From assembly GCA_965216765.1 (NCBI GenBank), contig OZ244199.1, forward strand, positions 2,310,357-2,374,356: DNA of 64,000 nucleotides. The letters run 5' to 3'. Shown here piece after piece: positions 1 through 64,000 of this stretch (its first letter is position 1; each line of letters begins with the position of its first letter). The notes under the pieces were generated by a model. The model worked only from the letters and a program-made list of their open reading frames with translations, had not been told where the DNA came from and did not search any database. This stretch comes from Rhodospirillales bacterium. GTDB taxonomy: Bacteria; Pseudomonadota; Alphaproteobacteria; Rhodospirillales; Casp-alpha2. The position numbers and the translations under genes were made by a program.

Positions 1-887
1 GAACCCAGCGTTAGAACCGGCTCGCCGTTTCCTTCCCGGTACGACAACTCCTCGTCGTATAGCCGCATCAGCATCGGGTCGAGCCTGGCATCGATGACAT
101 CGGCCGGTTCCAGCAACATCTGGCTGCGATACTTCGCCGGGCCCGCGCGTTTCTCGATGGCCCGGATGCGCGACGGCGGGAAACGTTGCGGCCAGCGGCT
201 CGCACCCTGCTCATCGACGATCGGCAACACCAAACGTTGAAAGCCTGAAAGGTACGGACGGGCTTCGCCTAACTCGACCCGCGCGTCATTGGCATAGATC
301 GAATGATAAGTGTGCGGCGTGCCGACAAACAGACGCAGCCCGTCCGGCGACAGCACAAAGTCGATCTCGTCCAAGCGTTCACGGAGCGCTTCACGCTTTT
401 CCGGCGTGTCGCAGGTGTTTGGTACTTCGACATCATCACAAATCACGACATCGGCGCGGGAACCCGTAACGTTGGCAACGATGCCCTTGGCAAGCATGGA
501 CGGATCACGGTGTGTACCGGCCCGAGATACGGTGAAGCGGTCAGACGCCCATTCCTCCGCCGCCTTCGGTTTCAGGCCGGCGGTCAAGGGATGGCGTTCC
601 AAGATGCGCCGGACATTACGCACCATCTTCACCGCCAACTGCTGATCGGCGGCAAGCACGAGAATGCGCAACTCAGGATCGCTCATCAGAAGCCAGGCTG
701 CGAACAAGCCAACCAGGGTCGACTTCCCCGAATTCCGGAACGCCATCAGCAACAACTCTCGGTCGTAAGTTTGCCATCTCTCCGACAGCCAACTGGCGAT
801 ATCGAAATGCAGATCCGGCGTCGTGAGGCGCTGCGTTTCGTTCCAGAGCGCAACGAAGACCGGAAAAGGGGGAACGTCATGCTTCAT
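1..887 (-). CDS. Large terminase subunit, T7 gp19-like (N-terminal ATPase part; 3' end outside the window; missed by the ORF track)
   Basis: My translation from ATG 887: MKHDVPPFPVFVALWN...ELLLMAFRNSGKSTLVG (Walker A, like T7 gp19 AFRGxGKS)...TGSRADVVICDDVE (Walker B)...FVGTPH; open to base 1. Confidence 0.93.
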   Translation of the reverse strand, partial: MKHDVPPFPVFVALWNETQRLTTPDLHFDIASWLSERWQTYDRELLLMAFRNSGKSTLVGLFAAWLLMSDPELRILVLAADQQLAVKMVRNVRRILERHPLTAGLKPKAAEEWASDRFTVSRAGTHRDPSMLAKGIVANVTGSRADVVICDDVEVPNTCDTPEKREALRERLDEIDFVLSPDGLRLFVGTPHTYHSIYANDARVELGEARPYLSGFQRLVLPIVDEQGASRWPQRFPPSRIRAIEKRAGPAKYRSQMLLEPADVIDARLDPMLMRLYDEELSYREGNGEPVLTLG

Positions 888-1233
888 TACTCTCTTCCTT
901 TCCACCCCCATCGCTTTCGGTCTCGGTTGCGTAGGCTGCATAAGCCGCCTCGGCACGCGCCAGCATTGCCGAGGCATCCGTCGTGTCTTGCTCTCCGACC
1001 GGTGTTTCGGTCCCGGTCGCATCCGACAGCTTCAGAAGGGCTTCGATGTGGGCGAGGCCCGCCTTGCAGGCTGCTTGATGCTGTTGAAACCCCTTGGCGT
1101 CGTCCGGCACCGGACCAAACGCCAAGGACCGGTATGTTTCCACCGCGTGGCGGAGTGCGCCGGGCAACGCTTCCTTCAACGTCCCCCGGCCACTGTTCTT
1201 GGCGGCAGATCGACCAGTCCTGCGCGGCGGCAT
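877..1233 (-). CDS. Helical hypothetical protein overlapping the terL start; candidate small terminase
   Basis: AAGGAG RBS before ATG 1233; stop overlaps the terL start by 11 nt; core DAKGFQQHQAACKAGLAHIEALLKL; acidic tail. Function inferred from position only. Confidence 0.55.
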   Translation of the reverse strand: MPPRRTGRSAAKNSGRGTLKEALPGALRHAVETYRSLAFGPVPDDAKGFQQHQAACKAGLAHIEALLKLSDATGTETPVGEQDTTDASAMLARAEAAYAAYATETESDGGGKEESNEA

Positions 1234-1259
1234 CTGCTTCTCCTTCTGATTAAACGACG

Positions 1260-1778
1260 TTAAGCCCACCCGGACCCGGTGTATTGACGACTCAGGGTAC
1301 TCGTTTCGTACGGCGCGTTGCCGCCACTGCTGAAACTGTTACTGATGCCGCGGGCGATCATCTGCCCACCTGTATTCGCGACGGTGGACATGATGTTATT
1401 CCGCGTCGCTAAGAGGTTCTCTCGCTCCCGCGCGCGCTGGTTTGCGCGCAAGCTCTCAACACCGAGATCGAATAGCCGGCGGTCCTCGGCAATCGCTTTT
1501 TCCGTACGCGACGCAATACCGTCGACAAGCGCATTCGCCGAACCGCCTGTCGATGAAACACCGCGCGCGCCGAATGCGGCCCGCGCCCTGGCCTGCTGCG
1601 CCTTCGATTGCTCGCGTTGACGGCTCTCTTGAACCTGACGCTCCTGTTCGCGTATCGCGATCTGCTGTTCCTGCTGCCGTCGCTGTTGGCGCGCTTGCGC
1701 CTTCGCCTGCGCCGCACTCTGAATAGACGATACTGCCGACGAAATGATGAGAGCCGTCGCTGTGCCTGGATCAGCCAT
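1260..1778 (-). CDS. Internal virion (ejection) protein, T7 gp14-like
   Basis: AGGAG RBS before ATG 1778; small-residue N-terminus, Q/R-rich coiled coil, then ARARAAFGARGVSSTGGS; follows tail tube B. Confidence 0.6.
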   Translation of the reverse strand: MADPGTATALIISSAVSSIQSAAQAKAQARQQRRQQEQQIAIREQERQVQESRQREQSKAQQARARAAFGARGVSSTGGSANALVDGIASRTEKAIAEDRRLFDLGVESLRANQRARERENLLATRNNIMSTVANTGGQMIARGISNSFSSGGNAPYETSTLSRQYTGSGWA

Positions 1779-1816
1779 GAAATTTCTCCTGTGTGTAAGT
1801 AGTCGTTTCGATTGAA

Positions 1817-3727
1817 TCAGCCATTGGACGCGACCTTGGTCGCAACCGACAGCAACGTGAAGGGTAGGGGCACGTCCTGGCGGATCGACCACAGCGCATC
1901 TGGACCAACGGTGCGCCAACCAAGCGCACGCACGGTCTTGTCACCCGTGAAAGCCGGCGCTGGCTGATCAAGGAGTGTTGGGCCCAATGACTGAAACGGC
2001 ACGTCGGCATAACCGCGTCCAACGTTAAGCCGGAGTGCCGCCGTCTCCTGTAGGCGAAACGTGACGCTAATTGGTCGGACCTTGGTTCCCATCCCACTGT
2101 TGGCGTCTGAGAGAACCAGCGGCATCGGCTCGACTCGGTGCTCGAAGCCGAGCCCTGCCTCAATCCTGGATGCACCGTAAGACAGGCTGATCTGTCCGTT
2201 GTCGACCACTGCGTCAACGCGCGGTGCACCATCGGCTAGGACGGTCAGTGTCTCGCCCTCCAGATGATCAAACCCCGGCCAGGTATCGGTCGGGGTTTCA
2301 TCTTCGTCGTCGAGGCCACTGTCGGTGGAGAGTGTTGAATCGAACTTCTCGACGAAGGCATTGTCGCCTCGCATCACCAAGACATAGACTTCTGTACCGA
2401 CTGCAGCCACGGACAAGAACTGACCCGCCGTTTCCTGCAATGACCAAGCGTTTACATTCTCGGCTCGATAGACTGTCAGCGTGCCGATACTTCCATTCGA
2501 CATCACCACGTGCAGATGCCGACTGGCGTTTTCGTAGTCCTGATCAATCGGCGAGACGATAAGATGTTGCGCCGTGGTCGCGAGGTCGGTCGCCTGATAC
2601 GCTTGTTCGACATCAGCATAAAGGAACTCGCGCATGCCGCTGCCATCTCGCGGCACAAAGATGGTCGCGCCGTCGATATCGCGCGGTGGCACAGCGCGAT
2701 CGACCGGCGAGCCGATACGCGTCTGGCGGCGGAGTTGAAGGTTCTCCGGCGTCAGCGGCTCACCCGTCACCATCCATTCCGCGCCCGACGTGAACACCTG
2801 CAGATGGCGTCCAGAAAACACCGCGCGGATCGCGTTGACCTGATCGGACAGGATGGCGAACTCGATGGACTCGTCGTCCAGTCCTTCGCCGAGATCGAAG
2901 TTGAACAGATCCGCCGACTTCGAAATCCAAAGCCGGTTCGGCAGATCTCGCGATCCACCGATCACCAATCTGTCCTGGTGAAAACAGATAGAAACCGGCC
3001 AACCGCGTACAGCTGAGAACGATTGCTCTTCCCAGTCATTGGTCGCGGAAGTGGAGGCGAGGGTTTCTTTGACCGTCGCCGTCGCAGATGTCGCCGAGCC
3101 AACGGCGGTAATCTCAACTTCCTTGTCCTGAAGACGCATCCGCGTACCGACATGGTCCGCGGCGAAGACATCGTCGGATGCCGTAAGCGTCACCGAACCG
3201 CTGGTCGCGCTTGCTGTCAGCGTGTGACCGTCGTCTGTGAATTTATGATGCGGTTGCTGCAGACGGTTCTTGCTATCGGATTGATCATCCAGGAACGACC
3301 ATGTCGCTATGGACCAGGATGTGTGTGAGGACCTTGAAATCTTGCGGGGCTCGACTTCGGGGTGCACGACAAACAACGTATCGGCACTCTGTACCCAGTT
3401 GATTTGACCCAGCTGATCCTCGGTCCACGGCGCTGCAAAATCTGCGATGGAAACGCCGTTGCGATAGACGTCGACATGTTCGTCGGAGAAGACCAGGAGA
3501 TATACCTGCTCCGTGTTGAATTCGAACGCAACCAGTCGGCCCGGACCGCGCGCGGAATCGATGTAACGCAGTCCCGGGCGGCGCACGACACCACCGGTCG
3601 CCTGAATGAGAACGTTGCGGAGTTTTGCTGCCCCGTTCCCGTAACTGCGAAGATCACCGCGTCCGAGCAAACGAGGCGAGATCTCGCCGCTGGTGAAGTT
3701 AGATTTGTCGATGTTGAGATGAACCAT
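1817..3727 (-). CDS. Tail tubular protein B / nozzle (T7 gp12, P22 gp10-like)
   Basis: N-terminus KSNFTSGEISPRLLGRGDL...NV...GGVVRRPG; GWP...FHQDRLVIGG beta-propeller motifs; 636 aa. Confidence 0.85.
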   Translation of the reverse strand: MVHLNIDKSNFTSGEISPRLLGRGDLRSYGNGAAKLRNVLIQATGGVVRRPGLRYIDSARGPGRLVAFEFNTEQVYLLVFSDEHVDVYRNGVSIADFAAPWTEDQLGQINWVQSADTLFVVHPEVEPRKISRSSHTSWSIATWSFLDDQSDSKNRLQQPHHKFTDDGHTLTASATSGSVTLTASDDVFAADHVGTRMRLQDKEVEITAVGSATSATATVKETLASTSATNDWEEQSFSAVRGWPVSICFHQDRLVIGGSRDLPNRLWISKSADLFNFDLGEGLDDESIEFAILSDQVNAIRAVFSGRHLQVFTSGAEWMVTGEPLTPENLQLRRQTRIGSPVDRAVPPRDIDGATIFVPRDGSGMREFLYADVEQAYQATDLATTAQHLIVSPIDQDYENASRHLHVVMSNGSIGTLTVYRAENVNAWSLQETAGQFLSVAAVGTEVYVLVMRGDNAFVEKFDSTLSTDSGLDDEDETPTDTWPGFDHLEGETLTVLADGAPRVDAVVDNGQISLSYGASRIEAGLGFEHRVEPMPLVLSDANSGMGTKVRPISVTFRLQETAALRLNVGRGYADVPFQSLGPTLLDQPAPAFTGDKTVRALGWRTVGPDALWSIRQDVPLPFTLLSVATKVASNG

Positions 3728-4296
3728 CAGGACCTCACATCGACCAGGGTGAAGTTCTCGAAATACACCGGGGATTCCTGCTGCGCGTCAATGGACTTGG
3801 CGCGCAGCAGTTCATCCTCGGCAAGTTTTAACAAGACCTCGGAACGGGAGGTGGAGTCCGTCAATGGGATGCAGAACTCTGCCGCCAGCCTTGCAATCAG
3901 GGATTGATCGAAAAATGCCGGAAAGGTTCTTTCATCGGGGCGGAAGATGTAAGTCAAAGTCACGTCTGCAGCGTCGGTATGTAGCCGACGCTCCGCGATA
4001 CGGTATGCAATTCCTCGGCCGCGCGCGCCGGTGCCCGCCGACAACACGCGGAGAAAGTCGCTCGGCAGTTGATAAGCGTAGCCATAATCGGCAACCGGCT
4101 CGGCGGCGAGTCGCGCCAACGCGACCTGACCGGTCGCGAAGCTCCATGGATGGCCCGAGATCAGAGCATCGCGTGTCGGGCTATAAAGGCTCGCGGCGAC
4201 CTCGGCTTCCGCCGTGCCGTCCTCAAACGATGCGATGCTATCCGCGCCAAGTTTCATCAGCGCTCGCGAACAGAGCGCGATATTGGACAGTGCCAT
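3727..4296 (-). CDS. Tail tubular protein A / head-tail adaptor (T7 gp11-like)
   Basis: AAGGAG RBS before ATG 4296; IALCSRALMKLGA...HPWSFAT...YAYQLPSDFLRV...ALIARLAAE; coupled to tube B. Confidence 0.85.
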   Translation of the reverse strand: MALSNIALCSRALMKLGADSIASFEDGTAEAEVAASLYSPTRDALISGHPWSFATGQVALARLAAEPVADYGYAYQLPSDFLRVLSAGTGARGRGIAYRIAERRLHTDAADVTLTYIFRPDERTFPAFFDQSLIARLAAEFCIPLTDSTSRSEVLLKLAEDELLRAKSIDAQQESPVYFENFTLVDVRS

Positions 4297-4321
4297 GTGT
4301 CGTCTCCTTGAATTTGCACAT

Positions 4322-4343
4322 AAAAAATGCGGCCCGAGGCCGC
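4322..4343 (-). terminator. Intrinsic terminator just upstream of tail tube A
   Basis: Minus strand GCGGCC-TCG-GGCCGC then ATTTTTT; ends 25 nt before the ATG. Confidence 0.55.
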
Positions 4344-4363
4344 TGGTGTTTACAGAACAAACC

Positions 4364-4439
4364 TTGTCATCCCCGCGCTGACGGGAATCCAATATTGGGC
4401 GGTCGCAGATGTGGATCCCCGCCTTCACGAGGATGACAA
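4364..4439. repeat. Alphaproteobacterial REP/RPE-like palindromic element
   Basis: TTGTCATCCCCGCG..CGGGAATCCA-spacer-TGGATCCCCG..CACGAGGATGACAA; matches the GTCATCCCCGCG...GCGGGGATGAC family. Confidence 0.75.
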
Positions 4440-4443
4440 AACT

Positions 4444-5994
4444 TCAGAATTCAAACCCAAGATTTTCGCCGTAGCGCTTAGCAAGGCGCTCGGGTCCGTG
4501 TTCCAAAAGCATCATGCGGAAGGCATCGGTCGTTTTGGTGCCGATATCGCCGTCGATTTTCAACGGTTCCGCTTCGGGTATCTTTTTCGCTTTTGCCGCC
4601 TCAACGCCAAGCCCGTTCAGACTTTCCTGCAATGCCTCCGCCGCCGCTTTCGGTTTCTCATCCCCGAGCAACGGTTGCACGGCATCTTCAATGGTCTTTT
4701 TCAAGCCCGACGCCGAGCGGCCCGAAGACCGCTCGCTTTCGGCGAAGCGTTTGAAGCCACCGAGTGCGGACGCCTCTTCGGTTTTACCAGCGCCTTTCTC
4801 GGCCAGCGATTTCATCAACGCGTCGCGTGTTTTCAGCCCGGCGATACCGTCTACCTTGAGGGACGCACCGCCAAGGTTGAGGCCGGTCTGCAAACCTTTT
4901 ACCGTCTCGCCCGCGCCCTGCTCGGCTGCGGCCTTCTCGAGCGTCCCGGCGAGCCGCTTGATGCCTTCCGCCAGCGTGCCGCCGCTGGCCGCCTTGGCAG
5001 GCGTCGGTATATCGGGAACCGAACGTTGCGGTTTCGGCTGGATCATGCGACCGGTCGCGTCCGTCTTGGCCAACACGTCGCCATAGGTCAGCGAATAGAA
5101 ATCGCGGCGTTTTTGGTCGAGTGTTTCCCGCAGCGGGTCACTCGCCTGCAGGTCGTGATACCAGTTGCCAAGATCGGCCACTTCCGCGTCCGTCAGCTGA
5201 TCAGCGGACTTATACAACAGCTCCGCCCTGGCGTTCTCCTTGCCGTTCGGCATCAGACCGGCCATTAGCTGAGAAGCCTCTGCAAATTCGCCACGGGAAC
5301 CTATCTCACGGTTCTCCGCTTTTGGATCTTGCGTCGCCCCCATACCGAACTCACCAGACGCCGATGCGCTACTATCGGCTCCAGGCATGAGGACATTCGG
5401 CCGGACATCACTGCCTTCGTATAGAGGTCCGCTGCTACCTTTTACTTCATCGTCGTCAATATATCGGTCGCTATTTATGTAATCACGGATCGCACGGCGA
5501 CGTTCGGCACCTATTTTCGTCCTCTCTTCAATCTTGTCGATTTCGATGATGTTGCCCCTACGTAGGGCATCATATCCGGCACCATATGGAGACCATTTTC
5601 CCCCCATTTCAAGCAGCTCTTCTTTTGTGAACGACTGGTCTATCCTGATATCCGTCTCAGCCGCATCAAGCGCACTTTGTGCCAAGCTGACGCAGTCCGA
5701 CGCAAACAGCTTATATTCGCCCGGATCGGCTCTTACCTTTTCTAAGAACCCAGCCGCCTTTTCGGCTTGAACCTTACTCAGGGGAAATTCCCGTGAAGTC
5801 ACGCCGTCATCACTTCTGCGATCCGTATCGTCACGTATTTCAGCTGGGTTCCCCCGCAAAGCTTCAATTGGGTTATCACTGCTGGAATACTTGCCTAAAA
5901 CCGGCACTTTGATTCCAGGCCCTTCCACACCGACAAAAAAGTGGCCCGTAGGCTTGCTCTTGTCGGCATACAAAGTCAGTTTATAGTCACTCAT
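4444..5994 (-). CDS. Chimeric protein: N-terminal permuted papain-like (His...Cys) domain plus C-terminal region with two PG_binding_1-like motifs; candidate effector
   Basis: AAGGAG RBS before ATG 5994; TGHFFVGV...YKLFASDCVSLAQSAL; C-terminal LQTGLN..LKVDGIAGLKTRDAL and LQESLN..LKIDGDIGTKTTDAF; no signal peptide; GC break inside the gene. Confidence 0.65.
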   Translation of the reverse strand: MSDYKLTLYADKSKPTGHFFVGVEGPGIKVPVLGKYSSSDNPIEALRGNPAEIRDDTDRRSDDGVTSREFPLSKVQAEKAAGFLEKVRADPGEYKLFASDCVSLAQSALDAAETDIRIDQSFTKEELLEMGGKWSPYGAGYDALRRGNIIEIDKIEERTKIGAERRRAIRDYINSDRYIDDDEVKGSSGPLYEGSDVRPNVLMPGADSSASASGEFGMGATQDPKAENREIGSRGEFAEASQLMAGLMPNGKENARAELLYKSADQLTDAEVADLGNWYHDLQASDPLRETLDQKRRDFYSLTYGDVLAKTDATGRMIQPKPQRSVPDIPTPAKAASGGTLAEGIKRLAGTLEKAAAEQGAGETVKGLQTGLNLGGASLKVDGIAGLKTRDALMKSLAEKGAGKTEEASALGGFKRFAESERSSGRSASGLKKTIEDAVQPLLGDEKPKAAAEALQESLNGLGVEAAKAKKIPEAEPLKIDGDIGTKTTDAFRMMLLEHGPERLAKRYGENLGFEF

Positions 5995-6219
5995 CTCTCG
6001 CTCCTTTTCAGAATTTTGACTGAAGTGGCCGTTGCAATAGCTTCCAGCCACAAACGGCGCATACGTGTATCCAGCACACGAACCCCGCAGATTTTTGATC
6101 TCGCCATACGGGAAAAATCCGCCACGCTAAATTCGTAAAATTTGTAAGATGTCGTCGTCAGCGGAAAATTTTCTCGCTGCGCCTTCCATAAATAAGCATC
6201 TATATCGAGGAGAAAAAAT

Positions 6220-6762
6220 ATGTCCGAAATTCATTTGAACACGCGTCAACGCGAGGATATTGCAAGCGTCTTCACAACACTTGCCGGGATTTGGTTTTTA
6301 CTAGCCCCACTGGAACACATTATTAAGGAGTCAAATATTGCACTCGATAAAGATGGCCTTCTGCAAAATTTCATCGACTTTATGTGGTCTTATGGCGCCC
6401 TCTGGCCATTAATTTTTGGTGGCCTGTACTACCTAGGTTTCTTCATAAAAAGAGGAAATTCTAAAGATATGGGCGTCGGCCTACCGGTTGGCGTTACCTC
6501 GTTGTTTATCTCTTTTGTTTCTATACTTGCGGGATATGCATCTTTGCTAATCGCTGGCACTGGTTGGATTGGCTGTATGTTCTTCATATCAGCGGTGTCC
6601 GTTGGTTCTTTTCTCGCTCTGCGAAGAATGTTTAGAAGGCATGTGATTTTTTCGGGGACACTTAGTGAGTTTCTATCCGGTGCAACGCCATTTTTTGCGG
6701 TGCAGTTTTGGATCATTTTTACTATTTCTCTCGAACCAAAGTTTGCCCGTGCATTTTACTAA
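6220..6762 (+). CDS. AT-rich multi-pass membrane protein, divergent from the effector; candidate immunity protein
   Basis: GAGGAG RBS; 4-5 hydrophobic segments; about 42% GC in a spot count of 6301-6360; the only plus-strand gene inside the virion cluster. Confidence 0.65.
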   Translation: MSEIHLNTRQREDIASVFTTLAGIWFLLAPLEHIIKESNIALDKDGLLQNFIDFMWSYGALWPLIFGGLYYLGFFIKRGNSKDMGVGLPVGVTSLFISFVSILAGYASLLIAGTGWIGCMFFISAVSVGSFLALRRMFRRHVIFSGTLSEFLSGATPFFAVQFWIIFTISLEPKFARAFY

Positions 6763-6810
6763 GAATGCTTCGGGCGTAGGTACGAGGCCTGCACGCCATC
6801 GGGGGTAGGA

Positions 6811-6990
6811 TCAGATTCCGAACCCAAGGTCTTCCGCGAATCGCTTGGGCAAGGGCTCGGGACCATGATCCCCCAGCGCGAACAGAAGGTATCGGTCATC
6901 TTGACGCCCAAACCGCTGTCGATTTCCAACAGCTCCGACGTTTTCTTTGCCATCGCCGTTTCTGTGCCGAGCCCGTTCGGCCTTGCCTGA
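6811..6990 (-). pseudogene. Frameshifted remnant of a paralogue of the C-terminal constant region of 4444-5994
   Basis: Reads QARPNGLGTETAMAKKTSELLEIDSGLGVKMTDTF / LFALGDHGPEPLPKRFAEDLGFGI* versus QESLNGLGVEAAKAKKIPEAEPLKIDGDIGTKTTDAF / MLLEHGPERLAKRYGENLGFEF*. 43 of 60 nt identical, ungapped, from the stop codons. Confidence 0.85.
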
Positions 6991-6995
6991 AAGGC

Positions 6996-7391
6996 TTAAG
7001 CCGGACCCTTCCAGACTTTGACACCTTTCTCGACCGAGCGGCCGACGACGTAACCGCCGACACCAAGTTTCAGGAGATCCCACATGTCCGGCGGGATCTC
7101 CGCCGACGGCGTGCCGAAAAGCGGCACGACGACGTAGTTATTGGCGATGATGACGCCGAACAGACACATCAAAAGCGGCCGCCAGTTACGTTGCAGCCAG
7201 CTTTCGCCCTGCGCTTCGGCGACGATGATGTTCGCCGCCGCCTCAATTTCCTTCATTTGGCCGTCCAGCACCTTCTGTTGTAGGACGGATTTGATTTGCG
7301 CCGCCTGATCCTTGTTCTCGACAGCTTGATCAACGACATCGAACAACCCCTTCAAGAGCGGTCCTGCAACCGCGGTAACGAGCCCCATCAT
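6996..7391 (-). CDS. 3-TM holin (GTA_holin_3TM-like)
   Basis: IVAEAQGESWLQRNWRPLLM...MWDLLKLGVGGYVVGRSVEK; MM dual start. Confidence 0.88.
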   Translation of the reverse strand: MMGLVTAVAGPLLKGLFDVVDQAVENKDQAAQIKSVLQQKVLDGQMKEIEAAANIIVAEAQGESWLQRNWRPLLMCLFGVIIANNYVVVPLFGTPSAEIPPDMWDLLKLGVGGYVVGRSVEKGVKVWKGPA

Positions 7392-7738
7392 GGCAGCCCC
7401 CTCTTTGCGCGCCTCGAGCCATCGGCCTCTCGCAGCATGAGCCCGAGGATGCGGTCGTTCTGCTGGGCGATGGCACGGGTTCGCTCGTCAAGACCAATCA
7501 ACTTGCCAACCAGCACGCGTTGTTGCTCATCGACACTGGCAAGCCGGTCGGATTGTTTGCGACGCATAGTCACGTTGTCAGCGACCGTCGCCTCCAAGGT
7601 ACCGATTCGGCCATCCGTCTCGGCGCGCCAGGTTGCATCGGCATATAGGAGCGCGCTGGTCTGAACGATCAACGCCCCGATGATGCCCAGCGGCACACGC
7701 TTATCGAGATGCCAAGCTTTATCGTTTCCCGTCATCAT
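7388..7738 (-). CDS. Membrane-anchored coiled-coil phage protein (lysis-cassette accessory)
   Basis: WHLDKRVPLGIIGALIVQT TM segment plus coiled coil; ATGA overlaps with both neighbours. Confidence 0.6.
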   Translation of the reverse strand: MMTGNDKAWHLDKRVPLGIIGALIVQTSALLYADATWRAETDGRIGTLEATVADNVTMRRKQSDRLASVDEQQRVLVGKLIGLDERTRAIAQQNDRILGLMLREADGSRRAKRGLP

Positions 7739-7935
7739 CCGCCACCTCCGTTTCTCGGATTGGCCGTCTGGGCCGCGCGCACATCGTCCAAGAATGTCTG
7801 CGCGGCGTCGGTCCTGAGAACGGGCGCTGTCGCCTCGACCAGGTCGGCGACAACGATCATGAGATCGTACTCGCGTCGGCGGATCGGCTCCCCCTTACTG
7901 AGCGCATCGTACTGCTTGCGTTTCCAACTTTTCAT
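7735..7935 (-). CDS. Small protein after the tail fibre (possible fibre chaperone)
   Basis: 66 aa, coupled between fibre and lysis genes; function inferred from position. Confidence 0.45.
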   Translation of the reverse strand: MKSWKRKQYDALSKGEPIRRREYDLMIVVADLVEATAPVLRTDAAQTFLDDVRAAQTANPRNGGGG

Positions 7936-7943
7936 GTGTCACC

Positions 7944-9566
7944 TCAATAAAATGCGACAAGGCCGACGCAGTCATGCAACCGGACCTCTTTGTTGTTGAC
8001 GGTGGTGATCTGGTAGACGAGCGATGCGCCACTCTGTGCCGAGACATCGGTTTCCAGGCGGAACAGTTCTTCACCATCGCTACCGATGTTGCCGACCTTG
8101 GTCCACGTGCCGATAGCCCAGGTAGAGCCGCCGTCAATGGAAGCTTTGCCGACGATGTCGGTGCCGTAGGTCACGCTGACCTGCGGATCGAGCACGAAGT
8201 AGCCGATGACGTCGGTCGGATCTGCAACTGCCAGCGATGCCGCAGAGGGCGACAACGTCATGTCTGTCGCCGGTCCATCGACAAGAAGCTCAAGCTCAAC
8301 CACCCCCCAACGCTGGTTTGTATTCGTTTTCGACATAGCCCAGCGCCAGTATCGGTAGCTCGTGGACGGTGAGATATCGAAGGTCTGATCGGATTGACTG
8401 TTCGTCGTCGTCAGGACAGTTGTCCAGGCACTGTCATCGTTGGAACCTTCAAGGGTCAACGTACCATTGGTTCCCGCGTCGTTAGCAGGTCGATGTCGCA
8501 TTTTCGTCGGCTGCACGTCGTTGCCGTCGCCAAGATCGACTTTGATCCAATGCGAGCCGCCATTGACCGTTGCGGTCTTTGTGTCGTCATCGCCGTCGGC
8601 AACAACTTCAATCCCTGCGCCGGGTGGCGTACTGTGCCCTGTCGATATGGATGAAGCAGTCCATGTTTGTTCGACGTCCGCCGTGTCGCACGCGTTGATC
8701 AAGCCCAAGTTATGATAGAAGTCGCCGTCGGCGTCGTACCGCGCATCCGTCGATACTGCTAGCGTGTCGACTTCGAAGTCATCCGACAGTTCGAACTTGC
8801 CGATGCCTCCCGTGATGGATACGGCGTCATTCTGTGCCAGCGAATACGCCAGCACCGACGCCGCCATATCCCGGGCGACATGATCGGCGCCGCCCGCGTT
8901 GCCCGCTGACCAAACGCCGCCGGTAAAGAAGAGCACCTGCCCCTCCACCGGCGTTAGACCGGCTATCGCCGTTAAGGCGGCATCGGCCGCCTGCGCACCG
9001 AGGGTCGTCCGCGCTGCATTGGCATCGGCATCATCGAGCAATGTTTCCGCGAAAGCCGTCATGGTGATGTACGGTTCCGCATTCGGTAGCGCCGTCGTAA
9101 GGTTGCCGTTGTCGTCAAAGACCAGCATGCGTCCGGCTCGGTCGGCGGTAGCCGGCAACGTCAATGTTGAGCCGGTATCCGATGAAGACAGCCGAACCGA
9201 GCGTTCGATGTCATCGGCGAGTTGCTGCAGCGCGGCGATCTGGAAATCCAACTCGTCGTTGATGACTTTGGCCCGAAATTCGCCCGACGCTTGAAAGTCC
9301 GACACGCGCCGAATGGTCAATTCGCGTACCAGTGCAACGGCCGCGCCGTCTTCGGGTGCGGCAACGAAGGTTACGGTGCCGCCGGCACTTTCACCGGCGC
9401 CGGATACCGAATATTGCGTCGTCAGCGTCTGTAGCGTGCCGTCGACATAAACGGCGATGTCTTCGTTTTGAAAGATCGGGAACGGATAGGTGAAGGCGAC
9501 CGTCGCGCCATCACCCGCATAATGAATGCGGGGCGCGATGTCGCCGATCTGGATGTGATCGGCCAT
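7944..9566 (-). CDS. Tail fibre with T7 gp17-type N-terminal anchor and an F5/8-type-C (discoidin) carbohydrate-binding domain
   Basis: RIHYAGDGATVAFTYPFPIFQNEDIAVYVDG; AFAETLLDDADANAARTTLG spacer; HWIKVDLG...TLEGSNDDSAWTTV...SYRYWRW. Confidence 0.85.
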   Translation of the reverse strand: MADHIQIGDIAPRIHYAGDGATVAFTYPFPIFQNEDIAVYVDGTLQTLTTQYSVSGAGESAGGTVTFVAAPEDGAAVALVRELTIRRVSDFQASGEFRAKVINDELDFQIAALQQLADDIERSVRLSSSDTGSTLTLPATADRAGRMLVFDDNGNLTTALPNAEPYITMTAFAETLLDDADANAARTTLGAQAADAALTAIAGLTPVEGQVLFFTGGVWSAGNAGGADHVARDMAASVLAYSLAQNDAVSITGGIGKFELSDDFEVDTLAVSTDARYDADGDFYHNLGLINACDTADVEQTWTASSISTGHSTPPGAGIEVVADGDDDTKTATVNGGSHWIKVDLGDGNDVQPTKMRHRPANDAGTNGTLTLEGSNDDSAWTTVLTTTNSQSDQTFDISPSTSYRYWRWAMSKTNTNQRWGVVELELLVDGPATDMTLSPSAASLAVADPTDVIGYFVLDPQVSVTYGTDIVGKASIDGGSTWAIGTWTKVGNIGSDGEELFRLETDVSAQSGASLVYQITTVNNKEVRLHDCVGLVAFY

Positions 9567-9593
9567 AGTGATCTCCTGTGATTGAAGGAACGT

Positions 9594-10040
9594 CTATTCA
9601 ACGTCGTTGTAAAAACGATGCCGACCGATAATGACAGCGGCGGCGCGGCCCTTGGCCCACGGCGGTGAGACATTGAGCGTGTGATAGTGGGTCGCGCCCT
9701 TGGTCGGATCCTTCAAGGTGCCGGCGAGTGCGCGACGTGCGACGCGCAGGCACGTCTTGAAGGTTGAGTTCGAGTTTTCGACGGCTTCGATCTTGGCACG
9801 GTTCGGATCGTTCTCGTTCCAGCATGAAAACTGCCACGGCTTGGTGCAGACGCTTTCGACATCGTCGCCCCACCAGTAGCCGCGCAGCCGACGGGCCCGC
9901 CGCACACGGTTGAGCACAATCGCTGCCACGGCTTCCTTCCCCCGCACGGGTTCGCCCCGCGCCTCGCCGTAAATCGTGCGGGCGAGCACGTCTATTTCCC
10001 GCGCACGCTTTTCATGCACGAAATCGTCTTGATTGGACAT
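9594..10040 (-). CDS. Cell wall hydrolase, SleB/Hydrolase_2 family (endolysin or virion lysin)
   Basis: LARTIYGEARGE...VLNR...KPWQFSCWN...DPTKGATHYH. Confidence 0.92.
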   Translation of the reverse strand: MSNQDDFVHEKRAREIDVLARTIYGEARGEPVRGKEAVAAIVLNRVRRARRLRGYWWGDDVESVCTKPWQFSCWNENDPNRAKIEAVENSNSTFKTCLRVARRALAGTLKDPTKGATHYHTLNVSPPWAKGRAAAVIIGRHRFYNDVE

Positions 10041-10076
10041 CGATCCTCTCCCTTTTTCAGGTTAGTTGGTTGAAAT

Positions 10077-10108
10077 AAAAAAGCCCGCCGGGCCGAAGCC
10101 GGGCGAGC
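10077..10108 (-). terminator. Intrinsic terminator with cUUCGg loop upstream of the hydrolase gene
   Basis: Minus strand GCTCGCCCGGC-TTCG-GCCCGGCGGGC then TTTTTT. Confidence 0.7.
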
Positions 10109-10178
10109 GGATTGATCACAAGGATTTCTGGCGAGATTAGGTTAAGTCATCATAGATCGATGAGTTAGTTTGCGGCCG

Positions 10179-10560
10179 TTAGGAGCCGCCGAAGTTTTTC
10201 TTGGGCAAGAATACGATGACACCGTCCGCCGTTCCGGGTGGATCGAAGGTCAACGAAATTTTGATACCCGTTGCAGACAAAGCCTCGTTCACGGCAGCAA
10301 TCGAGTTCGAAATCAGCCGTTTTTGATGCGGCGGCGGCGCGAGCGCATAGTAAACGGGCGAGATACTCCATCGGGACGCATTTTTGCCTGAGCCGTCATG
10401 TTCATGCGAGAGCAAAACCTTACGAACCAATGTCCATTCGCGATAAGCGCCATCTCTTCTTACGTTTCGATGGCGTGTGCATCCGACGTGTAGAGTAGCG
10501 CTAAAAGCACGCCAATCACCCATGATGTGAGATACGAAACGTTCAGACGTGCCCGTCGAT
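10179..10560 (-). pseudogene. Probable degraded secreted-protein gene (signal peptide and mature part in different frames)
   Basis: One frame gives RRARLNVSYLTSWVIGVLLALLYTSDAHA-IET*. The adjacent frame gives ...SRWSISPVYYALAPPPHQKRLISNSIAAVNEALSATGIKI, resembling DUF2927-type lipoproteins. GAGAGG RBS near 10565. Confidence 0.4.
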
Positions 10561-10588
10561 CAACCCTCTCGGATGACCGAGGCCAGAA

Positions 10589-11074
10589 TCACTTTGTTTT
10601 CTCTTTCACATAAACGAAGCGCATCAGCGCCAGAGTCAAATCGTCAATATTCTTCGCCAGAATAGGCATATCACCATTCCCAGATGCCGAAATTCGCAAA
10701 GGGTCGATACCTTTCTCGACAAGGTACACTCGTACTGCGGCAGCTCGATTGCCTCCCAACTCTAACCTTTCGATACTTGAGGGGGCTTCTCGCATATCCG
10801 CGAAGCCGACGAGTTCTATCCTAAGGCTCTGATTGGCGCGAAGATACGCGGCCTGCCGATCAAGAACCTTACGCGCTGAGGACGTTAGTTTCACTGACTT
10901 GTTGTCAAAAAAAACTTTCTCTTTCAACGCCTCGTGTTGATCAGGATGAGGGATGCACGGCAAATAAAAGTCGAGGCCGTTGGGCGCCACTTTTGGTGGA
11001 CAGATCGTCTCGCCCGCCAGCGCCGAAGAACAGCTAAACATCGCTAAGAATATTCCAGTCGTAATAGCTTTCAT
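10589..11074 (-). CDS. Secreted OmpA/Pal-like peptidoglycan-binding protein
   Basis: Signal peptide MKAITTGIFLAMFSCSSALA; VFFDNKSVKL...LDRQAAYL...IELVGFAD...LGGNRAAAVRVYLVEKGI. Confidence 0.8.
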   Translation of the reverse strand: MKAITTGIFLAMFSCSSALAGETICPPKVAPNGLDFYLPCIPHPDQHEALKEKVFFDNKSVKLTSSARKVLDRQAAYLRANQSLRIELVGFADMREAPSSIERLELGGNRAAAVRVYLVEKGIDPLRISASGNGDMPILAKNIDDLTLALMRFVYVKEKTK

Positions 11075-11132
11075 TATCTCAACCTCACTCCGCCGGCATC
11101 CTTCTGGTTCATTTCCGAATGAACCATGACGG

Positions 11133-11615
11133 TTATATTCTTATTGGAGGGCGAATCGGCTTCCCTGTTTTTGGATTTTTTCCATCAAGAATAATGTTTC
11201 CATCCTCATCCACGCCAGGGCGGGAGTAGATGCCTCCTTCATCTTTCGGCTTTGGAAGGAACGGTTTATTTAAGATCGGCATGTTCTTGTCGATATTTGG
11301 CGGTTCAAAAACAGGCATATTGCTGCCCGACGGTTGCGGCTTCTCGTCATTGTGACCAGTACTCGCTTCCAGCCCTCGCTTTATAGTCCTTTCTGTTTCT
11401 CCGCCCGGCTTCATAACACCGTCAACCTGAAGCATGTTGGCTCGTTGATACGACCAAATCCCATCAAACATTTGTTCATCAGGATACTGCGTCATGCCAT
11501 AGCGCGGCGTTTTATAATAGCCGCGTTTTTTCAGCGCGCCCTTGGTTTGCAACGCGTCCCGCTCGTCTATATGGGACGCGCTATCCACGCGCCCGAAAAG
11601 CTTGAATGGTGTCAT
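11133..11615 (-). CDS. N-terminal PG-binding-like domain plus AT-rich Pro-rich variable C-terminus; candidate effector
   Basis: AGGAG RBS before ATG 11615; TKGALKKRGYY..YPDEQMFDGIWSYQRANMLQVDGVMKPGGET; about 62% GC at 11521-11580 versus about 42% at 11161-11220. Confidence 0.6.
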   Translation of the reverse strand: MTPFKLFGRVDSASHIDERDALQTKGALKKRGYYKTPRYGMTQYPDEQMFDGIWSYQRANMLQVDGVMKPGGETERTIKRGLEASTGHNDEKPQPSGSNMPVFEPPNIDKNMPILNKPFLPKPKDEGGIYSRPGVDEDGNIILDGKNPKTGKPIRPPIRI

Positions 11616-11642
11616 CTTCATCTCCTGTACTCATCCAATGAA

Positions 11643-11672
11643 AGGACCGCGCCGGTTTTTCGACGCGGTCCT
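11643..11672 (-). terminator. Hairpin downstream of the capsid/decoration genes (possible terminator)
   Basis: Perfect 9-bp AGGACCGCG/CGCGGTCCT stem; weak U-tract on the minus strand. Confidence 0.45.
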
Positions 11673-11698
11673 CCCCATGGGTGCGAAGCCGAGACCGT

Positions 11699-11968
11699 TT
11701 AGTCGGTGTCGGAGCCGCCCACCTGCGTCAGGTCGTTCACGTCGACGACGCCGGAAGCATTGGCGCTGACGTAAAAGATCCCGCCCGCAGGCGTTCCGTC
11801 GGTGTCGACATTGGCGAAGATCATGTCGCCGACGCGCAGCATGTCGCTGGCGTCGTTGAAGTAATCCTCGGTATCAACGGTCGCAGCCGTATCAACGGTG
11901 GTGTAGTGCCAGAGCGTGAAGCCGTTCGCATAGGCCAGCACGCTCAGGTCTTTCGAGACGTAAGACAT
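11699..11968 (-). CDS. Probable capsid decoration/cement protein
   Basis: 89 aa beta-rich protein (LSVLAYANGFTLWHYTT...LRVGDMIFANVD) directly after the capsid gene; strong AAGGAG RBS. Confidence 0.6.
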   Translation of the reverse strand: MSYVSKDLSVLAYANGFTLWHYTTVDTAATVDTEDYFNDASDMLRVGDMIFANVDTDGTPAGGIFYVSANASGVVDVNDLTQVGGSDTD

Positions 11969-11992
11969 CGTTCTCTCCTTATCTGAACCGGA

Positions 11993-12811
11993 TCACGATT
12001 CCAGGCAGCGCATGGAGACGACACCCGCCGTATCCACCAGCGCCGAGCCCTGGCTCATCATGTTGTTGATGAAGTGCGCGGCGCGGTCGCCGTGCCAGGT
12101 GATGTCGGTCTTGACATCGGAACCGACGGCATGGCCGACGGCGATCTTGTGGTACCAGTAGCAGTAACGGACGCTCGACGTCAGTGTGAGGCCGGAGTGC
12201 GGCATCCACAGCGTGCCGAGCCAACGCTTGGCCTGGGTGCCCTTCCACGGCAGGTCCTCGTCGCCGACGTAGTCCGCGTGTGCGAACTCGTCGATGTCGA
12301 GAAGATCCGACCACTGCTTCCAGCCGACCACGGCGTAACGTTCACCGTCGTCCGGCACGTCGGCGCCGCCCAGCATCTCGAACGCCGTCAGCACCTTGGC
12401 CTTGGTCAGGCCGTCGGAACCGGTGCCGGCATAGTTGGTCGAGGTGTCGAGCTGCTCGATGACGAGCTCGTCGGTCTTGCGGCCGAGTGCATAGGCGCCG
12501 GCACGCGTGATGACGCCGCGCTCGTCGTGCGCGGTCTTCAGTTCGTCCAAGCTATCGACCCAGTCACCGGCGTAGTAGTCATAGAGGGTGACCTCCACCG
12601 GCTCGTGATCGACGTTCATCACCGGCACCTTGCCGTGCCGCGCCTTGGTCGTCGCCGTGCCCTTGCCGATCTTCTGGAAGGTGGTCGACGACCCCTGGAT
12701 ACCGTTCTTGGTGCGCACGGTATTGCGCAGTTTGGAGCCCATCCGCTGATAGGCCATGTGCACATCCGTCTGGAAATGTTTGACGAATGAGTCTTCAACG
12801 CTCGTGGACAT
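11993..12811 (-). CDS. Major capsid protein (compact HK97 fold, podovirus type)
   Basis: FVKHFQTDVHMAYQRMGSKLRNTV...DYYAGDWVDSLDELK...AGAYALGRKTDELVI; follows the scaffold; TAAGGAG RBS; strongly G/C-ending codons. Confidence 0.9.
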   Translation of the reverse strand: MSTSVEDSFVKHFQTDVHMAYQRMGSKLRNTVRTKNGIQGSSTTFQKIGKGTATTKARHGKVPVMNVDHEPVEVTLYDYYAGDWVDSLDELKTAHDERGVITRAGAYALGRKTDELVIEQLDTSTNYAGTGSDGLTKAKVLTAFEMLGGADVPDDGERYAVVGWKQWSDLLDIDEFAHADYVGDEDLPWKGTQAKRWLGTLWMPHSGLTLTSSVRYCYWYHKIAVGHAVGSDVKTDITWHGDRAAHFINNMMSQGSALVDTAGVVSMRCLES

Positions 12812-13044
12812 CGTCCGCTCCTTATCTGTTTGCGTTGTCGGGTGGAGTGAAAACCGGCCGCGCGGAGGTTCCGGGCCGGGCCGCCATGGCCCGCCCGCTC
12901 CCGCCGCCGGGACGCGCCCTCAGGCCCGCCGGTGCACGGTCATCGGACAGCACCTATGCGGGTTCTCTTCGGGCGAAAATTTCAGATGTAGGCCGCTTGG
13001 GGATGGCCAGGGAACTTTCTGTGGCCAAGCGGCCGTCTACAGGC

Positions 13045-13093
13045 ACGGAATCTCTCTGCACCTCTAGATTGCAGCCTCCGCGGGGATGACAAG
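13045..13093. repeat. Degenerate second copy (right half) of the REP/RPE-like palindrome
   Basis: TAGATTGCAGCCTCCGCGGGGATGACAA resembles TGGATCCCCGCCTTCACGAGGATGACAA ending at 4439. Confidence 0.55.
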
Positions 13094-13114
13094 AATTTTG
13101 AGGGCAGGGCAGTG

Positions 13115-13160
13115 GAAAAAAGCGGGGGCGCCGTGAAAGCCACAAACACGGCGCCCCCGC
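13115..13160 (-). terminator. Strong intrinsic terminator between scaffold and capsid genes
   Basis: Perfect 14-bp stem GCGGGGGCGCCGTG / CACGGCGCCCCCGC, 11-nt loop, TTTTTT on the minus strand. Confidence 0.8.
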
Positions 13161-13244
13161 CGGGACGGGGGAGCTGCGAAAACCCTATACGCGCTCAACC
13201 CCGCCCGAGGGGCGTTGCCGCCCCGTCTCTCGGCCGAGTGCGCC

Positions 13245-13982
13245 TTAGCCGGGATAGAGTCGCTCGAACCCCTGGCGGACCTTGGCGACAAGGGCCGGGT
13301 CCTGTTCGCGCCAGTACTTCGGGTCCTGCATCAGGGTGCGAAGCGCCTTTTCGTCCATGCCGCTTTCCCGCTGGCCGGTGCGGGCGACGCCCGGCTCGTC
13401 CGCGGCCATCATGCGATGTAGCGCCATGACTCCTTCATAGGTGCCGCTGAGCGCATCCATCACTTCGTCGGGCAGATGCGCCTTGCCCCAATCACCAAGC
13501 TGTTTGGCGACGCGTTGCCAGCGTTCGGCGCCGCCGAAGGTTTCTTCTAGACGGCCCTGTACAAGCGCCGCTTCGCGTTTGCGCTCGGCAGCTTCCAGTT
13601 CCGGCACTACGTATTTGCGCGCCAGGTCATAGACGAGCTGCGCCTGATCGTTGGTGAAGCGTGCATCGTGCAAGATAGCATTGACCTCAGGGTCCGCATG
13701 GCGGTCGCCGCAGTCAATGCAGTATTCCTCTGGGCTCGGCGGATAGCCGACGTCACCCTGATGGTAACGGTTCTCCAACGTCTGATAGGACCGCCAGAGA
13801 GAGCCGGCACGGACCTCACCTTTTTCGTCGTCCCAGAATTTATCCGGCAGGCCGGCAGGCCGCGGCTTCTTCGGCGGCAAGTCATCCGCGACAACCTCCG
13901 GCGCGGCAGACGCGCCGCTGTCAGCCATAGAAAAGTCTTCGTCTTTGTCGTCGGTGTAGTCGTTTTCAAGATAGTCGGACAT
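13245..13982 (-). CDS. Capsid scaffolding/assembly protein
   Basis: Acidic N-terminus, RPAGLPDKFWD...SYQTLE, C-terminal LMQDPKYWREQDPALVAKV; lies between portal and capsid. Confidence 0.8.
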   Translation of the reverse strand: MSDYLENDYTDDKDEDFSMADSGASAAPEVVADDLPPKKPRPAGLPDKFWDDEKGEVRAGSLWRSYQTLENRYHQGDVGYPPSPEEYCIDCGDRHADPEVNAILHDARFTNDQAQLVYDLARKYVVPELEAAERKREAALVQGRLEETFGGAERWQRVAKQLGDWGKAHLPDEVMDALSGTYEGVMALHRMMAADEPGVARTGQRESGMDEKALRTLMQDPKYWREQDPALVAKVRQGFERLYPG

Positions 13983-13993
13983 GGTGGTCTCCT

Positions 13994-14266
13994 TTATGCG
14001 TTGTCGTCGGCCAGGACTGCGAAAGGCGGCACCGGGCCGCTGCGTCCTCGCTCGATAAGTGCCAAAAGGTGCTGCACCAGATAGCGCTGCCCCTCGAGAT
14101 GGCGAAGCTGCGCGTCCGGTACGGCGGGGCCGAGCGCGCGCCCGGTGGTGATCGTGCGCAAGTAGTCGAGCAACCGCTCACCGTCTGCGCCCGAGAAACA
14201 TCTGGCCGCGCTGACTGCCAAAGCCTCGGGATCGTTATCGGCGACCGGGGTGTCAGTTCTGGACAT
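13994..14266 (-). CDS. Bbp19-like small phage protein
   Basis: FSGADGERLLDYLR...LRHLEGQRYLV motif; directly after the portal. Confidence 0.7.
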   Translation of the reverse strand: MSRTDTPVADNDPEALAVSAARCFSGADGERLLDYLRTITTGRALGPAVPDAQLRHLEGQRYLVQHLLALIERGRSGPVPPFAVLADDNA

Positions 14267-15914
14267 CGGGGCCTCCTTGCGGCGGTGCGGTCTGGCCGCC
14301 CACCATGTCGCCGATGGCGCCCATCACGTCTTCCATCGTCACTTCAGGTCCGGCTCCTCCGTCGCCGCCGCCGAGCAGACCCGCCAGCGGACCGCCTACG
14401 TCAGGCGCCTCTGCCATCTCGGCAATCTCTTCGGGGGATTTCATGATGCCCTCGGGCACACCGTAGGCGCGTGCCAGATGGCGCGCGGTCTTGACAGGAT
14501 CAATGAGTCCGAAAGCCTGGGGCCCAAGCGCATTCAAACCCGCAATCCATTCCTGGATCATCTTTGCCTCGCGCTCGACACGGAGACGCGCCAACGGCGA
14601 GGTGTAGACAAGTTCGACCGTGCGATTGTCGATCTCAAACGCCGGAATCTCGCCCCGGCGTTGCAGGATTGAGATCGCCCGGAACGCAAGTGGTGTCAGC
14701 AGTTCTGATTGCAGCCGCCCGTAGATCGCCCCCATCAAGCGCGCCATCTCGACGGAACGCTGCACGACTTCGGTCGCCGTCATGTCCGCTTTGTTCGGCT
14801 GCCCCATCAGGTCGATCAACAGCGCATGACGAATGCGGTCCTGCATGCGTTCAAGCACCAAGTTCGACACGTCCATGTCATTTGCCGGCTTCAGCGGCGT
14901 GAGACCGGCGGAGCCAACCGCCTTTGGAATGATCGTACCGGGCTCCAACTTAATGGTTGCCGGATTAAGCACACCGTCGTCGTCTGCCTGCCAGATCCCG
15001 GTGACGGCTATAGAGGCATTTTTAAGAACAAGCTCTACCACCTTGTTGGCTGTCTTAATGTCGGGCAGCGCCTTCATCACAGGCGAACGCCCGTAGATTT
15101 CTCCCGGTGCCTTGACCCAGCGGAAGGTAATGAACGGCGACGAGCGGAATGTGCCAGTCTCGATGATCTCGCCGCCGCCCTGCTCGCCGTCGCCTTCGCG
15201 CACAGCGAAGAAGTCGAAGCCGCGTTTGCCGGGCATAACCGCTTCGATGACTGCGATACGAATTTCTGTCGTCACGGTGCTGTCGTCGTTTACCTTGAGA
15301 CCTTCGGGAAGGGATGCTTCCGGATAGCGTTCCAGATACTGTGTGGGCGTCAGCGACAGACGCCGATACGTCGTCTCCAGACGGCCCGAAAGCGATTCCT
15401 CGACCACAAGTTCGCTGAGCGGTACGGCGGTAAAGCGAAACCCCGCGCGCTCACCGATGGGTGCTTCCTCGAACATCAACGAGGCTGTGCCCGCGGTCAC
15501 GAGGTCCAGATAGCACTGGTGCATTTCAACGGCGAAGTTTGCGCGATCGAAGTGTCCCTGCAGGACGTTCGCCGTTTCTTCCAGAACCTCAGCCATATGT
15601 CCGCGTTGTTCTTCGGGCACTTCCGGACCCGGTTTGAAGTCGAACCAGCGCGACCACGGCGGCGTCAATTCCGAAAGCAGACTTGCCGACAATTGGTCGA
15701 CAGCATCGACGGCCGTTGCGTCGTAAAGGCGCACGCCTTTTTTTTCACCGGGTGACGGATCGCCGAGAACGCCTTCGCGCTGTGGCAGTGCGTACTCGTA
15801 GCACTCGCGCCAGTGGTTCTCCCACTTGCCCCGCCGGTCCTTGGCGCGGCGGTAACGACGCAACAGGGCATCAGCGTCGAGACCCGTTGCGGCGTCTTGT
15901 TGATGGTCGGACAT
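14253..15914 (-). CDS. Portal / head-to-tail connector (T7 gp8 type)
   Basis: WENHWRECYEYALP...LYDATAVDAVDQLSASL...GEIYGRSPVMKALPDIKTAN...MTATEVVQR...GRLQSELLTP; GGGAG RBS before ATG 15914. Confidence 0.93.
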   Translation of the reverse strand: MSDHQQDAATGLDADALLRRYRRAKDRRGKWENHWRECYEYALPQREGVLGDPSPGEKKGVRLYDATAVDAVDQLSASLLSELTPPWSRWFDFKPGPEVPEEQRGHMAEVLEETANVLQGHFDRANFAVEMHQCYLDLVTAGTASLMFEEAPIGERAGFRFTAVPLSELVVEESLSGRLETTYRRLSLTPTQYLERYPEASLPEGLKVNDDSTVTTEIRIAVIEAVMPGKRGFDFFAVREGDGEQGGGEIIETGTFRSSPFITFRWVKAPGEIYGRSPVMKALPDIKTANKVVELVLKNASIAVTGIWQADDDGVLNPATIKLEPGTIIPKAVGSAGLTPLKPANDMDVSNLVLERMQDRIRHALLIDLMGQPNKADMTATEVVQRSVEMARLMGAIYGRLQSELLTPLAFRAISILQRRGEIPAFEIDNRTVELVYTSPLARLRVEREAKMIQEWIAGLNALGPQAFGLIDPVKTARHLARAYGVPEGIMKSPEEIAEMAEAPDVGGPLAGLLGGGDGGAGPEVTMEDVMGAIGDMVGGQTAPPQGGPDVQN

Positions 15915-15915
15915 A

Positions 15916-16137
15916 TTAGTCTCCCAACTTCTCTTTAAGGTCATCGCCGTCAGCGCTTCCGCTGCCGCCGCCAAGCGGATCGATGACGCCTCGCTCGGAC
16001 GTCGCGATGGTCCCGGCGCGGCCGCGGCGACGGCGCTCGATTGCTTCCAATCTGCGTTTGCGATCCTCGGCGCCGGTATCGACCGGTGGCGGGGTTGGAG
16101 GTGCAGGCGGGGGTGACGATGAGAATAAACCTCCCAT
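15916..16137 (-). CDS. Small pre-portal virion protein
   Basis: MGGLFSSSPPPAPP...RRRRGRAGTIATSERG pattern typical of podoviral pre-portal genes; AAGGAG RBS. Confidence 0.7.
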   Translation of the reverse strand: MGGLFSSSPPPAPPTPPPVDTGAEDRKRRLEAIERRRRGRAGTIATSERGVIDPLGGGSGSADGDDLKEKLGD

Positions 16138-16201
16138 GATGGAATCTCCTTGCGGTTTAAGTGAACGGGAACCGGTCCGCGACACGCGAAGCCGGAAATA
16201 G

Positions 16202-16233
16202 AAAAGGCCGCCCCAAAATTGCTTGGGACGGCC
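16202..16233 (-). terminator. Intrinsic terminator about 65 nt upstream of the first virion gene
   Basis: Minus strand GGCCGTCCCAA-GCAATT-TTGGGGCGGCC-TTTTCTATTT; the G.U pair forms only on the minus strand. Confidence 0.7.
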
Positions 16234-16330
16234 AGGGATGCTCGGCCATCGAGTGGCCGGCGGGGGGAACTTCACGCAGCTGGAGGCTGGGCGGGTCGGC
16301 CACGCGGCCGTCAAATGTACGGAATGTCGG

Positions 16331-16369
16331 AAAAGAAAAACCGGGGAAGCAGACGCACTGCTCCCCCGG
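16331..16369 (-). terminator. ubiA terminator
   Basis: Minus strand CCGGGGGAGCAG-TGCGT-CTGCTTCCCCGG-TTTTTCTTTT. Confidence 0.8.
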
Positions 16370-16439
16370 ACTTGAGATGCTTTTTATATTAAACTTATGG
16401 GTGCGTCAACAAGAAAAAAACGATCTATGCCAGAAATGG

Positions 16440-17378
16440 TCACCCGAGCAAAATGCCTAGAAAAACGATCAGCCCAGCGTCTCGGTTCGACTTGAAGCGC
16501 GCCAGACAATTCGGCGGGTTGTCGATTTCCAGGGTTATGACCTGCCAGGCGAAATGCGCTGCCGCCACCGCCAGCAATGCAAAGAACGGCCAGCCGAGTT
16601 GCACGCTGATCCCAACGACGGCAATGATCGCGACCATCCCGGTATAGAACATTGCAACGACCGGGCCCGTGCGTTGGCCTAGGCGGATCGACAGGGACTT
16701 TACCCCGACCATCAGATCGTCGGCCTTGTCCTGGTGCCCGTAGACTGTGTCGTAACCGAGCGTCCATAGAATCCCCGCCCCATAAAGCATCAATGCCGGC
16801 GTATCGACACTGCCGGTCACCGCGCACCAACCCACGAGCGCCCCCCAATTGAAGGTGATGCCAAGGAACGCCTGCGGCCAATAAGTAACGCGCTTCATCA
16901 ACGGATAGACGGCAACGAGGCCGAGCGACGAGATCGCGAGAATAATGGTCGCCGTGTTCAATTGGACGAGTATGATCAAACCAATGAGCAATAGTAGACC
17001 TAAGAATGCAAATGCTTGGGGCACGGTTATCTCGCCCGATGCAATGGGCCGGTCCGCCGTGCGGGCGACCTTAGCGTCGATTTCGCGGTCCCATAGGTCG
17101 TTGACGAGGCACCCGGCGCCCCGCATCACGAAGCTACCAACGGCGAACAAAATCATAAGATAGACAGGTGGCGTCGCCATGCCGGCGGCCTGACCGGCCA
17201 ATGCCGCCGACCAGAGGCACGGGATCAGCAACAGCCATGTACCAATAGGCCGGTCGGCGCGAATCAAGCGCAGGTAAGGCTTGGCAAACGCCGGTGCCCA
17301 CCGCAGCTGCCAGGAATCAACACGGATATCGCTGGCGGAGGGGGCGCCGGGGTCAGACTGTTGCGGCTTTTCGCTCAT
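16440..17378 (-). CDS. ubiA: 4-hydroxybenzoate polyprenyltransferase
   Basis: RADRPIGTWLLLIPC, VNDLWDREIDAKVARTADRPIASG, YDTVYGHQD. Confidence 0.96.
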   Translation of the reverse strand: MSEKPQQSDPGAPSASDIRVDSWQLRWAPAFAKPYLRLIRADRPIGTWLLLIPCLWSAALAGQAAGMATPPVYLMILFAVGSFVMRGAGCLVNDLWDREIDAKVARTADRPIASGEITVPQAFAFLGLLLLIGLIILVQLNTATIILAISSLGLVAVYPLMKRVTYWPQAFLGITFNWGALVGWCAVTGSVDTPALMLYGAGILWTLGYDTVYGHQDKADDLMVGVKSLSIRLGQRTGPVVAMFYTGMVAIIAVVGISVQLGWPFFALLAVAAAHFAWQVITLEIDNPPNCLARFKSNRDAGLIVFLGILLG

Positions 17379-17492
17379 GGGTCGGTTATAACTGACGAGA
17401 AGTGCAAGATGAAAGTCCTGTGCGGAAGCGGCTGCACTGTTTACGACACTCGTAGCCGAGCCGATAATCCCGGAGGAGTTGGGAGGACATCG

Positions 17493-18218
17493 ATGGCGGC
17501 TTCACAACCGCTGCGCCTTTTTGTGACGGCACCGCTCGGCGAAGGGGCCGTTATCACACTCGGGCGCGAGCAAAGCCATTATCTCATTAATGTCATGCGC
17601 CGCACGGCAGGCGCAACCGTTGACGTTTTTAACGGGCACGACGGCGAATGGCGCGCATACATTTCCAATGCCGATAAAAAGGCCACCGAACTCTCGCTCC
17701 AAACACAATCTAGCCCGCAAACGGACTCCCCCGATATCTGGCTGCTGTTTGCGCCGCTTAAAAAAGACCGCACCGACTTCGTCATTGAGAAAGCCACCGA
17801 ACTCGGCGCCTCCAAGATTCTACCCGTGATCACCGAACGCACCCAAACGAGCCGCGTGAATGTCGAACGTCTAAGCGCCACGGCACTGGAAGCTGCCGAA
17901 CAATCCCGTCGCCTCAGCGTCCCAGAGATCATGGACGCGACACCGCTGGATACGGTACTCGACGGCTGGTCCCATAACCGCACGTTGGTGTTCCTGGACG
18001 AGACCGGTGGCGGCCGGCCTATCGCCCGTGCGCTCGCCGGCATTGATGGTCCTCTCGCCTTTTTGATCGGGCCGGAGGGCGGATTTGCGCCCACCGAACT
18101 TGACCGCCTTGGTAATCTGCCGTTCTCTGTCGCCGCCGATTTGGGGCCGCGCATCTTGCGCGCCGAGACGGCGGCCGTGGCGGCGCTTGCCGTTCGACAA
18201 TCTGTTTTCGAAACCTGA
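17493..18218 (+). CDS. rsmE: 16S rRNA m3U1498 methyltransferase
   Basis: HYLINVMRR, IEKATELG, EAAEQSRR, LIGPEGGF, LGPRILRAETAA. Confidence 0.96.
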   Translation: MAASQPLRLFVTAPLGEGAVITLGREQSHYLINVMRRTAGATVDVFNGHDGEWRAYISNADKKATELSLQTQSSPQTDSPDIWLLFAPLKKDRTDFVIEKATELGASKILPVITERTQTSRVNVERLSATALEAAEQSRRLSVPEIMDATPLDTVLDGWSHNRTLVFLDETGGGRPIARALAGIDGPLAFLIGPEGGFAPTELDRLGNLPFSVAADLGPRILRAETAAVAALAVRQSVFET

Positions 18219-18233
18219 CGATCGGAGCACGCC

Positions 18234-19601
18234 ATGTCTGGTGCATCCCCAAAGAACGACACACCGATTACGGGCCGCGACCAGCTCGCCCAATATCTGG
18301 AAGCCGGCTGCAAACCGCAGAGCGATTGGCGCATCGGCACCGAACACGAAAAGTTCGCGTTCCGGCTTTCGGACCTGAAGCCGCTTGAGTACGAAGGCCC
18401 AGACGGCATACGAGAACTGCTGATGCGCCTGACACGGTTCGGCTGGGAGCCGGTGTTCGAGGGTGAGAACGTCATCGCGCTGACGTCCAAAGATGGCGGC
18501 GCGGTTTCATTGGAGCCTGCCGGACAGTTGGAGCTTTCAGGCGCCGCTGTCGAAAACATCCATCAGACCTGCGACGAAGTTTCGAGCCATCTGCAGCAGG
18601 TCAAATCCATCGCCCGCGAGATGGGGATCGGATTTCTAGGCCTCGGCTATCGGCCCAAGTGGCCGGTCGACGGGCTGCCGTGGATGCCGAAAGGCCGCTA
18701 CAAAATCATGCGTGAATACATGCCGAAGGTCGGCACGCTCGGCCTCGACATGATGCAGTCCACCTGCACGGTTCAGGTCAACCTGGATTTCTGCTCCGAA
18801 GCCCGCATGGTCGAGATGTTCCGCATCTCGCTGGCGCTGCAACCTGTGGCGACGGCGCTTTGGGCGAACTCGCCGTTCCGCCTCGGCAAGCCGAGCGGTT
18901 ATCTATCCTACCGCAGCCACATCTGGACGGATGTCGACAATAACCGGGCCGGTATGCTGCCATTCGTTTTCGAAGACGGCATGGGATTCGAACGCTACGT
19001 CGACTACGCCCTTGATGTGCCGATGTACTTCGTCTACCGGGGCGGCAACTACATTGATGCTTCCGGTCAATCGTTCCGCGATTTTATGGAAGGCAAACTG
19101 CCTGCGTTGCCAGGTGAAACACCGGTCATGTCGGATTGGGTGGATCATATCTCGACGATCTTCCCGGAAGTGCGGCTTAAGACATTTCTAGAAATGCGTG
19201 GCGCTGACGGTGGGCCGTGGAACCGGCTCTGTGCCCTCTCCGCATTCTGGACCGGGATCCTCTATGATGACGAAGCGCGCACGGCGGCGTGGGATCTGGT
19301 CAAGGATTGGACCGCCGAGGAACGCCAGACGCTCCGCGATCAGGTGCCGACCACTGCCCTTAAGACACCCTTCCGCAACAAGACCGTGCGCGAGATCGCC
19401 TGCGACGCGCTGCGGATCTCGCACATGGGTCTCAAGAACCGGAAGCAACTGGACAATGTCGGCATGGACGAGAGCCACTTCCTTCAACCGATCCTGCAAA
19501 CGGCGGAAAGTGGTCTAACGCCGGCAGAGGAATTGCTGGCGGCCTATCACAGGCTGTGGGGCGAGACGGTCGATCCGGTCTTTACTGAATACGCTTACTG
19601 A
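18234..19601 (+). CDS. gshA: Glutamate-cysteine ligase
   Basis: [52 protein letters not shown]. Confidence 0.96.
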
Positions 19602-19604
19602 CGC

Positions 19605-20609
19605 TTACAGCTTCAGCCGCAGAAGCACGATGCCGCCGACCAAGGCAAAGACGATCAGGCAGGCGACAATATATAAGTATAGCGCGCGGCTGATGTCCTT
19701 GTGGGTCACCCGTGCGCGGCCATCGCCCATCCAGTGGTCGGGAACCGTTTCTCCGCTGTAGCTGCGCGGTCCGGCCAGCGCCAGATCGAGCGCCCCCGCC
19801 ATGGCCGCTTCGGGCCAGCCGGCGTTAAAGGAGCGGTGTTTTGCCGCGTCACGAATCGCCGTCCGTAGTGCGCCACTTGGCCGCGCCGTCGGCACGAACA
19901 CGGCGGCGATAGCGAAAATCAGCGCAGACAACCGAGCCGGTATCGCGTTCAAGGCATCGTCCAGCCGTGCCGCCGTAAACCCGAACGCGCGATGGCGCAG
20001 CGTCTTGTGACCGATCATGCTGTCGAGCGTGTTGACGGTTTTATAGGCAAGAATACCGGGCATGCCCAAGATCACGTACCAGAACACCGGGGCAGCCACC
20101 GCGTCAGAAAAGTTCTCGGCAAGACTCTCGATCGCCGCGCGGCCGACGCCCGCGGCATCGAGGGTTTGCGGATCCCGTCCGACAATATGCCTTACCGCTT
20201 CGCGGCCGGCTTGCAGGCCACCGACCTCCAGACCATGCCCGACCCTAGCGACAGCGTTGTAAAGGCCGCGTCCCGCGAGCAACGACACCAGGAGAACGGC
20301 TTCAAGTACCCAGCCATAGGGGATATGAAGCGTTAGCCACATGACGCCGACGCCGACAGCGGCGGAAAGCGTCACCATAATAACGACGACCAGGGCACCG
20401 CGAATCGCTCGGTCCATTTCCGGGCGTTTTTCCCGATTCAGTTTATCGTCAAAGAAACCGATCAATCCGCCGATAACGCGAACCGGGTGCGGAACATACT
20501 TAAAAACAAGGGCCGCTTCGCCGACATAACCCTCCACTGCGATCGCTATCAGCAGCAAAAACAGCGGATCGAAGGGCGCGTTCGCACCGACTAGACCAAG
20601 CGTTACCAT
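19605..20609 (-). CDS. cbiB: Adenosylcobinamide-phosphate synthase CbiB/CobD
   Basis: HPV, IVGRD, AAIESLAENFSD, YKTVNTLDSMIGH, NAGWPEAAMAGAL. Confidence 0.95.
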   Translation of the reverse strand: MVTLGLVGANAPFDPLFLLLIAIAVEGYVGEAALVFKYVPHPVRVIGGLIGFFDDKLNREKRPEMDRAIRGALVVVIMVTLSAAVGVGVMWLTLHIPYGWVLEAVLLVSLLAGRGLYNAVARVGHGLEVGGLQAGREAVRHIVGRDPQTLDAAGVGRAAIESLAENFSDAVAAPVFWYVILGMPGILAYKTVNTLDSMIGHKTLRHRAFGFTAARLDDALNAIPARLSALIFAIAAVFVPTARPSGALRTAIRDAAKHRSFNAGWPEAAMAGALDLALAGPRSYSGETVPDHWMGDGRARVTHKDISRALYLYIVACLIVFALVGGIVLLRLKL

Positions 20610-20772
20610 GACATGAGTTGACGATAGCGGGCCGCACGGGTCAACTTCATCAGGCAGAACTCAGCTGGACTCTTGATCATTGCGCGAACATGCGCGATTT
20701 TCATACGTGCAAACAATGGCTTGACCCAAGCCGAGCTTGGGCGGAGTGCTCGTGGAATTTTCTTTCGCCGAT

Positions 20773-21834
20773 ATGCCGCAATGGGCCGGTATGGCCCTTT
20801 CTGCAGGAATCGCCGCAATCGTTGGAGCGGTTGTCGGCATTTTTGTTGCGCGTCGTAATGCCCCAGCGGCAACAGGGGCGCAAGATCCGTACATGGACGC
20901 CGCACCCGAAGTGCCGCTGACGCGCGAAAACCCAGCCTTTCAGAAGCTACAGGCGATCCTGCAAGCCAAGGGCATCAGCGCCAAGGAACAAGATACGCGC
21001 TTGCGTGATTTCGCCGGTGAGTACGCCGCGATCCATCGGAAGCTTCGTGATCTCCGTGCTGCCGATCCTTCGAATGAAAAGGACCGGGAGAATGCACTAG
21101 ACGCGCTCGAAAACGGCGAGTTCGAAAACGCCATTGGACTGACGGAACGGTTGGGGCGCGCCGAAGGCGACGAAGGCCACGCTTTGCGCGAGCGCTCCGC
21201 CAAACTGCTGGCCGCTGCCGCGCAAGCAAAGATCGTCGCCGCCGATCTCTATATGACGCTCATCGCGCCGGAGAATGCGCGCGAGCTATACCAACAAGCC
21301 ATCGATGAACTGCCGCCGACCGCCGACGAGCGGCGCGCCGAAGTCCTCAACAAACTCGGCACCGCCTGCTATCAGTGCGGAGACTCGGATGCTGCGGTCA
21401 AAGCCTTCACCCGTGGCTTGCGTCTTCTGGAAAAGACCCTGGGCAATGACCACCCGGACATTGCGACGTCGCTCAACAACATGGCACTGATCCATTATTC
21501 CAAGGGTCGCCTCGAACAGGCCGAGCCTCTGTACCGGCGTGCGCTGATGATCGACGAACGGGTTCTAGGCTACGACCATCCTGGCGTCGCCACCGATCTC
21601 AACAACTTGGCTCTGCTCTACAAGAAACAAGGCAATCTGGAAGCGGCGGAGCCACTCCTCAAGCGCGCCTTATCGATCAAGGAACGGAATTTCGACCCCG
21701 GGCACCCTTCATTGGTCACCGGCCTAAAGAACTATGCATCCCTGCTGAAAACCCTGGGTCGAATCGAAGAGGCCAAGGAATACGAGGCACGTGCCGCCTC
21801 GCTGCCGCCCAGTCGCACGGACAGCGCCGCCTGA
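20773..21834 (+). CDS. Membrane-anchored tetratricopeptide-repeat protein (42-aa TPR_12-type repeats)
   Basis: N-terminal TM segment; repeats HPDIATSLNNMALIHYSKGRLEQAEPLYRRAL / HPGVATDLNNLALLYKKQGNLEAAEPLLKRAL. Start codon uncertain. Confidence 0.85.
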   Translation: MPQWAGMALSAGIAAIVGAVVGIFVARRNAPAATGAQDPYMDAAPEVPLTRENPAFQKLQAILQAKGISAKEQDTRLRDFAGEYAAIHRKLRDLRAADPSNEKDRENALDALENGEFENAIGLTERLGRAEGDEGHALRERSAKLLAAAAQAKIVAADLYMTLIAPENARELYQQAIDELPPTADERRAEVLNKLGTACYQCGDSDAAVKAFTRGLRLLEKTLGNDHPDIATSLNNMALIHYSKGRLEQAEPLYRRALMIDERVLGYDHPGVATDLNNLALLYKKQGNLEAAEPLLKRALSIKERNFDPGHPSLVTGLKNYASLLKTLGRIEEAKEYEARAASLPPSRTDSAA

Positions 21835-21937
21835 CGCACCTGCCTTTCATCTTTCAGCGCGAAATGTCATAGTCCGCCTCATGTCGGGACCGGAGGCAAT
21901 GACCAGTCCCTAAATGCTCGTAGGCAAGGACCAAGCA

Positions 21938-22936
21938 ATGACAGAACAACCCGCCGTCATGATTTGCGGCCACGGCAGCCGCGACCGCGCCGCCGTCGAA
22001 GAATTCAATCAACTTTCAGTCCATCTTAAAAACCGGCTCCCCGATCATGATATCGAGAGCGGTTTTCTGGAATTCGCGGAACCGGTCATTCGCACAGGAC
22101 TTGAAAAACTCAAAATGCGGGGCGCGAAGAAAATCGTGTGCCTCCCAGGGATGCTGTTCGCGGCGGGTCACGTAAAGAATGACCTACCGTCGGAGATCAA
22201 CACCTTCGCCGCTGAGAACCCGGACATCGAGATGATTTTCGGCCGTGATTTGGCGATCGATCCGAAAATGCTGCAAGCAGCCAAGGCGCGCGTTGAAGAA
22301 GCAATCGCGGAGGCCGGCGGCGACGTCGACTTAAAGGATACGCTGCTGATGGTCGTGGGCCGCGGCACCAACGATCCCGACGCCAACTCCAATATCTCCA
22401 AAGTCGCTCGCATGCTTTGGGAGGGCATCGGTGTCGGCTGGGCGGAAGTCAGTTTCTCCGGCGTCGCATTTCCCCTGGTCGACGCGGGGTTGGAGCGGGC
22501 GGTTAAACTTGGCTACAAGCGCATCGTCGTGTTCCCGTACTTTCTGTTCACGGGCGTCCTGGTCCGGCGCATCTTTAAATGGGTCGATGAAGTTGCCGCC
22601 GCGCACCCCGAGATCGAGTTCGTCAAAGCCAAGTACCTGAACGACCAAGACCACGTTATAGACACGTTCGTTGAGCGTTTCGAGCAGGCCTTGGACGGCG
22701 GCTTGTCGAACGCCATGAACTGCCAACTATGTAAGTACCGCACGCAGGTTCTCGGCTTCGAAGACGAAAAAGGGATGGCACAAGTCGGTCATCACCACCA
22801 CGTCGTCGGTGCCGGGGTCGAAGACGATCCTGAAGATCGCGGCGTCTATCTCGGCCGTGGGCACGGTCATAAGCATGATCATCATGACCACCACCATCAC
22901 CATGGTCATGATCATGGCAAAGACGGTGAGCATTAA
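21938..22936 (+). CDS. cbiX: Sirohydrochlorin cobaltochelatase, long form with His-rich tail
   Basis: MICGHGSRD, FLEFAEP, AGHVKNDLP, GRGTNDPDAN, NCQLCKYR, HKHDHHDHHHHHGHDH. Confidence 0.92.
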   Translation: MTEQPAVMICGHGSRDRAAVEEFNQLSVHLKNRLPDHDIESGFLEFAEPVIRTGLEKLKMRGAKKIVCLPGMLFAAGHVKNDLPSEINTFAAENPDIEMIFGRDLAIDPKMLQAAKARVEEAIAEAGGDVDLKDTLLMVVGRGTNDPDANSNISKVARMLWEGIGVGWAEVSFSGVAFPLVDAGLERAVKLGYKRIVVFPYFLFTGVLVRRIFKWVDEVAAAHPEIEFVKAKYLNDQDHVIDTFVERFEQALDGGLSNAMNCQLCKYRTQVLGFEDEKGMAQVGHHHHVVGAGVEDDPEDRGVYLGRGHGHKHDHHDHHHHHGHDHGKDGEH

Positions 22937-22945
22937 CGGCGTCTG

Positions 22946-23581
22946 GTGTTAATGACCGTGGACTATCTGCGTGACCCGAAAGCGATCTACGCACAGTCTT
23001 TCGCGACAGTTCGGGAAGAGGCCAATCTCGACCGGTTCCCGGATGATGTCGCGGCCGTTGTCGTGCGCATGATCCATGCCTGCGGGGTTGTTGATATTGC
23101 CGAAAACGTTGCGTACTCAACGCATGCAGTCTCTGCCGGCAAGGACGCGCTCCAGTCCGGAAAGGCGATCCTCGTCGATGCCAATATGGTCGGCGCCGGA
23201 ATCATTCGACGGCATCTTAGTGGCAACGAAATCATCTGCACCCTTGATGCGCCGGGTGTTCCCGAGATTGCCGCGCGCGATGCGACCACACGCTCTGCCG
23301 CAGCAATCGACTTATGGGACGCACACTTGGAGGGAGCCGTCGCCGTGTTTGGCAACGCGCCGACGGCGCTCTTTCACTTGCTGGAGCGGATCGAGAACGG
23401 TGCCCCAAAGCCGGCTATTGTCTTGGGGTTTCCGGTTGGCTTTGTCGGCGCATCGGAATCCAAGGCTGCCTTGGCCGCCAATGAATTAGGGCTTGAGTTC
23501 ATCACGCTTCATGGCCGCATGGGCGGCAGCGCCATTGCCGCGGCGGCCGTCAACGCCCTGACCATTGGATCCGACGCATGA
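22946..23581 (+). CDS. cobH: Precorrin-8X methylmutase
   Basis: IYAQSFATV, RMIHACG, TRSAAA, FGNAPTALF, FPVGFVGASESK. Confidence 0.95.
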   Translation: MLMTVDYLRDPKAIYAQSFATVREEANLDRFPDDVAAVVVRMIHACGVVDIAENVAYSTHAVSAGKDALQSGKAILVDANMVGAGIIRRHLSGNEIICTLDAPGVPEIAARDATTRSAAAIDLWDAHLEGAVAVFGNAPTALFHLLERIENGAPKPAIVLGFPVGFVGASESKAALAANELGLEFITLHGRMGGSAIAAAAVNALTIGSDA

Positions 23582-24795
23582 ACCCGGTCACTGTCATCGG
23601 CATTGGCGAGGATGGCCTCGACGGCCTTTCGCAAACGGCGCGCGAGGCCGTCGCGGCGGCCGACGTGATCGCAGGCGGCGCACGGCACCTCGCCATGCTC
23701 GAAAACGACGACACACGGGAGTATCTGGTCTGGGAGAAGGGGCTGGAGCCGACCATTTCCATTCTCGACCAACGCCGGCAGAAAAAACGGGTTGCCGTGC
23801 TGGCGTCCGGTGATCCGTTATTGCATGGCATTGCCGTCAAGTTGATCGCACGCCTGGGTGCCGACGCCGTCTACGTCGTGCCATCGGTCTCCGCGTTCTC
23901 GCTGGCCGCCGCCCGAATGGGCTGGGCGCTGGCAGATCCGATGCTGAGATGCATCAGCGTGCACGCGTTGCCATTCGAGAATTTGAACCGCCTGATCCGT
24001 CCGGGAATGCGCCTGCTGATCCTAAGTCGAACCGGCGCGACCCCGGCTGAGGTGGCAACTCTTTTAGAGGCACTCGGCTATGGCGACAGCTGCATCACCG
24101 TACTGGAGCGCATGGGTGGCACGGCCGAAAAGCGCACCGATGCACGCGCCGGCGACGGCCTTCAAGCGTCATTCGAGAATCTCAACACTATTGCCGTACA
24201 ATGCATTGCCGGGCCTGCCGCACGACCGTTGTCCACTGTTCCAGGCCTGCCGGACGATGCGTTTGATCACGACGGAACGATCACCAAGAGCGATGTTCGG
24301 GCAGTGACTTTGTCGGCACTGGCGCCGTTGCCAGGCGACCTGCTTTGGGATGTCGGGGCCGGCAGCGGCACGGTCGCCATCGAATGGCTGCGGGCGGAAC
24401 CGGCGGCGCGCGCCGTCGCCTTTGAGCAGAAACCTGAGCGTGCTGAGAAGATACGAACCAATGCGAATTCACTGGGTGTTCCGTCGCTCCGCATCATCGA
24501 AGGTCACGTACCGTCATGCCTGCAGAATGAGGACGCACCGGACGCCATTTTCGTTGGCGGCGGAATCGCGGGCGACAACGATGTGCTCGACACCTGCCTG
24601 AGGGCATTGAAACTCGGCGGACGATTGGTCGCCAACGCCGTGACGATGGAGGCACAGTCGAAATTGATGGAATGGCACAAATCAATGGGCGGACATCTCG
24701 TCCGTATCGGGATCGCCTCGGCCGAACCGGTCGGTGGATTGTCAGCCTTGAAGCCCGCCCTGGACGTCCTGCAATGGCGGGTGACCAAGTTATGA
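23578..24795 (+). CDS. cobL: Precorrin-6Y C5,15-methyltransferase (CbiE-CbiT fusion)
   Basis: VIGIGEDG, LASGDPLLHG, ITKSDVRAVTL, LWDVGAGSGTVAIEW. Confidence 0.93.
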   Translation: MNPVTVIGIGEDGLDGLSQTAREAVAAADVIAGGARHLAMLENDDTREYLVWEKGLEPTISILDQRRQKKRVAVLASGDPLLHGIAVKLIARLGADAVYVVPSVSAFSLAAARMGWALADPMLRCISVHALPFENLNRLIRPGMRLLILSRTGATPAEVATLLEALGYGDSCITVLERMGGTAEKRTDARAGDGLQASFENLNTIAVQCIAGPAARPLSTVPGLPDDAFDHDGTITKSDVRAVTLSALAPLPGDLLWDVGAGSGTVAIEWLRAEPAARAVAFEQKPERAEKIRTNANSLGVPSLRIIEGHVPSCLQNEDAPDAIFVGGGIAGDNDVLDTCLRALKLGGRLVANAVTMEAQSKLMEWHKSMGGHLVRIGIASAEPVGGLSALKPALDVLQWRVTKL

Positions 24796-25499
24796 CCGGG
24801 CGGCTCTATGGTGTCGGGGTCGGCCCGGGTGACCCGGAGTTGCTCACCCTAAAGGCGGTTCGACTGATACAGGATTGCGTGGTGCTCGCTTACCCGGCAC
24901 CGGCAGACGGCGCAGAGAGTATGGCGCGGCGGATCGCCTCTTTGCACATACCCGAAGGCAAGACAGAGATCGTCATATCGACACCCATGACACCGGGAAA
25001 CTTTCCTGCGAACAGTGTTTACGACAAGTACGCGGCCGAGATCGCGGCACATCTGGATGACGGCAGGGATGTCGCAGTGCTGTGCGAAGGAGACCCCTTC
25101 TTGTTCGGGTCGTTCATGTATTTGTTCAGCCGCCTGTCCGGCGATTACCAAACCGAAGTCGTGCCCGGCGTTTCATCGCTCGGTGCGTGCGCAGCCCGTT
25201 CCGGCCGCCCGCTGGTATCGCGCAATCAGGTGCTGACAATCGTTCCGGCGCCGATCGAAGAGGATCGGATGCGGGACATGATCACCGGCAGCGACGCCGT
25301 CGCCATCATGAAAGTCGGGCGTCACCTACAGAAAGTCCGGCGTGTCCTCTCGTCGCTGGGTTGTGATGAGGTTGCAACCTACGTCGAGCGCGCGACCCTC
25401 AACGAAGAGAAAGTGATGCCCCTGAACGACGTTACGGCGGAAACCGCCCCTTATTTTTCGATGATCCTTGTCCGCCGCGCCGAAGGAGCCGACGCATGA
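24792..25499 (+). CDS. cobI: Precorrin-2 C20-methyltransferase
   Basis: LYGVGVGPGDPELLTLKA, LCEGDPFLFGSFMY. Confidence 0.95.
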   Translation: MTGRLYGVGVGPGDPELLTLKAVRLIQDCVVLAYPAPADGAESMARRIASLHIPEGKTEIVISTPMTPGNFPANSVYDKYAAEIAAHLDDGRDVAVLCEGDPFLFGSFMYLFSRLSGDYQTEVVPGVSSLGACAARSGRPLVSRNQVLTIVPAPIEEDRMRDMITGSDAVAIMKVGRHLQKVRRVLSSLGCDEVATYVERATLNEEKVMPLNDVTAETAPYFSMILVRRAEGADA

Positions 25500-27307
25500 C
25501 GACAGCCCCTGCGATCATTGCGCTGACCCATGACGGCGAGCGGCTGGCGCGGACGCTGCAACGAGCCTTACCCGGCTCGGAAGTGCACGGGCTGGAGCAC
25601 AGGACTGCCGCACCCGATGTGCCGTTCACCGAAACCACTAAGCATATCGAAAGCCTTTACCTGAGCGACCGTCCGGTTATCGGTATCTGTGCGAGCGGGA
25701 TTCTCGTCCGCACGGTAGCCGGCGCACTGTCAGACAAATATGCAGAACCACCGCTGATCGCCGTGTCACAGACAGGCGACGCCGTGGTGCCGCTTGTTGG
25801 CGGGCATAGAGGCGCTAACCTTTTGGCGGCACGGATCGGCAATGTGCTGGGTGTGCAGGCCGCTATCACCACCGCCGGAGACGCCGCCTTCGGCGGCGCG
25901 CTGGATGATCCCGGCACCGGTTGGCACGTACCAGACCCCGCCGCCGCAAAGCCAGTTGCCGCCGCACTGTTGGCCGGCGAGTCCGTCCGCATCGACAACC
26001 CCTTGGATCTTACGCTCCCCGGATGGATTGTAGCCCTGCCGCAATCGAAAACAGCCGCGCATACCATCATCATCAGCGATCAGGCGTCGGTTTCGGAGGG
26101 TGCCGGTTTTCAGATCGTGCCCAGGACTGTTGCACTCGGAGTCGGGTGCGAACGCGGCGCACCGAGTGAGGAACTGGACACCTTGGCAATGGAGAGCCTG
26201 GCGACCGCCAATCTTCATCCGGATGCCGTTGCCTGTGTCGTCTCACTGGATCTCAAAGCAGACGAAGTCGCAGTGCTGGCGCTGGCTGATAAACTGGGCG
26301 TGCCGGCGCGGTTCTTCGATGCCCAGACACTAGAGCGAGAGACACCGCGCCTCGCCAATCCCTCTGACCTAGTCTTCAACGAGGTCGGCTGCCACGGTGT
26401 CGCAGAAGGTGCCGCGTTAGCAGCAGTCGGTGCGGACGGCGCGTTGATTTCGCCGAAGTGCAAATCGGTGCGTGCCACCTGTGCCATTGCACGCGCAGTG
26501 GTGCCAATCGATTCAGGCGTCATCGGTCGCGCACGGGGAAGGCTGTCGATTGTTGGAATCGGCCCGGGCCAGGAACGTTGGCGCACGCCCGAGGTGACCT
26601 CCTGGCTTGCGGGATGCGAAGATGTTGTCGGTTACGGCCTCTACCTGGACCTGTTGGGCGATCTGATTACCGGCAAGAATCGGCATATGTCGGAGCTGTC
26701 CGAAGAAGAAGCCCGCGTTCGCCGCGCGCTCGAACTTGCCGCCGAAGGCCGAGATGTCGCACTGGTGAGTTCCGGTGACGCCGGTATTTATGCCATGGCG
26801 GCACTGGCATTCGAGGTATTGGACCGTGACGACGACGACGCTTTCAACCGGGTCGAGATCCGTGTCAGCCCTGGAATCTCAGCCGTACAGGCCGCGGCAG
26901 CCAGAATCGGCGCACCGCTCGGCCATGACTTCGCACTTATTTCTTTGTCCGATCTTCTGACTCCCTGGGGGGTGATCGAGAAGCGGATCAAGGCCGTGGC
27001 CGAAGGTGACTTCACGGTCGCCTTTTACAACCCGGTCTCTAAGCGAAGGAGGACACAGTTGGCGCGCGCTTGCGAGATTTTGCTCTCGAGACGATCAGCC
27101 GACACGCCTGTGGTCCTCGGACGCAATCTCGGTCGCCCGGAAGAAAGCGTACGGGTTGTGACGCTGGGCACTTTAACCGTCGATGACGTCGATATGCTGA
27201 CGTTGGTGCTGGTTGGGTCGTCATCTTCAAAGAAGATCATACGAGGTGACAAAACCTGGGTTTACACGCCACGCGGCTACGCCGCCAAGATCGATGCAAA
27301 TAACTGA
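25496..27307 (+). CDS. cobJ: CbiG-CobJ fusion (cobalt-precorrin-5A hydrolase plus precorrin-3B C17-methyltransferase)
   Basis: GGHRGANLLA, ITTAGD, LGVGCERG, GCHGVAEGAA; then VGIGPG, VSSGDAGIYAMA, ISLSDLLTPW, WVYTPRGY. Confidence 0.93.
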   Translation: MTTAPAIIALTHDGERLARTLQRALPGSEVHGLEHRTAAPDVPFTETTKHIESLYLSDRPVIGICASGILVRTVAGALSDKYAEPPLIAVSQTGDAVVPLVGGHRGANLLAARIGNVLGVQAAITTAGDAAFGGALDDPGTGWHVPDPAAAKPVAAALLAGESVRIDNPLDLTLPGWIVALPQSKTAAHTIIISDQASVSEGAGFQIVPRTVALGVGCERGAPSEELDTLAMESLATANLHPDAVACVVSLDLKADEVAVLALADKLGVPARFFDAQTLERETPRLANPSDLVFNEVGCHGVAEGAALAAVGADGALISPKCKSVRATCAIARAVVPIDSGVIGRARGRLSIVGIGPGQERWRTPEVTSWLAGCEDVVGYGLYLDLLGDLITGKNRHMSELSEEEARVRRALELAAEGRDVALVSSGDAGIYAMAALAFEVLDRDDDDAFNRVEIRVSPGISAVQAAAARIGAPLGHDFALISLSDLLTPWGVIEKRIKAVAEGDFTVAFYNPVSKRRRTQLARACEILLSRRSADTPVVLGRNLGRPEESVRVVTLGTLTVDDVDMLTLVLVGSSSSKKIIRGDKTWVYTPRGYAAKIDANN

Positions 27308-27320
27308 GGGAGTCCAATTC

Positions 27321-27824
27321 ATGCGTATCTTCATTCTGCTCGTCAGCCTCACGCTAGCCGCGCCGGGATATGCACAATCGACACCGCCGTCCCAGTCAGC
27401 AGGCAGTTCCGTCGGCATCGACATCGCCGACATCGTCTTCAAGGAAGTCGAAAAACGGGCTATCGAAGAATTCTATAAACATGTTCCGAGCACGCGCGCC
27501 GATGAAGAAGCCAAGAAGAACGATGACCGCGACGGCGGAAAAGCGAGGGGAAAGAAAGATAAAGACGCCAAGGGCAATGGGCGCGGCAACGGCCTGCCGC
27601 CAGGCTTGGTCAAGCGCGATCAGTTGCCGCCGGGTCTCGCCAAGCGAGGCAATCGCTTGCCGTCCGGTCTAATGAAATCTGATCTGCCGCCGGAGCTTGA
27701 AGGCAAGCTTCCAGTGTTGCCGGAGAATATTGAGCGTGTCGTTATCGATGATGACGTATTGCTCGTCCAAAAAGGGACCGATCTGATCCTAGACGTCTTG
27801 GATGGGGTTCTGGCCGGACAATGA
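27321..27824 (+). CDS. Secreted protein with GLPPGLAKR repeats (RcnB-like) inside the cob operon
   Basis: Signal peptide MRIFILLVSLTLAAPGYA; GLPPGLVKRDQLPPGLAKR; C-terminal ERVVIDDDVLLV..LILDVL. Confidence 0.65.
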   Translation: MRIFILLVSLTLAAPGYAQSTPPSQSAGSSVGIDIADIVFKEVEKRAIEEFYKHVPSTRADEEAKKNDDRDGGKARGKKDKDAKGNGRGNGLPPGLVKRDQLPPGLAKRGNRLPSGLMKSDLPPELEGKLPVLPENIERVVIDDDVLLVQKGTDLILDVLDGVLAGQ

Positions 27825-28582
27825 CCGTTCATTTCATAGGTGCCGGTCCGGGTGCCCCGGACCTGATCACGGTTCGCGGCCTGAAGCTCATTCAGGCTGC
27901 GCCCGTCGTGTTGTATGCGGGCTCGCTAGTGCCGGCCGAGATTGTCGCGGCGGCTGGGGCGGATGCCCGCGTACTGGATACCGCGCCAATGCATTTGGAC
28001 GAGATTATCGAAGAGATTCGCCTTGCCCATGCCGACGGCCAGGACGTGGCACGCGTTCACTCCGGCGACCCGTCTCTTTACGGTGCGGTTGCGGAACAGA
28101 TGCGCCGTCTGGATGAACTGGGGATCGAGTACGACGTGACGCCTGGGGTCTCGGCCTACGCTGCTGCTTCGGCGGTGCTTAAACGCGAGCTCACGCTACC
28201 GGATATCGCGCAAACGGTCATCCTGACACGCACGGCGGTGCGTGCCTCGAAGATGCCGGCGGGAGAGGAACTGGAAACGCTTGCGAAAAGCGGGGCCACA
28301 CTGGCGATCCACCTTTCCGTCAACAATCTGGCGCATGTGGAACGAACGTTGACGCCATTCTACGGCGCGGATTGTCCGGTCGTCGTCGCCTATCGCGTCT
28401 CCTGGCCGGACGAAATGTTTATCGAAGGCACCCTCTCGGACATACGCGCGAAAGTGAAGGCTTCGGGGATCACCCGCACTGCATTGATCCTCGTCGGACG
28501 CGTCTTTTCGAACGATGCGTTTACCGATTCCCGGCTTTATGCCGCCGATCATCACCACGTGCTGAGACCTCGAACCGATTAA
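27821..28582 (+). CDS. cobM: Precorrin-4 C11-methyltransferase
   Basis: MTVHFIGAGPGAPDLITVRG, RVHSGDPSLYGAVAEQ, QTVILTR. Confidence 0.96.
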   Translation: MTVHFIGAGPGAPDLITVRGLKLIQAAPVVLYAGSLVPAEIVAAAGADARVLDTAPMHLDEIIEEIRLAHADGQDVARVHSGDPSLYGAVAEQMRRLDELGIEYDVTPGVSAYAAASAVLKRELTLPDIAQTVILTRTAVRASKMPAGEELETLAKSGATLAIHLSVNNLAHVERTLTPFYGADCPVVVAYRVSWPDEMFIEGTLSDIRAKVKASGITRTALILVGRVFSNDAFTDSRLYAADHHHVLRPRTD

Positions 28583-28958
28583 TTTTTCGATAAAGCTGCC
28601 ACGGCGTCAGGACCATACGCCCCCGAAGCGCCAGGCACCTTTTGACGATTTCGACACAGGTCGAAGGACCCAAAGGTAATTCCTTGCGGCGCGGTGCGGC
28701 ACGCTGAACCGGCACCGCGACCAAACCGTTCTCTTGAAAGAGCTGTTGTAACTCCGAAGGAGGGAGAGCGCCCAACTTCGTCACCTGCAAACCGTTCGAC
28801 ATCGGGTCCAACAGCACCCATTCGCCGGCTTCGGCGACGACGATCATACAGTGGCGGAAACCCGGCTTCAGTAGCTGTAGATACCGAAGCGATGAGTCCG
28901 AGAACAAAACGAACGCTAACGAGTTACCGTTCGGTCGCATCAGCAGACCCGCACTCAT
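28521..28958 (-). CDS. Phage-type hypothetical protein with His...Cys (permuted papain-like) signature
   Basis: LLKPGFRHC...WVLLDP...PSTCVEIVKRCL...LTPWQLYR; coupled to the upstream gene. Confidence 0.65.
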   Translation of the reverse strand: MSAGLLMRPNGNSLAFVLFSDSSLRYLQLLKPGFRHCMIVVAEAGEWVLLDPMSNGLQVTKLGALPPSELQQLFQENGLVAVPVQRAAPRRKELPLGPSTCVEIVKRCLALRGRMVLTPWQLYRKINRFEVSARGDDRRHKAGNR

Positions 28959-29323
28959 TGGATGATTCCCCGCGCCCGGAGACTAGGCTCAAGATGATCC
29001 ATAGCGTCCTGCCAAAGAATCCAATCAACGATCTCTTGCTGGTCGTCAGGATACGGCAGGCGGTCGAGAAAACCGTATTCCCCCAACACTTCGAGATGCA
29101 GCGGATATAGTGTGTGTTCGTGATATAGCCTGGAGACACAACGATAGATGTCCGCCGGCTCGCAGGGGCGTGCCGTGTCCGAACCGGCACGCGGACGCAC
29201 ACCCTCCGCTTTCGCCTTCTCGGTCCGCACGAACCAGAACCATGCTTCCTCGCCATTTTCAAAAGGTGCTAGGAGTCGGTTGGATTCCGATGTTCTCCGC
29301 CAAGCCACACTGGATTTCGTCAT
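28955..29323 (-). CDS. Conserved hypothetical protein (PFxxxEEAWFWF...RPCEP family), possibly a regulator of the virion cluster
   Basis: GAGGAAGG RBS; PFENGEEAWFWF, RPCEPADI, LW.DAM..LEPSLRARGII. Confidence 0.7.
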   Translation of the reverse strand: MTKSSVAWRRTSESNRLLAPFENGEEAWFWFVRTEKAKAEGVRPRAGSDTARPCEPADIYRCVSRLYHEHTLYPLHLEVLGEYGFLDRLPYPDDQQEIVDWILWQDAMDHLEPSLRARGIIQ

Positions 29324-29450
29324 AGTTCCTTCCTCACTTATAAATTGAACAGTGTTCCAGTCGCGCGCGACCGACCTGTCCGCGAAAAGAGCGTCTTCAA
29401 AAACTCGTCAATTAAATGTCGGTCTTGCGGGTCCGGAACGGACACCAAAT

Positions 29451-29490
29451 GAAAAGTCCCGGGAAGAAGACACACGTCTCCCCGGGACTT
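29451..29490 (-). terminator. tldD terminator
   Basis: AAGTCCCGGG/CCCGGGACTT inverted repeat followed by T residues on the minus strand. Confidence 0.65.
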
Positions 29491-29540
29491 GGCTAAATCT
29501 TAAATTTAACCTATGCGAGTATCAATATAATAATACAGGC

Positions 29541-30989
29541 TCAGACTGCGGTGCCGCCAACGGTCATACCGTCGATCCGCAATGTCGGTTGACCAACACC
29601 AACCGGCACGCCCTGGCCGTTCTTGCCGCACGTGCCGACGCCACTGTCCAGTTCGAGATCGTTTCCAACCATCGAGACCTTCGTTAGAGCTTCCGGCCCG
29701 GCGCCGATCAGCGTTGCGCCCTTTACGGGCGCACCGACCTTACCGTTCTCGATTTTGTATGCCTCGGTACACGAGAACACGAACTTACCGTTCGTAATAT
29801 CGACCTGGCCACCGCCGAACGACGTCGCGTACAGCCCATTGTCGACCGAAGCCAAGAGCTCGGCCGGGTCCTTATCCCCGGCAAGCATGTACGTATTTGT
29901 CATGCGAGGCATCGGCATATGAGCATAACTTTGCCGCCGGCCGTTGCCGGTCGACGCTTGCCCCATCAGGCGCGCGTTCATGCGATCCTGCATATATCCC
30001 TTCAAAATGCCGTCCTCGATCAAGACGGTGTAGTCACTGGGCGTGCCCTCATCGTCGATGGTAAGTGAGCCGCGCCGTTCGGAGATCGTACCGTCATCGA
30101 CCACGGTGACACCCGGTGAGGCCACCCTTTCGCCCATCAGGCCAGCGAATGCGGATGTCTTTTTGCGGTTGAAATCACCTTCGAGGCCGTGGCCAATCGC
30201 TTCATGCAACAAAATCCCTGGCCATCCGGCGCCGAGCACGACGACCATCTCACCTGCGGGCGCTGCAACAGCCTCCATGTTAACGCTGGCCTGACGGAGT
30301 GCCTCGTCCATGGCCGGCTTCCACGTTTCCGGTTTCAGGTACTCAGCGAACGGCACGCGACCGCCCATACCGTGCGAACCCATTTCCATACGGCCGTCTT
30401 TTTCCAAAATCACCTGCACGTTCAAGCGCACAAGCGGGCGGATGTCAGCAACGCGTTCACCACCAGTGCGGATGATCTGCACGGCCTGCCATGAGCCAAG
30501 GATCGAAGCCGTAACCTGCTTCACGCGCGGGTCGAGGGAGCGGGCATAAGCATCCATCTCAGCGAGAAGCGCAACCTTGTCCTCAAACGGCACGAGCGAC
30601 AGCGGATTGTGATCGCCATAGAGCGTGCGGTTGGTCGGCTTCAGCGGCACGGCGACAGCGTCGCTCTCGCTCCGGATCACGGCACGCACGGTATCAACCG
30701 CACGGCCCAACGCCGCCTCGGACAGTTCGGACGCATGCGCATAACCGGTCGCTTCACCGGAAACAGCGCGAAGGCCAAACCCCTGTGCCGTATCGAAGCT
30801 AGCGCTTTTGACGCGGCCGTCGTCGAACATGATACTTTCCGATTGCCGGTATTCGAGAAAAAGCTCGCCATCGTCAGCGCCTTTGAGCGCCTCACCGGTC
30901 AGGCGCTCGGCGCGTGCGAGATCAAGCTCGGTGCCTTCAAAGAAAAGGGCGTCGGTGCTTGCCAGATCGGTCATTGGTTTCCCTCTCAT
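29541..30989 (-). CDS. tldD: Metalloprotease TldD
   Basis: GWPGILLHEAIGHGLEGDFNRK, PRMTNTYM, GGQVDITNGKF, GVGQPTLRI. Confidence 0.96.
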   Translation of the reverse strand: MRGKPMTDLASTDALFFEGTELDLARAERLTGEALKGADDGELFLEYRQSESIMFDDGRVKSASFDTAQGFGLRAVSGEATGYAHASELSEAALGRAVDTVRAVIRSESDAVAVPLKPTNRTLYGDHNPLSLVPFEDKVALLAEMDAYARSLDPRVKQVTASILGSWQAVQIIRTGGERVADIRPLVRLNVQVILEKDGRMEMGSHGMGGRVPFAEYLKPETWKPAMDEALRQASVNMEAVAAPAGEMVVVLGAGWPGILLHEAIGHGLEGDFNRKKTSAFAGLMGERVASPGVTVVDDGTISERRGSLTIDDEGTPSDYTVLIEDGILKGYMQDRMNARLMGQASTGNGRRQSYAHMPMPRMTNTYMLAGDKDPAELLASVDNGLYATSFGGGQVDITNGKFVFSCTEAYKIENGKVGAPVKGATLIGAGPEALTKVSMVGNDLELDSGVGTCGKNGQGVPVGVGQPTLRIDGMTVGGTAV

Positions 30990-31066
30990 ATTCGGCTAAA
31001 GAAATGTGTCGCCGGGGTCTACTAAGAATATAGGAAGGCATCGGCCAAAAGGCGAGGAGTGGCGCC

Positions 31067-32362
31067 GTGAAATTCAAAGAACATGCGCTTCGGTCGGAAC
31101 TAACGGCCGAGATGAATGCCCGACCACACGCATCGATTTCCGCGCCCGCACATATTTCCCATATTGCGGTGGTCACCGGCGAAGAGACCGTCGAAGACGA
31201 CCTCAAACACCTGTCCAAGCTTTGTCAGGCGTTCAAGGTCTCAGCCCCTTCTATGTCCGCCTCCCAGTTCGACGCGGATTTCGGTCCGTTCCGCCTGAAG
31301 TGGGAACGCCATACGGAGTTCTCTGCTTATACACTGATTAAATCAGGCCCGACGGATCAGCCTTTCAAAAGCACACCGATTGCGGAAGTCCCCGCGGACT
31401 GGCTTGCCGAAATGCCCGGTGAGTTGCTGACGGCGATACATATCGCCATAGATACCGAAAGCACCCCGATCCGTGAAGGCGCCGAGTTGTCGGGTCTGTT
31501 CGACAACAACAACGTCGTCGGCGGAGCCATCGTTGAGGGGCGAGCAACACTGTGGACCGACTACCAAACCCATACGGATGGGTTCCTTCGCTTTCTGATC
31601 CGCGAAAATGAGATGACGGCAGGATCGATCGGGCGACTGGTGAAGCGTATTTGCGAGATGGAGACCTATCGCATGATGGCGATGCTCGCACTGCCACCGG
31701 CACGGGAGGCTAGGCCACATATCGCGAGACTTGAACAGGATTTAAGCGATATTCTTCAAACATTGGCCTCCAACGACAGTAATGCCGACGAAAGAAGTCT
31801 GCTTGACCATCTGTCAAAGGTCGCCGCCGAGACGGAACGGATCTCCGCGTCGCTGAACTACCGTTTCTCGGCGTCACGGGCGTATCAGGAACTCGTCTAC
31901 CAACGGATCGACGGATTACGGATCGAACGAACTGTCGGGCTTCAGCCCGTCACTGATTATGTCACCACTCGCTTCGCCCCGGCCATGGAGACCCGTGACA
32001 ACCTGTCCCGGCGAATTGAAACCCTGAGCCGCCGCGTCGCCCGCGCCAGCGACCTGCTGCGCACCCGCGTCGATGTTGCCTTGGAAGCCCAGAACCGGGA
32101 TCTGCTGGAATCCATGGACCGGCGTGCGCGCCTGCAGCTTCGGCTACAGCAAACCGTCGAAGGCTTGTCGGTGGTTGCCATCAGCTATTACCTGATGGGG
32201 TTGCTGGGCTACGTTGTCAAAGGCATGGACGACATGGGTATGGTTCCCATCGACACCGAGATCGTCATGTTGGTGCTGCTTCTGCCGGTCGTCGTCGCCA
32301 TATGGTGGGGCGTGCACTATCTCAGGAGCATTATCCTCAAAACGCCGAGCAAAAAGACGTGA
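31067..32362 (+). CDS. DUF3422-family membrane protein
   Basis: EMNARP, LKWERHTEFSAYT, GRLVKRICEMETYRMMAMLALP, QLRLQQTVEGLSVVAISYY. Confidence 0.88.
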   Translation: MKFKEHALRSELTAEMNARPHASISAPAHISHIAVVTGEETVEDDLKHLSKLCQAFKVSAPSMSASQFDADFGPFRLKWERHTEFSAYTLIKSGPTDQPFKSTPIAEVPADWLAEMPGELLTAIHIAIDTESTPIREGAELSGLFDNNNVVGGAIVEGRATLWTDYQTHTDGFLRFLIRENEMTAGSIGRLVKRICEMETYRMMAMLALPPAREARPHIARLEQDLSDILQTLASNDSNADERSLLDHLSKVAAETERISASLNYRFSASRAYQELVYQRIDGLRIERTVGLQPVTDYVTTRFAPAMETRDNLSRRIETLSRRVARASDLLRTRVDVALEAQNRDLLESMDRRARLQLRLQQTVEGLSVVAISYYLMGLLGYVVKGMDDMGMVPIDTEIVMLVLLLPVVVAIWWGVHYLRSIILKTPSKKT

Positions 32363-32365
32363 AAC

Positions 32366-33448
32366 TTATCCCGCTGCAAACCTGACGGCCGCGACAGGCG
32401 GCAGGCGCACGTCCGGGGCCGACCACGTTTCGCCGCCGTCGTCGGAAATCCAGAAGCCGCCGCTGGTCGAACCGAACGCCAACGCTTTTCCGTCATCGTC
32501 GCACGCGAAGGCATGCCGGTAGACCAAGTCATAGGCATGCCGCGACGGCAGGCCTTTCTCCAAGACCTCGAACGTCTTGCCACCGTCATGGGTGCGAGAA
32601 ATGACCAGCTTAGCATCCACGGGATACCGCTTTTCATCCGTGGTTGCCGGTGCGAACCAAGCTGTATTCGGGTCTTTGGGGTGCGCCACGACTGCAAACC
32701 CGAAGCCGGAGGGCTTCGCAGTTTTAAGCTGTTTCCAGTTGTGGCCACCGTCTTCTGATCGATAAATCCCGCTATGGTGCTGACACCACATGACACTTGG
32801 CACCGTCCGGCATTGTGCGAGCTGATGAATATCCTGCGGCATCGGGTCGCTTTGCTGATCCGGCGGCATGTACTCGTTGTGAAATCCGAGGCCGACCAGA
32901 TCCCACGTACTACCAGTGTCTTTGCTCTCCCAAACGCCGGCACAGGAAATACCGACCGTCAGGTGACCAGGGTCCGCCGGATCGACTAGCACGGTACTCA
33001 GGCCCGGTTGTTCACCGCCGGCAACGCCGAACCATTGCCGCCGTTCCGGCATCGTCCAAAACGATTCCAGTAGCGACCACGTGGCGCCATTGTCTTCGGA
33101 GCGGAATAAACCGCCCGGCATCGTCCCTGCCCAGAGTGCGCCGTCACCGGCACGCGTGAAATTCCAGACCCGTCCCAGCGTCCAAGGATGCGGATCGTCG
33201 TCGAGGTTCTCTGGCTTTTCCGGAAACGACGGCGCTTCGACTTCCGCCCATTCACTATCCGACTCTTTGCGCCAGACCTTGGCACCAAAGTGACCGAGGT
33301 CGAGAGCCGCCAACACAATCCCGTCGTCGGCATAAACGGCCGTGACCGGATCGCCGAGGAAAGCCGTATCGGCTACATCCCATCTTCCGTTCTGGCGTCC
33401 GAATTCGAACAGCCCTTTGCGTGTGCCAACGAATATCCGTTCCGACAT
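32366..33448 (-). CDS. WD40/YVTN/BNR-repeat (sialidase-like) beta-propeller protein
   Basis: VGTRKGLF; repeated SxDxGxTW Asp-boxes (RSEDNGATW, SKDTGSTW, RSEDGGHNW, SDDGGETW); QHHSGIYRS. Confidence 0.88.
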   Translation of the reverse strand: MSERIFVGTRKGLFEFGRQNGRWDVADTAFLGDPVTAVYADDGIVLAALDLGHFGAKVWRKESDSEWAEVEAPSFPEKPENLDDDPHPWTLGRVWNFTRAGDGALWAGTMPGGLFRSEDNGATWSLLESFWTMPERRQWFGVAGGEQPGLSTVLVDPADPGHLTVGISCAGVWESKDTGSTWDLVGLGFHNEYMPPDQQSDPMPQDIHQLAQCRTVPSVMWCQHHSGIYRSEDGGHNWKQLKTAKPSGFGFAVVAHPKDPNTAWFAPATTDEKRYPVDAKLVISRTHDGGKTFEVLEKGLPSRHAYDLVYRHAFACDDDGKALAFGSTSGGFWISDDGGETWSAPDVRLPPVAAVRFAAG

Positions 33449-33457
33449 GGTCTTCTC

Positions 33458-33727
33458 CTATCCGCCGGTTAAGGCCTGAAACACATAAATTTCACCGTCA
33501 GCGCTGACAGGGTCCGACAGGTTTTCGCGATCCACCACCTGTACGCCGTCGATAAAAACCGCAACGTGCCGGCGAACGGCACCCTGGTCATCCAGGATAT
33601 ATCCCCGCAACTTTGGGTGCTCCCAGAAGACGGCGTCGAGCACGTCCCGTAACGTGTCACCATCGACCTGCATCACGGGCGCTTTGACGAACCGCTCCAG
33701 TTGGTTAGTGAAGTGGATGGTCGGCAT
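33458..33727 (-). CDS. MoaD/ThiS-family ubiquitin-like protein
   Basis: DDQGAVRRHVAVFIDG; ends ALTGG (C-terminal diglycine). Confidence 0.9.
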   Translation of the reverse strand: MPTIHFTNQLERFVKAPVMQVDGDTLRDVLDAVFWEHPKLRGYILDDQGAVRRHVAVFIDGVQVVDRENLSDPVSADGEIYVFQALTGG

Positions 33728-33729
33728 GG

Positions 33730-34188
33730 TCACGCGAGCGAGAGAAATTCGCCCTCGAGCCGTTCGAAACTCGTCGTCCAGCCCTCGCGATGCGAATCAC
33801 ACTCTTCCACCGTCTCGAAACGTTCATGGCGGAACGTCATCAGCGTACCATCGCCCTCTTCTTCGAGAACAATCGTGACCAGAGAGTCGCTGCCCTTGTC
33901 GGGTCCGTTGCGCCAAGTCCAAGTGAACTGCAAGCGTTCCGGTTCATCGATCTCCAAGTAGGTGCCCGAGATCACATGCTGCGCACCACCCTCAAGCGTC
34001 ATCTCAGAGCGGAAAACACCGCCGACTCGGAGATCGTTAGAGAACTTGTTCTGCTCCATATAGTCGCACCCCCACCACCGTGCGACATGCTCGGGCTGCG
34101 TCCATGCCTTAAAGACCAGTGCGCGTGGTGCATTGAATGAGCGCGTGATTACCAGCTCGTTTAAACCGGGCCTAGTTCCTTCGTCCAT
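33730..34188 (-). CDS. SRPBCC (AHSA1-like) ligand-binding protein
   Basis: ELVITRSFNAPRALVFKAWTQPEHVARWWG...HREGW. Confidence 0.9.
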   Translation of the reverse strand: MDEGTRPGLNELVITRSFNAPRALVFKAWTQPEHVARWWGCDYMEQNKFSNDLRVGGVFRSEMTLEGGAQHVISGTYLEIDEPERLQFTWTWRNGPDKGSDSLVTIVLEEEGDGTLMTFRHERFETVEECDSHREGWTTSFERLEGEFLSLA

Positions 34189-34519
34189 TGCCCTTATCCT
34201 TTTGCAGTTCACCCAGATACAATTCGAGGCGATCGAAGCTGTTGTTCCAAAATTCTCGGTATTGGCCGATCCAGTCGGCAGCGTCACGCAGTGGCGCCGC
34301 ATCTAGAGCACATGGGCGCCACTGAGCCTCTCGCCCACGACGGACGAGTCCAGCGCGTTCAAGGACCCGAAGATGCTTCGAAACTGCCGGTAAGCTCATG
34401 TCGAATGGCGCGCTGATCTCCGAGACCGTCATCGCGCCCTCTGCGAGGCGCGCCAAGATTGCCCGCCGGGTCGGGTCAGCAAGTGCTTGAAATGTTGTAC
34501 TGAGAGTGTCCGTAGCCAT
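34172..34519 (-). CDS. ArsR-family transcriptional repressor
   Basis: FQALADPTRRAILARL, MSLPAVSKHLRVLERAGLV. Confidence 0.92.
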   Translation of the reverse strand: MATDTLSTTFQALADPTRRAILARLAEGAMTVSEISAPFDMSLPAVSKHLRVLERAGLVRRGREAQWRPCALDAAPLRDAADWIGQYREFWNNSFDRLELYLGELQKDKGNGRRN

Positions 34520-34530
34520 TATCTGCTCTT

Positions 34531-34554
34531 TTATTTAACCGATAGGTTAAATAA
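34531..34554. promoter_or_regulatory. Probable ArsR operator
   Basis: Perfect inverted repeat TTATTTAACC-GATA-GGTTAAATAA, 12 nt upstream of the arsR start. Confidence 0.8.
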
Positions 34555-34644
34555 GCATAGATCAAACGCCGCGTCAATCTGCTTTGTGCGGATCAGCGAC
34601 TCCATCAAGCCGCTTGCCAAGCTACGACCGGCTTTTTATAAAAC

Positions 34645-34712
34645 CGTCACGTGGTGATTTGTCCGACCGGCTTGCGGCCACGTTAAATAAACCCGCTAAA
34701 AGGTCTCGGTTA
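34645..34712 (+). ncRNA. SAM-II (SAM_alpha) riboswitch upstream of metZ
   Basis: CGTGGTGATTTG..CCGACCGGCTTGCGGCCACGTTAAA..CGCTAAA matches the SAM_alpha consensus. Confidence 0.9.
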
Positions 34713-34719
34713 GGCGAGG

Positions 34720-34748
34720 TCTCTGGCGCGGTGCCAGAGATTTTTTTT
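34720..34748 (+). terminator. Riboswitch expression-platform terminator
   Basis: TCTCTGGC-GCGGT-GCCAGAGA-TTTTTTTT between the aptamer and the metZ RBS. Confidence 0.8.
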
Positions 34749-34776
34749 GACCGGGGCCCCGAGATAGGAGGCTCAC

Positions 34777-35979
34777 ATGACACCTGATAAGAACGTACAA
34801 CACACATGGCGCCCGGCGACACAACTCGTCCGTGGCGGCACAGAACGGTCCGGTTTCGAGGAAACCTCCGAAGCCATTTTCCTGACCTCGGGTTACGTCT
34901 ATTCATCTGCTGAGGAAGCGGAGCAGGCGTTCAAAGGCGACCGTGTCCGTTATGTCTACTCTCGCTACGCCAATCCGACGCTGACCATGTTCGAAGAGCG
35001 CCTCGGTTTGCTGGAAAGGGCGAAGTTCTGTGTTTCAACGGCCAGCGGCATGGCCGCCGTGTTCGCGGCGCTGGCGTCGCAGCTTAAGGCCGGCGACCGG
35101 ATCGTCGCCTCGCGCGCCTTGTTCGGCTCGTGCCTCTATATCGTCATGGAGCAGTTGCCGAAGTTCGGCGTCGAAGCCGAAATCGTCGATGGCGGCGACA
35201 TGGCCGCGTGGGAGGCCGCGCTTTCCAAACCGGCGAACGTCGTCTTCTTGGAAACGCCGTCGAACCCGTGCCTCGACATCATCGATATCGCCGCGGTATC
35301 GAAGCTGGCGCATGCTGCGGGGGCACGTGTCGTCATCGACAACGTCTTCGCGACACCCGTCCTGCAACGACCGCTGGAACTCGGCGCCGACATCGTCGTC
35401 TATTCCGCGACCAAGCACATCGACGGCCAGGGCCGCACCCTCGGCGGCGCAATTCTGTCAAACGACGAAAGCTTCATCGCCGATCATCTGACGCCTTGGA
35501 TGCGCCATACCGGCCCGGCCATGTCACCGTTCAACGCGTGGGTGCTGCTGAAGGGACTTGAAACTCTTGCCGTCCGCGTTAAGCAGCACGTCGCCAACGC
35601 CGAGAAGGTCGCTGCCTTTCTGGAGTCCGACCCGCGTGTCGGCAAGGCCATCTATCCCGGCCTAGCGTCACATCCACAACACGACCTTGCCCTTCGGCAG
35701 ATGAGCGGTTCCGGCTCGACGTTGGTTGCTTTTGAAGTCGCGGGGGGTAAAGCCGGTGCCTTCAAGGCGTTGAATGCACTCAAAATCATCGATATCTCCA
35801 ATAATCTCGGAGATTCGAAGAGCCTGATCACACACCCAGCAACAACAACGCACCAGCGCCTCGGTGACGAAGAGCGGGCATCGCTGGGGATCGGCGACGG
35901 ACTCGTCAGATTGTCGGTGGGGCTTGAGGATGCCGACGATCTGATCGAGGACTTGGATCAGGCTCTCGGTTCGAACTGA
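34777..35979 (+). CDS. metZ: O-succinylhomoserine sulfhydrylase
   Basis: YVYSRYANPT, ASGMAAV, VVYSATKHIDGQGR, ISNNLGDSKSLITHPATTTH. Confidence 0.95.
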   Translation: MTPDKNVQHTWRPATQLVRGGTERSGFEETSEAIFLTSGYVYSSAEEAEQAFKGDRVRYVYSRYANPTLTMFEERLGLLERAKFCVSTASGMAAVFAALASQLKAGDRIVASRALFGSCLYIVMEQLPKFGVEAEIVDGGDMAAWEAALSKPANVVFLETPSNPCLDIIDIAAVSKLAHAAGARVVIDNVFATPVLQRPLELGADIVVYSATKHIDGQGRTLGGAILSNDESFIADHLTPWMRHTGPAMSPFNAWVLLKGLETLAVRVKQHVANAEKVAAFLESDPRVGKAIYPGLASHPQHDLALRQMSGSGSTLVAFEVAGGKAGAFKALNALKIIDISNNLGDSKSLITHPATTTHQRLGDEERASLGIGDGLVRLSVGLEDADDLIEDLDQALGSN

Positions 35980-36792
35980 TCAATCGGTCCGTCGCGGCAA
36001 GTCCGCAAGCCTTGCCGCGACAGGCCCCGGCGCACCGTCCGCAACGGGCTGACCGTCCAAGACCGTCACCGGGCGTACACTCAGGCTCGAAGTCAGAATA
36101 ATCTCCGTAGCGCGACCAAGATCGTCGGTCGTCAGTGTTCTTTCGATGACGGTCTCCTGCACCATGATCCGTTCGCGCATCACGCCCGGCAACGCGCCGT
36201 CGGAAATTGGCGGCGTTACCAGATCGCCACCAATCACGCAGAACACATTGGCCGACGTCGCTTCGGCTACGGCGTCACGGGTATTCAGCATGATGGCATC
36301 GTCTGCACCTGCTTCCATCGCCTCGCGGCTTGCCAGGATGGCATCTAGATAGTTGGTCGTCTTGAGGCGGGAAGCCGGTGAGCGTTCGTTCCGCCGTGTC
36401 GTCTTGGCGATCACGGCCTCGACCGGGTTCGCGATGCCGACGTGCATAGCCGTGACCGCGACAAGCAACGTGGGCGCCACATCGGCGGGCGGCGCCACGC
36501 CGCGCGGACCGCTGCCCCGTAGCAACGTTATGCGCACCGCACCCTCCTCCACGGCGCCATCCGCGGCCAGCGCCCGGATGGCGTCTTCGAGTCCGGCTCG
36601 GTCTGCATGCAACGGAATGCCGAGTATCTTGGCGCCGTCCGACAAACGCGCCAGATGGCGGTCCAGAAGTTTCGGTCGTCCTCCCAACATGGCGAGGGTT
36701 TCGAAAATACCGTCACCCAACAAGACGCCACGGTCCGTCGCATCAACGGCGCCCGACGCTGGCACGATCTCACCGTTCCGCCAGATCTTCAC
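35980..36792 (-). CDS. pabC: Class IV aminotransferase / aminodeoxychorismate lyase
   Basis: DRGVLLGDGIFET, HLARL, LKTTNYL, EATSANVF, LPGVMR. Confidence 0.8.
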   Translation of the reverse strand: MKIWRNGEIVPASGAVDATDRGVLLGDGIFETLAMLGGRPKLLDRHLARLSDGAKILGIPLHADRAGLEDAIRALAADGAVEEGAVRITLLRGSGPRGVAPPADVAPTLLVAVTAMHVGIANPVEAVIAKTTRRNERSPASRLKTTNYLDAILASREAMEAGADDAIMLNTRDAVAEATSANVFCVIGGDLVTPPISDGALPGVMRERIMVQETVIERTLTTDDLGRATEIILTSSLSVRPVTVLDGQPVADGAPGPVAARLADLPRRTD

Positions 36793-38144
36793 GACACGCC
36801 GCTGCCTCCGACACTCGCCAGCAACGGTCCGGCCTTGGTCAGCATTTCGTCCAACTCCCGCTCCGGTTCGCTGTCGGCCACGATACCACCGCCAGCATGC
36901 GCGTGCACGGTATCCCCGGCGATGGCAAGGCTACGGATGACGATACTTGAATCCATCTGTCCGTCGGCTCCCGCCCAGAAAACGCTGCCGCAATAGGGAC
37001 CGCGCGCGACAGGTTCCAGTTCGTGAATGATCTCCATCGCCCGCACCTTTGGAGCACCCGTCACAGAGCCGCCCGGAAATGCCGCGATCAATAGATCGAA
37101 AACGTCTTTGTTCGTACGGAGTTGGCCGTTGATCTCGGACACCAGGTGGTGAACGCGGGCAAAGGTCTCCAACTCGCAGAGCGCACTGACTTCGACACTG
37201 CCGATTTCGGCGACGCGCGAAAGATCGTTCCGCAACAGATCGACGATCATCAGGTTCTCCGCCCGGTCCTTGGCGCTCGCCTGCAATTCCGCCGCAAGGG
37301 CAGCATCCTCGGTCGCATTCACCCCCCGCGGCCGCGTGCCCTTAATCGGGCGCGTGGAAATCCGGCCGGTGCTGTCAACTTTTAGGAACCTTTCCGGCGA
37401 AGCACTGACCAACGTCGCCTCCGGTCCGCAGCGGACATAGGCGGCGAAAGGCGCCGGAGATTGTTGGCGGAGGCGGCGATAAAGGTCGAATGGCGAAACC
37501 CCGTCCGGCAACGGCGTATCTGCACGCGCCGTAATGTTTGCCTGAAAGATGTCGCCCGCATGGATGTACTCGATGGCCGCTGCGACGGCGTGGCGATACG
37601 CATCGCCGGATAGTTGCCAGCCCCAATCGGCCTCTGGTGTCGACGGCAAGGGCGGCAGCGGTATAGTCGCTGCGAGTTTTGTCGAAAGCAATTCGACGCG
37701 CTCGGCTGCCGGTGACCGGTCTTCGGCCAGATCAGTGCCGATCACCCAGGCGCGGTGGTCCAATGTGTCAAAGGCAATGACGGTGTCGTAGAGCGCGGCT
37801 GCCAAAGTAGGAAAACCGACCCCTGCTTTCGGCGGCGGAAGACGCTCAATCGTGCCGCCCAACTCGTATCCAAGGACACCGCAGACCCCGGTCTGAAATG
37901 GCGGAAGATCTGGATCGCAGCTTATTCTCGTTTCACCCAATAGACTTCGCAGTTTTTGGAACGGTTGATCATATCCGTTACCGGTCAGCACCTGCGCGGG
38001 GTCGATGCAGATATACGAATACCGGCCTCTTCCTCCGGCAACATCCGCGCTATCCAGAAAAACGCAGTAGGGCGCCGCTGCAAACGGCGCGAAAGCGGCC
38101 AGCGGATCGACATAAGGTATTTCCGCTGCGATGGGTTTTTGCAT
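36789..38144 (-). CDS. pabB: Aminodeoxychorismate synthase component I
   Basis: SPERFL, TRPIKGTRPR, KDRAENLMIVDLLRNDL, FPGGSVTGAPKVRAMEII. Confidence 0.92.
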   Translation of the reverse strand: MQKPIAAEIPYVDPLAAFAPFAAAPYCVFLDSADVAGGRGRYSYICIDPAQVLTGNGYDQPFQKLRSLLGETRISCDPDLPPFQTGVCGVLGYELGGTIERLPPPKAGVGFPTLAAALYDTVIAFDTLDHRAWVIGTDLAEDRSPAAERVELLSTKLAATIPLPPLPSTPEADWGWQLSGDAYRHAVAAAIEYIHAGDIFQANITARADTPLPDGVSPFDLYRRLRQQSPAPFAAYVRCGPEATLVSASPERFLKVDSTGRISTRPIKGTRPRGVNATEDAALAAELQASAKDRAENLMIVDLLRNDLSRVAEIGSVEVSALCELETFARVHHLVSEINGQLRTNKDVFDLLIAAFPGGSVTGAPKVRAMEIIHELEPVARGPYCGSVFWAGADGQMDSSIVIRSLAIAGDTVHAHAGGGIVADSEPERELDEMLTKAGPLLASVGGSGVS

Positions 38145-38172
38145 AACGGACTGGGGCGCGCGCCCCAAGGGA

Positions 38173-39159
38173 TCAGAAACCCTCGCCGAGCACACGGTCC
38201 GGAGGCGCATGACCGTCGACGAAGGTCTTGATATTGATCAGCACTTTTTCACCCATGTCGATACGGCCTTCCTTGGTTGCGGACCCCATGTGCGGCAGCA
38301 GGACGACGTTATCCAGAGCGATCAGTTTCGGATTGACCGCAGGCTCATGCTCGAAGACGTCGAGACCGGCGCCGGCTAGGTCGCCGTTAATAAGCATGCG
38401 GGTCAGCGCATTCTCGTCGATAATCTCGCCACGGGCTGTGTTGATGACGACGGCATGCGGGCGCAACAGCTTGAGACGGCGCGCCGACAAAAGGTGATAC
38501 GTCGCCGGCGTGTGCGGACAGTTGACCGAAATGAAATCCATACGGGCAAGCATCTGGTCAAGGCTCTCCCAATAGGTCGCTTCCAGGTCGTTTTCGACCT
38601 GCTCCGGCACCCTATGGCGATTGTGGTAATGAATGGAGAGGCCGAAACCTCGCGCGCGGCGGGCGACCGCTTGGCCGATACGGCCCATACCGATGATGCC
38701 GAGGCGCTTACCGTAGATCCGGTGCCCCAGCATCCACGTCGGTGACCAGCCGGACCAGTCACCGACACGCAGGGACCGCTCACCCTCGGTGAGGCGGCGC
38801 GGTACCGCCAAAAGCAGCGCCATCGTCATATCTGCGGTATCTTCGGTCAGGACATCCGGCGTGTTGGTTACGGTAATGCCGCGCTGGCGCGCCGACGCCA
38901 GGTCGATGTGATCCACCCCAGCGCCATAGTTGGCGATCAGCCGCAAATTCGGGCCAGCTTGGGCCAAAAGCTTGCCGTCGACCCGGTCCGTCACCGTCGG
39001 CACCAAGACGTCGCAGGTCTTCAGGGCCTCGGCCAGTTCGGACGTGGACATGGCCTTATCGTCAAGATTCAGGCGCACGTCGAAAAGTTCCATCATGCGG
39101 GTTTCTATCGCATCCGGAAGCTTTCGGGTCACAACAACGACCGGTTTGTTGCGCGGCAT
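38173..39159 (-). CDS. D-isomer-specific 2-hydroxyacid dehydrogenase (glyoxylate reductase-like)
   Basis: VTNTPDVLTEDTAD, GIIGMGRIG, INTARG, LDVFEHEP, LPHMGSAT. Confidence 0.92.
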   Translation of the reverse strand: MPRNKPVVVVTRKLPDAIETRMMELFDVRLNLDDKAMSTSELAEALKTCDVLVPTVTDRVDGKLLAQAGPNLRLIANYGAGVDHIDLASARQRGITVTNTPDVLTEDTADMTMALLLAVPRRLTEGERSLRVGDWSGWSPTWMLGHRIYGKRLGIIGMGRIGQAVARRARGFGLSIHYHNRHRVPEQVENDLEATYWESLDQMLARMDFISVNCPHTPATYHLLSARRLKLLRPHAVVINTARGEIIDENALTRMLINGDLAGAGLDVFEHEPAVNPKLIALDNVVLLPHMGSATKEGRIDMGEKVLINIKTFVDGHAPPDRVLGEGF

Positions 39160-39260
39160 CCGCGGGCCCTCCATCGTCAGAACATGGGGTGGCTGTAGCA
39201 ACCCCATGCGAGCTTGTCCAGTAACTTGACCCCGCGCCCGCAAGCCGCGATAAACACTGC

Positions 39261-39782
39261 ATGCTCTTGCGTAGATTCTTTAGAAATTTCAGCCGTTGCT
39301 TACCCGCCGCCGTTCTAGCCACGGTCGCATTTGGTATGCCTATCTTGTCCGCCGCCCAGGATAGCGGGTTGCCGACCCCCCGCTTCGTCAGTCTGCGCGC
39401 CGCCGAGGTCAATCTACGCACAGGCCCCGGCGTGCAGTACCCTGTCGAATGGATCTTTCAGCGCGAAGGCCTACCGATCGAAGTGCTGCGGGAATACCGG
39501 ACCTGGCGGCTGGTCCGCGATTGGGAAGGCACACAAGGTTGGATGCATCAGAGCATGCTGTCCGGCAAGCGCACCTTCATCGTTACCGGCAAGGCCCGCA
39601 CGATCCGCGCCGAGCCCGACGTCAAAAGCCGCGCCGTTGCCTTTATCGAGCCGCCGGCACTCGGCGAACTTCTATCCTGTCCCCCCGGTAGCGTTTGGTG
39701 CCAGGTGCGGGCGCAAGGCAAGGAAGGCTGGATGCGCAAGATCGAGTTTTGGGGCGCCTATCAGAACGAGGCCTTCGAGTAA
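39261..39782 (+). CDS. Secreted tandem bacterial SH3-domain protein
   Basis: PRFVSLRAAEVNLRTGPGVQYPVEW...WRLVRDWEGTQGWMHQSML. Confidence 0.88.
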   Translation: MLLRRFFRNFSRCLPAAVLATVAFGMPILSAAQDSGLPTPRFVSLRAAEVNLRTGPGVQYPVEWIFQREGLPIEVLREYRTWRLVRDWEGTQGWMHQSMLSGKRTFIVTGKARTIRAEPDVKSRAVAFIEPPALGELLSCPPGSVWCQVRAQGKEGWMRKIEFWGAYQNEAFE

Positions 39783-39847
39783 GTCTGTAAGCGTTTTTGG
39801 GATAGCCCGCCGACCATCTTTGGCCGAGCCGCCCCTGCACCCAGCTT

Positions 39848-40435
39848 TTAAGTAAGGTCCGACGCCAGCGCAGCGCGCGTTTCTTCCGTCAGCACTGCCA
39901 TATGGCCATATTTCGAATGACTAATCCCCAGTAGAACCCGATTTCCCTCTTTCTTGAAGGCTTCCGCTTGCGCATCGGTCATCGGGAAATGGATGAATTG
40001 GACAGACGATGCCTTGCCGTCGGCGGTCGTGCGGTCGACATCCTCTTCCGGCACACCTTTCACGATTTCGCCGTCGAACTCGAGCGTGATCGTTTCCTCG
40101 ACACCCCCCAGACCGTCGAGGAATGCCGCACGGCGCACCGGATCGTCGATCTCAAACATCAGCGTGGCGACCAACTCGCGCCCCTTCGGCACCAACGTAT
40201 CATACGCCGCCAGTTCATCGGCGATCTGCTCTTCACCACCCTTTTCGATGAACAGCATCTCATGGATTTGATGCCACATGGTGTCATAGCTCTCGAAATA
40301 GAACGTCGCGTCCGGCCCGCAATGAACGCGCCGGTTCTTCTTAAGCGCGGACATCGCCGTGCGGCGTTCGCGACGCTGCTTAGCGTATTCTTCCATGGGG
40401 ATGATGTCTTCGCGGGTAATTTCCGTCTTTTGCAT
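39848..40435 (-). CDS. DUF3501-family protein
   Basis: TMWHQIHEMLFIEKGG..ELAAY..LVP..ELVATLMFEI, SSVQFIHF; part of the rubrerythrin cluster. Confidence 0.88.
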   Translation of the reverse strand: MQKTEITREDIIPMEEYAKQRRERRTAMSALKKNRRVHCGPDATFYFESYDTMWHQIHEMLFIEKGGEEQIADELAAYDTLVPKGRELVATLMFEIDDPVRRAAFLDGLGGVEETITLEFDGEIVKGVPEEDVDRTTADGKASSVQFIHFPMTDAQAEAFKKEGNRVLLGISHSKYGHMAVLTEETRAALASDLT

Positions 40436-40457
40436 GGCAAGCATCCTTTGGCTATTC

Positions 40458-41789
40458 CTAGAATCCGTAGGCGCGGGCAATCAGTTCGACCGGGTGCTGA
40501 ACGGCGGCAATGCCGTCGACCGGTTTACCGAGTTTTTCGATCCCCTGCACGATGTGGTCACGGGCAAGCGGACATTCCGAGACGACATACTTCGCCTCGC
40601 TGTCGGCAGCTTTACGGGCAACCGGTTTGCCGACCTTGAGGCCAACCTCGAAGTTCTCCTTCATGATACCCCAAGACCCACCGTGACCCGAGCAGCGCTC
40701 AATCACGTTGATGTCGGTATCGGGGATCAGACGCAGCATTTCTGCGGCCTTCTGGCCCATGTTCTGCGCACGGGAATGGCATGAGATATGGACCGTGACA
40801 CCGCCCTCAAGCGCCGAGATTCCCTCTGCCAGACCTGCGTTCTTAGCGATATCAACGATGTATTCGGTGATGTCCGACGTCGCAGCGCTCAGTTTGTTGA
40901 CGTCCTCGTTATCGGGGACGATCAGTGGCCATTCAAACTTCAGCATCAGCGCGCAAGATGGCACCAATGCGATAACATCATAGCCTTTGTCGATCCACGG
41001 CTTAAGATCCTTGGCCGTTTCGGCCGCGCTTACGGCAACAGCAGCGACGTCACCCTGTTCCAGTTGCGGCATGCCGCAGCAACGGGGGTAGACGACCTCC
41101 GTTTCGACACCGTTCTTGGCTAGAATAAAGCGGGCAGCCTCTCCGATGGTCGGATTATTGTAGTTAGCAAAACACGTCGCATAGAGGACCGCTTTTCGGC
41201 CGTATGCCGGCGCGTCCTTGTTCACTTCCGGGGCGTCGGTCCTTTCCACGAACGGCACGTCGGCGAATTTTGGTAGCACCGCTTCACGGTGCACGCCCAT
41301 AACGCCTTCCATAACCGGCCGGGTCAACGAGTTGCCGCATTTGCTGGCCCAGTTGGCGAGGCCAGAGACTTTACTGGCGATCTCGCCGTTGCGGTCCGTT
41401 TTAGTCAGCTGTTTCGCGCCAAAAGGCGTCTGGCCTTTCTTGTTTTCGATGGCCCGGTAGCGGAGCATCAAGTGAGGAAAGTCCAAATTGAATTCGTGTG
41501 GCGGCACATATGGGCATTTTGTCAAAAAGCACATGTCGCAGAGCGTGCAGGCATCCACGACGGGCTTGAAATCCTTGCTGTCGACGGAATCAAGCTCTCC
41601 AGATTCCGATTCATCGATCAGATCGAAGAGGCGCGGAAAACTGTCGCAAAGATTGAAGCACCGGCGGCATCCATGACAAATGTCGAAAACCCGCCGCAGT
41701 TCTTCGTCTAGTTTTGCCTCATCGTAAAATGCCGGATCCTGCCACGGTACCGGATGGCGCACAGGCGCCTCCAAGCTGCCCTCGGACAT
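40458..41789 (-). CDS. GlpC/HdrD-like Fe-S oxidoreductase (rubrerythrin-associated)
   Basis: CHGCRRCFNLCDSFP, CTLCDMC..KCPY, CCG and CSGHGG cysteine-rich domains. Confidence 0.88.
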   Translation of the reverse strand: MSEGSLEAPVRHPVPWQDPAFYDEAKLDEELRRVFDICHGCRRCFNLCDSFPRLFDLIDESESGELDSVDSKDFKPVVDACTLCDMCFLTKCPYVPPHEFNLDFPHLMLRYRAIENKKGQTPFGAKQLTKTDRNGEIASKVSGLANWASKCGNSLTRPVMEGVMGVHREAVLPKFADVPFVERTDAPEVNKDAPAYGRKAVLYATCFANYNNPTIGEAARFILAKNGVETEVVYPRCCGMPQLEQGDVAAVAVSAAETAKDLKPWIDKGYDVIALVPSCALMLKFEWPLIVPDNEDVNKLSAATSDITEYIVDIAKNAGLAEGISALEGGVTVHISCHSRAQNMGQKAAEMLRLIPDTDINVIERCSGHGGSWGIMKENFEVGLKVGKPVARKAADSEAKYVVSECPLARDHIVQGIEKLGKPVDGIAAVQHPVELIARAYGF

Positions 41790-41873
41790 ACCACCTCAAC
41801 TCCCACTCTCCTGTCATTCAATCGGACGATGAAGGGGGGCCGTAGCCCCCCTTTTCACCGGATCGCTTCGCGA

Positions 41874-42290
41874 TCAGGCCATCGTGTCGAGCGCTTTCTG
41901 GAAGCGACCGGCGTGCGACTTTTCAGCCTTCGCCAGCGTTTCAAACCAATCAGCGATCTCGTCAAAACCTTCATCACGGGCGGTTTTCGCCATCCCCGGA
42001 TACATGTCGGTGTATTCGTGGGTTTCACCGGCAATCGCCGCTTTCAGGTTGGCAGAAGTCTCACCGATCGGCTCACCCGTGGCCGGGTCGCCAACTTCTT
42101 CCAGGAATTCCAGGTGACCGTGAGCGTGGCCGGTTTCGCCTTCAGCGGTCGAGCGGAACACCGCAGCAACGTCGTTGAAGCCTTCAATGTCGGCTTTCTG
42201 CGCGAAATAGAGATAACGGCGGTTAGCCTGCGATTCACCGGCGAATGCGGCTTTGAGATTTTCTTCGGTTTGCGAACCCTTGAGGGCCAT
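41874..42290 (-). CDS. Rubrerythrin (without rubredoxin domain)
   Basis: [43 protein letters not shown]. Confidence 0.93.
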
Positions 42291-42392
42291 GGGATCCTCC
42301 TTGCTTAAAGATCAATTGTATCGCGTTGATCGAATACGATCGGCCTGCGACCGAACGTTCGCAATATGGTCACCCAAATTTTCGAAGTCAAT

Positions 42393-42430
42393 AGTTTAGA
42401 TTTATTCTAAACTGAGAATGGTTCTTAATT
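42393..42430. promoter_or_regulatory. Tandem Irr boxes (iron control elements) upstream of rubrerythrin
   Basis: AGTTTAGA-TTTAT-TCTAAACT (42393-42413) and AACTGAGAATGGTTCTTAATT (42410-42430). Confidence 0.75.
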
Positions 42431-42841
42431 GTCGTCGATACGAACGACAACATCGACGCGGGCGATGCGCGCGCCGTTCGGGGCGGCCGGAATCTTTGCG
42501 AATTCAACTTCTTCCGCCGGGATATCCATCAAATCTCCATTGGATTCGAAGTAGAAATGATGATGGTTCCCCGTGTTCGTATCGAAGTACGAACGGCCCG
42601 AATCCACTGCGATTTCACGAAGAAGACCAGCGTCGGTGAACTGATTGAGGGTGTTGTACACGGTCGCCAACGAAACCGAGATACCGGCGCCGACGGCTTC
42701 GTTGTGCAATACTTCCGCCGTCATGTGCCGGTCGCCGCTGACGAACATCAAATTTGCCAAAGCAATGCGCTGTCGCGTCGGCCGCAAACCGGCGCTACGC
42801 AACTTCGACAATACTTCAGAATCGTTCAAATGTTCTTCCAT
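42425..42841 (-). CDS. irr: Iron response regulator (Fur family)
   Basis: GLRPTRQR, SLATVYNTLNQFTDAGLL, YFDTNTGNHHHF; sits after fabA-fabB-fabI. Confidence 0.93.
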   Translation of the reverse strand: MEEHLNDSEVLSKLRSAGLRPTRQRIALANLMFVSGDRHMTAEVLHNEAVGAGISVSLATVYNTLNQFTDAGLLREIAVDSGRSYFDTNTGNHHHFYFESNGDLMDIPAEEVEFAKIPAAPNGARIARVDVVVRIDDN

Positions 42842-42884
42842 GCCCGTTACTTAGGCAAATCGGCGCGAAAACGCAATCCCTTCG

Positions 42885-43688
42885 TCAGGGTGCGTCGTCC
42901 GGTATCGGAAGCGGTACACCGATTATATTGTAGCCACTGTCGATGTGGTGGACCTCACCAGTCACGCTCATCGATAAATCCGAGAGCAGATAAAGCGCGC
43001 CGCCGCCGATGTCGTCGAGCAGAACATTGCGGCGAAGCGGAGCATGCTTTTCGTTCCAGCGCAGGATATGGCGCGCGCCCGCGATGGCGCTGCCCGCCAG
43101 TGTCCGCATGGGGCCGGCCGAGATCGCGTTGACCCGGATATTGTCGGGGCCCAGGTCGGCGGCGAGATAACGTACACTTGCCTCGAGCGCCGACTTTGCG
43201 ACACCCATGACGTTGTAATTCGGTACGACGCGCTCGGCGCCGAAGAACGACAACGCAATCATGCTGCCGCCGTTGGTCATGACCGGCGCTGCGGCGCGGG
43301 CCAGCGAGACAAAGGAATAGCAAGAGACATCCATGGTACGGCGGAAGTTCTCGCGCGTCGTCTCGACGTATTTACCCTTCAACTCGTTCTTGTCGGAATA
43401 GGCGACCGCATGAACGACGAAATCGAGGGTCCCCCACGCATCGGCGCACGCATCGACGGCGGCGCCAATCGCGGCCTCGTCCTCAACATCGCACGGTACG
43501 ATAACGCTTGAGCCGACGCTTTCGGCCAGCGGCCGCACGCGGCGCTCAATAGCGTCGTTCTGAAAGGTGAACGCGAGTTCGGCACCGTGCGCACGCAGCA
43601 TGCGCGAGACGCCCCAAGCTATGGAGTGATCGTTGGCGACACCAAGGATCAGCCCGCGCTTTCCCTCCATAAGGGGTGCGGGTGCCAT
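42885..43688 (-). CDS. fabI: Enoyl-ACP reductase
   Basis: GLILGVANDHSIAWG, YNVMGVAKSALE, AISAGPMRTLA; start approximate. Confidence 0.95.
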   Translation of the reverse strand: MAPAPLMEGKRGLILGVANDHSIAWGVSRMLRAHGAELAFTFQNDAIERRVRPLAESVGSSVIVPCDVEDEAAIGAAVDACADAWGTLDFVVHAVAYSDKNELKGKYVETTRENFRRTMDVSCYSFVSLARAAAPVMTNGGSMIALSFFGAERVVPNYNVMGVAKSALEASVRYLAADLGPDNIRVNAISAGPMRTLAGSAIAGARHILRWNEKHAPLRRNVLLDDIGGGALYLLSDLSMSVTGEVHHIDSGYNIIGVPLPIPDDAP

Positions 43689-43734
43689 GATATCCGTTGA
43701 AGAGTCGGCTGGGGGCATCTCCTTGTTCACGACA

Positions 43735-44955
43735 TCACGCCTCAAGTCGCTTGAAGGCGAGGGTCGCGTTGGTGCCGCCGAAGCCAAAGCTGTTCGACAA
43801 CACGCAGTTCAGATTTGCGTTGTCGATCCGGGTGCGCACGATGTCGGCGTCGCCGGCACTCGGATCAAGGTTTTCAACGTTGGCTGACGCGGCGATAAAA
43901 TCGTTCTCCAGCATAATCAGCGAGTAGATCGCCTCGTGCACGCCGGTCGCGCCCTGCGAGTGGCCGGTCAACGATTTCGTCGAGGAGATCTTCGGTTTGT
44001 GTGCGCCGAACACTTCTTGGATCGACTTCAATTCGACCATATCGCCAACCGGCGTCGAGGTGCCGTGCGCGTTGATATAATCGACTTTTGTATTGCCGAG
44101 ACCGGCGGTTGCCAGTTCCATGCAGCGGCGGGCGCCTTCGCCAGAGGGGGCTACCATGTCGACGCCATCCGACGTCGCGCCGTAGCCGACGACTTCGCCG
44201 TAGATTTTCGCACCGCGCGCCTTTGCATGTTCCAGTTCTTCCAGAACCACGACTCCGGCGCCGCCAGCAATCACGAAACCGTCCCGGTCAACATCGAATG
44301 GGCGGGAAGCCTTGCCCGGATTGTCGTTGTACTTAGACGACAACGCGCCCATGGCATCGAACAAGACGCTCAGCGTCCAGTCCAACTCTTCACCGCCACC
44401 GGCGAGAACAATGTCCTGCTTGCCCCATTGGATCAGCTCAGCGCCGTTGCCGACGCAGTGCGTACTGGTCGCACACGCCGAAGAGATCGAGTAGCTAAGG
44501 CCACGCATGTGGAACGCTGTCGACAGGTTTGCCGATACCGTCGAGCACATAGCTTTCGGCACCGCGTAGGGGCCGATGCGTTTCGGGCTTTTTTCACGCG
44601 CGGTGTCAACGGCGGCCATCTGTGCCGAGGTGGATGGACCACCTGAACCCATCACGAGGCCGGTCCGCTCGGACGTCACGTCGGCATCGGTCAAGCCGGC
44701 GTCGTTGATCGCCTCTTGCATCGCAACGTAGGCATAAGCCGCGCCATCACCCATGAAACGGCGCAGCTTGCGATCGATCTTGTCGTCGAGTTCGATCGTG
44801 GGCGCGCCATGGACATGCGAGCGGAAGCCGCGCTCCGCATACTCCTCGCAAAAGACGATGCCGGAACGGCCGTCCTTCAGGCTTTGCGTCACTTGAGCCA
44901 CATCGTCGCCGATGGGAGACACGATTCCCATACCCGTTACGACCACACGTCTCAT
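43735..44955 (-). CDS. fabB: 3-oxoacyl-ACP synthase I
   Basis: [40 protein letters not shown]. Confidence 0.96.
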
Positions 44956-44990
44956 GAAATCCTCACTTCGTTCTATTCAGAATAACTGCG

Positions 44991-45527
44991 TCAGTCCTCG
45001 GACGTGAAAAGCGTTACTTTCATGTCCGTCGCCTCGTAGGCGAGTTCACCATCGACCAGCATCACACCGTTCGCGATGCCGAGGGTAATCTTGCGGCTTA
45101 AGACCCGCTTGATATCGACGCGGTATTGTACCAGAGAACGGTCCGGCGTCACCTGATCGGTGAATTTGACCTCGCCGACACCCAACGCCCGGCCGCGGCC
45201 CGGCGCGCCAGTCCAGCCGAGGAAGAACCCGGTCAACTGCCAAAGCGCATCAAGCCCCAAACAGCCGGGCATCACAGGATCGCCCTGGAAATGACAATTA
45301 AAGAACCAAAGGTCTGGTTTGACCTCCAATTCCGCTTCGATGATCCCCTTACCGTGCGCGCCGCCGTCTTCGGAGATATTCGTAATACGGTCGAACATCA
45401 GCATCGGCGGCAAGGGCAACTGTGCATTGCCTGGACCGAACAGTTCTCCCCGGCCACAGCTCAGGAGATCTTCATAAGAATATTCAGATTGGCGAGACAA
45501 AGAGCCGACGCCTCCCATATCATTCAA
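44991..45527 (-). CDS. fabA: 3-hydroxydecanoyl-ACP dehydratase/isomerase
   Basis: [32 protein letters not shown]. Confidence 0.96.
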
Positions 45528-45690
45528 AATTAACCGGAATCCGTTGAACTCGGCTTCTCGGTGCTAACGCATCATTAAGCGAAAACGGCCCTACGTGCAC
45601 GAAAAAATATCCGCACTCGGGCCGTTTGAGCTCTGGCAAAAGACCGCCGGAAAGAGACTTAGCACCCCTTCCCGGCGACCGAAACTTAGA

Positions 45691-47838
45691 TCAGGCGCGC
45701 TTCTTACGCTCGCCGACCTGCTCGGTGATGTCTTCGCCCGTTTCCTGGTCAACGACCCGCATCGACAGCTTCACTTTGCCGCGATCATCAATGCCGATCA
45801 GTTTGACCTTCACTTCGTCGCCTTCGTTAACGACGTCGGTCACTTTCTCAACACGGCCTTCGGCCATTTCCGAGATGTGCACCAAGCCGTCACGCGGCCC
45901 CAGGAAGTTCACGAAAGCGCCGAAATCGACCACTTTCACGACCTTACCCGTGTAGATCACGCCAACTTCCGGTTCAGCGACGATATCGCGGATCCAATCG
46001 GCGGCCTTGTCGCCGGCGGCCGCATCAACGGCGGCGATACGGACGGTACCGTCATCGTCGACATCGATCTTGGCACCGGTGGTTTCGCAAATTTCACGGA
46101 TCATCTTGCCACCCGGGCCGATGATGTCGCGAATCTTCTCCGGATTGATCTGCATTTGGGTGATACGCGGCGCATTCTGGCTGACGCTGTCACGCGACGT
46201 CGTTAGCGCGTTGGCCATTTCGCCCAGAATGTGCAGGCGGCCTTCCCGCGCCTGATCGAGCGCGATGCGCATGATCTCTTCGGTGATGGACGTGATCTTG
46301 ATATCCATCTGCAAAGACGTGATGCCATCCTCGGTACCGGCGACTTTAAAGTCCATGTCGCCCAGATGATCTTCGTCCCCGAGAATGTCGGAGAGAACCG
46401 CGAAACGATCATCTTCCTTGATCAAGCCCATGGCAATTCCGGCGACCGGACGCGGCAGAGGAACGCCGGCGTCCATCAGAGACAACGAAGTGCCGCAAAC
46501 CGTCGCCATCGACGACGAACCGTTCGATTCCGTGATGTCGGAAACGACGCGGATCGTGTAAGGGAAATCGTCTTTCGGCGGCATGACAGGGTGAATAGCA
46601 CGCCAAGCCAGCTTACCGTGGCCCACTTCGCGGCGTCCGGTGAAACCGAAACGGCCCGCTTCCCCGACCGAAAACGGCGGGAAGTTATAGTGCAGCATGA
46701 AGTGTTGACGATAGTTGTCGGCGAGACCATCGATGATCTGCTCATCCTGCCCGGTGCCGAGCGTCGTCGTCACAATGGCTTGCGTTTCACCGCGGGTGAA
46801 CAGCGCAGAGCCGTGCGAACGCGGTAAGATACCGACTTCGCTGGCGATCGGACGAACCGTCTTGGTGTCGCGACCGTCGATGCGGTTGCCGGTGTCCAGA
46901 ATGTCGTTGCGGACGATGTCCTTCTCGACCTTCTTAACGATGTCGCCGAAAATCGCGCCCAGGATTTCCTGGTCAATGCTCTCATCCGCGGACAGCGTTT
47001 CGAGCGCAGCCGCTTTGACTTCGGCGAGCTTGTTCTGACGTTCGGACTTTTCCTTGATGCCGTAGGCGGCACGCAGGTCGTCGGCAAGCGCGGCTTTGAT
47101 CCGATCGGCGACGGGGGCCACACCCTCGTCTTCGGACGGCATTTCGCGCGGCTCCTTGGCGCATGCTTCGGCCAGTTCAATGATCGCGTCGATCACCGGC
47201 TGGAAGCCCCTGTGGCCGAACATGACGGCGTCCAGCATCTGCTGTTCGCTCAGTTCGCTGGCCTCGGACTCAACCATCAGCACGCCTTCCTGCGTACCGG
47301 CGACAACGAGATCCAGGTCGCTTTCTTCCATTTCCGCCAGGGTCGGGTTGAGCACCAGCTCACCGCCGACACGGCCGACACGGGCACCGCCAACCGGGCC
47401 CATGAACGGAAGACCGGAAATCGTCAGCGCGGCAGAAGTACCGACCATCGCCAGAACGTCGGTTTCGTTCTCCAGATCGTGCGAGACGACCGTGCAGATA
47501 ACCTGGGTTTCGTTTTTGAAGCCACCAACGAACAACGGACGGATCGGACGGTCGATCAAGCGCGAGATCAGCGTTTCGCGTTCGGTCGGACGGCCTTCAC
47601 GTTTGAAAAAGCCGCCTGGAATTTTACCGGCGGCAAAAGCTTTTTCGTTGTAGTGGACAGACAGCGGGAAGAAATCGATCCCCGGCTTCGGCGACTTCGC
47701 ACCGACAACGGTGCAAAGCACCTTGCTTTCGCCAAGGGTCGCCATGACGGCGCCGTCGGCTTGACGGGCAATCTTACCCGTTTCAAGGATCAGGGTCTTC
47801 CCACCCCAATCAATTTCTTTTCGGAATTCTTTAAACAT
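45691..47838 (-). CDS. pnp: Polyribonucleotide nucleotidyltransferase
   Basis: [39 protein letters not shown] and S1 domains. Confidence 0.98.
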
Positions 47839-48014
47839 TGTTTCTTTCCTCATCCTACGGACAACGCACGGCATTCAGGCCGCGCGCAACCCTTCACCAC
47901 CTCGGTAAAGGGCGAGGCGCCGTCCGCAAACATCCATCCAGCTTGCTGAAAACATGAAGCGGCCAACGCCGGCCACGGGGCATGCGCACCTGCGCCCTGC
48001 CCCGCCGCGCCACA

Positions 48015-48284
48015 TCAGCGGCGCAGACCCAGTTTCTTCACCAGGTCTTCATAACGCTTCCCGTCTTTCTTGCGCAGATAGTCGAGAAGGCGGCGGCGCT
48101 GACCGACCATCATCAAAAGGCCGCGCCGGGAATGAAAATCTTTGCTGTGCGTTTTAAGGTGCTCGGTCAGGTTGGAAATTCGCTCGGAAAGAACGGCCAC
48201 CTGGACCTCGGGTGAACCCGTGTCGCCCTTGTTGGTCGCATACTCATTGATGAGCTCTTGCTTACGCTCTGCAGTAATCGACAT
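48015..48284 (-). CDS. rpsO: 30S ribosomal protein S15
   Basis: [18 protein letters not shown]. Confidence 0.98.
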
Positions 48285-48298
48285 CGTTATCTCCTAAT

Positions 48299-49231
48299 CT
48301 AAAGGTTCATTACGCGGACAGGTCTAATTTCACCGCCCGTAATCCGCGCCAAGGCCACCAGCGTCCCGTCGGCTTTCGCCTGAACGAGATCCCCTTGCGA
48401 GATATCCCGCAACGGGGAGCGCTGCGCCACGGGAAGGACGGGAACGCCCTGCCCCTGACGGAGCCTTCGCGCTTCCTGCTCTGTCAGGGCCAGTGCCGGG
48501 ATGTCGTCCAGCACGGTCTCAACAGGAAGCAGAAATTCGCTTAGAAGCATCGCCGCATCGTTGTCTCCGTCTCCATTGAAACGTTCTAACGAAAAGGCCT
48601 TTTCAACATGAAAAGGCCCGACGGCAGTGCGTCTGAGGCGCCTTATATGGCCTTCGGCACCCAAGTGCAAGGCCAGATCACGGACAAGAGCACGGACGTA
48701 AGTCCCCTTACCGCATACCATTTCCAGGTTGGCGTGATCGATATCGGGACAATCCAGCAGGCGCAATTCATCTATCCGCACCGTCCGGGGTTGCAGCGTG
48801 ACCTCTTCGTCGCGCCGCGCCAACTTGTATGCCCGCTCGCCATCGACTTTAACGGCCGAGAACACCGGCGGAATCTGCTCTATCTCGCCGACGAACTGCG
48901 GCAAAGCCGCTTCGATCTGTGCCTTAACCGGGCGGGCATCGCTCTCTGCGGTCACTTCGCCTTCGGCATCCTGCGACGCCGTTGAAATACCCCAACGTAT
49001 TGTAAATTCATACGTTTTCGTGTGGTCCATGGCGAATTGCTGGGTCTTGGTCGCTTCGCCGAGCGCAATCGGCAAGACGCCGCTGGCCAAGGGGTCCAAC
49101 GTACCGCCATGGCCGACCTTGGCCGCACCCGTCAGACGTTTGATGCGCCCGACACAGCCGTTGGACGACGGTCCTACGGGCTTGTCCAGGATCAGCCAAC
49201 CATGAATGGGCGCCCCTTTCCGTCGGCCCAC
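48299..49231 (-). CDS. truB: tRNA pseudouridine 55 synthase
   Basis: KVGHGGTLDPLASGVL, CGKGTYVRAL. Confidence 0.97.
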   Translation of the reverse strand: MGRRKGAPIHGWLILDKPVGPSSNGCVGRIKRLTGAAKVGHGGTLDPLASGVLPIALGEATKTQQFAMDHTKTYEFTIRWGISTASQDAEGEVTAESDARPVKAQIEAALPQFVGEIEQIPPVFSAVKVDGERAYKLARRDEEVTLQPRTVRIDELRLLDCPDIDHANLEMVCGKGTYVRALVRDLALHLGAEGHIRRLRRTAVGPFHVEKAFSLERFNGDGDNDAAMLLSEFLLPVETVLDDIPALALTEQEARRLRQGQGVPVLPVAQRSPLRDISQGDLVQAKADGTLVALARITGGEIRPVRVMNL

Positions 49232-49234
49232 GGC

Positions 49235-49669
49235 TTACTGATCCTCGTCTTCAGGACCGTTCGCAACGTCGCGCACTTCGTTTTCCTGCGCAACGTCGCG
49301 CAACACACGCGGGTCATGCAAGAGGGAGTCGAGATGCGCCGCCTCATCGAACGAGTCATCGAAACGGAAGTTGAGCTTCGGCACATGACGGAGACGGACT
49401 TGCTTGCCGACCCAGCCGCGCAGGAACGACGACGCCCGGTTGAGGGCGGCAACGGCCTCATCGGCTTCGCCGCCGCCGAGCGGCATGACAAAGGCTGTCG
49501 CGTTCTTAAGATCCGGGCTGATCCGTACTTCCGTCACCGTCACCGACTTGCCGACCAGCGCAGGGTCGCGGACTTCACCACGCTCGAAGGCCTGAGCCAA
49601 CGCATGGCGCACTTCTTCGCCTACGCGAAGCTGGCGCTGCGACGGGATACGGTCTGGTTGACGGCTCAT
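49235..49669 (-). CDS. rbfA: Ribosome-binding factor A
   Basis: RQLRVGEEVRHAL, SPDLKNAT, PKLNFRFDDSF. Confidence 0.97.
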   Translation of the reverse strand: MSRQPDRIPSQRQLRVGEEVRHALAQAFERGEVRDPALVGKSVTVTEVRISPDLKNATAFVMPLGGGEADEAVAALNRASSFLRGWVGKQVRLRHVPKLNFRFDDSFDEAAHLDSLLHDPRVLRDVAQENEVRDVANGPEDEDQ

Positions 49670-49709
49670 ATCGCTTGCCGGGCTGAGCGGCGGCCTGTGA
49701 CCCTATGGA

Positions 49710-52295
49710 TCACAGTTCGCGCTCGGTCTCCTTGATTTCGAAGCACTCGATTTTGTCGCCCACTGCGATGTCGTTGTAATTGGCGAAGGCCATACCACAT
49801 TCGTAGCCTTCCTTCACCTCGCGAGCGTCGTCCTTGAAGCGCTTGAGCTGGCTCAAGTCGCCTTCGTGTATGACAACGTCGTCGCGCAGCAGGCGAACCT
49901 TGGCACCTCGTTTAACCTGGCCCTCGGTGACCATACAACCGGCAACTTTACCGACTTTGGTGATCGAGAACACTTCGCGGATTTCCGCGTAACCCAGAAG
50001 TTCTTCCGACACATCCGGCGACAGCATCCCCGACAGCATTTTCTTCACGTCATCGGTGAGGTCATAGATGATCGAATAATAACGGATGTCGACGCCGTCC
50101 CGTTTGGCGGCTTCGCGCGCCTGCGGGTTGGCGCGGACGTTGAAGCCGACGACCAGCGCGTTCGAGGCGCGGGCCAGCGTGACGTCCGACTCGTTAATGC
50201 CGCCAACGCCGGAATGCAGAACCTGCACTTCGACCTCGTCGGTCCCCATCTTTTGCAACGCACCGACAATCGCCTCGACGGAACCATGGACGTCCGCCTT
50301 GATGATGACCGGCAAGGTCTCCGCGACACCTTCCTTGATCTTCTCGAACATTTGCTCGAGCGTACCGCGCGCCGAAGACGCGGTACGGGCTTCGCGTTCG
50401 CGGCGCTGACGGAATTCGGAAACTTCGCGCGCTTTGTTCTCACTTTCGACGGCAATCACTTCATCGCCGGCCATCGGCGTGCCGTTGAGGCCCAAGACCT
50501 CAGCCGGCACGGACGGCCCCGCGTCATTGAGCTTCGCCCCGTTAGCGTCGGTCAATGCGCGAACACGGCCCCACTCGGCACCGGCAACCAGGATGTCACC
50601 AACTTTGAGGGTACCCCGTTGCACAAGCACCGTCGCAACGGAACCGCGGCCCTGTTCCATTTTGGATTCAACGACGACGCCTTCTGCCGCCCGGTCTGCG
50701 TTGGCCTTGAGATCCAGAAGTTCGGATTGCAGCAGGATCGCTTCCAGAAGCTTGTCCAGGTTGGTCTTTTTGAGGGCTGAAACCTCAATGCAAAGCACGT
50801 CGCCCCCCATGTCCTCGACCTGGATATCGTGGCTCAGAAGGTCCGTCTTGATGCGGTCCGGCGTAGCACCTTGCTTATCGATCTTGTTCACCGCGACGAT
50901 AATCGGCACTTCCGCCGCTTTGGCGTGGTGAATGGCCTCAATCGTTTGCGGCATAATCCCGTCGTCGGCCGCGACGCAAAGAATAACGATGTCCGTGACC
51001 TTGGCGCCGCGTGCCCGCATTTCGGTGAACGCCGCGTGGCCCGGTGTATCGATGAAGGTAATCTGCTGACCGTCGGCGGTCTTGATCTGATAGGCGCCGA
51101 TGTGTTGTGTGATGCCGCCGGCTTCGTGATCGGCGACGTCGGATTCCCGCAAAGCGTCCAGAAGTGACGTCTTGCCGTGATCGACATGACCCATGACCGT
51201 GACAACCGGCGCACGCGGCAACTGTTCGCCGCCATCGTCCTCGACGCCGATGTTGAGGCCATCTTCGATATCGGACTCGGAAACACGCTTCACACGGTGA
51301 CCGAACTCCTGCACGACGAGCTCGGCCGTATCAGCGTCGATCGACTGCGTGATCGTCGCCATGACACCGAGTTCCATCAGCTTCTTCACGACCAATCCAC
51401 CGCGTTCCGCCATGCGGTTGGCCAACTCCGATACGGTGATGGTTTCCGGCACGACCACGTCGCGGATCACCTTGGCGCCTTCGGCGCGGTGTTCGCGTTG
51501 ACGCTCGCGTTCACGATCACGCTGACGCTTCACCGAGGCCAGCGAGCGGCGATGCTCCTCAAGCTCTTCGAAGGATTCCGCTTCGGCAATCGTCAGCTTG
51601 CCGCGACGGCGGCGCTCTTCGTGCGCACCTTTGCCCGGCGACGGACGTTTGACTTCGGCCTTGCCCGGCTTAGCGCGGCGACGGGTCGCCTTGTCATCAT
51701 CTTCATCGGCGTTCTTGGCAGCCGGTGCCGGCGCTTCTTCGCGTACGGTTTCCTTGGCGCGGGCTTCGCGTTCTTTCTCGAGCCGCTGGGCTTCTTCTTC
51801 CTGCGCGGCCTTTATCGCCGCTTCTTCCTCGGTGATCTCCGGCTCTACTTCTTCCTCGACGCGGCCGATATCGGAAAGCTGCGGCTTGCCGCGGCCAGTG
51901 TGCCGAGGCTCGGCTTCTTCGCCGGACTGGCGCGCGGATTCCAAGGCACGCATACGCGCTTGGCGCTCGCTTTCCGTCAGGGTCGATGCACGGTCGGATT
52001 CTTCTGCTGCGGGTGCCGGCGGGGGCGGAGGCGCTGCCGGCGCTTCAGCCGCCGCTTCCTCTTTCAACTGCGCCGTCGCCGCGGCAGCCGCTTCCTTCAG
52101 CTCAGAGAGCTGTCCACCGCTGTCGCTGACATAGGTCCGCTTACGCTTCTTCTCGACCGTGACCATCTTGGAGCGGCCATGCGAGAAGTTTTGCTTAACC
52201 TGTCCTGTCTCGACCGTCTTGTTCAGTTCGAGCCGGCCTGGTTTCGACAGACCGAGGCGCTTCTTATCGCCTTGCGTTTCTTTTGCATCACTCAT
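49710..52295 (-). CDS. infB: Translation initiation factor IF-2
   Basis: [26 protein letters not shown]. Confidence 0.98.
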
Positions 52296-52915
52296 TTTTC
52301 TTCGCCCGTCCCCTCCGGCCGGAAGCCGGATAATCTATCGTTCTCTCGTACCAAAGTCTCAGCTAGGCCACTGCGCAGCATCACGAGAAATGACACGGTG
52401 CCCTTTCCGGCGGCAGTGCCAAGTTCCAACGACGTCAGGCCGCGCACGATCGGCAGATCACCGGCGCCGTATTCGACGCTCCGTCGCCCCGTACCGGCGT
52501 CGGAGGCAATCGCAACGGCGCCGACCGGCACACGCTCCAAAGCTTCCAGCACCCGGTCATAACCCGGCACCATGCGATCGGAACGCCGCGCCAAACCGAT
52601 CACGTCCTGGCAACGCTTGACGAGCATTCCCTCAATCCGATCGGCGAGATCGCTATCCGCGACAACCGCCTGTTTCGCCGCGCGGGCGAACATCTTCTTG
52701 GCAATCGCCTGCGTCAGCGCCTCGCGTGTCGATGACAACCAGATTCCTCTGCCCGGCAGGCGTTCGCCCAGATCCGGCACGATATGATCGTCAGGTCCGA
52801 CGACGAACCGGATGAGGCCGTGCTTCGGCTGCGTTTCGCCGGTGGCGATGCAACGCCGCTCCGGTTCATGCGCCTTGCCCCGTCCAGGTCTGGTCATCGT
52901 CGCGACTGCCGTCAT
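52292..52915 (-). CDS. YlxR/DUF448 RNA-binding protein with L7Ae-like C-terminus
   Basis: [18 protein letters not shown]; between nusA and infB. Confidence 0.88.
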
Positions 52916-52933
52916 ACGGTTCCCAATCCTACC

Positions 52934-54514
52934 TTAAGCGTCCGCCGTTTCGCCAGCTTCGGCGGGTTCTTCCGCCGGTGCCGGATCATCGGCGAACCAG
53001 TGCGCCCGCGCCAACATAATCAATTCGTTGGCCGCATCCAGTGACATCGCGCCACTCGGCAACATCTCGAGAAGCTCGTCACCGGCAAGATCGGCTAGAT
53101 CGTCGCGACTCTTCACCTCGTTTTCGCCAAGCGCGACCATGATCGTACCGGTCATGCCCTCAAGCTCTGCCACCTCGTCGGAAACACCCAACTCTTTGCG
53201 GCGCGCGTTCAGCTCGTCTTCGCGGGTCGCCAAGTGATTTCGCGCACGGTTTTGCAGTTCTTCGGCAACGTCTTCGTCAAACCCTTCGATGTCGGTCAGA
53301 TCTTCCGGCGGCACGAAGGCAACGTCCTCAACGGAGCTGAAGCCCTCTGTAACCAGTAAGTGCGCGATAACGTCGTCAACGTCGAGCGCATCGACGAACA
53401 TCTTGGAGCGTTCCTGGAATTCCTTCTGGCGGCGGTCCGATTCCTCGGCCTCCGTCAGAATGTCGATGTCCCAACCGGAAAGTTGCGACGCCAGGCGCAC
53501 GTTTTGACCACGGCGACCGATGGCGAGCGACAGTTGCTCGTCCGGCACTACGACTTCGATCTTGTTGTTCTCTTCGTCGAGAACGACCTTCGCAACTTCG
53601 GCTGGCGCCAACGCGTTAACGATGAACGATGCCGAGTCGGGCGACCATTGAATGATATCGATTTTCTCGCCCTGCAGTTCACCGACGACCGCCTGGACGC
53701 GCGAGCCGCGCATACCGATACACGGGCCGACCGGATCAATCGAACTATCGTGCGAGATCACGGCGATCTTGGCGCGCGAACCCGGGTCGCGGGCAACGGC
53801 CTTGATTTCGATGATGCCGTCATAGATTTCCGGCACTTCCTGTTTGAACAAGGCGGCCATGAAATCCGGGTGCGTGCGCGACAGGAAAATCTGCGGGCCG
53901 CGGGGTTCTTGGCGCACATCGACAATGTACGCACGGATACGGTCGCCGTTGTTGAAGTGCTCGCGCGGAATCGACTCGTCTCGGCGCAGGACGGCCTCGG
54001 CGCGCCCAAGGTCGACCACGGCGTTGCCGTATTCGCTGCGTTTGACGATGCCGTTGACGATCTCGCCGACACGGTCCTTGTATTCTTCGAACTGGCGCTC
54101 GCGCTCGGCTTCGCGGACCTTCTGCACGATAACCTGTTTCGCGGTCTGCGCGGCGATGCGGCCGAAGTCGATCGGCGGCAGAATATCGACAAGAAAATCT
54201 CCGACCTTGGCGTCGTTCTTCTTCTTCAGGGCGTCGGCAAGGAAGATCTGCGTCACTTCGTTTTCGCGTTCGACGCCGTCTTCCAGCACTTCGATGTAGC
54301 GGGCCAACGTGATCTCGCCGGACTTACGATCAATGTGCGCACGAATGTCGTGCTCATGACCGTATTTCGAGCGACCGGCCTTTTGGATCGCCATTTCCAT
54401 CGCTTCCAACACTTCTTCGCGGTCGATGCCTTTGTCCTTGGCGACCGTATCGGCGACCACCAACAATTCGGGACGTGCGTGAACGTCCCCGGCTTGCAGA
54501 AGAATCTCGCTCAT
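52934..54514 (-). CDS. nusA: Transcription termination/antitermination factor NusA
   Basis: FGRIAAQTAKQVI, ARDPGSRAKIAV, SLAIGRRGQNVRLAS. Confidence 0.98.
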   Translation of the reverse strand: MSEILLQAGDVHARPELLVVADTVAKDKGIDREEVLEAMEMAIQKAGRSKYGHEHDIRAHIDRKSGEITLARYIEVLEDGVERENEVTQIFLADALKKKNDAKVGDFLVDILPPIDFGRIAAQTAKQVIVQKVREAERERQFEEYKDRVGEIVNGIVKRSEYGNAVVDLGRAEAVLRRDESIPREHFNNGDRIRAYIVDVRQEPRGPQIFLSRTHPDFMAALFKQEVPEIYDGIIEIKAVARDPGSRAKIAVISHDSSIDPVGPCIGMRGSRVQAVVGELQGEKIDIIQWSPDSASFIVNALAPAEVAKVVLDEENNKIEVVVPDEQLSLAIGRRGQNVRLASQLSGWDIDILTEAEESDRRQKEFQERSKMFVDALDVDDVIAHLLVTEGFSSVEDVAFVPPEDLTDIEGFDEDVAEELQNRARNHLATREDELNARRKELGVSDEVAELEGMTGTIMVALGENEVKSRDDLADLAGDELLEMLPSGAMSLDAANELIMLARAHWFADDPAPAEEPAEAGETADA

Positions 54515-55011
54515 GATGCCCTCTGTTCCTCTAACTGTGCGATCATCTCGTCAGTGACGATAAGTTTCGCCTTGGCAATATTTCCATAGTCGATACGCAG
54601 GCTTTCGCCGTCGACATCGACCAACACGTCGTTACCTTCGGTACCCTTGAGGCGGCATTTGAAACGGCGGCGGCCGTCCATCAGCGCCGTCAGTTCAATC
54701 TTTGCCTCGAACCCGGCGAACCGCTCGAAATCGGTGAATTTGACCAGCGGACGGTCAAGGCCCGGCGAGCTGACTTCCAGCGAATAGTTGCCGGCAATCG
54801 GGTCTTCCACATCCATGATGGCGGAAACGGTCCGCGAGATATCGGCGCAGTCGTCCACGGTCATTTCGCGACCGTCCGACGGCTCGACCATGATTTGCAG
54901 CGTGCGCCGGCGCTCACCGCTGAGCTGCACGCGCACGATGGTAAATCCCATATCCGTCACCGCCGGCGAGATCATGTTCTCGACGCGTGATTCCAGATCG
55001 TTACCGGACAC
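54511..55011 (-). CDS. rimP: Ribosome maturation factor RimP
   Basis: DDCADISR, YSLEVSSPGLDRPL. Confidence 0.97.
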   Translation of the reverse strand: MSGNDLESRVENMISPAVTDMGFTIVRVQLSGERRRTLQIMVEPSDGREMTVDDCADISRTVSAIMDVEDPIAGNYSLEVSSPGLDRPLVKFTDFERFAGFEAKIELTALMDGRRRFKCRLKGTEGNDVLVDVDGESLRIDYGNIAKAKLIVTDEMIAQLEEQRAS

Positions 55012-55063
55012 TTATAACCTCTCGCCTTAACCCGAACGGTCACGATGACCGCGTTCAGGCATT

Positions 55064-55088
55064 AAAAAAGGCGGGCCCCAGGCCCACC
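55064..55088 (-). promoter_or_regulatory. Terminator-like hairpin in the rimP-nusA operon leader
   Basis: Minus strand GGTGGGCC-TGG-GGCCCGCC-TTTTTT. Confidence 0.55.
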
Positions 55089-55182
55089 CATTAATCGATC
55101 AGATCAACGAGCGCCCTCGAAAGGGCGTGGGTTATATATCCATATTGGCTTCCAAACGCAAGGCCGTTGTGGATTCAGGCGT

Positions 55183-55893
55183 TCAGCGCGGACGTCGCCG
55201 AAACAACAGATATGCCGGCAAATCCCCCTTCTTGCGCGCTTTCGCTTCGTAGCGGGTCTGAACCCAGTCCGGCGGCGGCTCACGCCAATCGGCCGGCCGG
55301 CGCGCCGCCCACGTCCAATCCGCGTGGCGATGTACCGCGGCCAAAGTCCAGGCGACATAGCCCATGTGGTCCGAAGCGAACAGAAACTCGGCATCGTCCG
55401 CCGATAGGCGCGCTAAGGTCGTCAGAAATTCCGCCCCGACAAGGCGGCGGCGGTTATGGCGTTTCTTTGGCCAGGGATCGGGAAACAAAAGGTAAGTCCG
55501 GCTCAGGCAACCATCCGGTAAAGCGTCCAACAGAATCCGGGCGTCGTCCGCGAAGACCCGAACGTTCTCGAGGCTCTGTTTTTCGATGTCTGCCAACAAT
55601 GACCCGACGCCGTCGACAAAAGGCTCGCATCCGATGAAGCAGGTTTCCGGCGCCGCATGCGCGCATCCGCTAAGGTGCTCCCCGCCGCCGAACCCGATCT
55701 CCAGATGAACGTCACCGTGCGCAGCGCCGAAGACCCTGTCCAGGTCGATCTTCGCGCCCCCCTCGGGCGGGGTGACTTGGATTTTGGGCAGGAGTTCGTC
55801 CATCAAACGGCGACGGCCGGGCCGCAGCTTGTGGCTGCTGCGCCGGCCGTACCAGATCGGTGTACCGTCGGGACGTTTCGGTGCGGACGTCAT
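55183..55893 (-). CDS. trmB: tRNA (guanine-N7)-methyltransferase
   Basis: LEIGFGGGEHL, IGCEPF, LFPDPWPKKRHNRRR, TRYEAKA. Confidence 0.96.
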   Translation of the reverse strand: MTSAPKRPDGTPIWYGRRSSHKLRPGRRRLMDELLPKIQVTPPEGGAKIDLDRVFGAAHGDVHLEIGFGGGEHLSGCAHAAPETCFIGCEPFVDGVGSLLADIEKQSLENVRVFADDARILLDALPDGCLSRTYLLFPDPWPKKRHNRRRLVGAEFLTTLARLSADDAEFLFASDHMGYVAWTLAAVHRHADWTWAARRPADWREPPPDWVQTRYEAKARKKGDLPAYLLFRRRPR

Positions 55894-55919
55894 GTCTCGC
55901 CTCCACCGAAGCGCAGCGC

Positions 55920-57086
55920 TTAAAACGCCGCTTTCAGTGCATCGACGAGATCGGTCTTCTCCCACGAGAAACCGCCATCCGCATCCGGCTCGCGGCCAAA
56001 GTGGCCGTAGGCCGACGTGCGGCGATAGACCGGCTTGTTAAGTTCCAGGTGCGTGCGGATGCCGCGCGGCGACAGATCAACCAGCTCGCGCAGTTTCACG
56101 GAGATGGCGTCTTCATCGACCTTACCGGTGCCATAGGTCTCGATGTACACCGACAGCGGCTTGGAAACGCCGATAGCGTAGGCCAACTGGATGCAGCAGC
56201 GCTCGGCGAGGCCAGCGGCAACCACGTTCTTGGCCAGATATCGGCCAGCATAAGCGGCCGAACGGTCGACCTTCGACGGGTCCTTGCCCGAGAACGCGCC
56301 ACCGCCGTGCGGGGCCGCGCCACCGTAAGTGTCGACAATGATTTTGCGTCCTGTCAGACCGGCGTCGCCGTCGGGACCGCCGATGACGAATGTACCCGTC
56401 GGGTTCACGTAGAACTCGTCCTCCGGACACATCCAGCCGTCTGGCAGGACGTCTTCGATGATCGGGCGGACAAGTTCGCGGACATCGTCCTGCGACAGAT
56501 CTTCGTCATGCTGCGTCGAAAGCACGACCGATGTCGCGCGCACGGGTTGGCCGTTTTCATATTGCAGCGTGACTTGGCTCTTGTTGTCCGGACCAATGCC
56601 GGGCAGTTCGCCCGCCTTACGCTTGTCAGCCATGATCTTGAGGATCTGGTGCGAATAGTGGATCGGGGCCGGCATCAGAACGTCGGTTTCGGTGCAGGCA
56701 TACCCGAACATGATGCCTTGGTCGCCGGCACCTTCGTCTTTATTTCCGAGCGCATCGACACCCTGCGCGATATGCGCGGACTGTCCGTGCAGGCGCACCT
56801 GCACTTCGGAATTCGCCCAGTGAAAGTTGTCCTGGTCGTAACCAATGTCCTTGATCGCAGCGCGCGCCAGTTCTTCAACGCGGGCGGGCGAGAGTTCTTC
56901 GGCACAACGCGTTTCGCCAGCGATGACCACGAGATTGGTCGTCACCAAGGTTTCGCAACCAACACGAGCCACGGGGTCGAGCGCAAGCATGGCGTCAACG
57001 ACTTCATCGGAAACACGGTCGCAAATCTTGTCCGGGTGTCCCTCGGAAACGGATTCGCTGGTAAAAAGATAGTTCTTTCTGCTCAC
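55920..57086 (-). CDS. metK: S-adenosylmethionine synthetase (GTG start)
   Basis: [34 protein letters not shown]. Confidence 0.98.
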
Positions 57087-57157
57087 GTCGGGTCCTCCCA
57101 AGTGAAAAAGTATTACCAAGCTGGACCAGGGGCTGCCGAACATGCGCTGTCGGAACG

Positions 57158-57215
57158 CCCACTTAGCTCCGTCTTTTACGTGGCGGCAAGCGGTCCAAAT
57201 CCACCCACGGCGCTT
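57158..57215 (-). ncRNA. SAM-II-like riboswitch upstream of metK
   Basis: Minus strand CGTGGGTGGATTTGGACCGCTTGCCGCCACGTAAAA..GCTAA: P1 CGTGG/CCACG, GCTTGC and GCTAA conserved. Confidence 0.7.
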
Positions 57216-57282
57216 TTTCCGCGCGGCAGTCTTGTACTACGTGCATTAGCCGCGTCAAGAAATTCCAATGATTTTTAGGTAT

Positions 57283-57440
57283 TCAGGACGGGTCCGGCAG
57301 GTTCGTCATCGCGCGTAATAGATCGAAGACTTTTTTGCGCACACTCGGATCGGAAATCCGGTCGTAGGCTTGCACTGGCGGCGACCTCTACCGATGCCGG
57401 ACGGACTCACTGACGTCGCGGGCAAAGAAACGTGTCCCGA
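57283..57440 (-). pseudogene. C-terminal remnant of the XRE-family regulator usually found between lnt and metK
   Basis: Frame TRFFARDVSES..*..VQAYDRISDPSVRKKVFDLLRAM resembles the SFFF...LVRAYYRISDPxVRKRVFEL tail; internal stop, no HTH, no start. Confidence 0.6.
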
Positions 57441-57514
57441 ACCCAAGATAGGGATGATCGATTTCAAGTCATGCGCGTATGGAGAGATTGCGCGAGTCCG
57501 AGAAAATTAGTCAC

Positions 57515-59086
57515 CTATCCGCGTTGCGCGATTCGCCTGCGCAAGGCCGGCAGGACGCCGACAAGCAAACCGGCGGCGATCAACAGAAAGGCCGGCCAAT
57601 GGCCCAGCAAGGCGAAAGGCGTGCGCGCCACCGCTACTGGTAACGGCGCATCGACGATACCCTGCTCGCCCAGGCCGAGACTGTTGCGGACACGCCCATA
57701 GGCATCGATGACGGCCGAGATCCCCGAGTTCGCCGCGCGGACGACAGGAAGTCCCTCTTCGATGGCCCTAAGACGCGCCTGAACCAAATGCTGCCGAGGC
57801 CCTGTCGACGCACCGAACCAGCCATCGTTGGTAATGTTCAGAATCCACTCTGGACGGTCAGCCTGATCGATCACATCGTTGGCAAAAATGATCTCATAGC
57901 AGATCACCGGCGAGAACGGCGGCAACCCGTCGACTTTCACTGTCCGTGGACCCGGACCCGGGGAGAAATCGCCACGGCTCTCGACAAGCTTGCCAAACGG
58001 CAGAAGCCACCTCAGCGGCACGTATTCGCCGAACGGCACCAGGTGGAATTTGTCGAAGGTGGCATTGATGTCACCCTGACCATCAATGACGAACAGGCTG
58101 TTGAAGACTTCACCTTTGTCCGACCGCCTTGGAGCGCCGAAAATCAAATGGCCATCTTTAGGGACGGCTGCCGCCAATGACGAAATGATGTCCGGCTCGG
58201 GCCCCAGCAGGAAGGGAACGTTCGTTTCTGCCCAGATCACGTGCGTCGGCGTCCCAGCCGGTCCGGGGCGGCGTTTGCTCATCGCCATCTGCCGGATGAC
58301 ATGCCCCTGCCGAAGTTCGGGGCGCCACTTGTCTGCCTGCGGGATCGACGGCTGGACGATCCGCAAATTGATGTCCGGCCGTGTGACCGTGTCGGCGCCC
58401 GCCAAACGCAACCAGCCACCGACCCAAAGGAGCGGCACCAAAGCCAAGGCGGCCATGACGAACGCCTTGGTGGGACGGCGCGAGTCTTTTGATTGCGCCA
58501 ACAACACAACAGGTGCGGCGAAGCTGAACGCCGTGATGAAACTCAGACCAAGCGCCCCCAACAATGCCGCGCCTTGCAGCATTTCACCAGAGAACGCCCA
58601 TATGCTGGATAGCGGATTCCACGGAAAACCCGTCAACAGCCAGCCCCGCAGCCACTCCGCAAGCGTCCATAAAGATGCGAACGACGTCACCACGCCCCAT
58701 GCCGGCAAGCTATAGCGTTTCGTTAAATGCCAAAGTGCTGCCGCCACCAAAGCTAGATAGATCGCCATCCCCACCGCCATGCCGATGACGGCGATCGGCG
58801 CCAAAAAGCCGTACCTCTCGGCATCGACCAAGAATGCATTGGCGATCCAATATAGCCCGAAAGCAAACCAACCGACGCCGAACAGCCAGCCGATCAACGC
58901 TGCCTGGCGCCAGGACGTTGCCGACACGATCAGCAGACACAGACCGGCAAGGCCGGGCCAGAGCAACGGCAAGATATAGAATGGCGGTAAGGCGAGCGCA
59001 CTTAGGAAGCCGAGAACAGCAGCAGCGGCACAACGGCGCCACGGCCGGGCATCGAGTGCCGCAGGCACCTTGAACAGTCCCGTCAT
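57515..59086 (-). CDS. lnt: Apolipoprotein N-acyltransferase
   Basis: LTGFPWN, VIWAET, DKFHLVPFGEYVP, ICYEIIF, NITNDGWFG, VVRAANSGIS. Confidence 0.96.
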   Translation of the reverse strand: MTGLFKVPAALDARPWRRCAAAAVLGFLSALALPPFYILPLLWPGLAGLCLLIVSATSWRQAALIGWLFGVGWFAFGLYWIANAFLVDAERYGFLAPIAVIGMAVGMAIYLALVAAALWHLTKRYSLPAWGVVTSFASLWTLAEWLRGWLLTGFPWNPLSSIWAFSGEMLQGAALLGALGLSFITAFSFAAPVVLLAQSKDSRRPTKAFVMAALALVPLLWVGGWLRLAGADTVTRPDINLRIVQPSIPQADKWRPELRQGHVIRQMAMSKRRPGPAGTPTHVIWAETNVPFLLGPEPDIISSLAAAVPKDGHLIFGAPRRSDKGEVFNSLFVIDGQGDINATFDKFHLVPFGEYVPLRWLLPFGKLVESRGDFSPGPGPRTVKVDGLPPFSPVICYEIIFANDVIDQADRPEWILNITNDGWFGASTGPRQHLVQARLRAIEEGLPVVRAANSGISAVIDAYGRVRNSLGLGEQGIVDAPLPVAVARTPFALLGHWPAFLLIAAGLLVGVLPALRRRIAQRG

Positions 59087-60021
59087 ACGGCGGTTTCTGA
59101 TTCCGACGGCTCGGCCGAGTTGCGCCTGACACGCACGCGATGGACGCGGCGGGGGTCCGCGTCGAGGATTTCAAACTCGACGCCGCCTTCATGCGAAATG
59201 ATCTCGCCCCGAATCGGCACCCGGCCCGCCGTCGCAAAAACGAGACCACCGAGGGTGTCGATATCCTCGCGCTCGTCGTCCGTCGCGATGGGCCCCATGC
59301 TGTCTTCCAACGTTTCGATCTCGACGCGGGCGTCTGCCACCCACGATCCATCTCGTTTAGCTTCCAGTTTGGGGTCTTCAGTGGTGTCATGCTCGTCGTC
59401 GATTTCACCGACGATTTCCTCGACCAAATCTTCGATGGTCACCAATCCATCAACGCCGCCGAACTCATCGACCACCAACGCCATGTGCGAGCGTTTCACC
59501 CGCATCTCCAGCAGCAGTTCCAGAACGCGCATCGACGGTGCGACGAACAACAGTTTGCGTTGGACGCTGGAGACCTTGAACGCATCGTCCTTGCCTCGCC
59601 AGCCCAGAACATCCTTGATGTGCACCATGCCTTGCGCGTCGTCCAAGGTGTCGCGATAGACGGGCAAACGCGAATGCCCGCCCCGCATGGCAATTTCGAT
59701 CACATCGGACAGCGACGCGGACGCGGGAATGGCGACGATATCGGCGCGTGGCACCATGACGTCATAAATGGTCAGGTTTCGGAGCGCCAAGATGTTCGCA
59801 ACAAGCAGCCGCTCATCCGGATCAAGGGGGAGCTCGCTCTCTTCGCGCTCTTCAATGAGTTCTTCCAACGTATCCCGCGCCGAACCGTTGGTTCCCGAAA
59901 ACCGCCGGACGCCGCGCGCCAAAGAGCGAAACCATTCTGACATGCCGCCGCGTCCGTTGTCTTGGCCAGACTCGGCGGCGTTGCTACTCGGAGGTTCTCC
60001 GTTTCGGGTTGATCCGCTCAT
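59083..60021 (-). CDS. corC: CBS/CorC-HlyC transporter-associated protein
   Basis: VMVPRADI, GHSRLPVY, ALVVDEFGGVDGLVTIEDLVEEIVGEIDDEHD. Confidence 0.88.
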   Translation of the reverse strand: MSGSTRNGEPPSSNAAESGQDNGRGGMSEWFRSLARGVRRFSGTNGSARDTLEELIEEREESELPLDPDERLLVANILALRNLTIYDVMVPRADIVAIPASASLSDVIEIAMRGGHSRLPVYRDTLDDAQGMVHIKDVLGWRGKDDAFKVSSVQRKLLFVAPSMRVLELLLEMRVKRSHMALVVDEFGGVDGLVTIEDLVEEIVGEIDDEHDTTEDPKLEAKRDGSWVADARVEIETLEDSMGPIATDDEREDIDTLGGLVFATAGRVPIRGEIISHEGGVEFEILDADPRRVHRVRVRRNSAEPSESETAV

Positions 60022-60569
60022 TCTTCCATTCCGTTGACTACGCTGTCCGCATAGGGATCGGCGATCCTAAGACCTTTCAAGATCTCGGTTTCGAGCCGTT
60101 CCATGCGCTCGGCCTCTTCCGCAACTTCATGGTCGAAGCCAAGTAGGTGCAACGCACCATGTACCAGAAGATGGGTGAAATGGGCCTCTATTGGCAAGTC
60201 CTGCGTTTCCGCCTCGCGCCGCAGCGTCTCAAAAGCAACCGAGATATCGCCAACGGCCAAGGCCTGACCGGGAAAATTCGGCAGTTCGCCACCATCCAAA
60301 GCCGGAAACGACAATACGTTCGTCGGCGCGTCCTTGCCGCGAAAGTTCCGATTCAGGGTTTGCTGGCGTGCATCGGTCGTCAGCAGCACCGAGACCTCCA
60401 AGGCATCTGGGAGATCGACCGTCGCGCGCGCGGCACCTATGGCGGCGGAAATAGCCTGCTCCGCACGGGACTGCAGACCATCGATGGCGCCAGCCCATAA
60501 ATCGCTGTCCACGTCGATATCGATGGTCAGGTCTCCCGCGGCACCCGATAAGGCGGTCTCAGCCTGCAT
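60018..60569 (-). CDS. ybeY: rRNA maturation endonuclease YbeY
   Basis: LNRNFRGKDAPTNVLSFP, HLLVHGALHLLGFDH; start approximate. Confidence 0.95.
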   Translation of the reverse strand: MQAETALSGAAGDLTIDIDVDSDLWAGAIDGLQSRAEQAISAAIGAARATVDLPDALEVSVLLTTDARQQTLNRNFRGKDAPTNVLSFPALDGGELPNFPGQALAVGDISVAFETLRREAETQDLPIEAHFTHLLVHGALHLLGFDHEVAEEAERMERLETEILKGLRIADPYADSVVNGMEE

Positions 60570-61608
60570 CTTCTCCGCTGTCATCCTGATCATCGGTTTG
60601 GTACTCCGCACCGGCGCCGCGACGGTCTTCCAAGCCACGGTAGGCATGAACGATTTTCGCGACCAAGGGGTGGCGGACGACATCGCTGTCAACGAAGCGG
60701 ATAAAGCGGATGTCTTCGACCTGGGACAGCGCTTCGCGCGCATCGCGTAACCCGGAGCGCGTGCCGCGCGGCAAATCAACCTGGCTCAAATCGCCGGTAA
60801 TCACCATGCGCGAATTTTCGCCGAGACGGGTCAGAAACATCTTCATCTGCACCGCGGTGGTATTCTGCGCCTCGTCCAAAATAACGAAGGCATTGGCTAG
60901 CGTGCGGCCCCGCATAAAAGCGAGCGGCGCGACTTCGATTTCGCCGCTTTCCAGGCGTTTCTGCACCTGTTGGCCGGGCATCATATCGTGCAGGGCGTCA
61001 TAAAGCGGGCGTAAATACGGATCGACTTTTTCGCGCATGTCGCCAGGCAGGAAGCCGAGCTGCTCGCCTGCTTCAACGGCCGGACGAGATAGGATAATCC
61101 GTTCCACATCACCACTGACCAGCCGCTCGACGGCCTTGGCCACGGCAAGATAGGTCTTGCCGGTCCCGGCGGGTCCTTCGGCGAACACCAACTCGGACTC
61201 ATCGATCGCTTTCAGATATACCGCCTGCGTCGGTGTCCGGGCACTGACCACCCTGTTCCGGACACTTACCCCGGCTGCGTTCGCCGCCGAGGCTTTCTCA
61301 GGCTCGACGGAAAATCGCAATGCCGCATCGACCTCGGGACGATCCACGTCCTGGCCTTTTTCCAACCGCTCATAGAGCGAGTCCAAGGCGGCACCGGCAC
61401 GGGCCACCTGCTCGGCATCGCCGGCGATGGTCACTTCGTTGCCGCGTGCATGAATGACAACACCGAGAGCGCCCTCGATCTGCGCCAAGTGGCTGTGGTG
61501 CGAGCCGAACAAGGCAAGCGCCAGGCCGTTCTTCGGGAAATTTTTGCGTTTGGTCACCGCATCACTTTTGCGGCCGGACCGGACGGCGTTCCGGGCGGGG
61601 CGGCTCAA
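60559..61608 (-). CDS. phoH: PhoH-family protein
   Basis: [37 protein letters not shown]. Confidence 0.95.
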
Positions 61609-62969
61609 GCGACGGCCTCCCGTTTCTGGGTTTCGGCATGTGCTGACAGACTATTCGGTTTCGCGCGATCGATGGTCACCGTAACGATGTCTCCCAAATG
61701 TGATGTGGGTAATTCAGCGTGAACGGCCTGCATATATGGGCTGCGGCCAACGAGTTGGCCCGGACGAGAACCCGACCGGTCGAACAGAACGGGCATCTCT
61801 TGCCCAACGGAGGATTCATTGAAGGCGATCTGTTGTGCGTTCAATTCGTCCTGCAGAATTCTCAAGCGCTCGGACTTCGCTTCTTCCGGTACCTGGCCGT
61901 CCATGTCGGCGGCGGGCGTCCCGGGGCGCGGGCTGTATTTGAATGAATAGGCCTGCACGAAGCCGACCTCGCGAACCAAATCCATGGTCGCCTCGAAATC
62001 TGCATCCGTCTCTCCCGGGAAGCCGACAATAAAGTCCGAAGACAATGCCAGGTCGGGCTGGGCCGCACGCAGACGCCCGACGACGTCCTTGAAATCACCG
62101 GACGTATGGCGGCGGTTCATGGCCTTTAGAATCCGATCCGACCCCGCCTGCACAGGCAAGTGCAGGAACGGCATCAGCTGCGGCACGTCACGATGCGCCG
62201 AGATCAGGTCCTCATCGACCTCGGCGGGATAGGAGGTCGTGTAACGGATTCGATCGAGTCCGTCGATGTCTGCCAGTTCCCTGATCAGCCGCCCCAAAGA
62301 CCATTCACCATCCGTCATCTCGCCATGATAAGCATTGACGTTCTGACCCAAGAGCGTGATCTCGCGCGCGCCTTTGCCCACCAGCAACTTGGCCTCGCGC
62401 AGGACCGGATCGACCGGCCGCGAAAACTCGGCGCCCCGCGTATAAGGCACGACACAGAACGTGCAGAATTTGTCGCAACCTTCCTGCACCGTAAGGAACG
62501 CGGCGCTACCGTCGATCTTGCCGGCGGCGGGCAGGGCATCGAATTTATCTTCCGGCGGAAATTCGGTGTCGACGACGGCGCGGCCGGTTTTTTCATGCTG
62601 GCGCAGCATCAACCCCAACCGATGATAGGTCTGCGGCCCGAACACCAAGTCGACGAAAGGTGCGCGGCGCAGGATTTCTTCGCCTTCCGCCTGCGCGACA
62701 CAACCGCCGACAGCGATCACCATGGGACGGCCGGAAGCTACCCGCTCCTCTTTCTCAAGTCGCAGCCGGCCCAGTTCCGAATATACTTTCTCGGCCGCTT
62801 TCTCGCGGATATGGCAGGTGTTCAAGATGACCAGATCGGATCCGGCCATTCCGTCTGCGGTCTCATAGCCCATGGGTGCCAGGACGTCGCCCATACGTTG
62901 GGCGTCATAGACGTTCATTTGGCAGCCATAGGATTTAATGTGGACAGTCTTAGCCACGTTGTCCCTCAT
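61605..62969 (-). CDS. miaB: tRNA-2-methylthio-N6-dimethylallyladenosine synthase
   Basis: [33 protein letters not shown] domain. Confidence 0.97.
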
Positions 62970-63068
62970 GCCGAAATATATCCAGAAGCCGTCCAACCGG
63001 CTTCGAGCGGGCGCAAGATGATGAGCGGCATGGAGCGAGTCAAGCAGCGCTCCTACTCAGCGACCACA

Positions 63069-63497
63069 TCATGCGTCGGCGTCTCCTTCGGCGAGTGGCA
63101 CGCCGTAGAGTTCCAGGCGGTGTCCGACCAGTTTCAGGCCATGCGCCCGGGCGATCTTTTCCTGCAAGCGCTCGATCTCTTCGTTCTGAAACTCGATCAC
63201 CTTGCCGGACTTCACGTTGATCAAATGATCGTGGTGCTCATCGGTCGCCTCTTCATAGCGCGCGCGACCGTCCCCGAAGTCATGTCGCTCGACGATGCCG
63301 GCATCTTCGAACAACCGCATGGTCCGATAGACCGTCGCGATAGAAATACGCGAATCCTGTTCCGATGCCCGCTTGTAGACCTCTTCGACGTCAGGATGAT
63401 CTTCGGCTTCGGAGAGCACTCGAGCGATAACACGACGCTGCTCCGTCATCTTCATCCCGTTGTCGATGCAGAGTTGTTCAATACGTGAAGACGTCAT
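63069..63497 (-). CDS. fur: Ferric uptake regulator (Fur/Mur)
   Basis: MTEQRRVIA, DHPDVEE, SIATVYRT, HHDHLI. Confidence 0.93.
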   Translation of the reverse strand: MTSSRIEQLCIDNGMKMTEQRRVIARVLSEAEDHPDVEEVYKRASEQDSRISIATVYRTMRLFEDAGIVERHDFGDGRARYEEATDEHHDHLINVKSGKVIEFQNEEIERLQEKIARAHGLKLVGHRLELYGVPLAEGDADA

Positions 63498-63567
63498 TTA
63501 TCGCCCCTTCCCAAACCGAAATCAGATGGTACCCGGACGATCACGCCTTGTGAAGAGCGAAGGCGTA

Positions 63568-63990
63568 TTACTTCGTCTTGCGCTTACGCACGGCCGGCTT
63601 GCGGCCGAGGCCGATCTTCTTGGCCAAGGTACTGCGCTTCTTCGCGTAGTTCGGCGCCACCATGGGATAGTCAGCGGGCAGGCCCCAACGTTCGCGGTAC
63701 TGTTCCGGCGACATGTTGTAAGCGGTCTTGAGGTGCCGCTTAAGCATCTTCAACTTCTTGCCATCCTCGAGGCAAATAATGAAGTCCGGGGTCACGGAAC
63801 GCTTAATCGGCACGGCGGGCTTCGGTGTCTCGACCGGTGCCGCGGCGGTACCAAGTCCAGCCAAGGTCGAATATACGTCGCGAATCACTTGCGGAAGATC
63901 GGTTTGGGTAACGGTGTTGTTCGAGGCGTGTGCAGACACAATATCCGCAGTGAGTTCAAGAAGTTCGTTTTGGCTCGGGGTGTCCGTCAT
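63568..63990 (-). CDS. mucR: MucR/Ros zinc-finger transcriptional regulator
   Basis: IICLEDGKKLKMLKRHL, YRERWGLPADYPMVAPNYA. Confidence 0.95.
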   Translation of the reverse strand: MTDTPSQNELLELTADIVSAHASNNTVTQTDLPQVIRDVYSTLAGLGTAAAPVETPKPAVPIKRSVTPDFIICLEDGKKLKMLKRHLKTAYNMSPEQYRERWGLPADYPMVAPNYAKKRSTLAKKIGLGRKPAVRKRKTK

Positions 63991-64000
63991 TAAAATTGAC

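Follow-up and report, generated by a model that had tools for sequence, protein, structure and literature searches.

A candidate cassette of polymorphic envelope-targeting effectors associated with a domesticated podovirus-type cluster in Rhodospirillales

Among described systems, the effectors of the Xanthomonadales type IV secretion system (T4SS), the X-Tfe, resemble the proteins presented here in having variable N-terminal envelope-attacking domains and a conserved C-terminal module (PMC8740702, PMC10933484). Their heads include lysozyme, SLT and other domains, often accompanied by peptidoglycan-binding parts, and a small periplasmic or lipoprotein immunity gene, encoding an X-Tfi, adjoins the effector gene (PMC8740702, PMC10933484). 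In the locus presented here too, a partner gene adjoins the effector gene and is a candidate for an immunity role. The MuF toxins, which are likewise polymorphic toxin-like and encoded in phage head or packaging modules, are proposed to be carried inside the capsid, reaching target cells along with the DNA (Jamet et al. 2017, PMC5576092); their immunity genes are adjacent, a place also occupied here by the immunity candidate.

The locus belongs to a stretch of 64,000 nucleotides (hereafter the window) from a marine Rhodospirillales bacterium. On balance, it is probably a cassette of a polymorphic envelope-targeting effector family carried within or beside a domesticated podovirus-type cluster of this order. 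The effector candidate is a 516-aa protein encoded on the minus strand (4444–5994, ATG at 5994, TGA at 4446–4444). Across the locus the longest ORF, 4444–6051, opens with GTG and would encode 535 aa; translation likely begins at the ATG at 5994, which has GGAG just upstream and yields the 516 aa. The protein comprises a head, a variable and low-complexity linker (aa 161–249; 5248–5514, minus strand), which holds a recombination junction near window position 5274, and a constant C-terminal module. Inspection of the N-terminus found no hydrophobic signal sequence, in line with the original prediction, and the GC break that had been claimed within the gene is real: GC is 0.500 (GC3 0.495) over aa 1–200 versus 0.604 (GC3 0.708) over aa 250–516. 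For comparison, GC is 0.431 in the adjoining membrane gene, 0.584 in the cluster and 0.593 in the whole window; by this measure, both the head and the membrane gene look foreign. The two genes diverge from an AT-rich intergenic region (5995–6219) where promoters are only presumed: a promoter scan gave no signal above shuffled controls, and the window contains neither an exact alphaproteobacterial LexA box (GTTC-N7-GTTC) nor an exact CtrA box (TTAA-N7-TTAA). At its other end, between its stop codon and the start of tail tube A at 4296, the effector gene is followed by a GC-rich hairpin and then a T-run (4329–4343, minus strand). The effector found no match among 50,697 phage records (tblastn) or in NCBIfam, and PADLOC assigned neither it nor the membrane protein to any defence system.

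The constant module (aa 250–516; 4447–5247, minus strand) is all-helical, spans about 270 aa and is modelled at pLDDT 95.7. Its front part, in which K262, T268, E271, D312 and G315 are near-invariant, precedes two repeats of PG_binding_3 type, both on the minus strand: LQTGLN...LKVDGIAGLKT (4789–4914; motif, Pfam and profile) and LQESLN...LKIDGDIGTKT (4468–4653; motif and Pfam). The two C-terminal peptidoglycan-binding motifs expected earlier, LQxxLN...DGxxGxKT, are thus present, at aa 368–393 and 455–492, and Pfam PG_binding_3 (PF09374) matches the effector over two stretches with 30.2 bits (cut-off 24.6). The family profile also matches the PG_binding_3 domains of Sen1395 and TtsA (E 8.5e-5 and 4.2e-4), and the same domains come top in Foldseek with the constant module (probability 0.8–0.89, but E 0.24 and low TM). 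In BFVD, a fold search with the module returned nothing significant except a local peptidoglycan-binding match. The idea that its front part is a degenerate GH108 catalytic domain was rejected, as none of 70 members matches Glyco_hydro_108 and the superposition on TtsA is poor. Judging from its repeats, the constant module would tether the effector to peptidoglycan once in the periplasm. The domain made of the helical region and the two repeats is new and absent from current domain databases, as are the Cys-His head and several candidate immunity families.

An exhaustive HMMER search with the constant module retrieved 276 representatives at E ≤ 1e-3, i.e. the family numbers 276 or more clusters at 50% identity, and 156 of the 159 proteins checked (the listed search matches plus the first homologue set) match over aa ~250–514. 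In front of this module, the family is modular and polymorphic: the 106 complete-looking members display 28 classes of head, GH24 lysozyme, SLT and DUF6973 among them, and the heads measure between 0 and 371 aa. Pfam recognises PG_binding_3 in 56 of 70 members, LysM in four, Phage_lysozyme in two, and SLT, Phage_lysozyme2, DUF6973 and Ntox44 in one each. The variable N-terminus on a constant C-terminus is visible in alignments of 13 and of 150 relatives and is not due to chance. The search with the constant C-terminus and the catalogue of its heads, which the original prediction had called for, bear out its claim of a variable N-terminus on a constant peptidoglycan-binding chassis: unrelated heads were found, and no invariant N-terminus. 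This polarity, with a variable N-terminal head and a constant C-terminal module, is opposite to that of classic polymorphic toxins. Headless members (~280–345 aa) are kept intact in some clusters, which implies that the constant module has a function of its own, beyond the effector model. A scan of IMG/VR for the family yielded only two loci.

The window's head (aa 1–160; 5515–5994, minus strand; GC 0.50) belongs to class A. Among 24 aligned heads, His18 (codon 5941–5943), Gly34 and Tyr94 are invariant, Asp56 (5827–5829) nearly so, and Cys101 (5692–5694) is found in at least 90%; His18 and Cys101 lie in the motifs GHFFVG (aa 17–22) and YKLFASDCV (aa 94–102). In the AF2 model of the head (pLDDT 95.2), Cys101 starts a helix (101–111) and His18 starts a strand (18–24). 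The permuted papain-like head proposed originally agrees with this arrangement, i.e. a conserved His on a strand, ahead of a conserved Cys that begins a helix, but is not backed by Pfam, and the fold matches are weak. Indeed, the best Foldseek matches in the PDB are the 2A H-box/NC proteins of parechoviruses and kobuviruses (Aichivirus), with E 0.1–1.9 and TM 0.35–0.49; aa 1–250 have no match at E ≤ 1 in Pfam, NCBIfam or PHROG, hence none to LRAT, NlpC_P60 or PPPDE; a PDB sequence search with the head found nothing; and a word-indexed homologue search with the head alone retrieved only itself. The motifs and these fold matches faintly suggest a permuted papain/NlpC-P60-type fold, and the head is a putative hydrolase or acyltransferase of H-box/NC type with a Cys-His(-Asp) centre. 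As neither sequence nor fold gives a significant match, its chemistry is a guess. Class-C heads have 'SNS' in place of the 'NC' of class A, and hhalign pairs the two motifs without significance (P = 0.038, probability 1.3%). A gene located elsewhere in the window (28521–28958) was compared with the head and is unrelated.

Head-to-head with the effector gene lies a gene preceded by an AGGAG ribosome-binding site (6220–6762, plus strand), which encodes a 180-aa membrane protein with 4–5 transmembrane spans. As stated originally of this AT-rich gene, it stands alone in its orientation, being the sole convincing plus-strand gene within 1–16300. In a word-indexed homologue search, its product retrieved only itself; it nevertheless falls, as a divergent member, in a family of 173–229-aa proteins encoded beside class-A and class-C heads. 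Class-A heads, the examples of which all come from one genus-level clade, are accompanied both inside and outside the cluster by opposite-strand multi-spanning proteins of this size (in the window, L006, L007 and L018; two copies each in L003 and L010; a truncated copy in L011), and class-C heads by related membrane proteins of 180 and 183 aa (L004, L015). The partners of class-B heads belong to another family, encoded on the same strand, of ~240-aa proteins with a signal peptide (five loci: L005, L010, L019, L036 and L017, where the partner adjoins the relic of a class-B head). A Sel1 family accompanies two other heads, and each of the stand-alone distant members of the effector family is preceded by a gene for a small signal-peptide, i.e. 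periplasmic, protein. Globally, three partner families track the head classes over more than 15 loci in differing genomic contexts, and part of this co-variation may be plain linkage, because head and partner sit between the same two recombination anchors. The product of 6220–6762 is a candidate immunity protein.

Comparison with a close relative (P0004/L036) reveals the replacement of a whole cassette. The holin and tube A of this relative are 94% identical to those of the window and its constant module 81%, but its head only 15%. At the nucleotide level, homology ends at 6993 and restarts at 5274; the swapped segment (5275–6992), which in the window comprises a relic, the membrane gene and the head, is occupied in the relative by unrelated DNA that codes for a class-B head and for a secreted protein of 234 aa. 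Conversely, among proteins whose head is of the window's class, the constant modules are only 41–55% identical. Head and neighbour gene have thus been replaced together between close relatives. This joint replacement and the tracking of head classes by neighbour families speak for the predicted co-variation of effector and membrane gene; against it, the distant class-A head of L038 has no membrane-gene neighbour. Directly after the holin, the relic (6811–7000, minus strand) corresponds to the last ~65 codons of a displaced constant module. It is decayed and frameshifted, with 71% nucleotide identity, a stop codon in register and a tblastn match in two frames, and further relics of displaced modules are found in L007, L010, L017 and L018.

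The upstream anchor of the cassette is a conserved holin (GTA_holin_3TM; 6996–7391, minus strand), a possible exit route for the signal-less effector; the export of the muramidase TtsA, for example, depends on a holin. The holin belongs to a podovirus-type cluster, a vertically inherited, chromosomally fixed, phage-derived element that 182 of 301 Rhodospirillales genomes contain. The family and this cluster are linked. Among the 51 genomes that have both markers, 32 carry a family gene within 25 kb of tail tube B (p ~1e-38 versus random placement), and the two co-occur with an odds ratio of 2.9 (p = 9e-4). However, at least six near-complete genomes have family genes but neither a tube B nor a capsid gene, so the particle is not strictly required.

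The effector gene follows the holin gene, which also points to an accessory or alternative endolysin, i.e. a protein with shuffled lysin heads that would cross the inner membrane through the holin and help to lyse the producer, its neighbours being hitch-hiking morons or lysis regulators. The PG-binding part is weakly matched by PHROG endolysin families, those heads that fall in recognisable families are typical lysin domains (GH24, SLT, tail lysozyme), PG_binding_3 is the wall-binding domain of TtsA and the effector has no signal peptide, all of which would suit such a role; furthermore, opposite-strand morons are common beside phage lysis genes, lambda bor being an example. An endolysin should, however, accompany the cluster and its holin in every genome, and 131 of the 182 tube-B-positive genomes have no family gene at E ≤ 1e-8. 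In other genera, where TerL, Hydrolase_2 and holin close the cluster and the family is absent, it is a conserved Hydrolase_2 cell-wall hydrolase that directly adjoins the holin, and L028/L033 has only these two genes. The window has its own copy (9594–10040, minus strand), which is likely the true endolysin of the cluster; Hydrolase_2 and holin are the core lysis pair, to which the effector family is accessory. In addition, some family genes lie between scaffold and capsid, others beyond TerL and others again in non-phage surroundings that lack a holin, the partner families follow the head classes across differing contexts, and the periplasmic protein genes that precede stand-alone members would be superfluous for an endolysin. 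An endolysin role is therefore rather unlikely, without being negligible.

Still less probable is that the protein serves as a tool and not as a weapon, replacing the T7 gp15/gp16 core: packaged in the virion and ejected into the periplasm of the recipient, it would open the wall and clear the path of the DNA. T7 gp16 and many podovirus internal proteins do have peptidoglycan-lytic domains; the cluster encodes a gp14-like gene but no gp15/gp16-sized genes, several lineages place the family gene in the head module between scaffold and capsid, and the persistence of intact headless forms would fit as well. However, most clusters have no family gene and these also have no gp15/gp16, which implies that the effector cannot be an essential part of delivery. 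Its gene lies before tube A and not after gp14, it has no similarity to internal virion protein families in PHROGs, Pfam or BFVD, and the rapid replacement of heads together with matched envelope partners, leaving relics, fits conflict better than housekeeping delivery. As for functionless imported DNA, a moron remnant decaying in a hot spot of the cluster, it would account for the low GC of the region, the adjoining relic and the membrane protein's want of close relatives in the word-indexed search, but both genes are intact with good ribosome-binding sites, head and constant module are modelled at pLDDT 95–96, catalytic-looking residues are kept across 24 diverged heads and hundreds of relatives are intact, which makes decay very improbable.

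In the envelope-targeting effector cassette that we favour, the enzymatic activity, toxicity, immunity and delivery route that we infer would combine as follows. The effector would consist of a swappable N-terminal enzyme head, a floppy linker and the constant 270-residue helical module with its two PG_binding_3 repeats. Having no signal peptide, it must remain in the cytoplasm until the holin opens the inner membrane or until the particle takes the protein in or on. In the periplasm, the constant module would anchor it on peptidoglycan while the head attacks its substrate, presumably peptidoglycan for the lysozyme and SLT heads. Class-A heads could act on a peptide stem or on a lipid bound to the membrane, the latter fitting with a partner integral to the membrane. 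The membrane gene, which points the other way, would be expressed independently, its candidate immunity product shielding kin or producer. New head-plus-partner units displace old ones by recombination, with breakpoints at the holin end and at the junction of linker and constant module, and leave relics behind.

A bolder version, to which we give limited credence, would make the constant module a loading signal as well as a wall anchor, placing exchangeable protein weapons in or on gene-transfer-agent-like particles that deliver both toxins and DNA, with the partners as kin-recognition immunity that spares kin and lets strangers be harmed; the particle would then be a capsid-based effector-delivery system. 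If the cassette reading is true, an order of Alphaproteobacteria has a widespread, phage-derived and seemingly undescribed particle system, armed with an exchangeable set of envelope-attacking proteins and their matched protectors. This would bear on the purpose of gene-transfer-agent-like particles, whether DNA exchange, kin discrimination or warfare.

These features can be set against known systems. In LRAT/PLAAT (H-rev107), in the picornavirus 2A H-box/NC proteins and in the permuted NlpC/P60 clan, the His precedes the Cys as in the head, where the distance is ~83 residues. The likeness to H-box/NC proteins extends to an 'NC' dipeptide that opens a helix and to a His placed in a beta-strand, although the window protein has 'DC' where its relatives have 'NC'. 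TtsA/Sen1395 (GH108 muramidase plus PG_binding_3; PDB 6V40, 6V3Z) and the GH108-PG_binding_3 phage lysins share the family of the C-terminal wall-binding domain, and TtsA, like the effector, has no signal peptide. Unlike in TtsA, there is no GH108 in 70 members, the PG-binding unit is duplicated with an extra conserved helical region ahead, and the catalytic part is interchangeable. PVC/eCIS payloads and T4 internal proteins are likewise exchangeable protein cargo of a phage-derived particle encoded beside structural genes; these systems are contractile or true phages with N-terminal loading signals, whereas here the particle is of podovirus type with a terminase, and the loading of the effector is only postulated.

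The MuF (Phage_Mu_F) domain has no Pfam match in the effector or in 70 relatives. Polarity is also reversed with respect to MuF toxins, the variable part being N-terminal here, the heads would be directed mainly at the envelope, and the host element is not a temperate phage of Firmicutes but a chromosomally fixed podovirus-type cluster of Alphaproteobacteria. As to the X-Tfe, they have no signal peptide either. However, the constant module is not an XVIPCD but a new helical domain of 270 aa that carries two PG_binding_3 repeats, some partners are, unlike X-Tfi, integral membrane proteins, and the family is physically linked not to a T4SS but to a phage-derived particle cluster and its holin.

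The effector candidate lies on the minus strand in a longest ORF of 4444–6051, and its gene starts at an ATG at 5994 preceded by GGAG. As described in the original prediction, the product has 516 aa, and no hydrophobic leader was found at its N-terminus (MSDYKLTLYADKSKPTGHFFVGV). The two C-terminal peptidoglycan-binding repeats read from the sequence correspond to the sole Pfam match of the protein, PG_binding_3, which covers two stretches on the C-terminal side (30.2 bits for a cut-off of 24.6). The GC break claimed within the gene was recovered: the GC content is 0.50 in the head (aa 1–160) and 0.60 in the constant part (GC3 0.71), for 0.43 in the neighbouring membrane gene and 0.58 in the surrounding cluster. 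Downstream, a hairpin followed by a T-run, resembling an intrinsic terminator (4329–4343), lies between the effector stop codon and the start of the tail tube gene tube A, an ATG at 4296 preceded by AGGAG as ribosome-binding site; at 233 aa, the longest ORF for tube A is probably too long, as relatives have 189 aa.

The head had been proposed to carry a permuted papain-like domain. In its predicted fold (aa 1–155, pLDDT 95.2), His18 opens a strand and Cys101 a helix. Alignment of 24 diverged heads shows no variation at His18, Gly34 and Tyr94 and almost none at Gly17, Phe19, Asp56 and Cys101. The top PDB fold matches are the parechovirus and Aichivirus H-box/NC 2A proteins, members of the LRAT/PLAAT branch within the permuted NlpC/P60 clan. 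Because these matches are weak (E 0.11–1.9, TM 0.35–0.49), a papain-type fold is plausible and not established; such an enzyme may cleave peptide stems or may use lipids as substrate. Elsewhere in the window, Pfam matches neither of two small minus-strand ORFs at 28521–29323 (145 and 122 aa), and the 145-aa ORF was rejected as a relative of the head (hhalign probability 0.3%).

Thirteen relatives retrieved by word search already fell into three unrelated N-terminal classes over a conserved C-terminal region of ~270 aa. The search with this region and the catalogue of N-terminal domains called for by the original prediction gave 276 representatives at 50% identity (exhaustive HMMER search, E <= 1e-3) with diverse heads. 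Residues ~250–514 are matched by 156 of 159 proteins checked (the matches listed by the HMMER search plus the first homologue set), with 0–371 residues ahead of the match. When 106 members that look complete were clustered on their 150 N-terminal residues, 28 head classes emerged, which bears out a variable N-terminus on a constant C-terminus. The largest are a lysozyme-like class (25 members), class A, to which the window's head belongs (22), class C (14), class B (10) and a DUF6973 class (5); many of the remaining classes are singletons. Among 70 members, Pfam detects PG_binding_3 in 56, LysM in four, Phage_lysozyme in two and SLT, Phage_lysozyme2, DUF6973 and Ntox44 in one each. Headless yet intact members also occur. 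The constant module itself is predicted to be an all-helical domain (pLDDT 95.7), for which relatives could be recognised only in TtsA and Sen1395, namely their PG_binding_3 parts. Its front (aa 250–340, within 4447–5247 of the window) displays near-invariant K262, T268, E271, D312 and G315 in 150 diverged members and a conserved extended segment, DxTGRMIxPxP, and could be matched to no known fold or function.

A very close relative on a metagenomic contig, L036 (holin 94%, tube A 94% and constant module 81% identical to those of the window), reveals replacement of the cassette. Indeed, nucleotide homology spans the holin, ends at 6993 and restarts at 5274 within the effector gene, the sequences in between being wholly different: L036 has a class-B head and, on the same strand, a gene for a 234-aa signal-peptide protein, where the window has a class-A head, the membrane gene on the opposite strand and a relic. 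The relic (6811–7000) corresponds to the 3' end, ~65 codons, of a constant module that was displaced; it is frameshifted and keeps the stop codon in register. Comparable relics were found at four other loci (L007, L010, L017 and L018). Furthermore, constant modules of proteins sharing the window's head class are only 41–55% identical to the window's, and therefore head and body have different histories. The initial observation is confirmed and extended. At L017, positions 7804–10858 are a fossil of successive cassette replacement: a 244-aa class-B-type partner and a decayed class-B head (8596–8961) precede an intact gene whose head is different and a Sel1 protein encoded on the opposite strand.

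The candidate immunity gene (plus strand, 6220–6762, AGGAG ribosome-binding site) encodes 180 aa with 4–5 hydrophobic spans and no family match in Pfam, PHROGs or NCBIfam; applied to this sequence, the positive-inside rule would leave only the final ~10 residues and one loop of ~22 aa exposed to the periplasm. It had been expected to co-vary with the effector, and in more than 15 compared loci each head class does have its own neighbour family. The class-A partners, all from a single clade, are opposite-strand multi-TM proteins of 173–229 aa, of which the window's protein is a divergent member (E 1e-5 to 2e-6 against the others). Class C has related TM proteins of 180 and 183 aa, class B ~240-aa signal-peptide proteins (five loci, that of L017 adjoining the relic of a class-B head, with a different and newer cassette downstream), and Sel1 proteins accompany two other heads. 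Pairings are seen inside the cluster and at outside sites (L010, L015, L018, L019), and stand-alone distant members in non-phage contexts are preceded by small signal-peptide proteins, one of them CarG-like. Besides the single-clade origin of the class-A examples, two points limit this association: a distant class-A head at L038 has no membrane-gene neighbour, and adjacency between shared recombination anchors alone would give some co-variation.

Several loci add to this picture of neighbourhoods. L038 (4956–7572) carries tandem family genes between scaffold and capsid, encoding a headless 301-aa protein and a 523-aa protein with the class-A head. On the Logan contig L026 (600–4453), a member with an 'NNPGN' head is preceded by a gene for a CarG-like periplasmic protein, the pair sitting on a small islet bordered by AlpA-type regulator and integrase genes. 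At L034 (12975–17414, genome G019), seven opposite-strand low-GC (0.40–0.46) lipoprotein-like genes, several paralogous, adjoin a 488-aa family gene placed between scaffold and capsid; this arrangement looks like an immunity array.

The cassette lies in a podovirus-type structural gene set (minus strand, 1–16300), transcribed in the order portal, scaffold, capsid, small PG_binding_1-like protein, OmpA-like protein, Hydrolase_2, T7-type tail fibre, DUF7365, GTA_holin_3TM holin, effector cassette, tail tube A, tail tube B (nozzle), gp14-like protein and TerL. The nearest phages are HTVC010P-type pelagiphages (tube B ~30–34% identity). No integrase or replication genes were found within the set, which lies between UbiA and, immediately past TerL, methylmalonyl-CoA mutase, both of them housekeeping genes. 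The cluster is treated as a vertically inherited, domesticated particle locus because tube B is present (48–79% identity, mostly single-copy) in 182 of the 301 genomes of the order, spread over 65 of its 111 genera, and because the mutase is again its neighbour in other genera. In other genera, it follows a T7-like order (portal, scaffold, capsid, tube A, tube B, gp14, fibre, TerL, Hydrolase_2, holin) with its end beside the mutase gene; compared with these (L028/L033 of G286, L029–L032), the cluster in the window's genus is rearranged, with a block of Hydrolase_2, fibre, DUF7365 and holin placed between capsid and tube A. A second low-GC variable slot follows the capsid gene (10179–11621), with a 162-aa protein (N-terminus PG_binding_1-like, E 0.0015), a member of the OmpA family (GC 0.49) and an ORF of 114 aa; in L011 and L016, the N-terminal part of the 162-aa protein occurs again, in two or three copies. 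L016 (G129, same genus) retains the capsid-to-holin stretch with a DUF6973-head cassette, and tube A, tube B, gp14 and TerL are absent from the following 10 kb.

The family is present in 65 of 301 genomes and is accessory to the cluster, 131 of the 182 tube-B-positive genomes being devoid of it (E <= 1e-8). It is also strongly tied to it: 51 of the 65 also carry tube B (co-occurrence odds ratio 2.9, p = 9e-4), a further four carry the capsid gene, and in 32 of the 51 no more than 25 kb separate a family gene from tube B (chance p ~1e-38). Its slot varies by lineage (after the holin, between scaffold and capsid, or beyond TerL), and at least six near-complete genomes have family genes without the cluster.

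The most economical reading, and one that we slightly favour, is that these genes may encode, in association with a domesticated particle locus of podovirus type, a polymorphic effector directed at the envelope and a candidate immunity protein. Its main rival, an accessory lysin with shuffled heads, appears rather unlikely; PHROGs gives weak endolysin matches to the C-terminal PG_binding_3 part, and the clusters of other genera end in TerL-Hydrolase_2-holin with no family gene, so that Hydrolase_2 is likely the cluster endolysin. The same clusters imply that the family protein cannot be an essential part of delivery, and a virion-associated wall-opener ranks lower still, as improbable. A literature search found no description of the family or the cluster. 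In their logic, the nearest known systems are the X-Tfe/X-Tfi effectors (PMC8740702, PMC10933484) and, among phages, the MuF toxins (PMC5576092); the family belongs to neither.

Follow-up and report, generated by a model that had tools for sequence, protein, structure and literature searches.

A candidate polymorphic effector/partner cassette between a capsid-adjacent gene and the endolysin gene of a phage-derived cluster

What are two small genes doing between a gene that adjoins a capsid gene and the gene for an endolysin? The window (the whole 64,000-nucleotide stretch of DNA that was analysed, from a Rhodospirillales bacterium, a marine alphaproteobacterium) contains a phage-derived cluster of particle genes, and set into it is a two-gene insert, bounded by an 89-aa capsid-adjacent gene on one side and a SleB-type endolysin on the other. 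The locus lies on the minus strand throughout, and along it one meets an effector-like gene, an OmpA/Pal-like gene, a dead gene and a terminator, in that order. The original prediction took a signal-less protein, an OmpA/Pal-like gene with a signal peptide, a broken gene for a secreted protein and a terminator to be the layout of a toxin-immunity locus, and all four elements are there. I propose that the two intact genes (11615-11133 and 11074-10589) are one mobile cassette of a polymorphic effector/partner family. Taken together with the mechanism suggested below, I would put the probability of this reading at somewhat better than even, about 0.55. The features of the locus are these:

11699-11968, minus strand: 89-aa gene, left flank, after the capsid gene (phrog_18004, E=1e-22)
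11622-11698, minus strand: spacer, left edge of the insertion slot, containing the ribosome-binding site of the effector gene (homology to empty sites; AGGAG)
11364-11615, minus strand: constant head, residues 1-84 of the 160-aa protein, three-helix domain of PG_binding_1 type (PF01471, AF2, motif)
11136-11363, minus strand: variable tip of type A, residues 85-160, rich in Pro and Lys (tail alignment, profile search, dN/dS)
11133-11135, minus strand: stop codon of the effector-like gene (sequence)
10589-11074, minus strand: partner, 161-aa periplasmic OmpA/Pal-like protein (PF00691, Pal matches in PDB)
10191-10558, minus strand: DUF2927 pseudogene (tblastn to the DUF2927 protein of locus L010)
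10073-10108, minus strand: intrinsic terminator, right edge of the slot (stem and T-run, dG and z)
9594-10040, minus strand: SleB-type endolysin (Hydrolase_2), right flank (PF07486, E=1.5e-21; phrog_938, endolysin)

A slot that gains and loses genes

Every related cluster has the 89-aa gene next to its capsid gene. The name of capsid decoration gene, given to it earlier, is not confirmed, its sole match being phrog_18004, of unknown function; Pfam and PDB give it no match. Between this gene and the endolysin, the insert (10041-11698, about 1.5 kb) has a GC content of 50.8%, as against 60-63% in the flanking genes, and all cassette types are similarly low (49-55%, with flanks of 61-65%). The original prediction had argued for a swap within the effector gene from an N-domain with host-like GC (about 62%) and a tail of about 42%. 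The measured values are 51.0% and 46.6%, so that the N-domain is not host-like, and the argument fails because the whole cassette is low in GC. GC content is rejected as evidence of a swap within the gene.

The right edge of the slot is marked by the terminator that had been noted, which is intrinsic (10108-10073, dG -20.4 kcal/mol, z -2.6). Its stem, GCUCGCCCGGC/GCCCGGCGGGC, is followed by UUUUUUAUUU, and it lies about 30 nt before the ribosome-binding site of the endolysin. Two genomes of the same genus have an empty slot (L065 and L066) and retain an equivalent hairpin and T-run, which assigns the terminator to the conserved slot and not to the cassette. On the left side, homology to the empty sites reaches to about position 11638 of the window (positions 1275-1315 of L065 correspond to 11678-11638, with 78% identity). 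One of the empty sites keeps a relic of the start of the head gene, and in other genomes of the genus the slot holds other sets of cassettes.

The broken gene tells of the same traffic. It was described from the start as a degraded gene for a secreted protein, and it can now be identified as a remnant of DUF2927 (PF11150, an annotation carried by the proteins of L001, L010 and L060), the partner of a different type of tip. Its signal-peptide part (10558-10442) and its body (10442-10191) lie in different frames, with a frameshift near 10442. By tblastn, residues 3-41 match the L010 protein with 62% identity, in a frame that lacks a start codon and is interrupted by a TAA. Residues 42-129 match it with 55% identity in the second frame, and the C-terminal part, some 125 codons, is absent. 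In L001, L012 and L060 a type-C tip is followed by an intact DUF2927 gene, and remnants recur. The slot, with the head genes of a podovirus-derived particle cluster on one side and its endolysin on the other, is a hot spot for gain and loss, and the DUF2927 fragment is left over from the partner gene of a cassette that has been displaced. A literature search found no paper that mentions DUF2927.

The head, the tip and the secreted partner

The effector-like reading frame (11621/11615-11133, minus strand) encodes 160 aa, with neither a hydrophobic N-terminus nor a signal peptide. A start at 11615 (MTPFKLF) agrees with the ribosome-binding site, AGGAG 6 nt before the ATG, and with the homologues. 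The motif YPDEQMFDGIWSYQRANMLQVDGVMKPGGET that had been pointed out is present in the N-domain, and as to the claim that this domain resembles peptidoglycan-binding proteins, PF01471 (PG_binding_1) matches weakly at residues 27-70, where its 19.1 bits (E=0.0015) do not reach the 23-bit gathering threshold of Pfam. In relatives the same head attains 24-66 bits. AF2 predicts three helices (18-30, 47-59 and 75-83; pLDDT 85-90 at residues 20-60), and the family shares an invariant motif, MFDGI..YQ...DGVMKPGGETE. A sequence search of PDB with the family profile gave zero matches. Compared with L008, the closest relative, the effector gene has a dN/dS of 0.21 and the OmpA gene one of 0.25; hence these are not chance open reading frames, and both genes are under purifying selection.

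When the AF2 model of the head was used in Foldseek, the best match was the N-terminal domain of SleB (6tci), weak and not significant at E=1.1. The canonical architecture of SleB is PG_binding_1 plus Hydrolase_2, and the gene order here is head, insert, Hydrolase_2. One might then view the head as the detached cell-wall-binding module of the downstream endolysin, split off by insertions, and its tail as meaningless. This is hard to believe when the empty sites have the endolysin and no head gene, when the head is found in hundreds of places without Hydrolase_2, and when 16 positions of the tail are invariant in an alignment of eight (A3) and its dN/dS is 0.35 (dS 0.29, window against L008). 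The empty sites and the conservation of the tail refute most of the idea, which is very improbable, and I reject it.

The tail, called here type A, is rich in Pro and Lys, as described before, and has the conserved motif P..PP....NMP....IY..P.VD..GN...G.N....K. AF2 predicts it to be mostly disordered or with low confidence. The earlier statement that the tip shows no known catalytic motif agrees with searches of Pfam, PHROG, NCBIfam, PADLOC and PDB, which gave no toxin domain and no match; PADLOC, searched for defence systems already described, and the names in NCBIfam turned up nothing specific. A profile of the tail, run against 1.84 billion representatives, gave 20 matches, 14 of them small. 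Thirteen of these 14 (12 of the 13 sequences fetched, plus P0017, known from an earlier homologue search) carry the type-A tail, nearly all behind a PG_binding_1-like head, and in this search with the tail alone just one other kind of carrier was found (P0035). The weaker matches are unrelated beta-rich repeat proteins.

The next gene (11074-10589) had been predicted to be OmpA-like with a signal peptide, and it is: its product matches PF00691 with E=1.9e-14 (54.2 bits, gathering cut-off 27.2), and its N-terminus, MKAITTGIFLAMFSCSSALA|GE, resembles a signal peptide of about residues 1-20. The N-terminus recalls an A-L-A|G site of signal peptidase I and, as read from the sequence, has no canonical lipobox. 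Between the signal peptide and the OmpA domain (residues 55-135, window 10670-10912) comes a conserved, Cys-containing extension, ICPP...LPC. The best matches in PDB are periplasmic domains of Pal (1oap, E=9e-8), and alignment to Pal shows that the partner keeps the Asp (in FAD) and Arg (in NRA) of the peptidoglycan-binding pair. It is nonetheless no ordinary Pal. It shares with proteins like the C-terminal part of Pal/OmpA a domain closest to Pal and the Asp/Arg pair, but it lacks a typical lipobox, falls far below the cut-offs of the Pal equivalogs in NCBIfam (41.1 bits against 261 for NF008067, 39.7 against 125 for TIGR02802), has a private Cys-containing N-terminal extension, and resides on a mobile cassette, always behind a gene with a type-A tip. 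Pro-rich and, by its sequence, non-enzymatic, the type-A tip is paired with this secreted OmpA/Pal-like protein.

One head, many tips

Of the 301 genomes sampled from the order, 121 (about 40%) have the head, which is about 80 aa long and of PG_binding_1 type, and a single genome may have as many as 11 copies; the genome to which the window belongs has a single copy, the one described here. A constant N-domain with a variable tip had been predicted, and this is what homologues show. Nineteen close ones have the head in common and at least five unrelated C-termini, and 42 genome loci add tips with matches in Pfam: Phage_Mu_F, Tlde1/YkuD, Ntox44, the PBECR1 nuclease, Glyco_hydro_108 (GH108) with PG_binding_3, Pesticin (E=5e-31) and Phage_lysozyme. 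Of these, Ntox44, Tlde1, Pesticin, PBECR1 and GH108 are recognised toxin or cell-wall-lytic domains. Other tips are short peptides, many of 30-75 aa. A C-terminus conserved across the homologues, which would have spoken against the prediction, was not seen; the C-termini fall into unrelated classes.

Tabulating the genes downstream, as had been recommended, shows that each class of tip has its own neighbour. A type-A tip is followed by the OmpA gene at 11 of 11 loci, in about seven distinct lineages, and in L005 and L057-59 the pair occupies other slots of the cluster. Type B, a Cys-rich tip, is followed by a convergent gene of 136-149 aa (8/8), type C by DUF2927, and type D, a Cys-rich peptide, by an Rce1/CAAX-Abi membrane protein (PF02517, E=7e-17), a classic bacteriocin-immunity family. 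Cluster 16 is followed by cluster 17 (4/4) and the GH108 tip by a convergent protein with a signal peptide (3/3). Tip type predicts the downstream neighbour in every class examined: each type of tip moves with its own downstream gene.

How the tips are exchanged can be seen in L060, where two cassettes stand in tandem. Their heads are 88% identical up to about residue 79, past which the tails (C and A) and the partners are unrelated; recombination has taken place here, and its junction is sharp and comes right behind the GGETE motif. When the window is compared with L008, dS is 0.29-0.46 for the tail and the OmpA gene and 1.25 for the head, so the tail and its OmpA partner share a history. A tree of the heads, with the tip types marked on it, is short and poorly resolved and does not demonstrate incongruence of tip and head statistically; mirror-tree correlations of tail or head with OmpA identities do not discriminate.

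What the pair might do

The effector has no signal peptide and its partner has one, which matches the logic of periplasm-acting effectors and their immunity proteins. I suggest the following course of events. The effector would be made together with the late particle and lysis genes and would leave the cell inside particles or upon lysis by holin and endolysin. On getting to the periplasm of a neighbouring cell, its head would dock on peptidoglycan and its tip disturb some target in the envelope, while the periplasmic OmpA-like protein, by binding the tip, would protect the producer and its kin. That the Pro-rich type-A tip is toxic is conjecture, which the original prediction had also called it. 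Some things go against the proposal: this tip has no known toxin domain and is predicted to be mostly disordered; in L010 the OmpA gene has no type-A gene directly upstream; those members whose tips are of lysozyme type may be modular lysins of the ordinary kind; and the tree of heads is too short for statistical proof of tip swapping.

Delivery is a further difficulty. The complete genome that contains the window has no gene for the sheath of a type VI secretion system (T6SS; VipB) and no VirB4, and the link to the capsid is loose. Delivery by T6SS or T4SS is therefore rejected for this genome, in which the marker genes of both are absent, and delivery by T6SS for the family as a whole, since 118 of the 121 genomes with the head have no sheath gene (3/121 have one, compared to 30/301 overall). 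Across the 301 genomes, 83 have both head and capsid, 38 the head alone, 96 the capsid alone and 84 neither, a weak association (odds ratio 1.9, p=0.009, phylogeny ignored). Complete genomes of the same genus that lack the capsid still have head-family genes, among housekeeping genes. A strict dependence on the capsid of the particle is thus rejected.

The protein might instead belong to the virion, as an ejection or pilot protein whose head docks on the peptidoglycan of the recipient, with a tip suited to the recipient's envelope; a partner that captures the tip would then confer immunity to incoming particles. In relatives, head-family genes come directly after portal/Bbp19 genes or a scaffold gene, and some carry the Phage_Mu_F head-morphogenesis domain; many tips are peptidoglycan hydrolases, in the manner of virion-associated lysins. 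But many copies lie among housekeeping genes, 38 of the 121 genomes with the head have no capsid, and there are clusters in the same genus whose slot is empty although they seem complete in other respects, from which it follows that the particle can dispense with the protein. I consider a virion protein doubtful. Equally doubtful is a bolder form of the effector/partner proposal, in which a particle system derived from a podovirus and inherited vertically would carry the proteins with PG_binding_1 heads as cargo or release them as weapons, a capsid-based route for delivering effectors between bacteria that is independent of T6SS. The type-A tip, a Pro-rich and non-enzymatic peptide, would attack the machinery that anchors the outer membrane to peptidoglycan (Tol-Pal or OmpA type), and the Pal-like protein would neutralise it as a decoy.

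Another view has the two proteins as an accessory pair without antagonism (a 'moron'), in which the tips are not toxins and both proteins work on the envelope of the cell that makes them. They might stabilise the link between peptidoglycan and outer membrane, tune lysis or exclude superinfecting particles, with tips suited to different envelope partners. Both proteins do have peptidoglycan-binding modules, the type-A tip has no toxin domain, and a low-GC accessory slot beside an endolysin, which in relatives holds the envelope proteins DUF2927, Pmp3 and OmpA, is a fitting place for such a pair. Yet elsewhere the same head bears bona fide toxin domains (Ntox44, PBECR1, Tlde1, Pesticin), and there are tandem arrays with cognate neighbours far from phage genes (four copies in L024). 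Moreover, a head protein with no export signal would not meet its periplasmic partner in an intact producer. A pair serving its own cell is possible, though I think it unlikely.

To return to an effector and its partner, I class the locus as a variant of the polymorphic effector/immunity systems. Like polymorphic toxin-immunity systems (Zhang et al. 2012, PMC3482391; Jamet and Nassif 2015, PMC4436062), the family has a constant N-terminal module and recombining C-terminal tips, among them the known toxin domains Ntox44, Tlde1, Pesticin and a BECR-type nuclease. Cognate genes directly behind the tip genes, tandem arrays and orphan modules, displaced or degraded, are further points in common. 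Exchangeable C-termini and a tip-specific downstream gene are both found, though the tip in the window matches no toxin domain. The family differs in its small head of PG_binding_1 type, with no recognised secretion signal, and in its many tips of 30-75 aa. Zhang et al. 2012 (PMC3482391) list PGB1 merely as an adhesion module within toxin polypeptides, not as a head that defines a family.

Two other systems come close. MuF polymorphic toxins, which have been reported from temperate phages and prophages only (Jamet et al. 2017, PMC5576092), are likewise encoded in the head-gene module of clusters of phage type and followed by a small cognate gene, and some members of the present family have a Phage_Mu_F domain behind the PG_binding_1 head and lie right after the portal gene. 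A position after the portal is seen just in L043, L046 and L054. The protein of the window, in contrast, follows the capsid and 89-aa genes and not the portal, the family is also found far from phage genes, and a MuF domain (PF04233/PF06152-type) is found in some relatives, e.g. L033, but has no match in the window protein. In gammaproteobacteria, N-terminal PG_binding_1 domains are fused to diverse T6SS toxins in vgrG loci and have been proposed to discriminate effectors (PMC10673891). The arrangement of PG_binding_1 ahead of diverse toxins is the same, but the present family is alphaproteobacterial and not in vgrG loci, and the window's own genome has no sheath gene.

If the proposal is right, a large class of polymorphic effectors, previously unnamed, exists in about 40% of the sampled genomes of an alphaproteobacterial order, defined by a small peptidoglycan-binding domain and exported independently of T6SS and other recognised systems. 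DUF2927 would gain its first functional context, and types A to D, the tips that are short and non-enzymatic and have OmpA-like, DUF2927 and CAAX/Abi proteins as dedicated partners, would be a source of new envelope-targeting peptides. With part of the family inside a conserved phage-derived particle cluster, an old question becomes testable, namely whether domesticated phage particles and lysis modules serve as weapons, besides as gene-transfer agents.

Elsewhere in the window, a 535-aa protein (4444-6051) has PG_binding_3 at its C-terminus.

The cassette and its composition

Every gene of the region is carried on the minus strand. In transcription order, the features are:

13982-13245, minus: T7-type scaffold gene, first in transcription order
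12811-11993, minus: Phage_capsid_2 capsid gene
11968-11699, minus: conserved 89-aa gene, matching phrog_18004 (function unknown)
11615 or 11621 to 11133, minus: 160/162-aa effector-like gene (type A)
11074-10589, minus: 161-aa OmpA-family gene
10523-10179, minus: 114-codon ORF
10108-10073, minus: hairpin and U-run (terminator)
10040-9594, minus: SleB-type endolysin
9566-7944, minus: T7-type tail fibre with an F5/8-C domain

Elsewhere in the first 16 kb are genes for portal, nozzle, a gp14-like protein and a GTA-type 3-TM holin, then ubiA. ORF and domain calls agree with the gene layout originally predicted, and that observation was largely right, apart from its GC figures and the label "capsid decoration" for the 89-aa gene, which is unverified. 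The contrast it drew between a host-like head (the constant N-domain of about 80 aa) and an AT-rich tail does not hold: GC is 51.0% in the N-terminal 85 codons and 46.6% in the tail. In the OmpA gene it is 49.4%, and across the insert as a whole (10041-11698) 50.8%, versus 60-63% in flanking genes. It is therefore the entire cassette, not the tail alone, that is compositionally foreign. In related clusters, all cassette types have 49-55% GC versus 61-65% in their flanks.

The OmpA-like protein begins like a signal peptide and includes a conserved extension that contains Cys residues (ICPP...LPC). Pal is the closest match to its OmpA domain, in which the Asp/Arg pair is retained. The degraded secreted-protein gene that had been suspected is indeed one, a DUF2927 pseudogene with a broken frame and lost 3' part. 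Residues 3-41, its signal-peptide part, match the intact gene of a related locus, L010, at 62% identity; this part lacks a start codon and contains an in-frame TAA. A frameshift near 10442 is followed by residues 42-129 (55% identical to L010), and the final ~125 codons are missing.

The head and its tips

The window protein scores 19.1 bits against PG_binding_1, under the Pfam threshold of 23 bits; the same head reaches 24-66 bits in relatives. AlphaFold makes residues ~18-83 a confident three-helix unit and gives the tail low confidence. The sole structural match of the head, a weak one, is the SleB N-terminal domain. A word-indexed search found 19 relatives, all with the head, whose consensus is xFKLxGRVD...DTLQTK.AL..LGYY..P.YG.T.YPDE.MFDGI..YQ....L.VDGVMKPGGETE. 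Scanning one genome per species gave 42 further loci, all in Rhodospirillales-type alphaproteobacteria (Magnetovibrio, Terasakiella, Curvivirga, Ferrovibrio and Thalassospiraceae among them). The head profile matches 121 of 301 sampled genomes of the order and 52 of 111 genera, with up to 11 copies per genome and open frames of 113-796 aa. The window's genome has this single copy.

Behind the head, the C-termini of the 19 relatives fall into at least five unrelated types, five of which are listed.

Tip types and the genes that follow them
Type A: Pro/Lys-rich, the window's own type; then an OmpA-family gene (the window, L005, L006, L007, L008 and L056-L061; 11 loci, ~7 distinct lineages)
Type B: CxxC...CxxC mini-domain; then a convergent 136-149-aa gene (8 loci, some without phage genes nearby)
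Type C: charged stretch ending in RPFRGGGGG...YDPYEWLDM; then DUF2927
Type D: Cys-rich peptide; then an Rce1/CAAX (Abi) membrane protein (PF02517, E=7e-17)
Type E: helical region of 150 aa

Among the 42 further loci the tips include Phage_Mu_F, Tlde1/YkuD, Ntox44, Gly-zipper with PBECR1 nuclease, Glyco_hydro_108 with PG_binding_3, Pesticin (E=5e-31), Phage_lysozyme and several unknown domains. The gene after a GH108 tip is convergent and its product starts like a signal peptide (3/3); cluster-16 tips are followed by cluster-17 proteins (4/4, three of them within one array, L024). With C-termini unrelated and neighbours tip-specific, the homologues support the proposed constant head and variable tip. 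The structural interpretation built on it, that of a toxin-immunity layout, is supported by the comparison of homologues that had been proposed as its test. There is an exception to exclusivity: in L010 the OmpA gene follows DUF2927, and there is no type-A gene.

The L024 array (3704-11832, in a Rhodospirillales MAG) has four head-family genes. Three of them end in the same uncharacterised domain of ~300 aa, and behind each of these three lies a cognate gene of ~210-230 aa; the surroundings of the array showed no phage genes. The Rce1/CAAX (Abi) family is known for bacteriocin self-immunity. The type-D pair of L011/L063 (5989-7122 in L011; tip CPNGQY...CMDNWVC) has the look of a bacteriocin and a matching immunity protein.

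Eight aligned type-A tails share 16 invariant positions, P..PP....NMP....IY..P.VD..GN...G.N....K. The tail profile gave 20 matches among 1.84 billion representative proteins. Of 14 small ones (13 sequences fetched; the other, P0017, known from the homologue search), 13 contain the tail, in 12 cases behind a PG_binding_1-like head or head fragment. The exception is P0035, a metagenome protein of 266 aa with a different, non-PG_binding_1 N-terminal region. The region before its tail carries a DPNQPRDEHGRW motif, which also recurs among polyvalent proteins and proteins associated with phage heads. P0042 and the other weak matches are beta-rich repeat proteins of an unrelated kind. The type-A tip is thus a conserved module of ~55-75 residues, specific to this family, in which no catalytic domain is recognisable. 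It may be toxic, and may bind the OmpA-like protein.

Junctions and turnover of the slot

Two tandem effector genes in L060 mark the junction. Their proteins are 88% identical to residue ~79 and their DNA 70-100% over nucleotides 1-240, and identity drops to background exactly past GGETE(K/R)SM. Compared with L008, the closest relative, the window has a dS of 1.25 in the head, 0.29 in the tail and 0.46 in the OmpA gene, so the history that tail and partner have in common is more recent than that of the head; dN/dS of 0.14-0.35 indicates purifying selection on all parts. The type-A/OmpA pair lies between scaffold and capsid in L005 and upstream of a portal gene in L057-59, so both genes move as a unit. 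The head tree implies several switches between tip types, though with so short a tree this is not conclusive.

Cassettes also occur stacked. L060 has a type-B remnant with its convergent gene, type C with DUF2927, type A with OmpA, and a DUF2927 3' remnant, then the endolysin; L056 has type B with its convergent gene, type A with OmpA, and HipA/HTH, then the endolysin. Genomes of the window's genus differ in what lies in the slot from the 89-aa gene to the endolysin. It is empty (~300 bp) in two and carries type C with DUF2927 in Thalassospiraceae bacterium LMO-JJ14, type B with its partner plus type D with Abi in another, and yet other contents in the rest. One empty site still has the start of a type-B gene, its leader and first ~10 codons. 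The hairpin that follows the 89-aa gene and the terminator preceding the endolysin are kept at both empty sites; the terminator is thus part of the slot, leaving about 11637-10110 as the cassette proper.

HipBA-type HipA/HTH toxin-antitoxin pairs occur in related particle clusters (L001 4938-6549, L003 13736-15292, L056 2711-4273), where they sit between scaffold and capsid, behind the holin or within the cassette's slot. The same slot in L010 also has, at 5865-6035 and on the opposite strand, a gene for a small membrane protein of the Pmp3 family, beside DUF2927 and OmpA.

Known systems and delivery

Among known systems the nearest are polymorphic toxin-immunity systems, above all phage-borne MuF toxins and T6SS effectors marked by PG_binding_1; the window protein lacks the defining features of these last two. 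In gammaproteobacteria, T6SS toxins encoded at vgrG loci have been described with PG_binding_1 as a conserved domain at the N-terminus (PMC10673891), but the window's own complete genome has no VipB/TssC, the T6SS marker, and no VirB4, the T4SS marker. VipB occurs in 30 of the 301 genomes, and three of those 30 are among the 121 head-positive ones, so the T6SS model is inapplicable. MuF toxins of prophages, predicted to travel in phage heads (PMC3482391, PMC5576092), are a precedent, but the window protein has no MuF domain. Some members of the head family do have one, or lie directly after a portal gene.

The particle cluster is the obvious candidate vehicle, by which the protein may be delivered through packaging or holin/endolysin release. 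The link between head family and capsid is loose: 83 of the 301 genomes have both, 38 the head only, 96 the capsid only and 84 neither (odds ratio 1.9, p=0.009, uncorrected for phylogeny). In complete same-genus genomes without the capsid, head-family genes and ~210-230-aa neighbours lie among housekeeping genes.

The capsid gene (11993-12811) is present in 179 of the 301 genomes, almost always in single copy, and its identity tracks taxonomy (86-92% within genus, 76-82% within family, 67-80% within order). The cluster, at about 1-16200, has particle, lysis and packaging genes only. Such a distribution and gene content agree better with a domesticated (GTA-like) element of podovirus type, passed on vertically, than with ordinary prophages.

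A 535-aa protein (4444-6051) has as its sole Pfam match a PG_binding_3 at the extreme C-terminus (aa 495-528), and by its gene lies a divergent 180-aa gene (6220-6762). The window's scaffold-capsid interval is a 433-bp spacer only (12812-13244), very GC-rich (up to 73%). Relatives have a 400-500-aa protein there (L001 234-1598; L012 1185-2540; L010 609-1817; L057 1777-3288), whose N-terminus resembles PG_binding_1 more distantly and whose C-terminus is a long acidic coiled coil.
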